The notes beneath the pieces were generated by a model, which made no database searches, was not told the origin of the DNA, and saw nothing but the letters and a program-made list of their open reading frames with translations. Below, in pieces: positions 1 to 32,000 of a DNA stretch of 32,000 nucleotides (positions within the stretch are counted from its first letter, which is position 1; every line of letters starts with the position of its first letter). Both the position numbers and the translations under genes were made by a program. Source of the DNA: Nitrososphaera viennensis EN76 (GTDB taxonomy: Archaea > Thermoproteota > Nitrososphaeria > Nitrososphaerales > Nitrososphaeraceae); the NCBI RefSeq assembly GCF_000698785.1, contig NZ_CP007536.1:1890001-1922000 (forward strand), in the 5' to 3' direction.

Positions 1-762
1 GTCTGCAGGGCTGTAGGGCTCCACTCCTGCGACCAGCGCGCCGGCAGAGCTTGGCGGAAGGCCAAAGTGCCGGGCAAGCTGCGGCGTCACCTTTACCGAC
101 GCTATCCCGATCCACGGCCGGCTCACCCTGCCCTTTTCCACGAGCTCCTTCAGTATCGCCTTGGCGGTGTTGATGGGGACTGCAAAGCCGATCCCCTGCG
201 CGTACGGCATGTTGGCGGTGTTTATCGCTATCACTTCGCCCTTGGTGTTGACAAGCGGCCCGCCCGAGTTGCCGGGGTTTATCGCAGCATCGGTCTGTAT
301 CAGTTCAAGCACGCCCGTCCTTGCCTGTATGCTCCTCTTCAGCGAGCTGACGATGCCGGCGGTGACGGTCGGCCCGCCAGTCAGCCCAAATGGGTTGCCT
401 ATCGCTATCACTATCTGGCCGGCCTTTAGAGCTGCCGAGTCGCCAAGCGGGGCCGCAGGCAGGGGACCATCTGACTCGACCTTTATCACCGCAAGGTCGG
501 TCGCCTCGTCTGTCCCGACCACCTTGCCGCGGAGCACCTTGCCGTCTGCAAACGTCACCTTCAGCCGCTCTGCGTCGTCGATGACGTGGTTGTTGGTCAG
601 GATGTAGCCCTGCTCGTCGATGACTACGCCCGAGCCGACTCCTTCTACTGGAAAGACGCGGAACAGCTGGTCGTGCATCATGCGCACGCTTGCAATGTTC
701 ACGACGCTCTTGCTTACCTTGTCCACCGCGTTTACGAGTGTGTTTTCGTCAACTGGTATCAT
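1..762 (-). CDS. HtrA/DegP-family trypsin-like serine protease; the C-terminal part runs off the left edge
   Basis: Own translation of the minus strand from ATG (reverse complement of 760-762) is open to position 1. It reads MIPVDENTLVNAVDKV...GYILTNNHVI (His)...TDLAVIKV (Asp)...INPGNSGGPLVNTKGEVIAINT (Ser), then the start of a PDZ-like segment. It is absent from the ORF track because it is open-ended. Confidence 0.85.
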   Translation of the reverse strand, partial: MIPVDENTLVNAVDKVSKSVVNIASVRMMHDQLFRVFPVEGVGSGVVIDEQGYILTNNHVIDDAERLKVTFADGKVLRGKVVGTDEATDLAVIKVESDGPLPAAPLGDSAALKAGQIVIAIGNPFGLTGGPTVTAGIVSSLKRSIQARTGVLELIQTDAAINPGNSGGPLVNTKGEVIAINTANMPYAQGIGFAVPINTAKAILKELVEKGRVSRPWIGIASVKVTPQLARHFGLPPSSAGALVAGVEPYSPAD

Positions 763-856
763 ACTGCTGCTTCTACCACCTTGTTCCTCATGCAGTCTTA
801 TTGTATAAAAGAGGCTAAATCGACCGGCTGTACAAAAACCCGGTCACATTTCTCTG

Positions 857-1450
857 CTAGCGGTAGCGCGCGGCAAACGTTTCGCTGTCGCTTCCTGCAA
901 GGTCCTGCAGGAACTGGCCCCTGATCAGCCTGCCGTACGTGACAAGGTCGCGGCCCATCATGTTCAGCCTCTGCTCTATCCTCGGGTTTGACAGCTGGCC
1001 GGCGGAAAAGTCCTGCTCGCCGTTTATAGACACGCCGTAGGGCATGCTCCAGCCGTAGCACTGGCGCACAGCCGTGCGCATCTGGTCCATCACCGTCAGG
1101 CCCTTTTCGTGCGACGCGACGATATAGCCGAACACCTTGCCGGCAAACTCCTCGTAAAAATAGTCGAGGAAATTCTTTAGCGCGCCAGAGATCGAGCCGT
1201 GGAAGTCCGGAGACGCAAGTATGAACGCGTCGGCCCATTCCACGTCTGCCGCCACCTTGGCAAGCGCCGGCGACGAGCTCGCACCCGAAGAAGCGTACAT
1301 CGGGAGGTCTGCCTTGGCAAGTTCCAGCATGCGCACCTGCGCGCCGTGCTTCTTGGCGCTCTCTAGCGCCACCTTTAGCGCCCGCTTGCTGTACGAGCCC
1401 TCGCGCATGCTGCCCGCTACTCCGAGGATCTTAAGTTCATTTATTGACAT
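857..1450 (-). CDS. NADPH-dependent FMN reductase family flavoprotein
   Basis: Track ORF 857..1504. The likely true start is MSINELKILGVAGSMREGSYS (ATG at 1448-1450), a typical FMN_red N-terminus. It overlaps the pirin stop by 14 nt, so the two are probably co-transcribed. Confidence 0.8.
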   Translation of the reverse strand: MSINELKILGVAGSMREGSYSKRALKVALESAKKHGAQVRMLELAKADLPMYASSGASSSPALAKVAADVEWADAFILASPDFHGSISGALKNFLDYFYEEFAGKVFGYIVASHEKGLTVMDQMRTAVRQCYGWSMPYGVSINGEQDFSAGQLSNPRIEQRLNMMGRDLVTYGRLIRGQFLQDLAGSDSETFAARYR

Positions 1451-2189
1451 CGTATCTCCCCGGAAGGTCGACGAGTAAAATCTCTGCCGGCTGCTTGTTG
1501 TCATCAGCAGCCTTTATCAACACCTTGCTTTCGCCTTCAATCCTTGCGGCATCCTGTTTTTGCATCTTGTGGCCGTTTAAGGTAACAACGCCTCTGCCGT
1601 CGATGACAAAGACGTACGCCTTTCTATCCTGCGCAAGCACATGCTCCACCTGCTTGCCTGCGCCAAGCGACGACACGTGCATTGAGGCGTCCTGGTGTAT
1701 GTGCACCGCCCTGCCGGCGTTGTTTGCGCCTTCTGCGACCACTATCGGAAGCAGCCGGTCCCTGCGCTCGCTTGCGCCAAACTTTTGCTGCTCCCATGAC
1801 GGTTCAATGCCGCGCCTGTCTGCCTGCACCCACATCTGCAACAGCCTGAGCGGCTTTTCCTTCGAGTGGTTGTACTCCGAGTGCACGATGCCGGTGCCGG
1901 CAGTCATCCTCTGGATCTCGCCTGCAGAGATGACGCCGTGGTTTCCCTTGTCATCGCGGTGCTCCAGCTCGCCATCGATGACATAGGTGACTATCTCCAT
2001 GTCGCGGTGCGGGTGGAACCCGAAGCCCTTGCCCGGCTTTATCACGTCGTCGTTGAACACGCGCAGCGGCCCAAAGCCCATGTTCTGCGGGTCGCGGTAA
2101 AAGTCAAATGAAAAGTGCCAGTACGTCGACAGCCAGTCCCCTTCCTCGTGGTGGAAGTGCTCGCTGGCCCTGACTATTTTTATTGTCAC
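1437..2189 (-). CDS. Pirin-family cupin protein
   Basis: 250 aa. GFGFHPHRDMEIVTYVIDGELEHRD and MTAGTGIVHSE are the pirin N-terminal cupin metal-binding motifs. Confidence 0.9.
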   Translation of the reverse strand: MTIKIVRASEHFHHEEGDWLSTYWHFSFDFYRDPQNMGFGPLRVFNDDVIKPGKGFGFHPHRDMEIVTYVIDGELEHRDDKGNHGVISAGEIQRMTAGTGIVHSEYNHSKEKPLRLLQMWVQADRRGIEPSWEQQKFGASERRDRLLPIVVAEGANNAGRAVHIHQDASMHVSSLGAGKQVEHVLAQDRKAYVFVIDGRGVVTLNGHKMQKQDAARIEGESKVLIKAADDNKQPAEILLVDLPGRYDVNK

Positions 2190-2290
2190 GTAATACTGAT
2201 GGCGGATGCGTTATTTAAGCAAGGTAGCAATTCCTGACTAAGTAGATTTGCAACACCTTTCCAGGTAAGCTGTTGCTTACCGCTGCCTCA

Positions 2291-3001
2291 TCAATCATCG
2301 CGTTCGGCGTTTGCAAGCGGGATAACAACCTTTTCGGCTGCCGCAGCTGCCGCCGGCTTGGCGGCTTCCTGCATTGTCCCTGCCTCTGCCACCTGCGTCC
2401 CGACCTTGGGAGCCTCTGCGACGGGGCTGATCTGCCTGCTCTTTATCAAAAAGTCCTTGAGGATCTTGCTGCGCTCGTCGCCCATCTCGCTCGTCTTGAC
2501 CTCGAACACCCCGTGGATGATGAGCCTGTCGTCCTTCTGGTACAGCCCGACCTCGATGAGGCCGTGGCCGTTGCCCACGATTGCGTCCTTCATGCTGTCT
2601 ATCAGCAGCTGCGTGTCCGGGTACGGGCGGGGGACGTACGCCACCGCCTCGTCTATGATGGTGTCGCCGTAGATCATGACCGGGTTGTTTATGAGCATGT
2701 AATTGGGGACCTTGATCAGCCTGCCGGTCCTGACAGAAGGCAGGCGCTCGCCGTCGCCGACTTCCATTACCGTCGTCCTCAATATGCCGATGTCCATCAC
2801 GTCGCCCTTGGTGGTGCCAAGGCCGGCTCCCGTGACCTTTATTCTGGTGCCGGGCTTGATGTCCTTGGTCTTTTTTATGACCACTGTCGCAAGCAGGTCG
2901 GCGATATAGTCCTTGAACACGAACGATATGCCCATCGAGCTAAAGAGTATGCTAAAGATCGGCCAGTAGTCTAGGATCTCTCCGGACATGTGCTTTAGCA
3001 A
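2291..3001 (-). CDS. MscS-family (small-conductance mechanosensitive channel) protein, short form
   Basis: 236 aa. One pore-lining-like TM (ILDYWPIFSILFSSMGISFVF) is followed by an MscS beta-domain pattern (IKPGTRIKV...GDVMDIGILRTTVME.DGERL.VPN..LINNPVMIY) and an Ala/Pro-rich tail. Confidence 0.7.
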   Translation of the reverse strand: MLKHMSGEILDYWPIFSILFSSMGISFVFKDYIADLLATVVIKKTKDIKPGTRIKVTGAGLGTTKGDVMDIGILRTTVMEVGDGERLPSVRTGRLIKVPNYMLINNPVMIYGDTIIDEAVAYVPRPYPDTQLLIDSMKDAIVGNGHGLIEVGLYQKDDRLIIHGVFEVKTSEMGDERSKILKDFLIKSRQISPVAEAPKVGTQVAEAGTMQEAAKPAAAAAAEKVVIPLANAERDD

Positions 3002-3064
3002 TCCTTTGGCAGAATCAGGTTAAGCCATCGACTTGAAAACTTCTAACAATGTTATGAAATTCTG

Positions 3065-3199
3065 TTAAACAGTTATGCGCCTTGCGCATGAGGCGCACTC
3101 TACCGTCACCTTCCCGGCATCATCGTTCCGCTCTATTATCCGGAACTTTTTGCTGCCGCAATCCGGGCAGATGGGGCACGCCCTGAGGCCTTTGACCAT
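3065..3199 (-). CDS. Small zinc-ribbon protein (44 aa), below the ORF-track cutoff
   Basis: Own translation: MVKGLRACPICPDCGSKKFRIIERNDDAGKVTVECASCARRITV*. It has two CxxC pairs (CPICPDC ... CASC). It lies 10 nt downstream of the NMNAT gene on the same strand. Confidence 0.45.
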   Translation of the reverse strand: MVKGLRACPICPDCGSKKFRIIERNDDAGKVTVECASCARRITV

Positions 3200-3209
3200 G
3201 TGTCTCTCA

Positions 3210-3773
3210 TTACCACCTTGCCGGGTTTGAATCCGACCTTGCAAGCACCTTTATCCTCTCGACGCCTCCGACGTCTTCAATGGCTTTTGCAACCGCCGGC
3301 GGGACCAGGTGCTTCCACCCCTTTACTTTGCCTGCAACTATGAGAGAGCGTATGTTGCTCCCGTTGTACTCTTGTCTCTTGGTAAATTTCGGCCTTTTCA
3401 CGGCAAGCGACGGGTCCTGCGACCGGGCGAGGTGGTCCACGAAATCGTTGCCCGAGTAGAGGGCGTCAAAGGACGGGACCTGCGAGCGGAGGTGTGCAAG
3501 CCACCGGGCGTTGTTCTCGTCGTTTGCGACCGGTATGATATAGCATTTGGACAAGTCGACGCCGGCCTCGGCAAGAGCCGCGTGTATCATCATCACCCGC
3601 TCGCCGGCGGTGAACGGGTCCTTCTCGATAAAGTTGAACTGCGCGCTCCCGATGACTATTACAAGCTCGTCGCACTCGGAAAGGGCCTGCCTTGCAAGGG
3701 CTAGGTGGCCGTTGTGGAACGGCTGGAAGCGCCCAGTCATGAGGCCGCGCTTGAACTTGTGGTCGTTGTTCAT
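3210..3773 (-). CDS. nadM: Nicotinamide-nucleotide adenylyltransferase, archaeal type
   Basis: 187 aa. GRFQPFHNGHL is the cytidylyltransferase (H/T)xGH motif, and the length and layout match archaeal NMNAT. An ATGA start/stop overlap with metG occurs at 3770-3773. Confidence 0.85.
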   Translation of the reverse strand: MNNDHKFKRGLMTGRFQPFHNGHLALARQALSECDELVIVIGSAQFNFIEKDPFTAGERVMMIHAALAEAGVDLSKCYIIPVANDENNARWLAHLRSQVPSFDALYSGNDFVDHLARSQDPSLAVKRPKFTKRQEYNGSNIRSLIVAGKVKGWKHLVPPAVAKAIEDVGGVERIKVLARSDSNPARW

Positions 3774-5446
3774 TTAACACCAAGCTTTGCCTTTTGCTGC
3801 TCTATTTCCTTTGCCTCTATCTTTTTGAAGATCGGCTCGACTTTTCCAAGCTGGTGGCCCGCCGGCACCGCAAACTCCGCAGCCGACTGCCAGCTCTGCC
3901 GGTGCACGCTTTCCTGCAGGTTCAATTGCGCCCAGAGCTTTTCACACGAGAACGGTATGAACGGCTCCAGCAGTATTGCAAGCGTCCTTGCCGCGTTGAC
4001 CGCATAATAGAGCGTCGTGTCTGCAGTCTCTTTTTCGCTCCACGGCTTTTTCTTCTGGAAGTACTGGTTAAAGTAGGTCGAAAGCTCCATTATCTTTTTG
4101 AGGGCCTTGTCAGTCTCGTTTGCCGACAGGAGCAGGCCAGCGTCCCTGACAGCTGACTCGACCATGCTCTTGGCCACTTTCTCGTCCTCGCCAAGATCGC
4201 CGGGTGTAGGAACCTTGCCGCCGTACGTCTTTTGCGTGAACGAGAGCGCGCGGTTGACAAAGTTGCCCACGTTTGCTATGAGCTCGTTGTTTATCTTCTC
4301 GGCAAAGCCGTCAAAGTCAAAGTTGAGGTCGTCCTGCGAGTACGTCACTATTGACGCCATGTAGAAGCGGAGGTAGTCCGCCGGGAACGCCTCGAGGAAC
4401 TGCTTTAACCCGATGTACCAGTTCCTGCTCTTTGATATTTTCTGGTTCTGGAGCATGAGGTGGCCCCGCGTCGGTATCCAGTCCGGCAGCTTGTACTCCT
4501 CGTTTATGCCAAGGCGCATCGCCGGCAGGAACAGGTAGTGGTGGTAGACTATGTCCTTTCCTATAAAGTGGTATATCTCTGACTCGTTCCAGAATTTCTT
4601 GCCGTCACGTCCACCCTTGTTGTCCTCGATGAACTTTGTCATAGTCGAGATGTAGCAGAGGTGGTTGTCAAACCAGCCGTAGAACACCTTCTTGCCCTCT
4701 GCGTCTGGAAGCGGTATCGGCACGCCCCACGAGAGGTCGCGGGTGATGTCCCATTCCTGCAGTCCCTCGTCTATCCAGTTGATGACATAGTTCTTGACGT
4801 CTGGCTGCAGGTTCTGGTTCGAGAGGAGCCACGCCTTTAGCTTGTCGGAAAAGTTGGAGAGCTTGAAAAAATAGTGAGTGCTGTGCTTCTTGACAGGAGG
4901 ACGGCCGCATATGGCGCATTTTGGATCCAGTATCTCGTCCGGGACGCGCCCGCACTTTTCGCACAGGTCCGAATACTGGTTCTCGGCACCGCAGAACGGG
5001 CACCTGCCGACGACGTAGCGGTCCGGCAAGAACTTGTAGTCAAATTCGCAGTAAAACTGCACGACATCGTGCTCGTAGATGTGGCCGTTTTCACGAAGTT
5101 TCGTAAAGACGTACTGCACGAACCTGACATTCTCGGGCGAGCTCGTGCGGTAGAAAAAGTCAAACGATATGCCAAGAGCTGTGAAATCGTCGTAGTCGCG
5201 CCTGTTCCAGTGCGCCACGTACTCTTCCGGCGTCTTGCCCTCCTTCTCTGCCTTTATGAGGATGGGCGTGCCAAAGTCGTCCGACGCGCAGATGTGGTAG
5301 GCCTCGCGCCCGCTCAGCCTCGAAAAGCGCGTGAAAATGTCTGCCGGCAGGTACGTCGAGGCAATGTGGCCGAGGTGGATCTCGCCGTTTGCGTACGGAA
5401 GGGCGCTTGTTATGATCGCGCTTTTCTTCTTGCTCTGCTCCGGCAT
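3770..5446 (-). CDS. metG: Methionine--tRNA ligase
   Basis: 558 aa. It has the class I HIGH variant (GEIHLGH), the KMSKS variant (KISKSRN) and the zinc knuckle CPFCGAENQYSDLCEKCG. Confidence 0.95.
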   Translation of the reverse strand: MPEQSKKKSAIITSALPYANGEIHLGHIASTYLPADIFTRFSRLSGREAYHICASDDFGTPILIKAEKEGKTPEEYVAHWNRRDYDDFTALGISFDFFYRTSSPENVRFVQYVFTKLRENGHIYEHDVVQFYCEFDYKFLPDRYVVGRCPFCGAENQYSDLCEKCGRVPDEILDPKCAICGRPPVKKHSTHYFFKLSNFSDKLKAWLLSNQNLQPDVKNYVINWIDEGLQEWDITRDLSWGVPIPLPDAEGKKVFYGWFDNHLCYISTMTKFIEDNKGGRDGKKFWNESEIYHFIGKDIVYHHYLFLPAMRLGINEEYKLPDWIPTRGHLMLQNQKISKSRNWYIGLKQFLEAFPADYLRFYMASIVTYSQDDLNFDFDGFAEKINNELIANVGNFVNRALSFTQKTYGGKVPTPGDLGEDEKVAKSMVESAVRDAGLLLSANETDKALKKIMELSTYFNQYFQKKKPWSEKETADTTLYYAVNAARTLAILLEPFIPFSCEKLWAQLNLQESVHRQSWQSAAEFAVPAGHQLGKVEPIFKKIEAKEIEQQKAKLGVK

Positions 5447-5480
5447 GACCGTCCCAACCCGCCTACAGGATTTTAACCTA

Positions 5481-6728
5481 TCACCCAGAGTTCTGGTATT
5501 TTTTCTGCTCCTCTGTCATTTCGTCTATCCTGACGCCCATTGCGTCAAGGGCGCTCTTTGCGACTTGCAGGTCTATTTCTTCCGGCACGCCGTAGACCTT
5601 TCTCTCCATCTTTTCGTAGTTTTTCGCAACGTGCAGTATGGACATCAGCTGGTTGGCAAAAGAGAGCGACATGACCTCTGGCGGGTGGCCTTCCGCCGCG
5701 ACGAGGTTCACCACCCTGCCCTTTGACAGCAGGTACAGCTTTTTCTTTTTCTTGCCGCCGGCAACAATGATGTCAAAACGCTCCACGCCGGGCCTCACTT
5801 CCTCCGGCCTTGCATTTGAATAGAGAAAGGACGCGTCTATTTCGACGTCAAAGTGGCCGGTGTTTGCCAAAATCGCGCCGTCCTTCATTTTTGCAAAATG
5901 CTCTTTTCTTATCACGCCTGTCTGGCCGGTGCACGTGACAAACAGGTCGCCATATGGAGCAGCGTCAAGGAGGGTCGTCACCTCAAAGCCGTCCATCCTG
6001 GCCTCAAGGGCCCTGACAGGATCGACTTCGGTAACGGTCACCACCGCGCCCATCCCGCGCGCCTTTGCCGCGACCCCCTTTCCAACCCAGCCATAGCCGC
6101 ATACAACTACATGCGCTCCGGGCAGGAACATGCCTGTTGCACGCATGATCCCGTCAAGGGTGCTCTGGCCGGTCCCGTGGCGGTTGTCAAAGAGGTATTT
6201 CGTCCTGGCGTTGTTCACCGCAATGACGGGATACATCAGCCTGCCCGACCTCTCTAGCGCCAAAAGGCGCTTGACGCCTGACGTTGTCTCCTCCGTGCCT
6301 CCAATGATGCTATTGACCTTTGCCCTGTGGGCGGCCGCGTGCATGTCGCCTCCGTCGTCCGTGACTATCTGGGGAGAAAGCGCAAGCACCTGCCTTATGC
6401 AGTCGCGGTACTCTTGCGCGGTCTCGCCCCGCCAGGCAAAAACGCTCGCGCCCTCTTGCTGCAAGAACGCGGCAATGTCGTCCCGCACAGAAAGCGGGTT
6501 TGCAGAGCACAGCGCGACCTTGGCACCGAGCCTCTTTGCCGCCATGACAAGCACGGACGTCTCTTTTGTGACGTGCAGGCAAAACCCGACCGTCAGGCCT
6601 TCAAGGAGCTTGCTATCCTTGCCAACTACTATTTTCTCAATGATAGACATGCGCGCACGCGCCCATTCGTGCGACAGCCTTCCTTTTTGCGCAAGATTTG
6701 TGTCTGCTATTTTCTTCCCCGGCAACAA
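5481..6728 (-). CDS. ahcY: Adenosylhomocysteinase (S-adenosyl-L-homocysteine hydrolase)
   Basis: 415 aa. GTEETTTGV-like (GGTEETTSGV), the NAD-binding VVCGYGWVGKG motif and FDNRHGTGQS are all AhcY hallmarks. Confidence 0.95.
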   Translation of the reverse strand: MLPGKKIADTNLAQKGRLSHEWARARMSIIEKIVVGKDSKLLEGLTVGFCLHVTKETSVLVMAAKRLGAKVALCSANPLSVRDDIAAFLQQEGASVFAWRGETAQEYRDCIRQVLALSPQIVTDDGGDMHAAAHRAKVNSIIGGTEETTSGVKRLLALERSGRLMYPVIAVNNARTKYLFDNRHGTGQSTLDGIMRATGMFLPGAHVVVCGYGWVGKGVAAKARGMGAVVTVTEVDPVRALEARMDGFEVTTLLDAAPYGDLFVTCTGQTGVIRKEHFAKMKDGAILANTGHFDVEIDASFLYSNARPEEVRPGVERFDIIVAGGKKKKKLYLLSKGRVVNLVAAEGHPPEVMSLSFANQLMSILHVAKNYEKMERKVYGVPEEIDLQVAKSALDAMGVRIDEMTEEQKKYQNSG

Positions 6729-6770
6729 AATACGGGGTACGCGGCTTGGAGTATAAGAATTACTGAATTG

Positions 6771-7289
6771 CTACTGGCTTTCGTATTCTTCTCCGCGGTA
6801 CTTGGCCCTTCCGCGCCTCATGACCGCAAACAGCCCCATTATGACTGCGATCCACACGACGCTGAACATCATGTTGGTCGTGCTGACGTACATGTACGGG
6901 AGCGCTTCTATGATGTTCTCCTGCATCGCGTCAAGCGTCACGTGCATGTCGTCCATGCCGGTGTTGTAGGCGCTTGAATGCGGCTCGACATTGGCTATCG
7001 CGTTTGCCCTCGACACGACCCTGTCAAGCTCTTGCTGTATCAGGCCAAAGTCGGTCCTTGGGGTCGGAAACGACCAGACGGGGTTGCCCTTGTCAGGCAG
7101 GTAGCGCTTTGCAGCAATCACATACTTTGCCAAGTCTTCTGGATCTTGGGCAGATTCGGCGCGCGCAAGGTTGCCCAGAGCCAGGTCGACGGGGTAGATG
7201 GTGTTACCGTAGCCGTATATCCCCATGCCTATTGCAACCATAATCAAAACCACCACTCCTGCCATGATTGCCTTGTAAGAAGAAGCCAT
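6771..7289 (-). CDS. Hypothetical membrane protein (N- and C-terminal TM helices)
   Basis: 172 aa. Hydrophobic helices sit at both ends (AIMAGVVVLIMVAIGMGIYGY; MMFSVVWIAVIMGLFAVM). No family recognised. Confidence 0.5.
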   Translation of the reverse strand: MASSYKAIMAGVVVLIMVAIGMGIYGYGNTIYPVDLALGNLARAESAQDPEDLAKYVIAAKRYLPDKGNPVWSFPTPRTDFGLIQQELDRVVSRANAIANVEPHSSAYNTGMDDMHVTLDAMQENIIEALPYMYVSTTNMMFSVVWIAVIMGLFAVMRRGRAKYRGEEYESQ

Positions 7290-7389
7290 CGCTTGCCTTT
7301 GTAAAAGCTGGCCAGGCCGTATTTAGGTGTGGCGGAGCCAGATTCCATCCGATGGAATTTATAACCAACCTGCAATCCTTTTTGCTGAA

Positions 7390-7695
7390 TTGACGCTGGT
7401 CAAAGTGGCCAATCAGGGAGAAGTCAAGGAGAACGGGGGCAAGGAGGTAAACGTCAACGGTACAAGGATCGCGCTCTTTTACTCAAACGGCAAGTATTAC
7501 GCGCTGGAGGCGCTGTGCCGGCATCAGGACAAGCCCATTGCGCCCGGCAAGATCGACGGCGAGGTGGTAGAGTGCCCGTGGCACTCGTGGCACTACAACA
7601 TCCGCACGGGCGAGCTTCTGGACTACCTCGAGGGCGTCAAGATGACCACGTACAGGGTGGATGTCAAGGGCAACGACATCTACATCGACGTCTAA
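7390..7695 (+). CDS. Rieske [2Fe-2S] domain ferredoxin (NirD-like small Rieske protein)
   Basis: CRHQ...CPWHSWH is the Rieske CxH...CxxH signature. The track ORF starts at GTG 7327. I prefer the in-frame TTG at 7390 (..TLVKVANQGEV..) because an aatttataa TATA-like box lies at 7357-7365. The start is uncertain. Confidence 0.8.
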   Translation: MTLVKVANQGEVKENGGKEVNVNGTRIALFYSNGKYYALEALCRHQDKPIAPGKIDGEVVECPWHSWHYNIRTGELLDYLEGVKMTTYRVDVKGNDIYIDV

Positions 7696-7738
7696 AAGAT
7701 AAAAGGGACGTTTTTGCAGTGCTAACAGCGACTACACT

Positions 7739-9148
7739 GTGAAACTGTACAACACACTGACGCGCAATATCGAGGAGCTAAAGCCTGAGGACAATGCAGT
7801 CAGGATGTACGTCTGCGGAGTCACCGTCTATGACAGCTCGCACATCGGCCATGCAAGGACGGTCATTGTCTTTGACGTGCTCAGGCGCTACCTGATGTCA
7901 AAGGGCTATGCGGTCAAGTTCGTCCAGAACTTCACCGACGTCGACGACAAGATAATCAACCGCGCAAAAGCAGAGGGCAAAAAGGCAGAGGAGATTTCAA
8001 GCAAGTACATCGACGCCTATTTCCACGATTTTGGCGGCCTGAACGTGCTTGCGGCCGACGTGCACCCAAAGGCGACGGAGCACATTGCCGAAATGATCGG
8101 CCTGATACAAGGTTTGATGGACAAGGGCTATGCCTACCTTACACTGAACGGCGTGTATTTCCGCGTCAAGAAATTTGCCGGGTACGGCAAGCTGTCAAGA
8201 AAGCCGGTGGAGGAGCTGGAGGCAGGTGCAAGGATAGAAGTCGACCAATCAAAGGAAGACCCGATGGACTTTGCGCTGTGGAAGTTCTCCTCAGAGCCTC
8301 CTTTCTGGGACAGCCCGTGGGGCAGGGGCCGGCCCGGCTGGCACATAGAGTGCTCGGCGATGGCGTTGAAATACCTCGGCAACACATTTGAGATCCACGG
8401 CGGCGGCCACGACCTCGTCTTTCCGCACCACGAAAACGAGATTGCGCAGTCCGAGTCGTTCACCGGCGCGCAGTTTGCGAAAATATGGATGCACTCTGGC
8501 ATGGTCACGATAAACTCGCAAAAGATGAGCAAGTCGCTTGGCAACATCGTCACGATAGAAAAGGCGCTTGAAAGGTGGGGGATGAACACGCTGCGCCTGT
8601 ACTGCCTCTCGGTGCACTATGCCAAGCCGCTTAACTATACCGACGAGTTATTGAAAGAGTCGGCGCAGCGCTGGCGCCAGATAGAGACGTGCGCCTTTGA
8701 GCTTGCGTCGGCAGCTGCAGGGGGCGGAGGAGGAGGCGAAGAGGTGGACGCCGTGAAAAAGCTGGCAAGCGAGTCGGAAAAGGCATTCGACGCGGCTATG
8801 GGCGATGACCTGAACACGTCGCTTGCGCTCGCCGCTTTTCTGCAGTTTGTCACGAAGCTGAACCAGTATGCCGCATCTGACAGGCTGACAGGCGACATGG
8901 CAAAGGCCGCGCTGCCGGCGTTTGACAGGATAATGTCCATCCTGGGCCTGAAGGTGGCAGAGACAAGCCCGCAGGAGCAAAAAGAGGTTGAAGAGATGAT
9001 AGCTGCCCGCAACAGGCTGAGGGCCGAGAAAAGGTTCAAGGAGGCAGACGAGATCCGCAAGGGCCTGCTCGCACGCTCGATAGAGCTGATGGACCACAAG
9101 GGCCGCACGGTCTGGAAGAAGATAGAGCGGCCGGAGCAGCAACAGTAG
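7739..9148 (+). CDS. cysS: Cysteine--tRNA ligase
   Basis: 469 aa with a GTG start. It has HIGH (SSHIGHAR), KMSKS (KMSKSLGN) and a conserved CysRS N-terminus (KLYNTLTR). Confidence 0.95.
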   Translation: MKLYNTLTRNIEELKPEDNAVRMYVCGVTVYDSSHIGHARTVIVFDVLRRYLMSKGYAVKFVQNFTDVDDKIINRAKAEGKKAEEISSKYIDAYFHDFGGLNVLAADVHPKATEHIAEMIGLIQGLMDKGYAYLTLNGVYFRVKKFAGYGKLSRKPVEELEAGARIEVDQSKEDPMDFALWKFSSEPPFWDSPWGRGRPGWHIECSAMALKYLGNTFEIHGGGHDLVFPHHENEIAQSESFTGAQFAKIWMHSGMVTINSQKMSKSLGNIVTIEKALERWGMNTLRLYCLSVHYAKPLNYTDELLKESAQRWRQIETCAFELASAAAGGGGGGEEVDAVKKLASESEKAFDAAMGDDLNTSLALAAFLQFVTKLNQYAASDRLTGDMAKAALPAFDRIMSILGLKVAETSPQEQKEVEEMIAARNRLRAEKRFKEADEIRKGLLARSIELMDHKGRTVWKKIERPEQQQ

Positions 9149-9227
9149 TAGTTTTTCACACTTTGGTGCATCATTGTGGACACTATCACTAATGTGAAGC
9201 AGAGGCGGCAAGTAACAGCAAGCGACG

Positions 9228-9566
9228 ATGAAGATACTGGACGGTAAGCGCGTAGGTACTGTAACCTTTGAGGAGGACGGCCTGCTCATAGGCGAGGTGC
9301 TGGGCGACGTCATCGTCAACGGCGGCTACCTGGAGCTGAAGGGCAGGGTGCTTGGAAACGTGCTCGTGAGGGGCGGCTCGTGCAGGCTCACGGGCATCGT
9401 CAAGGGAAACGCCGTGAACGAGAAGGGCGACCTTGAGGTGTTTGGCGCAGTCCACGGCAAGGTGATAACAAAGCTGGGCTACACCTACGTCAATCCCGGC
9501 GCAGCGGTAGGCGGCATTGAAAGCGCCCACATAAAGAAGGAAGGGGCGACGTCGACGCCAGTCTAG
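9228..9566 (+). CDS. Bactofilin-like (polymer-forming beta-helical) protein
   Basis: 112 aa. It shows a repeating G-x-V/I-x-G-(D/N)-V pattern (GEVLGDVIVNGGYLELKGRVLGNVLVRGG..LTGIVKGNAV..GDLEVFGAVHGKV), as in DUF583/bactofilin windings. Confidence 0.55.
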   Translation: MKILDGKRVGTVTFEEDGLLIGEVLGDVIVNGGYLELKGRVLGNVLVRGGSCRLTGIVKGNAVNEKGDLEVFGAVHGKVITKLGYTYVNPGAAVGGIESAHIKKEGATSTPV

Positions 9567-9775
9567 CCTGCGGTTGTTGCTTTTGCCTGCTTGATCTTTT
9601 CCAGGTCCTTCTGCAGCGCCTCTATGGTTTTCGGTATCTCTTTTTCGGCGCAGCCAAGGCACATCTGCTGGAGCGACAGCGGGTACGCGAAATAGCGCTC
9701 GTTGAGGGCGATGTCGCGCTTGCACGTGACGCACTTTTTCATCTTGTACGGGTCGGTGTTTTTCGTTATCATCAC
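9563..9775 (-). CDS. Small CxxC...CxxC zinc-binding protein
   Basis: 70 aa with KCVTCKRD...MCLGCAEKE. Its start abuts the stop of the beta-CASP RNase gene (9776), so it is probably co-transcribed. Confidence 0.45.
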   Translation of the reverse strand: MMITKNTDPYKMKKCVTCKRDIALNERYFAYPLSLQQMCLGCAEKEIPKTIEALQKDLEKIKQAKATTAG

Positions 9776-11038
9776 TCACACTTCCACCACTTCGCCCTGC
9801 TCGGGCGCGCGAGCCTCGTAGCCGTATTTCTCCTTTATCTCTTGCGCAAACTTTTCGCACGAGGGCCCGTCGCCGTGCACGGTGAGGACCTTGGGGTTGC
9901 CCTGCACGCGGTCCAGTATCTCAAATAACTCACTTCGGCTGTTATGTCCGGAAAACTCGAAGCGCTTGACGTCGGCGTAGCACTTTCTCATCTTGCCGTC
10001 AAAGTTGGCCACGCGCTTGTCAAGGAGCATCTTGCCGGGCGTGCCCTCTCCCTGGTACGAGACGAGGGCGATGCCGTTCTTTTCGCTTCCCATCATCTCC
10101 TGCGTGTAGAATATCGCAGAGCCTCCGACCAGCATGCCTGCCGGCGAAATGATGACGCACGGCTCGTTGACCACCTTCCTGCGCCTGCCCCAGCCGGTTA
10201 TCCACTCGGCGCCTCCGATTGCGCGCTTGAACATCTCCGGGTCGCGCAGGAACGCGGGGTGGCGGCCCATGATCTCGTTTGCCTTGAGCGCCATGCCGTC
10301 CATGACGACCTTGTGCTTGAAATTGTAATGCTCAAGGACGCAGGCGATCTCTTGCGCCCTCTCGACGGAGAAGGAGGGTATGAACATCGTGCCGCCCCGC
10401 TCGATGACCTCGTAGCAGAACTCTATCAGCTCCCGCTCTGACTGCTCGCGGGGCGTCTGCTCGTTCTGCGAGTACGTGCTCTCTATTATCATCATGTCAA
10501 TCGGCCCAAAGTCAAGGTCCGCCGGACGCAAGAGTTTCGAGCCGCGGGTGTTGATGTCGCCGGTGTAGAACAGCTTTTTGCCCTCATGCTCCACCGTGAC
10601 AGTCGAGCCTCCGACGACGTGGCCCGATTCATATAACGTTACCTTGGCGTCGTTTACCATGTACGGCTCCCTGTACTGCAGTTTCTTGGAGCTTTTCAGC
10701 ATGGTCATGACGTCGATGTATTCAAACGGCAGGTAAAAGCCCGACAGCTTGATCATGTCCTCTATCAAGAGCTCGGACAGCTCAAACGTCGGCAATGTAC
10801 CTAATGCTGGTATGTCTGTGGTTCCTGAAAGATACAGTGACGGAACAAACCCGGAATGGTCGAGGTGCGCGTGCGTGATAACGACGGCGTCGACCTCCTT
10901 TGGCTTGACGTGCATCGGGAAAACTGGCTCCCTCTTTAATAGCACGCCATAATCCATCAGTATGTTCGTGTTGTTGCAGTTTGCGAGAAAAGCGGAACGG
11001 CCGACTTCCTTTGCGGCCCCCATTACCTTAACTTTCAA
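9776..11038 (-). CDS. Metallo-beta-lactamase / beta-CASP ribonuclease (aCPSF2-like, no KH domains)
   Basis: 420 aa. It has the HxHxDH motif (THAHLDHSG), beta-CASP motif B-like SGHNSRSEL and motif C-like LTVHGD. Confidence 0.85.
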   Translation of the reverse strand: MKVKVMGAAKEVGRSAFLANCNNTNILMDYGVLLKREPVFPMHVKPKEVDAVVITHAHLDHSGFVPSLYLSGTTDIPALGTLPTFELSELLIEDMIKLSGFYLPFEYIDVMTMLKSSKKLQYREPYMVNDAKVTLYESGHVVGGSTVTVEHEGKKLFYTGDINTRGSKLLRPADLDFGPIDMMIIESTYSQNEQTPREQSERELIEFCYEVIERGGTMFIPSFSVERAQEIACVLEHYNFKHKVVMDGMALKANEIMGRHPAFLRDPEMFKRAIGGAEWITGWGRRRKVVNEPCVIISPAGMLVGGSAIFYTQEMMGSEKNGIALVSYQGEGTPGKMLLDKRVANFDGKMRKCYADVKRFEFSGHNSRSELFEILDRVQGNPKVLTVHGDGPSCEKFAQEIKEKYGYEARAPEQGEVVEV

Positions 11039-11126
11039 TCTGTTTACAGCAGCAAATCTTGTCTGTAGGCGCTTTAAAGCTTGCTAATTGAACAGGAGGG
11101 AGGGGCGTGCTTCCAGTGGAACTGCA

Positions 11127-12719
11127 TTATCGAGGGTTGGTTCTTTTATATCTCGTAAACCGTGCAGCGGCCACAATCCCTCCTGTGGCCAGCGCTGCTG
11201 CGACGATTGCAGCCGTCGTCCCAAATTCAGGCACCGTTGTAACGTCTTCGAGTATTGTGGCGCTGCCAAACGTCTTGCCGCCGTCTGTGCTTGCTCTCAT
11301 AATTATGCGCTGTTCTTGGGATGACACTGTCGCATTAATGGCTTCAAGCCACAATGCATAGACGTTATCATGTGACGCCACCAACAGCACGTTAGATGGT
11401 GGAGGAATTTCTGGTACATACTCTTTTTCTACCAGATCAGTCTGATTTTCGACGCTCGATCTATCTTCATAACCTGCTGCAAACGATACCCTTCTTTCTG
11501 TCTCTGAAAAGATAGACCATAACAGATATGCCTTGCCATCTTCAGTGATGATCATCTGCCTGTTGCTACTCTGCTCCGACTTGAATTCCCCGGGCATAGG
11601 CTGCGTCACCCTCTCAAAGTTCCTACCGCCATCCGTGCTTTTCAACAAAAGATAGCCGTTTTCTCCCGGCGCCTGCAACAGGACGTACACGTCTCCATCA
11701 CGAGTCCATAAAGACGGGATGGAAATGGCCCCCATTCCTTCTGCATAATCTTTTGACAGGTTTACTTTGCTGCTGAATGTCTGGCCGCGGTCATTGCCTG
11801 AGGAAAAGTAAAGATTGTTGTCTTTTTCCTTCCACAGGAGGTAAACGTTGCTTCCGTCAGCTGCGACGCTTGGGAATCCCGGCATGGACAGCTCGTCACC
11901 TGTCAGCTTGTCCAGCAGCATTGGTTCGCCAAAGCTGCTGTAAGCCAGCTTGTCAACTGGCACCGGCTCGTCCAAGCTTCCGTCTGGGTCGTAACCTTTT
12001 GCAAATAACGCCTTGGTTGAGCAGGTCGGCTCAATCATAAATTCGCACCTTGCATCCTCTGACCATACAACATAGATGTTATTGCCTGACGCTGCAATCC
12101 TCGGATTAACGGATTGAGCATCGCTTTTGCTCACATTGATAGGTGGGCCAAAGCTCCTGCCATCATCGTCGCTTTTCCTGAAGATAATCTCGCCCTGAGC
12201 GTCATTCCACACTACGTATACTCTATCGCTGCTGGCAAGAATCCGCCCTCCATCTACAAAAGGCCCGGCTGACCCGATATTGCCCAAGAATCCTTCTCCA
12301 AGCGTAATGGTTTCGCCAAAACTTGTGCCGTTGTCATTGCTTGCCTTGAAGAGTATGTCTCCTCCGTCTCCCCACATGACATAGACGTTGCTCCCTTCGA
12401 CGGCCATGTGTGGATATGCTGTGCATAAGGGACCTGAATGGTAGAGGCTTGTGACCTCGCCAAACGTCTTGCCGCCATCGGTGCTGTGCTTGAAGAAAAC
12501 GTTGTGGTCTCCCTGTCCATTGTAATAGCCTGTTTCATGCTCCCACAAGACGTACAGGTTGTCGCCTTCTGCCGCTGCCTGCATTCTGTACACACCGTAA
12601 GCCATGCACAGCGCATCTGCAGCGGGGAGTATTTGATAGGCAATATTTGCAAGCAAAAGCGACATAATGACAACCAGCACAGCCGGCAAGAATGACTGAC
12701 GCATTTCTTGAGCGATCAT
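11127..12719 (-). CDS. Secreted BNR/Asp-box repeat (sialidase-fold beta-propeller) protein with a PEFG-type C-terminal sorting signal
   Basis: 530 aa with an N-terminal signal/TM. It has six Asp-boxes (STDGGKTF, SNDNGTSF, SDDDGRSF, GNDRGQTF, STDGGRNF, STDGGKTF). The C-terminus is PEFG + hydrophobic helix + RFTRYKRTNPR. Confidence 0.8.
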   Translation of the reverse strand: MIAQEMRQSFLPAVLVVIMSLLLANIAYQILPAADALCMAYGVYRMQAAAEGDNLYVLWEHETGYYNGQGDHNVFFKHSTDGGKTFGEVTSLYHSGPLCTAYPHMAVEGSNVYVMWGDGGDILFKASNDNGTSFGETITLGEGFLGNIGSAGPFVDGGRILASSDRVYVVWNDAQGEIIFRKSDDDGRSFGPPINVSKSDAQSVNPRIAASGNNIYVVWSEDARCEFMIEPTCSTKALFAKGYDPDGSLDEPVPVDKLAYSSFGEPMLLDKLTGDELSMPGFPSVAADGSNVYLLWKEKDNNLYFSSGNDRGQTFSSKVNLSKDYAEGMGAISIPSLWTRDGDVYVLLQAPGENGYLLLKSTDGGRNFERVTQPMPGEFKSEQSSNRQMIITEDGKAYLLWSIFSETERRVSFAAGYEDRSSVENQTDLVEKEYVPEIPPPSNVLLVASHDNVYALWLEAINATVSSQEQRIIMRASTDGGKTFGSATILEDVTTVPEFGTTAAIVAAALATGGIVAAARFTRYKRTNPR

Positions 12720-12772
12720 ATGGTATTTTCATTACATATTAGACTTCTGTAAGACACTCTAGTCTCTTTTAT

Positions 12773-13579
12773 CTAGCCAAAGCGCACCTGCCATAGCGGA
12801 TCCTGCACGGCAGGATTTTCCAGCTGTTGCATGTACCCAAACCCGCACTCGTCCAGCACGGATTCAAAGTCGTATCTTTCCTTGATTGAGGGCTCGGCCG
12901 CCGCCTGCTTTTCCAGAGCCTTCTTTACCCTAGCAGCCATGTTTGGCCTGGCATAGACGTACCAGAGGTTGTGCGCGCCGCGCATCCTTGCCAGCTGCGC
13001 GCGTTTTTCCTCTGGCATCTTTGTGTAATGGCGGTTCATGATCTCGATATTGACGTCCTCCCACGAAGGCGTACGCCACCACGCGACGCGCTCAAAGCCG
13101 TGGCCATCAAACTCGGCTGCAAGGCTGATGCCCTGGTCAAGCGTCGTGACAATGACGTCAGTGCTCCTGGCAACGGGGTCGCGAAAGTCCTGCCCCGGCT
13201 CCATCCATCCTACAAAGATAACGTCGTATTTCCTGTCGATCCAGTGCGCGTCGGCTATCCTGATATAGTCAGGTTTTGCGATGCCGAGGCCGTAGAATAT
13301 GCCGGCGTCCTTTTCAAGCCCCTCTGCGCCCGGCAAATACTCCCTTATTCTTTTCAAAAAGTCTCCATAGCCGCAGCCAACGTCAAGGTAGCTTGGATTG
13401 TTATCGTTAACTGCCCTTGCTATCGCAACGACGCGCAGCACGTCGACCTTGCGATAGGAAAAGTAGGTGCCGGCAAAGAACGGAAAGCTGTATCGCGCGT
13501 GGTGCGGCGACGCGGCGTTTCTCTGGAACTGCGCAAACGACGCCATCGCCTTTCGCAGGTCGTCAGTGACAAACGGCAT
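12773..13579 (-). CDS. Class I SAM-dependent methyltransferase (paralog 1)
   Basis: 268 aa with SAM motif I YLDVGCGYGDFLK. It aligns full-length to the adjacent gene. Confidence 0.75.
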   Translation of the reverse strand: MPFVTDDLRKAMASFAQFQRNAASPHHARYSFPFFAGTYFSYRKVDVLRVVAIARAVNDNNPSYLDVGCGYGDFLKRIREYLPGAEGLEKDAGIFYGLGIAKPDYIRIADAHWIDRKYDVIFVGWMEPGQDFRDPVARSTDVIVTTLDQGISLAAEFDGHGFERVAWWRTPSWEDVNIEIMNRHYTKMPEEKRAQLARMRGAHNLWYVYARPNMAARVKKALEKQAAAEPSIKERYDFESVLDECGFGYMQQLENPAVQDPLWQVRFG

Positions 13580-13582
13580 ATG

Positions 13583-14401
13583 CTAGTCCAGGATCACTTC
13601 CCACAGGCGTTTTGCAGTTGTAACCGTTGCAAGCTCTTCTTTGTACCCAAACCCGCACTCGTCCAGCACGCCTTCAAAGTCATACCTTTCTTTTGCATCC
13701 TCCCTTGCGATGTGCGACGCAAGAGCCTCCCTTATCTTGTCAGCAAGCTCTGGCCTTGCATAGACGTACCAAAAGTTGTGCGCGCTGCGCAGAGTTGCAA
13801 GGTGGCGCTTTTTCTCCTCCGAAAGCGACGGCGTGTAGTAACGGTTCATAAGCTCGGCGTTTACGTCTATCCACGAGGGCGTCCGCCACCACGCTATTTG
13901 CTCAAAGCCAAACTCGTCGTACTCGCAGCCGCCGTTTACCCCGCACTGGCCGCCTGCGTCAAACGTCGTAATGACGCACTTTGCAATCTTTGCCACCTGC
14001 CTGCGAAAGTCGGCTCCCGGCTCCATCCACCCGACAAACGCCACGTCCACCGGCTTTGACAATAGTGACTCGACAGGCGCAATCTCGATGTAGGCGGGCT
14101 TTTCCATGCCCAGCGCGTAAAATATCCCGCCTTCCTTTTCGACTCCTGACGCGCCCGGCAAATACTCTATCACCTTTTTCAGGAAATCCCCATAGCCGCA
14201 ACCGACATCTAGGTAGCTTGGCTTTTCATTCACCGCTTTTGCTATCGCAACGACGCGCAGCACGTCGACCTTGCGGTATGCAAAATACGATCCAGTGAAA
14301 AATGGGAAAATGTATCGCGCATGGTGCACTGGCGGGTTTTTCTCAGCAAACTGCCGGTAAGCTTTATGTGCTTTCTGCAATTCTTCCAGCTTGAAAGACA
14401 T
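13583..14401 (-). CDS. Class I SAM-dependent methyltransferase (paralog 2)
   Basis: Track ORF 13583..14425. The start is placed at MSFKLEELQKA (ATG at 14399-14401) because it aligns with the paralog-1 N-terminus MPFVTDDLRKA. It has the same YLDVGCGYGDFLK motif. Confidence 0.75.
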   Translation of the reverse strand: MSFKLEELQKAHKAYRQFAEKNPPVHHARYIFPFFTGSYFAYRKVDVLRVVAIAKAVNEKPSYLDVGCGYGDFLKKVIEYLPGASGVEKEGGIFYALGMEKPAYIEIAPVESLLSKPVDVAFVGWMEPGADFRRQVAKIAKCVITTFDAGGQCGVNGGCEYDEFGFEQIAWWRTPSWIDVNAELMNRYYTPSLSEEKKRHLATLRSAHNFWYVYARPELADKIREALASHIAREDAKERYDFEGVLDECGFGYKEELATVTTAKRLWEVILD

Positions 14402-14530
14402 GGCTCGTGCGCGCAGTGCTGCCACTGACTCGTCCCTATATGTTGCTTCATGCGCATAGGGTTTTTCACCTATAACACCGTTTACAAAACCCCATAACGC
14501 TTATTAAGTTCCGTTCGTTACTCCTGACTT

Positions 14531-14752
14531 ATGGTTAGGAAATTTGACGACTGGTGGAAGACAGTTCCAGCTGACTTGAAGGCAAAGGCTCGCAAGGGTG
14601 ACGAGTCCAACAAGCCATTGCTCAACCAGGTTAACTACGTTCTTCTGCACCTTCACTTGGCAGGCAAGCACGATGCAAAGCCGACCCACGAGGAGCTGAA
14701 GGACTGGCTACACAGTGGCCAAGTTGACGTCCTGAGACAGGGCGGCAAGTAA
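14531..14752 (+). CDS. Hypothetical small protein
   Basis: 73-aa ORF in an otherwise non-coding gap, followed by a polypyrimidine tract. No family recognised. Confidence 0.4.
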   Translation: MVRKFDDWWKTVPADLKAKARKGDESNKPLLNQVNYVLLHLHLAGKHDAKPTHEELKDWLHSGQVDVLRQGGK

Positions 14753-14767
14753 AAGCAAGAAAAAACA

Positions 14768-14802
14768 CTTCTCTCTTTTTTCCTTTTCTTTTTCATCTTT
14801 TC
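14768..14802 (+). terminator. Polypyrimidine (CT/T-rich) tract, putative archaeal terminator
   Basis: cttctctcttttttccttttctttttc (27 nt of pure pyrimidine, 14768-14794) begins 16 nt after the stop at 14752. Confidence 0.4.
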
Positions 14803-14915
14803 ATCGATGAGCGGATGCTATTCTGTTACCTTTATGAGAATGTTATAACAGTGTTTTGGGATATGCATAGAGTTTAAATAGTTTCAAGCACTGACAACGC
14901 TTAGTGAATTAATAG

Positions 14916-15209
14916 ATGCCAATTGCTATACTTCCAGACGTCGATGAGCAAAGATGCATCGGCTGCGCGCTCTGCGTAGAAATCTGCACCGCTCTCGGTC
15001 CAGATGTACTCAGGGTCAAGCCGGTGGAAGGATGGAAGAGGGGTAAGGCATTTGTCTTCTATCCAGAGAGATGCATCTCCGACGGAGCATGCGTCGGTGT
15101 GTGCCCAACACACGCTATATTCTGGATGAGGCCGATGGAATACACCCCAGGACAGCCAGTCCCGCTGCACAAGAACGGTGTGTTCAGCAAGGGCTGGGAA
15201 GAAGGTTAA
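14916..15209 (+). CDS. 2x[4Fe-4S] ferredoxin-domain protein
   Basis: 97 aa with two cluster motifs, CIGCALCVEIC and CISDGACVGVCP. A tttaaata TATA-like box lies at 14873-14880. Confidence 0.8.
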   Translation: MPIAILPDVDEQRCIGCALCVEICTALGPDVLRVKPVEGWKRGKAFVFYPERCISDGACVGVCPTHAIFWMRPMEYTPGQPVPLHKNGVFSKGWEEG

Positions 15210-15224
15210 AAGTCCATCCCCAAA

Positions 15225-15258
15225 CTCTTTCTCTCTCTTCTCTTTTTCTCCTTTTTCC
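15225..15258 (+). terminator. Polypyrimidine tract, putative archaeal terminator
   Basis: A 34-nt pure pyrimidine run (ctctttctctctcttctctttttctcctttttcc) starts 16 nt after the ferredoxin stop. Its composition matches the 14768 tract. Confidence 0.4.
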
Positions 15259-15419
15259 AAATTTTCAAAACTTATTTCTACTAGTTCGTCGATCGTACTG
15301 CTACAATATGTGCGACTACATGTATTATGAAGAGTTGCGCAAGCACAAGGTCAGAAAGCAGATACCGGAGCCAGAGCGGGAACTGGAGCCGATAGAAGAA
15401 GAAAAGAAGCCGATCATCG

Positions 15420-16043
15420 TCAACGCCTAGAAAACGTGTCTGCCAGCCGGAGAGGCTCTGGCAGCCACTCTCCTTTCTTTGTCATGCTTCTGACGAGGGA
15501 AACAGCAGATTCAAGCGACATCCTGTGGCCTACGCTCACGTACAAGTTCTTCTTCTTGCGACCCTCTGCCGCTATCGTGTAGCCAAGGGTCTCGCCGCCA
15601 AGCTCGATGTAATTGTCATTCCTCACGCTTCCGCATAGCAGGCTCTTTGCAGCACCTATCGCCGGCTTGTCCTTGGCAACGCCGATGTAGCATGCAAGGC
15701 CGCACCTGCGAGGGTGCAGCAGCCCGTGGCCGTCCACCATGACAAGGTCGTAGCGGTCCAGGCGTTTTAGCGTGCGCAGGATGGGGCCAGCCTCCCGCAG
15801 CATGAAAAGGCCGGGGATGTACGGGTGCCTGATCTCGCTTTTCGTGCTTGCCTGCTCCACTATATTCAGGTCGGTATCCATGACAACGGCAGAGCAGTGC
15901 GCCACGCCTGCGCGGTACGAGACGTCGACTCCGCACACAAGCTTTATGTCCCCATGATCGTCTCTTGCAACGACCTTTTTTGCGATCTCTTTTTGCTGCC
16001 GGACTGCGGCAGCCGGTGTGGACGGCAGTCTATAGCCTGTCAA
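15420..16043 (-). CDS. nfi: Endonuclease V (deoxyinosine 3' endonuclease)
   Basis: 207 aa with VCGVDVSY, PYIPGLFMLRE and VDGHGLLHPRRCGLACYIGV motifs. It overlaps the tgtA stop by 14 nt. Confidence 0.9.
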   Translation of the reverse strand: MTGYRLPSTPAAAVRQQKEIAKKVVARDDHGDIKLVCGVDVSYRAGVAHCSAVVMDTDLNIVEQASTKSEIRHPYIPGLFMLREAGPILRTLKRLDRYDLVMVDGHGLLHPRRCGLACYIGVAKDKPAIGAAKSLLCGSVRNDNYIELGGETLGYTIAAEGRKKKNLYVSVGHRMSLESAVSLVRSMTKKGEWLPEPLRLADTFSRR

Positions 16044-17553
16044 TCACGTGATCTGAATAATCCTCCACGCGGGCCTTTAGCCTTGCCTCTTCTACCGCCT
16101 GCTTCATGAACCCGTCGGCGACGATTATCACTTCGTCAAACCTGGCTGCAAATTTCTGAAGCGATTCTACAAACGGCTGGTAGTCGCTTGTGCGCCTCTC
16201 CGCCCTTGGCGTCAGGTTGTGAGATGCGGGAAACACGTCGGATATTTCTGCCGGGATTATGCCGAGGTACGGGTTGTACGTAGCAATCTGCGCGTCAGGG
16301 AACTTTTTGGCGAGCGCCTTGAAGCCCCTCGTCGCGTAAAAGGGGTGGACCTCGCCTTCAGGAAACACGACGAGCTTTTTCTTGGCCGTCGTAAATTGCG
16401 AGACGGCCTGCCTGAAGCGCCTTGCCTCCGGCCTGTGCTGGTCTACAGGATCAAAGAAAAAGATCGCCTTTTCTTTGAAAAGCGGCGTGCCTCCTGCGAC
16501 AAAGTCAAACTCGCTGTCTCCAAACAGCTGCACCGCCTCCATCAGCTTGGGGTGCGCCCTTGCCTTTTGCATCACGTACTCCCACAGCCGGCCGTCCATT
16601 ATGGCCTGCTTTGTCATGTCCACCTCTGCTTTCAGCACGTGCAGGTTGTGCTTGGCGACCTCTATCATGCGCTGGTCCCTTGGCACGTCGCGCAGCTCCT
16701 TGAGGGTGTACGATGAACAGATGGGGCACTGGCACGGCAGGTATGCCAGCTCTTCGATTCGCGCCGTGCCGTTTGCATGCATGTACCTGCCGTCCTTGGC
16801 GTACAGCATGTACGACGCCGAGTCAAACGTGTCGCAGCCAAGCGCAATAGCAAGCGGGATGGTGAGCGGGTGGCCTGCGCCAAAGAGGTGCACCGGTTTT
16901 GCCGGTATAACCTTTTTTGCGCGCGCTATCATGCGCGCCAGGGTCGCAAACTCGTACGCCTCCATCAGCTCGACCGGGCTTCCTAGAGCCATGAACTGAA
17001 AGCCCATGCCGTCAAGGGCTTGCGCCGAATGCTCGACAAGGTCGAAATGCTCGGCGCCCTGCACCGGCCCGACCCACACCGCGTCCGTGTCGTTGCCGAC
17101 TACCTCTAGCGTCTGCTTGCAGTTTTCAAGCGTAATCCTGACGTACTCTTTGGCCTGCCCGTACGGGAGGCCGTAGCCGGTGGGCTTGTCAAGCGGTATC
17201 GGGATGTCGCTCTTGATGTCTTTTTCAAACTGTGCCATTGCTGCCGGCTCCACCTCGACCGACCCGTACTCCAGCACCTGGTAGCCGCCCGAGTCGGTCA
17301 TCACCGAGCCGTCAAAGCCGATGATGTCGTGTATGCCACGCTTTCTTGCCTCGTCGCCGTAGTGCTTTAGCGTGATGTATGCGTTTGTGATCACGAGCGT
17401 AAAGCCCATCTTTTCCTTGAGGAATTGCGGGCTTATTGTCTGCCTGACCGGGTGTACCACCGGCACAAAAGCCGGCGTCTCCACTTCCCCGTGGGGCGTC
17501 GAGAGCCTGCCTATTCGGGCCGCAAGATCCGTGTAGCGGACCTCAAACGCCAC
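16030..17553 (-). CDS. tgtA: Archaeosine tRNA-guanine(15) transglycosylase
   Basis: 507 aa. The N-terminus is FEVRYTDLAARIGRLSTPHGEVETPAFVPVV, with the TIM-barrel TGT core, the zinc site CQCPICSS...H and DSGGYQ. Confidence 0.9.
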   Translation of the reverse strand: MAFEVRYTDLAARIGRLSTPHGEVETPAFVPVVHPVRQTISPQFLKEKMGFTLVITNAYITLKHYGDEARKRGIHDIIGFDGSVMTDSGGYQVLEYGSVEVEPAAMAQFEKDIKSDIPIPLDKPTGYGLPYGQAKEYVRITLENCKQTLEVVGNDTDAVWVGPVQGAEHFDLVEHSAQALDGMGFQFMALGSPVELMEAYEFATLARMIARAKKVIPAKPVHLFGAGHPLTIPLAIALGCDTFDSASYMLYAKDGRYMHANGTARIEELAYLPCQCPICSSYTLKELRDVPRDQRMIEVAKHNLHVLKAEVDMTKQAIMDGRLWEYVMQKARAHPKLMEAVQLFGDSEFDFVAGGTPLFKEKAIFFFDPVDQHRPEARRFRQAVSQFTTAKKKLVVFPEGEVHPFYATRGFKALAKKFPDAQIATYNPYLGIIPAEISDVFPASHNLTPRAERRTSDYQPFVESLQKFAARFDEVIIVADGFMKQAVEEARLKARVEDYSDHVIDRL

Positions 17554-17968
17554 TCTGCTTCTTTGTCTCCTTCATAAAGGCGTCAAAGATGGACCTGACC
17601 CTGTCGGCAGAAAGGCCCGTTCCTTCCTCCACCCCGGACTGCGTCACCTTTATCTTGTCCATGACGATGATGGCGCCGACGTCCTCGCGGATCTTGACAA
17701 GGCCGGGAAACGCCCTTTCCAGCCTCTCTGCAAGCGCCTTGAAGTCAAACGGCTTTTCCATAAGGCGGATTTCCTTGACAAACGCGCCGTTCAGGATCAC
17801 CTTCAGTATGCCGTGGCCCTCGACGTTGTCAAGCACGATGTCGAGCTTGTCGTCGACGCCGGCAAGCGTCCCGTTGTAAACCTTGCTATCAGAAGTCTCT
17901 ACCGCCACCTTTTTGCCGATGAATTGAAGAGTCTCTTCGCCAAATTTTCTTGTAACAACAGCTGCCAT
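17543..17968 (-). CDS. Sm-like (LSm) domain protein with a C-terminal extension
   Basis: Track ORF 17543..18160. Its first 64 aa are Arg/Trp-rich junk, so the start is placed at MAAVVTRKFGEETLQFIGKKV (ATG at 17966-17968). Sm1/Sm2-like segments are VAVETSDSKVYNGTLAGVDDKLDIVLDNV and VILNGAFVKEIRL. Confidence 0.7.
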   Translation of the reverse strand: MAAVVTRKFGEETLQFIGKKVAVETSDSKVYNGTLAGVDDKLDIVLDNVEGHGILKVILNGAFVKEIRLMEKPFDFKALAERLERAFPGLVKIREDVGAIIVMDKIKVTQSGVEEGTGLSADRVRSIFDAFMKETKKQSGV

Positions 17969-18005
17969 GCCTTTCTCAATTGCTCGGTTGTATATATACG
18001 AATTT

Positions 18006-18221
18006 TTAGGCCAGCAGCGCTTCCAGGCGGTCAAAAGCGCCGTGCCAGCGCTCCTTTGCACGCGCAACGTCCGCGGGCCTGGCAAGCTTGTTCTGCTGCA
18101 CCGCCACCATGCTCTTGCTCTCGTCCTTAGCGTAAAAGTTGGCCTCGACGTTCGTGCCATCCGGCCACGTTATGCGCATCGACTTTTCTTTGTAGCAATT
18201 GGACGAAAGGTGTTGTTGCAT
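18006..18221 (-). CDS. Hypothetical small protein (start uncertain: 18179, 18221 or 18263)
   Basis: Part of track ORF 18006..18263. The ATG at 18219-18221 lies about 27 nt downstream of an aaattat TATA-like element on the minus strand. No family recognised. Confidence 0.3.
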   Translation of the reverse strand: MQQHLSSNCYKEKSMRITWPDGTNVEANFYAKDESKSMVAVQQNKLARPADVARAKERWHGAFDRLEALLA

Positions 18222-18457
18222 AGAGCCGTTTTCTAAGCGTGCATAACTGCATAATTTGAGCATGGCTGCGCATAATTCCTTGCAGCCACATTGTCCTGAG
18301 AAATATCATCATTGCATTCTGCTTTCCAAGAAGATAAAAGAATTAGTTTCACGCAGTATGCTTTACTCCTTATCGATAAAAATAGGGATGAGATTGCATA
18401 TTGGTGATAATATTCTGGAGTTGCTAGTGCACACAAGGTTCTAAATACTAGTCAAGA

Positions 18458-18952
18458 TTGCAGAAAACTGTGCCAAAGAAAGAGCAGATAATAAATCAAT
18501 TCTATGATCAAGCATGGCACATATTAGAACTAATGAAGCAAGGAACTGATGACAATTATGTTATCGAGAAGCAGAAGCTATCTAATATTCTAGACCAATT
18601 GCAGGAGAAAGCAAACAATGCCGATTATATGGATATCTCTGATTTTTTCGTTGCCATTTTATTATATACACAAAAGAATTCAATACCCGAAATCAGTCGA
18701 GACGATCTCATAACTGCTATCGATGAAAGAATTTTTGGAAATCCAAAGAAGTTTCATTTTTACTTTAGACTCGGACGATTATTTGATTTCCCTGAAGGCT
18801 ATCAAGTTGGCTCTGGCAAATTATTCCCCTTCGACAAATTACCTGATTTTGCACAGAAGAACCTCAGTTGGGAATGGAAACATAAGTATAATATGGATCG
18901 ACTATATGCAACAGAAAAACTAACAGAATACAAAAAGCGTAGAAAAAAATGA
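18458..18952 (+). CDS. Hypothetical protein, AT-rich islet ORF 1 (possible N-terminal part of the next gene)
   Basis: 164 aa with a TTG start in the track; the first in-frame ATG is at 18533. It ends at a TGA immediately after an A7 run. No motif recognised. Confidence 0.45.
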   Translation: MQKTVPKKEQIINQFYDQAWHILELMKQGTDDNYVIEKQKLSNILDQLQEKANNADYMDISDFFVAILLYTQKNSIPEISRDDLITAIDERIFGNPKKFHFYFRLGRLFDFPEGYQVGSGKLFPFDKLPDFAQKNLSWEWKHKYNMDRLYATEKLTEYKKRRKK

Positions 18953-18959
18953 ATGGTAC

Positions 18960-19781
18960 ATGTATCTTGAAGTTGAATCTGTTGGTCAGAATAAAGCTAG
19001 GAAGAAGGCGATACTTGAAGCAAGAAGAAATATCAACATCCTGAAGATAGTGTATGATATTCACGGCACTCTTTTCGATCTTCATGCAGAATCCCCTTTT
19101 GATTACATATACCATATGGACAAAAGCAAATCGACCGGCGGGGGTTACAGAAACCATGGCAAAGAGACTATTTTTGTTAGAAGGGACTTCCTAGATCAGA
19201 TGGTCAGTGACATTACAAGTATGAGAATCAATAAACACCCATCCGATTTAGAGAAGAGACTGCTAAATGCTGTGGATATATTTGGATTGGTTGATGATGC
19301 AACCCCTCTACACATCAGATTTCTGCTTTGTATAATTGCTTTAGAGGGCATGCTCTTAGCAGAAGGTGAAAAAGACTATCTCGGATGGAAACTATCAGAG
19401 AAGGTTGCCTTCCTACTGGGAGATACACCTGCGTGGATTGTTACCTTCTATAGGATTCCGCCTGAAGATGTGAGAACGACCTTGACAGATGATTATATAA
19501 ACAAAAAAAGATCCTCCGCTAGAAGTGCGCTCGATAGACAGATGAAAAAGTTCTACGGTAAAAGGTCCGGGTTCGCCCATGGCGGCCTTGAGGCGGATAA
19601 AAGCAAGAAAATAAGCAGCGACGATTACAATATGATTTCATCAATACTAAGATGGACAATCGAAAAACTGATTGAATTGCATAAAAGCGGCATCAACCAT
19701 ATTGCAACTAAAGATAAAGAAAAGATAAGCGAAGATGCTTCATCGTTGGATGCATATATCGAGAAGTTAAGATACTCTTAG
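18960..19781 (+). CDS. HEPN-like domain protein (putative RNase / abortive-infection-type effector)
   Basis: 273 aa. It has an Rx4H motif in a typical HEPN context, KKFYGKRSGFAHGG (R202-H207, nt 19563-19580). That motif is preceded by helical segments LLNAVDIF... and FLLCIIALEGMLL..EKVAFLLGD, resembling Apea/Abi-type HEPN helices. Confidence 0.55.
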   Translation: MYLEVESVGQNKARKKAILEARRNINILKIVYDIHGTLFDLHAESPFDYIYHMDKSKSTGGGYRNHGKETIFVRRDFLDQMVSDITSMRINKHPSDLEKRLLNAVDIFGLVDDATPLHIRFLLCIIALEGMLLAEGEKDYLGWKLSEKVAFLLGDTPAWIVTFYRIPPEDVRTTLTDDYINKKRSSARSALDRQMKKFYGKRSGFAHGGLEADKSKKISSDDYNMISSILRWTIEKLIELHKSGINHIATKDKEKISEDASSLDAYIEKLRYS

Positions 19782-20359
19782 TACGAAAAGTAGCGCTGCA
19801 CCTCTTCCTCCGATATCACTGCAAGCCAGTCGACCGAGCCGGAGCGCCGGGGCCTTTCCTTTTGCACGGTGGCGATTATCTCCTCCGCGGTCTGCTCTGG
19901 TGTTTTTCCAGTAGTGTCAAACTCGGCCACCTTGCGCTTGCCAAACGCCTTTATCGAATCGTAGAGTGAGATGCCGAGTATCTCGGCCGAGACGTTTTCA
20001 TTGACTTTTTCCCGGATGTACTTGCGCTCAAGCAGCGTCTCTTCAAGCTTTCTAGGCGACCTGCGCAGCACGGCGGCCATGTCAATGCCGGCCGATTTTT
20101 TCATGACATATGGAGCAAGATGGCCGACTATCACGAAACTGCCTTTCTTCTTTTTATTTAGTATATTTGCAACTAGCTTGCTGGCCTTTTTCGTGTCGAC
20201 TTCGATCCCCTTGCCCGTCTTTTCCAGCACAGCGCCGTTGTCCAGCGCGACCTTGTTGATGTCGATTATCTCTGCCTTCAGCTCTCTTGCAACAAGCTGC
20301 GCGCTCGTGTGCTTACCCACGCCCGGGTTTCCCGTGATAACCAGCCTGACTGTTTTCAA
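19778..20359 (-). CDS. Fap7/adenylate kinase 6-like nucleoside-triphosphatase
   Basis: 193 aa with the P-loop ITGNPGVGKHT near the N-terminus. Size and layout match archaeal COG1936-type kinases. Confidence 0.75.
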   Translation of the reverse strand: MKTVRLVITGNPGVGKHTSAQLVARELKAEIIDINKVALDNGAVLEKTGKGIEVDTKKASKLVANILNKKKKGSFVIVGHLAPYVMKKSAGIDMAAVLRRSPRKLEETLLERKYIREKVNENVSAEILGISLYDSIKAFGKRKVAEFDTTGKTPEQTAEEIIATVQKERPRRSGSVDWLAVISEEEVQRYFSY

Positions 20360-20445
20360 CCAGCTGCTTTTGCATGCTCTGCGCTATTCTGCTTTTCGCT
20401 CGCTGCCATAGGTTTATCCGATGGAATGTTGCAGTAGGCGCATAT

Positions 20446-20571
20446 ATGAGGATCTGCGAGTCGTGCGGGCGTGTCAGGTTCTACTCGCTCAATTTCCTCT
20501 TTTCAAAGACGGTGTGCAACGAGTGCTACCTGGCAATGAAGGAAAGAGAGAAAGAGAAAAAGCGTCATTGA
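20446..20571 (+). CDS. Small zinc-ribbon protein (41 aa)
   Basis: The internal ATG of track ORF 20374..20571 gives MRICESCGRVRFYSLNFLFSKTVCNECYLAMKEREKEKKRH (CxxC...CxxC). Confidence 0.3.
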   Translation: MRICESCGRVRFYSLNFLFSKTVCNECYLAMKEREKEKKRH

Positions 20572-20984
20572 GCGCTTCCGCATTTCGTGCAGAACTTGGC
20601 ATTTGCCTTGAGCTTTTGCCCGCAGCTGACGCAGAACTTGCTGCTCTCTGGCTCGAGCGTTTCGCGGTTTATTGGCGTAAGCCGCGGCGGGGTCATCTGC
20701 TCGGTGGGAGCTGCCGCTGCCTGTACGTCGCCGTACATGTCCGCAACGGCTCCTGTAGGCTTGAACGAGTCATTCGTGTCCGGCGCAAACTCGGAGTTGC
20801 TTTTCTCGCCTTTTTCCTCGACGTAGAGCATGAGGCGTGGCACCTGTCCCTTGCCCGGTGCGTTCACCTGCTCGCCGAGCCACAGCGCAAATTTTTTCAG
20901 TGTCATCTCGGGCGTGGAAAAGGTGAGCGAGTGCGTGGACATGTACTCGTCGGTTGCAGACCTGCCATTGAAGACCTTGGTCAT
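20565..20984 (-). CDS. Protein with a C-terminal zinc-ribbon (FCxxCG...FCxxCG)
   Basis: 139 aa. The C-terminus is KFCVSCGQKLKANAKFCTKCGSAQ. The N-terminal domain is not recognised. Confidence 0.6.
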   Translation of the reverse strand: MTKVFNGRSATDEYMSTHSLTFSTPEMTLKKFALWLGEQVNAPGKGQVPRLMLYVEEKGEKSNSEFAPDTNDSFKPTGAVADMYGDVQAAAAPTEQMTPPRLTPINRETLEPESSKFCVSCGQKLKANAKFCTKCGSAQ

Positions 20985-21025
20985 AAGGTTGATCGCGCAG
21001 AGTCGCTATTAATATTATATTATTA

Positions 21026-21538
21026 TCATTGCGACTTGCCGCACTTGCTGCAGAACTTGGCATGCTGCGGTATGGACGCCCCGCAGAAAACGCAGCTCTT
21101 TGTATTGCTGCCGCCACTTGCCTTGGGCCTTGGTAGCTCGATGTCCACTGGCTTGAAAGTCGGCTCAGCTTGGGGCGACGGAAGCGTATACCCCGCAGAC
21201 GGTCCTACAGAACCTCCTGCGTTCACAAAGCCGCCGATGCCAAAGCCTGCCTGCTGCGGTGGCGCGGCGGTTGCCACTCCTCCCGTGGGGTTCTTTACCG
21301 ACGTGCCCTTGTCCATCGCGCCCTTGATCTCAAATATGACGCGGATGGCAAGAAAGTTCATCGCAGACGTGGCGACGAGGTAGTCGCCTATCCTTGCGAA
21401 ATACTCTTTTTCGCCCATCTTGCCCTGCTTGTACAGCTGCGTGGCGTCAATGAATGCCTCGTACATGCTCTGCGTGTCGTTTGACAGCTGCTTTAGCTTC
21501 TCGGACAGGCCGCCAAGCGTGTCGACGCCAAAAGACAT
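21026..21538 (-). CDS. Protein with a C-terminal zinc-ribbon, a Gly/Pro-rich linker and an N-terminal helical domain
   Basis: 170 aa. The C-terminus is SCVFCGASIPQHAKFCSKCGKSQ, the same module as the neighbouring gene. Confidence 0.6.
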   Translation of the reverse strand: MSFGVDTLGGLSEKLKQLSNDTQSMYEAFIDATQLYKQGKMGEKEYFARIGDYLVATSAMNFLAIRVIFEIKGAMDKGTSVKNPTGGVATAAPPQQAGFGIGGFVNAGGSVGPSAGYTLPSPQAEPTFKPVDIELPRPKASGGSNTKSCVFCGASIPQHAKFCSKCGKSQ

Positions 21539-21579
21539 TAGAAAAAGAAGGAGTTGCGGGACTTAAAAACGATTCCCGC

Positions 21580-22968
21580 TCAGTATCCGCCGTAGTTGCT
21601 GCGGCCGTACCCGCCGCGCCTTCCGCCGCCATAGCCGCCCCGGCGCTGTCCACCATAACCGCCGCGCCTTCCGCCGCCATAGCCTCCTCCGCGACCGCCG
21701 CCACCGTAGCCCCTATTACCACCATAACCGCCGCCACCGTACCCTCCACCTCCGCCATAGCCGCGGCTTCCATAACCGCCGCCGTATGACTGCCTGTTGC
21801 GGTATCCTCCGCCGCCGTACGAGCGTGGCTGCGCAACAGGAACTGCGATGCCCATCTCGTCGTTGAGCTTGCGTATCGGGAGCGTGGTCTGCGCAAGTAT
21901 GCGCTCCATGTCGGCTATCCTCTCGGCTGACACGAGCGAGATGGCCTTGCCCTCTGCGCCCGCCCTTGCCGTCCTTCCGATCCTGTGGAAGTACACGTTG
22001 GGGTCGTCAGGGATGTCGTAGTTGATGACGTTTCCTACCGCCGGCACGTCGATTCCCCTTGCGGCAATGTCGGTCGCGACAAGGATGTCCTCGGTGCCCT
22101 TGCGGAACTTGAACATCGCCTGGTCGCGCTGCCTCTGCGTGAGGTCGCCGTGGATGGCTATCGCTGAAAAGCCGTCCCTCTTTAGCTGGTGCGCAACCCT
22201 GTCAGCGCGCTGCTTTGTCGCGGCAAACACGATCGTCTGCGCCTTGGCGTCCCTGTTCTTCCTGATAAAGTCGCATAGGTGCCTGAACTTTTCACGCTCC
22301 TCCACCACCAGGTACGACTGCTCTATCGTGTCCAGCGTCACTTCCTCCTCGTTGAGCCTCACGTGCTCTATCTCCTTCATGTACTCCTCTGCCAGCCTGA
22401 GGATCTCTGGCGGCATCGTCGCCGAGAACAAGCAGGTCTGCCTGTCCTCGTTGACGTAGAACAGGATGAACTTGATGTCGTCGATGAATCCCATGTCAAG
22501 CATCCTGTCAGCCTCGTCCATAACGACAAACTTGACGTCGTCAAGGATTATCGAGCCCTGCTTTATGTGGTCGATAAGCCTGCCGGGCGTTGCCACTACT
22601 ATCTGCACGCCCCTCTGCAATTTCTCGTTCTGGATGTTTATGCTCTGTCCGCCGTAGATGGCTACGGTCCTTATTCCCGTGTACTTGGCCAACCGGCTTA
22701 TTTCTGTAGTTACCTGCACCGCCAACTCTCTTGTCGGCACAAGCACCAGCGCCTGGACGGGGCCCTCGTTGCTGACGCGGGCCAGTATGGGCAGTCCAAA
22801 TGCTGCCGTCTTGCCGGTTCCTGTGTGCGCCTGCCCTATGACATCCTTACCCTGCAAAACAAGGGGTATAGCTGCCTCCTGTATAGGAAACGGCGCCTCA
22901 AATCCATTCTCGCTGAGCGCCTTGTTTAATTCCGCGCTCAGACCCAATTCTGCGAACGTCTTCGTCAT
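21580..22968 (-). CDS. DEAD-box ATP-dependent RNA helicase with an RGG/GY-rich C-terminal tail
   Basis: 462 aa. It has a Q motif (FEAPFPIQ), AHTGTGKT, PTRELA, DEAD (VMDEADRMLD), SAT and HRIGRTARAG, followed by an ~80-aa Gly/Arg/Tyr tail. Confidence 0.95.
   Translation of the reverse strand: MTKTFAELGLSAELNKALSENGFEAPFPIQEAAIPLVLQGKDVIGQAHTGTGKTAAFGLPILARVSNEGPVQALVLVPTRELAVQVTTEISRLAKYTGIRTVAIYGGQSINIQNEKLQRGVQIVVATPGRLIDHIKQGSIILDDVKFVVMDEADRMLDMGFIDDIKFILFYVNEDRQTCLFSATMPPEILRLAEEYMKEIEHVRLNEEEVTLDTIEQSYLVVEEREKFRHLCDFIRKNRDAKAQTIVFAATKQRADRVAHQLKRDGFSAIAIHGDLTQRQRDQAMFKFRKGTEDILVATDIAARGIDVPAVGNVINYDIPDDPNVYFHRIGRTARAGAEGKAISLVSAERIADMERILAQTTLPIRKLNDEMGIAVPVAQPRSYGGGGYRNRQSYGGGYGSRGYGGGGGYGGGGYGGNRGYGGGGRGGGYGGGRRGGYGGQRRGGYGGGRRGGYGRSNYGGY
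21583..21822 (-). repeat. Low-complexity coding repeat (GGY/RGG units) forming the helicase tail
   Basis: The protein reads ...GGGRRGGYGGQRRGGYGGGRRGGYG.... At the DNA level, ccgccgcgccttccgccgccatagcc occurs twice about 48 nt apart. Confidence 0.8.
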
Positions 22969-23113
22969 TTTTTATTCTTCACTTTGTTCTCTTTTGTTTT
23001 ATGTTCTTCTTGCGTGTATGCTTTTTTGCCACAAAAGTCGCACGGACGTTTCCGTTTTAAACCGTAAAACCTTTGTCTAGAACTTGTTACCTTTTACAAG
23101 GATATAAGGTTAG

Positions 23114-23121
23114 CTAACGAT
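23114..23121. repeat. Left copy of the 8-bp target-site duplication CTAACGAT
   Basis: It lies immediately outside the left IR and is identical to 26756-26763. Confidence 0.8.
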
Positions 23122-23144
23122 GATACTGTTGCGTCATTTGTGAT
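23122..23144. repeat. Left terminal inverted repeat GATACTGTTGCGTCATTTGTGAT
   Basis: The reverse complement of 26733-26755 is GATACTGTTGCGTAATTTGTGAT, with a single mismatch at position 14. The core ACTGTTGC resembles the IS26 end (GGCACTGTTGCAAA, recalled from memory). Confidence 0.85.
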
Positions 23145-23213
23145 AACCCCCTCTCCCTCAAATGAGCTGGCCATTAAATAGAAGCATATTCTATTCAGAT
23201 TTACCAAAGGGAT

Positions 23214-23744
23214 ATGGGTCGTGAGATGCCACATAATTCGTTAACAATTGCACGTTTCGAGAATGCCGAATTTATCATAGGCAATGGATTGCTTATCATT
23301 GGAGGTTTGATTCTTACTCCCAATACATTCAATGAACTTACTGTAGCTGGAGCGTTAATGATGCTAGGTGGCGTCATCTTGGACATCAGAGTTTTTAATT
23401 TATCCAAACTCGAACGTGATGTTCTATCAAAGAAAATAGAAGTCACCAAGACTCAGCTTGACGATGCTTTAAGAGACATGCAGGAAATGAGGCATTCAAT
23501 TATTGATGCCGAACGTAATCTAAAGCGCGCTATAACAGATATGGATGAACAAGAACAAAAGTTGAAACAACAACAGAAGCAACTTAAGGAAATGGAAAAG
23601 ACTACTTTCTCATTCATATCGAGAGCTCGTTCAGGCAGACCTTTAGAGGATATGCTAAAGGAAGCGTACCAAAGTCTTGACGCTTCTTTGAAATCTGTGG
23701 AAAAGAAACTCGGGATCTGGTCATCCAGAAGGTCTCCTTTCTGA
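23214..23744 (+). CDS. Hypothetical membrane protein with a C-terminal coiled coil (cargo)
   Basis: 176 aa. Two predicted TM helices (FIIGNGLLIIGGLIL; VAGALMMLGGVILDI) are followed by a heptad-like charged region (QLDDALRDMQEMRHSIIDAERNLKRAITDMDEQEQKLKQQQKQLKEMEK). Confidence 0.5.
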   Translation: MGREMPHNSLTIARFENAEFIIGNGLLIIGGLILTPNTFNELTVAGALMMLGGVILDIRVFNLSKLERDVLSKKIEVTKTQLDDALRDMQEMRHSIIDAERNLKRAITDMDEQEQKLKQQQKQLKEMEKTTFSFISRARSGRPLEDMLKEAYQSLDASLKSVEKKLGIWSSRRSPF

Positions 23745-23748
23745 GAGG

Positions 23749-23913
23749 CTACTTGGCAGCCAAATTTTCTTTAATCTTCTTTTCCCAGTCTGCCTGAGTT
23801 ATGACGCCTTTTTCCTCCAGCACATCTGACAGGCTGTCTAGCATAGTATTAAGCATAGAGACCTCTTCTCTAAGGTCATCAATCTCCGCTTCCAAGTTGC
23901 GCTTTTTACTCAT
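23749..23913 (-). CDS. Small coiled-coil protein (54 aa), below the track cutoff
   Basis: Own translation: MSKKRNLEAEIDDLREEVSMLNTMLDSLSDVLEEKGVITQADWEKKIKENLAAK*. Its ATG overlaps the stop of the upstream RHH gene (ATGAGTAA). Confidence 0.45.
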   Translation of the reverse strand: MSKKRNLEAEIDDLREEVSMLNTMLDSLSDVLEEKGVITQADWEKKIKENLAAK

Positions 23914-24064
23914 TCTTGTCTCCCCTCAGGTATCCCTTCTCAGACATCCATGAAGTAACTATCGCCCTAATTATGTCTGACCTGCCCTCTCCCATCGTAC
24001 CTTTCAGGCTATCGACAATCTCCATCAAGTTATCGGGGAGTGTCACTAAAGCCCTCGCCATCAT
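23906..24064 (-). CDS. Ribbon-helix-helix (CopG/Arc-like) DNA-binding protein (52 aa), below the track cutoff
   Basis: Own translation: MMARALVTLPDNLMEIVDSLKGTMGEGRSDIIRAIVTSWMSEKGYLRGDKNE*. It shows a beta-strand (ALVTLPDNL) followed by the GRSDIIRAIV helix pattern typical of RHH. An ATGA overlap with the transposase stop occurs at 24061-24064. Confidence 0.6.
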   Translation of the reverse strand: MMARALVTLPDNLMEIVDSLKGTMGEGRSDIIRAIVTSWMSEKGYLRGDKNE

Positions 24065-24999
24065 GCCTTCACCTCAACAACCTGCTCTTCAGGCTTTCGT
24101 TCGCCGCCATGCTCCAACGCCTGATCCTGAGTCGCCTTGTCTATCAGCTCTGACCAGCCGTTAGTTATCTGGATGCCTGCCGCCTGCGCGGGTGTTTTCT
24201 TTATCGTTTGGTGCTTTCTGACATAGTTGTAATTTACAACGTAGCCGTCAAGCAGTATCTTAGATGCCTTTTCGTTCTTTAGTCCACGCATAGGACGCAG
24301 CCTGTCTTTCAACGTTCCATGTACACGCTCTACGACGTTGTTGGTTGTCCTTGCCTGAATGCCAACACGCTTGACAAGCTCGACGCGGTTAGCCTTGTAC
24401 CTGCTGTAGTAGACCTTGTTGAACGCTCTGTCATAGCTGTTGCTACCATCCACAAAGATTACTTTTGGCCTTTCTTTTGTTATCCTGTTTGCACTTTCAA
24501 ATATCTTCATTGTCTCTTCGATTGTGCGCTCGCCGCCTAGGTGTGAGCCAACTAGGAATTTTGTCTCTTCGTCTATCATTTCCCAGAACCAGACGTTTCT
24601 ACCCTCGCACTTTATCATGGTTTCATCTTCGTGCCACTTGCCTGATGTCTCTGGGTTCATCTTCTCTTCGCAGAACTTGCTGACTAGAGCAGAGTACTTG
24701 ACAATCCAGCGATAGATTGTCGAAGAGTCAACTTTTTCTCCCATCAATTGCGCAAGCTGGTTCTGCACCTTTCGGACTGACAGGCCATCGAAATATAGGT
24801 TAAGGGCTGCAACAATGACGTGCTTCTTTACCTTCATCTTGCTAGGCTGTCCGTTGTTGTAAAAGCGGTGTGAGCAGTTTCTGCACCTGTAGACCTGCTG
24901 GCCGTGTACCTTGCCGTCTTTTACTACCTTGTAGGACATGCAATATTTGCATCGGACATTTTCGCTTTGTTCTGTCGTGCTTGCGGTTGTGTTGCTCAC
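24061..24999 (-). CDS. IS6-family (IS240-type DDE) transposase with an N-terminal zinc finger
   Basis: 312 aa with a GTG start. It has the zinc finger CKYC...CRNCSHRF. The DDE-region pattern is WHEDETMIKCEGRNVWFWEMIDEETKFLVGSHLGGERT ... FVDGSNSYDRAF ... NNVVERVHGTLKDRLRPMRG. Confidence 0.85.
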   Translation of the reverse strand: MSNTTASTTEQSENVRCKYCMSYKVVKDGKVHGQQVYRCRNCSHRFYNNGQPSKMKVKKHVIVAALNLYFDGLSVRKVQNQLAQLMGEKVDSSTIYRWIVKYSALVSKFCEEKMNPETSGKWHEDETMIKCEGRNVWFWEMIDEETKFLVGSHLGGERTIEETMKIFESANRITKERPKVIFVDGSNSYDRAFNKVYYSRYKANRVELVKRVGIQARTTNNVVERVHGTLKDRLRPMRGLKNEKASKILLDGYVVNYNYVRKHQTIKKTPAQAAGIQITNGWSELIDKATQDQALEHGGERKPEEQVVEVKA

Positions 25000-25000
25000 G

Positions 25001-25089
25001 TATATCCATATGCATATACCTTATATATACTTATATCCATATGGATATATCATGGATGTATTTGCAAATTACAATTGCATATATTTATC
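25001..25089. promoter_or_regulatory. Divergent promoter/operator region dense in palindromes
   Basis: The 12-mer TATATCCATATG is repeated at 25001 and 25032. There is a perfect 18-bp palindrome TATATCCATATGGATATA (25032-25049) and a 10-bp palindrome ATATGCATAT (25008-25017). TATA-like ttatatatac (25021-25030) lies 22-31 nt upstream of the transposase GTG, and catatatttatc (25078-25089) lies about 30 nt upstream of the ATG at 25116. Confidence 0.55.
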
Positions 25090-25115
25090 AGGAGGTAGAT
25101 TCAATTAATTTTATC

Positions 25116-25322
25116 ATGTCATTGACGCACAAACCAAATCCATTTGGACAAATCTTGTGCTGGTCTGGCAGACATTTAATCAGTGAAGAAGATGAACAAG
25201 AATTAATCGATTCTCCGACTGGCAGGTATGAAACAATGTGCGACCGATGCCATCGGAAGATTATTTTGGAAATCGACCCAGAAAATGAAGATGAATACTT
25301 TATCAAAGAACCAAACGATTAG
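25116..25322 (+). CDS. Small acidic Cys/His protein (68 aa) (cargo)
   Basis: The internal ATG of track ORF 24870..25322 gives MSLTHKPNPFGQILCWSGRHLISEEDEQELIDSPTGRYETMCDRCHRKIILEIDPENEDEYFIKEPND. C-x4-H ... CxxCH could bind metal. Confidence 0.4.
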   Translation: MSLTHKPNPFGQILCWSGRHLISEEDEQELIDSPTGRYETMCDRCHRKIILEIDPENEDEYFIKEPND

Positions 25323-26053
25323 CCGTTTTTCTCTTTCTCTTTTGGCAAGTCTGAAAATGGTATGTCTACCTTTGCGTTAGCTTTTGCTTTCATTTTTTTA
25401 GGCTTTGGCAATTTGCCTTTGACAGGCCACTTGATCCCTCTATAGAAGAATACGAGCGCGAATGTGTATATGATAAATGTGAAATCAAAATGTGTCTTAT
25501 TCCAAGGCGGAGTGGTGGGATATGGATTGTCCCAAAATGAAAGTTGGTATTGATAAAGGAACGAGAATGCAATGAATAGAGCAAAGAATGTTGCGGTTAT
25601 TATCATTCTGCGTACTCTGATTTTGTGCTCTTCCCTCTCTTCTTCCCGATATTCCAAAATTTTCAGTATGTCCCATAGCAAATACAACCCGAACATGATC
25701 GGAAGAATCCACTGAAAAATATCGCCAAAATGACCTTTGCTTTCGGGGTTGGCTACACTTACTATGTAGTACGTGAGAAATACTACAACTAGGTCAACAA
25801 CAAACCGCGCATTACCCAACTTGCCTTTATGCGGATTTTTGGTAATTGAGCGATGATATCCTATCCACCCAGATACAACAATAAAGTAAACCATTAACAT
25901 CCCCGACGCATCGATAAATGAGCGATAATCAGAAAGCACGTTGCTAAACGGTATGAAAATATGATCGACCTGCACGAAGCTCTGACCTATTATCACTGCA
26001 ACCATAATCTCGAGGAAATTCCTGTAAAATTCGCTGAGTTTCTTATAGTGCAA
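25319..26053 (-). CDS. Hypothetical polytopic membrane protein (cargo)
   Basis: 244 aa with about 6 hydrophobic helices and a Lys-rich C-terminal tail. No family recognised. Confidence 0.55.
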   Translation of the reverse strand: MHYKKLSEFYRNFLEIMVAVIIGQSFVQVDHIFIPFSNVLSDYRSFIDASGMLMVYFIVVSGWIGYHRSITKNPHKGKLGNARFVVDLVVVFLTYYIVSVANPESKGHFGDIFQWILPIMFGLYLLWDILKILEYREEEREEHKIRVRRMIITATFFALFIAFSFLYQYQLSFWDNPYPTTPPWNKTHFDFTFIIYTFALVFFYRGIKWPVKGKLPKPKKMKAKANAKVDIPFSDLPKEKEKNG

Positions 26054-26187
26054 TTGTCGAGAGCTAGCTTCCAGCTAATACGGATTTTAAACATTGCTGT
26101 GTTCTGTAAAACTTGTATATTTTACACCATCTGGAGCTAAGAAAAGCTGACTGATAAAGAAATCAGGTACTAATTTTGAATTACTCT

Positions 26188-26349
26188 ATGATAGGCGCCA
26201 TTATTACCGCAATCATACTCATAATTTTAGGCGGTGTGTTAATTTCTTCAGGTGCTTCAACAGACACAATCGCAACATGGCCGCTGATTTTAGGCGGAGT
26301 TGTTGCAGTCGGTATAGGCGTTGTTTTGATCTGGAAAGCGATTACGTAA
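26188..26349 (+). CDS. Small two-TM membrane protein (53 aa), below the track cutoff
   Basis: Own translation: MIGAIITAIILIILGGVLISSGASTDTIATWPLILGGVVAVGIGVVLIWKAIT*. It competes with the antisense track ORFs 26181..26387 and 26290..26472. Confidence 0.35.
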   Translation: MIGAIITAIILIILGGVLISSGASTDTIATWPLILGGVVAVGIGVVLIWKAIT

Positions 26350-26518
26350 ACATGCCTTCCAACCAAGAAAGAATCCACCAAGCGCAATGGTAGAGAATAG
26401 GCTTGTCACTACAAGGATATTCACAAGGTAATCTGCAAACGTGCCAAATGCAAAGGGAAATGGAAATGCCACATCTTGTATGTGGCAAAGGAAGCTTTAT
26501 GGCTATCGCTCAGCGTTT

Positions 26519-26668
26519 TTAGAACCCTTCCTTTGAGTATGTCGTTTGAAATCCCGACAAGAACTTTTTGACCGCTCGATCTACCATTGCAGGTAGCTCG
26601 TTGATGTCGTCTGTCGTCACTTCAAGTTCGTAGTTGTTTCCGTGTTTTATTCTGATGGTGTTTGCCAT
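26519..26668 (-). CDS. Small hypothetical protein (49 aa), below the track cutoff
   Basis: Own translation: MANTIRIKHGNNYELEVTTDDINELPAMVDRAVKKFLSGFQTTYSKEGF*. On the minus strand a ttttaaataat TATA-like box lies about 30 nt upstream of the ATG. Confidence 0.35.
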   Translation of the reverse strand: MANTIRIKHGNNYELEVTTDDINELPAMVDRAVKKFLSGFQTTYSKEGF

Positions 26669-26732
26669 GATTGACGCTTGTTTTGAGTATTATTTAAAAT
26701 CCCACGCACCCGCAGGGGAGGGAGGTAGAGCC

Positions 26733-26755
26733 ATCACAAATTACGCAACAGTATC
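26733..26755. repeat. Right terminal inverted repeat ATCACAAATTACGCAACAGTATC
   Basis: Its reverse complement matches 23122-23144 at 22 of 23 positions. Confidence 0.85.
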
Positions 26756-26763
26756 CTAACGAT
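26756..26763. repeat. Right copy of the 8-bp target-site duplication CTAACGAT
   Basis: It lies immediately outside the right IR and is identical to 23114-23121. Confidence 0.8.
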
Positions 26764-26824
26764 CGTTGTTTGCCCTGAACGGCGGCTCTAACGCTTTAGT
26801 ATTACCTCGTGCCGTGTGTATCTT

Positions 26825-27262
26825 ATGCCTGCCGGGCAGGGCAACGAGGACGATGACGACGAGGAGATCGTCACCCTGGCGGTGAACAGGAGGACGATGG
26901 GGGTTATCCGGGACTTTGCTGCAGGCCAGGGCCTCGACGCCAGGATGGTGGACTCGAAGGACAGCAAGAACGTGGTGTCGATGGTGGTGAGGCACGACGG
27001 CGGGGAGCACTTTTCCTTCTTTTGCGCCCGGTGCTTTAGCCACTTTTTCAACCTGCTAACGCTAAAGAGGGTCTCTGTGGAGCACGACCCGTCCACCATA
27101 TTCATCAGGCTGGAGCTGGCAACCGACGAGGTGGACGGCATGAAGCACTACCTCGACGAGGTGCTCGAGGAGATAAAGAGCAGCAAGAGCAGGAAAGAAG
27201 AAGAAGAAGCAGCAGCTGCTGCTCCTCCGGCAATGCGCAACAACGCGGACCGGGGAAAGTAA
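26825..27262 (+). CDS. Hypothetical acidic protein
   Basis: The track ORF starts at GTG 26816; the ATG at 26825 gives MPAGQGNEDDDDEE.... It has a central FFCARCFSHFF segment and a Glu/Ala-rich tail. No family recognised. Confidence 0.45.
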   Translation: MPAGQGNEDDDDEEIVTLAVNRRTMGVIRDFAAGQGLDARMVDSKDSKNVVSMVVRHDGGEHFSFFCARCFSHFFNLLTLKRVSVEHDPSTIFIRLELATDEVDGMKHYLDEVLEEIKSSKSRKEEEEAAAAAPPAMRNNADRGK

Positions 27263-27451
27263 ATGGAGAAGGGGCGGCAGCGGCCAGCAATTTGCGCAAT
27301 GTGCGGAAAGGCCATGGCGTACCCTGCTGCTGCAGCGGTGATAGAGACGCTTGACGGGCTGGACTATGCCTTTGATTCCCGGGACTGCGCGCTCTTGTTC
27401 AAAAAGTTCACGAGCCTGTACGGCAAGGACTTCTTTTTCGTCAAGGTTTAG
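27263..27451 (+). CDS. Small Cys-containing protein, degenerate TRASH/YHS-like
   Basis: 62 aa with ICAMCGK...DYAFDSRDCALLFKKF. This resembles the CxxC...(F)Cxx(x)C..F TRASH/YHS layout, with one Cys replaced by Asp. Its ATG directly follows the upstream TAA. Confidence 0.4.
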   Translation: MEKGRQRPAICAMCGKAMAYPAAAAVIETLDGLDYAFDSRDCALLFKKFTSLYGKDFFFVKV

Positions 27452-27463
27452 TTAGCTAGTTAG

Positions 27464-28948
27464 CTAGCTAGCAAGCCTTGCGGGCACTTTGGGGTTGCCA
27501 AAGTCCGCGCCCGATGCCGAGTACACCTTGATCGCCTGCCCGTGCTTGATCGTAAATTTCGGGCTCACCAGCTTTATTGTCGCCCTGTACTCGTCTTTCA
27601 GGTTTATCAGCTGCTCTGCCAGGCTGTCTGCCAGGAGTATGTGCCTGTCGTCGCCGATGTCCATCACCCTGCGCGCAAGGATGATGCCGGGGCCCCACAC
27701 GTTCTGGTTGCCGTTGATGTCGGACACCACGAACACCGGGCCTGCGCTCAGCCCTATCCTGACGCCGATGGCCTCCCCGGCGCCGGCGGCGCCCCTGTTA
27801 AAAACGCCCAGCTTGCGGTGCAGCTGCATGCTCAGCTGCAGGGGAAGCTCGGGGTTCATCAGAAAGCCGATGGCCATCCCGTCCCCGGTGGGGAGGATTA
27901 TCCTCTTGTCCCTTGGCGCCTTTGCAACAGCGTCGCAGGAGCTGATGAGCCTGTTGAGGTTCTCTATCTTTTTGATCTGCTTTTCCACTGACAGCGAAGG
28001 GTCCGAAAGCCCGACGATGTCTATGAAGAAAAAGCTGGCGTTTACGACGCCGACGGGAATGGCGGCAGGGTGGATCACGCTTGAGCCGTAAATGTCGCTC
28101 AGCTTCCTGTACGTTTCAAGGCAGTGCGGGTGGAACGGGGCGTCTTCTGCGTCATAAGCCACCTTGCCCGCGATAGGCTTGTCGCACAGCTTGCATATTG
28201 TCATCGCCAGCTCTGCCTGTTCCTGTTCATCCTGCCCAAACGCCAGGGAGCCTTCTTGTGTTATCGAGAACCTTGCCCAGACGGGGTTGTGGTACGTCCC
28301 CCTGACTGCAAGCAGCCGCAGGCTCCTTGCAAGCTCTTTTCCCTCGTCCTCAAGCTTTATCTGCAGCGTGCCGTCCAAGAGCGACGCGACGGTGTCAGAC
28401 AGGTCCCTTGAAGGCGTGGTCGTGAGCGTGACTACTGCCATTGCGCCAGCGTTTCTCAAAGCACTGGCAAGCCCTGCGACAAACTCTAGCACCTCGCTTT
28501 CTGAAAAGTGGGGGAGGAGGTGGGTGATAGAGTCGACAGCGACTCTTGCCGGCGCGCCGGAAGAAGCAGCAACAGAGCCGCGCACCTGCTCCAGCAGGAC
28601 CGCCGCTGCGCCGGCCGGATCCTTTGCTTTTTTTCCGCTCCTGGCAGAGGAAGAGGAGGCGGCGATAGTAGTGGTGGTGGGCGCAACAAACAGCACTACT
28701 TCCGCCTCCTGGCTCCCAACCAGTCTTTTGAATTTCTCCTCGGAAAAGAGCGGGTCGAGGCTGACATACACGCAGCGCTCCCCTGCCGCAATCCCGTCGC
28801 GCAGAAACTGCATGCAGTACATAGTCTTGCCCGAGCCGGCAGGCCCGGTGAGCAAAAAGGCTCCCCGTGGGAGCGCGCCCTTGAAAAAAACGTGGCGCCG
28901 GCCGGGGATCACTTCTTTTTTTTCTTCATCGTGCACGGATTTGACCAA
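27464..28948 (-). CDS. Fusion protein: KaiC/RecA-like ATPase + LIM-like zinc finger + class III nucleotidyl (adenylate/guanylate) cyclase domain
   Basis: 494 aa with a TTG start (uncertain). The N-terminal part is GALPRGAFLLTGPAGSGKTMYCMQFL (Walker A) plus RVAVDSIT (Walker B-like). The middle has C252-x2-C-x17-H-x2-C276 (CKLCDKP...FHPHC). The C-terminal part has FFFIDIVGLS, LPTGDGMAIGF, VRIGLSAGPVFV and GPGIILARRV, the cyclase-homology-domain pattern. Confidence 0.75.
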   Translation of the reverse strand: MVKSVHDEEKKEVIPGRRHVFFKGALPRGAFLLTGPAGSGKTMYCMQFLRDGIAAGERCVYVSLDPLFSEEKFKRLVGSQEAEVVLFVAPTTTTIAASSSSARSGKKAKDPAGAAAVLLEQVRGSVAASSGAPARVAVDSITHLLPHFSESEVLEFVAGLASALRNAGAMAVVTLTTTPSRDLSDTVASLLDGTLQIKLEDEGKELARSLRLLAVRGTYHNPVWARFSITQEGSLAFGQDEQEQAELAMTICKLCDKPIAGKVAYDAEDAPFHPHCLETYRKLSDIYGSSVIHPAAIPVGVVNASFFFIDIVGLSDPSLSVEKQIKKIENLNRLISSCDAVAKAPRDKRIILPTGDGMAIGFLMNPELPLQLSMQLHRKLGVFNRGAAGAGEAIGVRIGLSAGPVFVVSDINGNQNVWGPGIILARRVMDIGDDRHILLADSLAEQLINLKDEYRATIKLVSPKFTIKHGQAIKVYSASGADFGNPKVPARLAS

Positions 28949-29005
28949 AAGCTGTGTGCCCTCTCTTTCTCTTTCTCGGTATGATCATGAACCGAAACGT
29001 CAGCC

Positions 29006-29881
29006 TTAAACTTTGATCTGCATGGCCTCGATGAGCCTTTCCACCTGCTTTGTGAACGGGTGGCCCGGCTGCACAAGGGCAGTCAGGAACTCCTTCCTGC
29101 TGAACTGTATGTCGCAATAGCACGGTATCGAGGAAATGACTTCCATGCCCGTCTTGCCGGCAAGCACGCCGGCAATGTCTGCGCTCCCTTCTTCAATCAT
29201 CGTCATCCTACCGGCACTGCTGCCCGCAAAACGGGCTTCGGGCACGCAGTAGCCTGCCACCCTGTTCAGCAGCAGGAACGACCTCGTGCCGTACTTTGTC
29301 AGCGAGCTGTATATCTCGGAGGCGAGCTTGTTCGTGCCCTCGATGTCAATGTCGCCCATCTTCAGGGTGAGAAAGAGCGCGTCGGCCACGGCAAGCGCGT
29401 TGATGGACCAGTACCGTATGCCGGGGCTGGTGTCGATTATGATGTAATCCGGGCCGTAGTTGGAGATGAGCTGCTCGCGCAAGAGTATGAACCTGCGCAG
29501 TTGCGACTTTGACGATTCAACCGTGCTGCTGTCCAGCTTGTAGACCTCCTCCTTTCGCATGCTGCAAAAGCCGATCCACAGCTTTCCGCCGTCCCTCATG
29601 ACGTTCTTTATATCATTATCATGTTTCCGGGTGTATTCGCGGACAGTCTCCGTGACGTCGGTCATGACGTCTTCCACTGCTGCGTCGCCGAGGAGGTAGT
29701 CGTTGAGCCACTTTTCTGGCTCGCTTCCAAAATAGGTGTAGAGGCTTGGCGCATAGACGTCAAGGTCAAGGAGCGCCACCTTGAAGCCTTTTTTTGCCAA
29801 GAGCGCGGCGCAGTTTGCGGCGATGGTCGTCTTGCCAGTGCCCCCCTTGTAAGAATGAAAGGCGACGCACTTGGTGGCCAT
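29006..29881 (-). CDS. ParA/MinD-family P-loop ATPase
   Basis: 291 aa. It has the deviant Walker A VAFHSYKGGTGKTTIAANCA and the Walker B-like YIIIDTSPG. Confidence 0.8.
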   Translation of the reverse strand: MATKCVAFHSYKGGTGKTTIAANCAALLAKKGFKVALLDLDVYAPSLYTYFGSEPEKWLNDYLLGDAAVEDVMTDVTETVREYTRKHDNDIKNVMRDGGKLWIGFCSMRKEEVYKLDSSTVESSKSQLRRFILLREQLISNYGPDYIIIDTSPGIRYWSINALAVADALFLTLKMGDIDIEGTNKLASEIYSSLTKYGTRSFLLLNRVAGYCVPEARFAGSSAGRMTMIEEGSADIAGVLAGKTGMEVISSIPCYCDIQFSRKEFLTALVQPGHPFTKQVERLIEAMQIKV

Positions 29882-29979
29882 ATGGCATTGTTACTGCGTC
29901 AGGCTACAATATAGCAATTTCCTGCTTTGCTTTTCTTCTCAAGTTTAAATTCTCTTGTTATCTTGTAGTACGCCAGAGT
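29882..29979. promoter_or_regulatory. Divergent promoter region (ParA-like / ArsR-like)
   Basis: tttaaat (29944-29950) lies 30-36 nt upstream of the ATG at 29980. ctatattg (reverse complement of 29907-29914) lies about 25-33 nt upstream of the ATG at 29881. The geometry fits short-leader or leaderless archaeal transcripts. Confidence 0.4.
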
Positions 29980-30312
29980 ATGACCGACCCGGACGCCCGG
30001 CGCCTCTTGTGGTTCCTCTTTGCCGGCTCCCGGGGCGGCGAAAACCGGATCAAGATCATAGGCCTCTTGAAGGAAAGGCCGTACAACACGAACCAGCTTG
30101 CAGAGGCGATGGGCCTCGACTACAAGGCCATCCAGCACCACATACACGTGCTGGAGAAAAACAACATGGTCACAAGGGCAGGCGAAAAGTACGGCGTGCT
30201 TTACTTCATATCGCCGTACCTTGAGCACAACATCGGCGCGTTTGACGAGGTCAGGGCAGCCATCGACAAGAAAATGGGAAGCAGTAGCAATAAAAGATCT
30301 GGAAAAAAGTAA
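29980..30312 (+). CDS. ArsR-family winged-helix transcriptional regulator
   Basis: The internal ATG of track ORF 29794..30312 gives MTDPDARRLLWFLFAGSRGGENRIKIIGLLKERPYNTNQLAEAMGLDYKAIQHHIHVLEKNNMV. This is the HTH pattern of ArsR/SmtB-like proteins. Confidence 0.75.
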   Translation: MTDPDARRLLWFLFAGSRGGENRIKIIGLLKERPYNTNQLAEAMGLDYKAIQHHIHVLEKNNMVTRAGEKYGVLYFISPYLEHNIGAFDEVRAAIDKKMGSSSNKRSGKK

Positions 30313-30352
30313 ATAAGATGAATCGGTTGCGCTTCAATGTAGTAACAACGCT

Positions 30353-30643
30353 ATGGCAATGCTGATGGACGTTAGCGCGGCTGTGAGCCTGGTAAACATC
30401 GGGATACTGGCCGTGCTCCTTGCCATGTACGGGCGCATATACCGCAACACGAGGGCGGTGTTCACGCTCGGCCTCATGTTCTTTGCAGGCATGCTTGTCC
30501 TCCACAACGCCATAGCGGTCTATGGATACTTTGCGATGGCCCCACTCTATGCCGAGGCGCTCCTGCCGTACTTCGTGGGCGTGCACATTGCGGAACTTGC
30601 CGGCATCGCCACGCTCCTGAAGGTCACGCTCAGGCCGCTCTGA
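30353..30643 (+). CDS. Small three-TM membrane protein
   Basis: 96 aa with three hydrophobic helices. It lies directly downstream of the ArsR-like gene. Confidence 0.5.
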   Translation: MAMLMDVSAAVSLVNIGILAVLLAMYGRIYRNTRAVFTLGLMFFAGMLVLHNAIAVYGYFAMAPLYAEALLPYFVGVHIAELAGIATLLKVTLRPL

Positions 30644-30711
30644 CTGGTAATCTGGTGCAGATCTGGAAAAAAGTATATCAGCAAAATCTGCAAAGCACCG
30701 CATGAATTAGT

Positions 30712-31521
30712 GTGGTAGTAGAGACAAGCGTGCTTGTATCCGCGCTTGCAGGCGCAGGTTCGTTCTTTTCGCCGTGCATACTTCCAATACTGCCGGCGTT
30801 CATTTCGTACCTTTCTGGCACGACTCTATCGGAGGTGCAGAACCAGAATCGGGACCAAGGTCAGGGTCAGCAGGCATCAGCTGCCGGTGGCGGCTCATCA
30901 TCGTCATCATCAGTCACGTTAAAGCGCTCTACGCGCCTCAACATCTTTCTCAACACCGTGTATTTCGTGCTGGGCTTTTCGCTCGTTTTTGCGGTGCTCG
31001 GCGTCATTTTTAATTCGGTGCTTGCCGGCGCTGGCGCAGGCTTTCAGGGCACGCTGCAGGCAGCCGGCGGCATAGTGATCATCGTTTTTGGAGCCTACCT
31101 CATACTCTCCACAAAGATTGCAAAACTCAATTTTGAAAAGCGCATGACAAACCTCCCGAAATTCAAGACCAGCTACATCACTTCGTTTGTCTTTGGGGCG
31201 GCGTTTGCGTCGGGGTGGACGCCGTGCGTCGGGCCTATCCTTGGAAGCACGCTTGCCCTTGCCGCAACTTCGCCGGGGGCCGCGTACAATTCGCTCCTTG
31301 CTTATGCCATCGGCCTTGGCGTGCCGTTTCTGATAACGGGCGCGTTCTTTTCGCAGGCGACCGGCGTCATCCGCAGGATGGTCAGGCACCTGAAGTATTT
31401 CAACCTGATAATGGGAGGCGTGCTCATCCTGCTGGGCATACTGGTGTTCACCAACCAGCTGGCAGCCATTGCCAACTTTCCGCTTGCCGACCAGATAATC
31501 AACCTGGAGAGGGGGATTTGA
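30712..31521 (+). CDS. ccdA: CcdA/DsbD-family thiol:disulfide electron-transfer membrane protein
   Basis: 269 aa with a GTG start. It has FFSPCILPILPAF and GWTPCVGPILG, the two conserved Cys-Pro motifs. A low-complexity Gln/Gly/Ser insert follows TM1. Confidence 0.8.
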   Translation: MVVETSVLVSALAGAGSFFSPCILPILPAFISYLSGTTLSEVQNQNRDQGQGQQASAAGGGSSSSSSVTLKRSTRLNIFLNTVYFVLGFSLVFAVLGVIFNSVLAGAGAGFQGTLQAAGGIVIIVFGAYLILSTKIAKLNFEKRMTNLPKFKTSYITSFVFGAAFASGWTPCVGPILGSTLALAATSPGAAYNSLLAYAIGLGVPFLITGAFFSQATGVIRRMVRHLKYFNLIMGGVLILLGILVFTNQLAAIANFPLADQIINLERGI

Positions 31522-31527
31522 TATAAT

Positions 31528-32000
31528 ATGAACCGCGACAGCGCAAGCGCCCTTGCCGTGGGCGTCGCGGTGGTGGTGCTCATCGCCGGCTTTGGCTTTT
31601 ACTTCAACAGCCCCGAGCTGAACAGCAAGGCGTCGGCAGGCCCGGGTGAAATAATCCCGGCAGGCACCGCCAATATTGCAAAAACGCACGCGGACAAGTC
31701 GCAATTCAAGCAGGCACCAGAGCTTGCAGGCATCTCCAACTACATCAACTCGCAGCCGTTCAAGCTTGCCGACCTGAAGGGCAAGGTGGTGCTCGTCGAT
31801 TTCTGGACGTACAGCTGCATCAACTGCATCCGCACTATTCCGTATCTGAACGCGTGGTATGAAAAGTACGCCGACCACGGGCTGGTCATTGTAGGAGTCA
31901 GCACGCCTGAGTTTGACTTTGAAAAGAATCCCGAAAACGTCCAGGCCGCGGTGGAAAAGTTCGGGATAAAGTACCCCGTCGTGCAGGACAACGACCGTGG
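31528..32000 (+). CDS. Membrane-anchored thioredoxin-fold protein (DipZ C-terminal-like / redoxin); the 3' end runs off the window
   Basis: Own translation from the ATG at 31528: MNRDSASALAVGVAVVVLIAGFGF...LKGKVVLVDFWTYSCINCIRTIPYLNAWYEKYADHGLVIVGVSTPEFDFEK. It has a CxxC active site. It is not in the track because it is open-ended. Confidence 0.8.
   Translation, partial: MNRDSASALAVGVAVVVLIAGFGFYFNSPELNSKASAGPGEIIPAGTANIAKTHADKSQFKQAPELAGISNYINSQPFKLADLKGKVVLVDFWTYSCINCIRTIPYLNAWYEKYADHGLVIVGVSTPEFDFEKNPENVQAAVEKFGIKYPVVQDNDR

Follow-up and report, generated by a model that had tools for sequence, protein, structure and literature searches.

A KaiC-like ATPase module, a zinc finger, and a class III cyclase homology domain are fused in a conserved Nitrososphaeraceae gene linked to a ParA/MinD-like ATPase

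The window analyzed here, a 32,000-nucleotide stretch of DNA from Nitrososphaera viennensis EN76, contains on its minus strand an open reading frame (27464..28948) that encodes 494 residues when begun at a TTG codon. The public annotation starts at the GTG at 28936, four codons downstream, to give 490 residues, and the stop codon occupies positions 27464-27466; a database match returned a public protein 100% identical to the fusion product. The reading frame, Pfam searches, and homologues identified, in order, a single-domain KaiC/ArlH-like P-loop module, one C2HC treble-clef finger, and a class III cyclase homology domain (CHD); the three-part reading of a first-pass annotation of this DNA was borne out by Pfam, by a profile search of the PDB, and by AlphaFold/Foldseek analysis. 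The motifs it had quoted are all present: GPAGSGKT (residues 35-42) and RVAVDS (135-140) in the first part, C252-x2-C255-x17-H273-x2-C276 in the second, and FIDIVGLS (308-315), TGDGMAIGF (354-362), VRIGLSAGPVFV (396-407), and GPGIILARRV (419-428) in the third. The three parts are found uninterrupted and in identical arrangement in over 75 full-length homologues from other genomes. Because this continuous architecture recurs, the fusion is not a frameshift artifact, and the alternative of two genes was excluded. Within a family of 75 members, mean pairwise identity was 66% for the cyclase domain, 45% for the finger, and 37% for the KaiC-like module. The predicted model of the full-length protein left the domain-domain geometry uncertain (pTM of 0.52).

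The KaiC/ArlH-like module (residues 21-233; 28250..28888, minus strand) was assigned a RecA fold from Pfam, PDB, and Foldseek matches. Pfam KaiC (PF06745) matched residues 21-233 with an E-value of 2.8e-20, phmmer aligned the module with KaiC sequences of the PDB at E about 1e-14, and Foldseek returned FlaH/ArlH (4yds) as the best match, with KaiC next. The Walker A lysine (K41; motif at 28823-28846) occurs in all 73 aligned members, two further rows being gapped, and the Walker B aspartate (D139; RVAVDS at 28529-28546) occurs in 72 of 75 (96%). The catalytic glutamate pair that follows strand 2 was absent according to the KaiC alignment and the residue statistics of the 75 members; the equivalents of KaiC E77/E78 are Asp65-Pro66 in the fusion, and the family shows S, T, N, D, or C there with no conservation. 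With both Walker motifs retained but the catalytic glutamates missing, the module resembles ArlH more than a clock protein. Its designation as an inactivated KaiC ("iKaiC") in the strict sense was rejected, since both Walker motifs are intact. A Thr/Ser/Ala-rich insert (residues ∼88-133; 28550..28687, minus strand), delimited by length variation and low model confidence, differs in length by clade, between about 0 and about 100 residues, and the predicted model has a pLDDT below 50 at residues 103-111 within it.

Single-domain archaeal KaiC-like ATPases, including ArlH/FlaH, were reportedly proposed as signaling hubs by Makarova, Galperin and Koonin in 2017. The fusion and ArlH/FlaH have in common one RecA/KaiC-type domain that bears both Walker motifs and lacks the catalytic glutamates, whereas the fusion adds a C-terminal finger and cyclase, does not lie in an archaellum operon, and is paired with a ParA/MinD-like gene. 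The joining of this module to signaling domains fits the hub concept (PMC5847659), and ArlH binds ATP without hydrolysis, with autophosphorylation altering its hexamer state (PMC8978795).

A clock-like role had also been suggested at first, according to which a KaiC-like phosphorylation cycle would drive rhythmic cyclic-nucleotide output. KaiC is the best-scoring sequence family, and phmmer places Ser189, which precedes the conserved Asp192 by three residues, opposite KaiC T432; however, this serine, a candidate phosphosite, is kept in only 46 of the 75 members. The P-loop domain is homologous to that of cyanobacterial KaiC, but the fusion possesses one such domain and no CI-CII tandem, lacks the E77/E78-type glutamates, has another output, and scored 58.9 against a cut-off of 408 for the NCBIfam KaiC equivalog; no KaiA/KaiB-like genes occur among its neighbors. 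We regard a timer as very improbable.

The treble-clef finger (C252, C255, H273, and C276) and its helix CLETYRKLSDIYG (residues 252-288; 28085..28195, minus strand) were defined by conservation and by the predicted model, which shows beta-hairpins followed by the helix. It sits immediately N-terminal to the CHD, a place taken in other cyclases by a helical transducer element. Two of the ligands, C252 and C255, are invariant; the third (273) is H or D, and the fourth (276) is C or shifts to H, giving a family pattern of C-x2-C...F-[H/D]-x2-3-[C/H]. The earlier label "LIM-like" describes a pattern resemblance only. With its C-x2-C-x17-H-x2-C spacing the finger matches the first LIM half, but Pfam LIM scored 15 bits in the whole protein and 19.8 bits with the isolated finger (cut-off, 22.9), the match covers only profile positions 1-27 of 58, and one finger with varying ligands stands against the LIM double finger of about 55 residues; the LIM assignment was thus rejected. 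Matches to YHS and TRASH, found in paralogues and some orthologues, were weak and sub-threshold (E of 5e-4 to 0.05), with His or Asp as the third ligand; the paralogues also gave weak treble-clef matches. The F-D-S-x-x-C-x3-F-K-K segment of the finger paralogues resembles the F-C-S-x-x-C pattern of TRASH/YHS, for which the membership pattern is C-x2-C-x19-22-C-x3-C, and all matches to LIM, TRASH, and YHS fall below the Pfam thresholds. The fusion differs from LIM, TRASH, and YHS alike in having one finger with a ligand identity that changes by clade.

The CHD (residues 303-480; 27509..28042, minus strand) is of a subtype found in ammonia-oxidizing archaea (AOA) and was identified by Pfam, a PDB profile search, and AlphaFold/Foldseek. 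Its match to Pfam Guanylate_cyc (PF00211, residues 303-448) was marginal, at 22.1 bits versus a cut-off of 21.9, and many orthologues of the fusion have precomputed PF00211 matches. A family profile searched against PDB sequences retrieved class III cyclases only, with Ma1120 the best (E of 1e-5). The AlphaFold model of residues 245-494 had a pLDDT of 85.4, and the top 50 PDB matches returned by Foldseek for this model were all class III adenylyl or guanylyl cyclases (E of 4e-11 to 4e-9, the lowest being 3.7e-11), with TM values, normalized to the target, of 0.63-0.81 for stand-alone catalytic domains. The profile and the predicted structure independently support the cyclase-homology fold that had been proposed for this region.

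The two metal-binding aspartates noted in the first-pass annotation, D310 (codon 28019-28021) and D356 (27881-27883), align with D256 and D300 of Rv1625c and are present in 75 of 75 members. Invariant residues in the family comprise D310, D356, R397, N416, R426, R427, D430, K468, and H469; the phosphate binders R397 (RIG motif) and R427 (A-x-R motif) were equated by alignment, and K468 is the putative phosphate-binding Lys of the beta7-beta8 region, judged by position. The CHD therefore has in common with canonical class III cyclases (Rv1625c, CyaC, Ma1120, sGC, and RhGC) the fold (TM up to 0.81), the two metal-binding Asp, the Arg/Arg/Lys set, and the RIG-x-x-GP and G-x-x-x-x-x-A-x-R motifs, but it differs from them in Leu for Lys and Ile for the transition-state Asn. 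Leu352 takes the place of the substrate Lys (Ile351 under another gap placement) and the invariant Asn416 that of the substrate Asp, so that neither base-specifying pair, Lys/Asp (adenylyl) or Glu/Cys-Ser (guanylyl), is present in the CHD. The transition-state Asn, four residues before the Arg, is replaced by Ile423 (71 Ile and 4 Val in the 75 members); of 126 wider relatives, 61 have Ile at this position and 46 have the canonical Asn. The non-canonical Leu352/Asn416/Ile423 site had gone unnoticed in the first-pass annotation.

Mutagenesis of mammalian and mycobacterial enzymes indicates that changes of the ribose/transition-state Asn or the substrate Lys strongly reduce cAMP/cGMP synthesis by canonical cyclases, and inactive CHDs with regulatory roles exist, such as the C1/C2 pseudo-symmetric site of mammalian cyclases. 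The loss of the substrate Lys (Leu352) and the transition-state Asn (Ile423), a Pfam match only at threshold, and the lack of a cNMP receptor gene in the conserved neighborhood are points in favor of a pseudo-cyclase or sensor, a CHD that would make no cyclic nucleotide and would instead bind NTP-metal or dimerize, and so regulate or scaffold the KaiC-like and ParA-like ATPases. Against this reading, both metal-binding Asp and three phosphate-binding basic residues are 100% invariant within the most conserved part of the protein, and such invariance exceeds the needs of a dimerization scaffold. The strong constraint on the CHD, in which no metal- or phosphate-binding position has been lost, speaks against decay of the domain. 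Rv0386, with Asn at the substrate Asp position, is active, which also counts against a pseudo-cyclase. So does the free exchangeability of the base-reading residues in Pycsar cyclases (PMC11224242). On balance, we consider a catalytically silent CHD improbable, if worth keeping in view.

The closest sequence relatives of the CHD belong to a pan-AOA family of ∼400-aa proteins named "adenylate/guanylate cyclase domain-containing protein" (E of 1e-71 to 1e-50), which occurs in Nitrosopumilus, Nitrosarchaeum, Nitrosotalea, and Nitrososphaera. With such a sister family, class III-type CHDs are not rare in the AOA lineage, contrary to the initial impression that class III cyclases are uncommon in archaea. 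In this family (e.g., in Nitrosopumilus cobalaminigenes) the cyclase domain is N-terminal and precedes a ∼200-aa domain with no assignment; the KaiC-like module and the finger are missing, and the family is spread across AOA genera, whereas the fusion was found in Nitrososphaeraceae-type genomes only. The ∼400-aa proteins share D310, L352, D356, R397, N416, I423, R426, R427, K468, and H469 with the fusion, I423 being found in 120 of 120 members, and the L352/N416/I423 signature, common to both, is a subfamily trait. Other relatives of the CHD occur in fusions with Ser/Thr kinases or with STAND-TPR and FHA modules, a typical signaling wiring. Rv0386, in which Asn replaces the substrate Asp, is likewise joined to a P-loop ATPase; that ATPase is a C-terminal STAND domain, in contrast to the N-terminal KaiC/RecA-type ATPase of the fusion.

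A phyletic survey, within the reach of the scan, detected the fusion only in genomes labeled as Nitrososphaeraceae or relatives and in two oddly labeled soil MAGs. At least 80 species-level genomes, all from one family, carry it; synteny is conserved and identity is 37-83%, a family-wide pattern that argues for vertical inheritance and against a mobile defense island. For the domain combination, which was not recognized at first, a search of the accessible literature on the fusion and on AOA cyclases yielded no study; Makarova et al. 2017 (mBio 8:e01959-17) may list the architecture.

A gene for a 291-aa ParA/MinD-like ATPase (29006..29881, minus strand) lies 70 bp upstream of the fusion on the same strand. 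Its product was identified by Pfam (AAA_31, CbiA, ParA, and MipZ, with AAA_31, CbiA, and MipZ above cut-offs), NCBIfam, and PDB matches to Soj and MinD. The protein has a deviant Walker A (KGGTGKT) with conserved HSYKGGTGKTT and IIDTSPG motifs, and Cys212, Cys254, and Cys256 are invariant. By tblastn, the ParA-like gene adjoins the fusion in 62 of 80 loci, and it lies within 1.5 kb in 43 of the 55 loci with enough flanking sequence; a paralogous clade of the fusion, about seven loci, is without this neighbor. On the plus strand, convergent with the fusion, is a gene called in public assemblies for a 62-aa stand-alone finger plus helix (27263..27451), with the pattern CxxCG...YxFDSxxCxxxFKKFxxLYGxxF and weak YHS/TRASH matches. 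Comparison of this protein with the profile of the internal finger by hhalign gave a probability of 97.3% (E of 2.2e-11), which shows the two to be homologous, and the finger paralogue lies within 3 kb of the fusion in 20 of 55 loci. A receiver-domain (REC) gene is near the fusion in 17 of 55 loci, its adjacency being kept in three different gene orders. The first-pass annotation had not noticed any of these three partner genes. An IS element and low-GC DNA are situated 2.5 kb from the fusion, and its other neighbors are regulators and housekeeping genes.

The proposal that the protein is a defense component was weighed as a Pycsar-type system, in which infection would elicit a cyclic-nucleotide alarm that activates a toxic effector. 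Such a system would be in keeping with the nearby IS element and low-GC DNA and with the altered base-reading residues, which are non-canonical as in the class III-like pyrimidine cyclases (PycC); in addition, one Pycsar clade (clade D) carries a zinc ribbon that is required for activity (PMC11224242). The zinc motif of the fusion, however, differs in position and pattern, PADLOC returned P-loop-level noise only, with no PycC, CBASS, or effector match, no TIR, TM, or CNBD effector is adjacent, and the conserved neighborhood encodes no cNMP-binding effector. The gene is chromosomal, with a pattern of vertical inheritance. Like the clock reading, the defense reading was unsupported, and we regard it as very improbable.

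With the architecture, fold, residue conservation, phyletic range, and gene linkage of the fusion established, the best explanation in our judgment, to which we give an even chance, is an enzyme that makes a nucleotide second messenger under the control of an ATP-dependent oligomeric switch and operates with a ParA-like partner; the first-pass view of a plausible signaling enzyme is upheld as plausible. We infer three parts of this explanation: that the CHD is catalytic, that oligomer state gates it, and what the partners do. Weighing against it are the Leu352 and Ile423 replacements, the Pfam score at threshold, the uncertain domain-domain geometry, the lack of a cNMP-binding effector in the conserved neighborhood, and the paralogous clade that lacks the ParA-like neighbor. 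The single N-terminal KaiC-type module would act as an ArlH-like, ATP-binding oligomeric switch, tethered to the CHD by the zinc finger and helix. In class III cyclases, which function as dimers, the active sites lie at the interface, and two copies of the CHD are predicted to pair head-to-tail to build such sites. ATP binding, possibly with autophosphorylation, would set the assembly state of the KaiC-like ring, this state would determine whether adjacent cyclase domains dimerize, and the dimers would convert NTP into a nucleotide second messenger; with Leu/Asn instead of Lys/Asp as base-reading residues, the sequence does not predict the base of the NTP. The ParA/MinD-like ATPase, presumed to be co-transcribed, may be an obligate partner that provides input, scaffold, or target, and the 62-aa finger paralogue or the receiver-domain protein may serve as an accessory modulator. 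More tentatively, and with well under an even chance, the AOA-type CHD may be active with a product or specificity other than cAMP/cGMP, and the fusion may define a new three-component archaeal second-messenger system. In such a system the KaiC-like ring would gate by ATP or phosphorylation state, the ParA/MinD-like ATPase would be a dedicated input or positioning partner, and the free finger copy would act as a decoy that tunes cyclase pairing.

Ammonia-oxidizing archaea are globally important nitrifiers. They possess a conserved class III CHD subtype with an unusual residue signature, and in soil Nitrososphaeraceae one copy of the CHD is built into a protein with a KaiC-like ATP switch, its gene being linked to that of a ParA-like ATPase. 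According to a review from 2023, cAMP occurs in archaea, no protein making, degrading, or binding it has been characterized, and the CYTH proteins that carry the label "class IV cyclases" do not belong to the cyclases (PMC10249747). The fusion is an expressible candidate, from a cultured organism, for the makers of archaeal cyclic nucleotides, and it would help to decide whether class III-type enzymes make cyclic nucleotides in archaea, which product the Leu/Asn/Ile site yields, and how a KaiC-hub signal passes to enzymatic output. If the three-component reading is true, the protein would be the first defined archaeal cyclic-nucleotide synthase and would directly link the KaiC hub network to nucleotide signaling.

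Several further genes flank the conserved set. A 145-aa gene (26825..27262, plus strand) directly upstream of the 62-aa finger gene gave no domain match and is conserved in the closest relative only; from its sequence distribution it is probably outside the module. TrmB-like and SCO4226-like genes were rejected as module parts, being found in subsets of loci only and having no homologue in the window. Divergent from the ParA-like gene is a gene for a 110-aa ArsR/HTH_5 regulator (29980..30312, plus strand), identified by domain search. The operon it heads, with genes for DUF8036, a DsbD-like protein, and a thioredoxin-like protein, was likewise rejected as a module part, being kept in a subset of loci only; the arrangement is conserved in close relatives alone.

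The fusion gene (minus strand, 27464-28948) is an ORF of 494 codons, on which our residue numbers are based; the public annotation starts it four codons further downstream, at a GTG (28936), giving 490 aa. An NCBI protein was 100% identical to the product, and the next relative, from Candidatus Nitrososphaera evergladensis, was 83% identical. All motifs quoted in the first-pass annotation were present with the residue numbers it gave. Pfam assigned residues 21-233 to KaiC (PF06745, E 2.8e-20) and residues 303-448 to Guanylate_cyc (PF00211), the latter barely over its cut-off (22.1 vs 21.9 bits). In PDB sequence searches the protein matched KaiC at ∼1e-14 and nucleotide cyclases at ∼1e-3, and a profile of 20 family C-termini matched class III cyclases exclusively (best, Ma1120, 1e-5). 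The full-length AlphaFold model (pLDDT 77.5) yielded FlaH/ArlH (4yds) as first structural match, followed by KaiC. For the model of residues 245-494 (pLDDT 85.4, pTM 0.75), the Foldseek PDB top 50 consisted only of class III adenylyl/guanylyl cyclases (E 4e-11 to 4e-9), with target-normalised TM values of 0.63-0.81 for stand-alone catalytic domains. Because the Pfam, PDB profile, and AlphaFold/Foldseek results all point to class III cyclases, residues ∼300-450 are assigned a cyclase fold, as first proposed from the motifs.

We located the active-site residues by HMMER alignments to Rv1625c, the Catenaria rhodopsin-cyclase, and Ma1120. The metal-binding aspartates of Rv1625c (D256 and D300) aligned with D310 and D356, the very pair suggested in the first-pass annotation, the RIG-motif Arg with R397, and the transition-state Arg (R376) with R427. 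The substrate Lys (K296) corresponded to Leu352 or, with one gap placed differently, to Ile351, the substrate Asp (D365) to Asn416, and the transition-state Asn (N372) to Ile423. Among 75 full-length family members, D310, D356, R397, N416, R426, R427, D430, K468, and H469 were invariant, L352 was kept in 72, and position 423 was Ile in 71 members, with Val in the other 4. The cyclase domain had the highest mean pairwise identity of the protein (66%, compared to 45% for the finger and 37% for the KaiC-like module). The missing canonical Lys and Asn would suit a pseudo-cyclase or sensor, but the metal and phosphate ligands are invariant, which argues against that role. Since the deviating residues are near-fixed within the best-conserved part of the protein, they represent a selected signature (Leu352, Asn416, Ile423) rather than decay. 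The product of such a cyclase cannot be predicted; in Pycsar cyclases the base-reading residues are exchangeable within this fold (PMC11224242).

An exhaustive search of 1.84 billion representatives with the cyclase-domain profile returned 3826 relatives at E<=1e-3, of which 263 reached E<=1e-30. The finger was present in just 23 of the 149 top representatives aligning to the profile. The next-best matches (1e-71 to 1e-50) were ∼400-aa proteins with an N-terminal cyclase domain, named "adenylate/guanylate cyclase domain-containing protein" by NCBI and known from Nitrosopumilus, Nitrosarchaeum, Nitrosotalea, and Nitrososphaera; other relatives were fused to Ser/Thr kinase, STAND/NB-ARC, TPR, or FHA modules. 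The ∼400-aa family shares the Leu/Asn/Ile signature, with Ile423 in 120/120 members, and in the broader subfamily this position was Ile in 61/126 and the canonical Asn in 46/126. Class III cyclases had initially been thought uncommon in archaea, yet the genera of the ∼400-aa family and the matching signature show that ammonia-oxidising archaea commonly carry class III-type domains and that the fusion gene took up a subtype native to this lineage. The ∼400-aa proteins (P0147 and P0280-P0398, encoded outside the window) form an uncharacterised family, whose C-terminal ∼200-aa domain lacked any Pfam match.

In the KaiC-like module, the Walker A Lys41 was present in all aligned family members and the Walker B Asp139 in 72/75, and the KaiC arginine-finger position was Lys or Arg in 61/75. 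A clock role, also raised in the first-pass annotation, is at odds with the single KaiC-type domain (there is no CI-CII tandem), the missing catalytic Glu pair, and the lack of Kai partners among the neighboring genes: Asp65-Pro66 align with KaiC E77/E78, and the family has no conserved acid there (S/T/N/D/C). The protein also scored far under the cut-offs of the NCBIfam KaiC equivalogs. The closest functional analogue is ArlH, which binds ATP without hydrolysis and alters its hexamer state upon autophosphorylation (PMC8978795). From the alignment, a conserved phosphosite is not established because the Ser equivalent to KaiC T432 occurred in only 46/75 members. The Thr/Ser/Ala-rich stretch is an insert of variable length and low model confidence.

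The finger was originally described as LIM-like, a label that was not borne out, as it scored 15 bits in the whole protein, under the LIM threshold of Pfam; the isolated finger reached 19.8 bits (cut-off 22.9) and covered just half of the profile. The first two ligands, C252 and C255, are invariant; His or Asp serves as the third and Cys, or His in other clades, as the fourth (C-x2-C...F-[H/D]-x2-3-[C/H]). The predicted structure places beta-hairpins before a helix in a treble-clef arrangement. A 62-aa ORF just downstream on the opposite strand (27263-27451, plus), which public assemblies annotate as a gene, belongs to a family that matched the internal finger and following helix by hhalign (probability 97.3%, E 2.2e-11), and its members showed weak YHS/TRASH matches.

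Class III cyclases require head-to-tail dimers, KaiC-like modules form rings according to nucleotide and phosphorylation state, and the zinc finger and helix hold the place of the helical transducer of other cyclases. Foldseek alignments of the residue 245-494 model to photoactivated cyclases spanned ∼230-245 columns, longer than the catalytic core, in line with such a position. On the basis of these dimer, ring, and transducer properties, we propose a scheme in which the N-terminal module, through its ATP or phosphorylation state, would control pairing of the cyclase domains and thereby production of a nucleotide messenger; a ParA-like ATPase may be a dedicated partner, and the free finger protein or a single-domain receiver (REC) protein a modulator.

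The gene for this ParA/MinD-like protein (29006-29881) lies 70 bp upstream of the fusion gene, also on the minus strand. When prokaryotes were scanned with one genome per species, 131 relatives were recovered, with two copies in some genomes; 78 of the best 80 loci carried Nitrososphaera, Nitrosocosmicus, Nitrosopolaris, Nitrososphaeraceae, Nitrososphaerales, or Thermoproteota labels, and the two oddly labelled loci, from soil MAGs, are probably binning errors. The ParA/MinD-like gene adjoined the fusion gene in 62/80 loci and was within 1.5 kb in 43 of the 55 with enough flanking sequence. In most cases it was upstream in the same orientation, although distant clades had it divergent or downstream; one paralogous clade lacked it as a neighbor. 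The ParA/MinD-like protein has a deviant Walker A motif. Three of its cysteines do not vary among 58 orthologues (from loci L001-L080): C212 in GYCxP, directly past the adenine-binding Asn, and C254 and C256 in IPCxCDIQF. Together they may make up a metal or redox site close to the nucleotide pocket. Within 3 kb of the fusion gene, the finger paralogue occurred in 20/55 loci and a REC gene in 17/55. The earlier suggestion of a defence component, now framed as a Pycsar-like role for this cyclase fusion, is disfavored by the absence of a PADLOC match and of an adjacent effector and by the vertical inheritance of the gene.

Several further neighbors were observed. REC adjoins the pair of ParA and fusion genes under three distinct gene orders (loci L060, L067, L066, L075, L050, L053, and others), and a TrmB_C/PLD-like 350-aa gene (within 4 kb) and an SCO4226-like 88-aa gene accompany the fusion gene in 20 and 16 loci, respectively; the window holds no homologue of any of the three. 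Divergent from the ParA-like gene is an operon (29980-31521, plus) for ArsR/HTH_5 (110 aa), DUF8036 (96 aa), and a DsbD-like membrane protein, continuing just outside the window with a thioredoxin/AhpC-TSA protein; its placement beside the module is kept only in close relatives.

Taken separately, the archaeal KaiC-like signalling ATPase, class III cyclase domain, and ParA/MinD ATPase are known kinds. Some orthologues are auto-annotated [quoted passage not shown], and class III cyclases are listed among Nitrososphaeraceae-specific clusters (PMC13577086). The literature searched, to which a 2017 KaiC-hub paper did not belong, held no description of the fusion, its partners, or the Leu/Asn/Ile signature. 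The protein matters as a candidate from a cultivable nitrifier, while archaea so far lack a characterised cyclic-nucleotide synthase (PMC10249747).

Elsewhere in the window, a DDE transposase (DDE_Tnp_IS240 domain in Pfam; 24061-24999, minus) lies 2.5 kb from the fusion gene in a low-GC stretch (within 23000-26000; GC 0.38-0.48 vs ∼0.55 elsewhere), adjoined by a 244-aa membrane protein of no clear family (25319-26053). A second low-GC stretch (18001-20000, GC 0.40-0.44), whose ORFs 18458-18952 and 18960-19781 had no Pfam match, may be acquired DNA. A 530-aa ORF (11127-12719, minus) gave partial Tli3 (T6SS immunity) and BNR-repeat matches. Positions 857-11038 and 15420-22968 hold ordinary housekeeping genes, including those for FMN reductase, pirin, cytidylyltransferase, MetRS, SAH hydrolase, CysRS, beta-CASP RNase, endonuclease V, archaeosine-type TGT, an Lsm-like protein, and a DEAD-box helicase.
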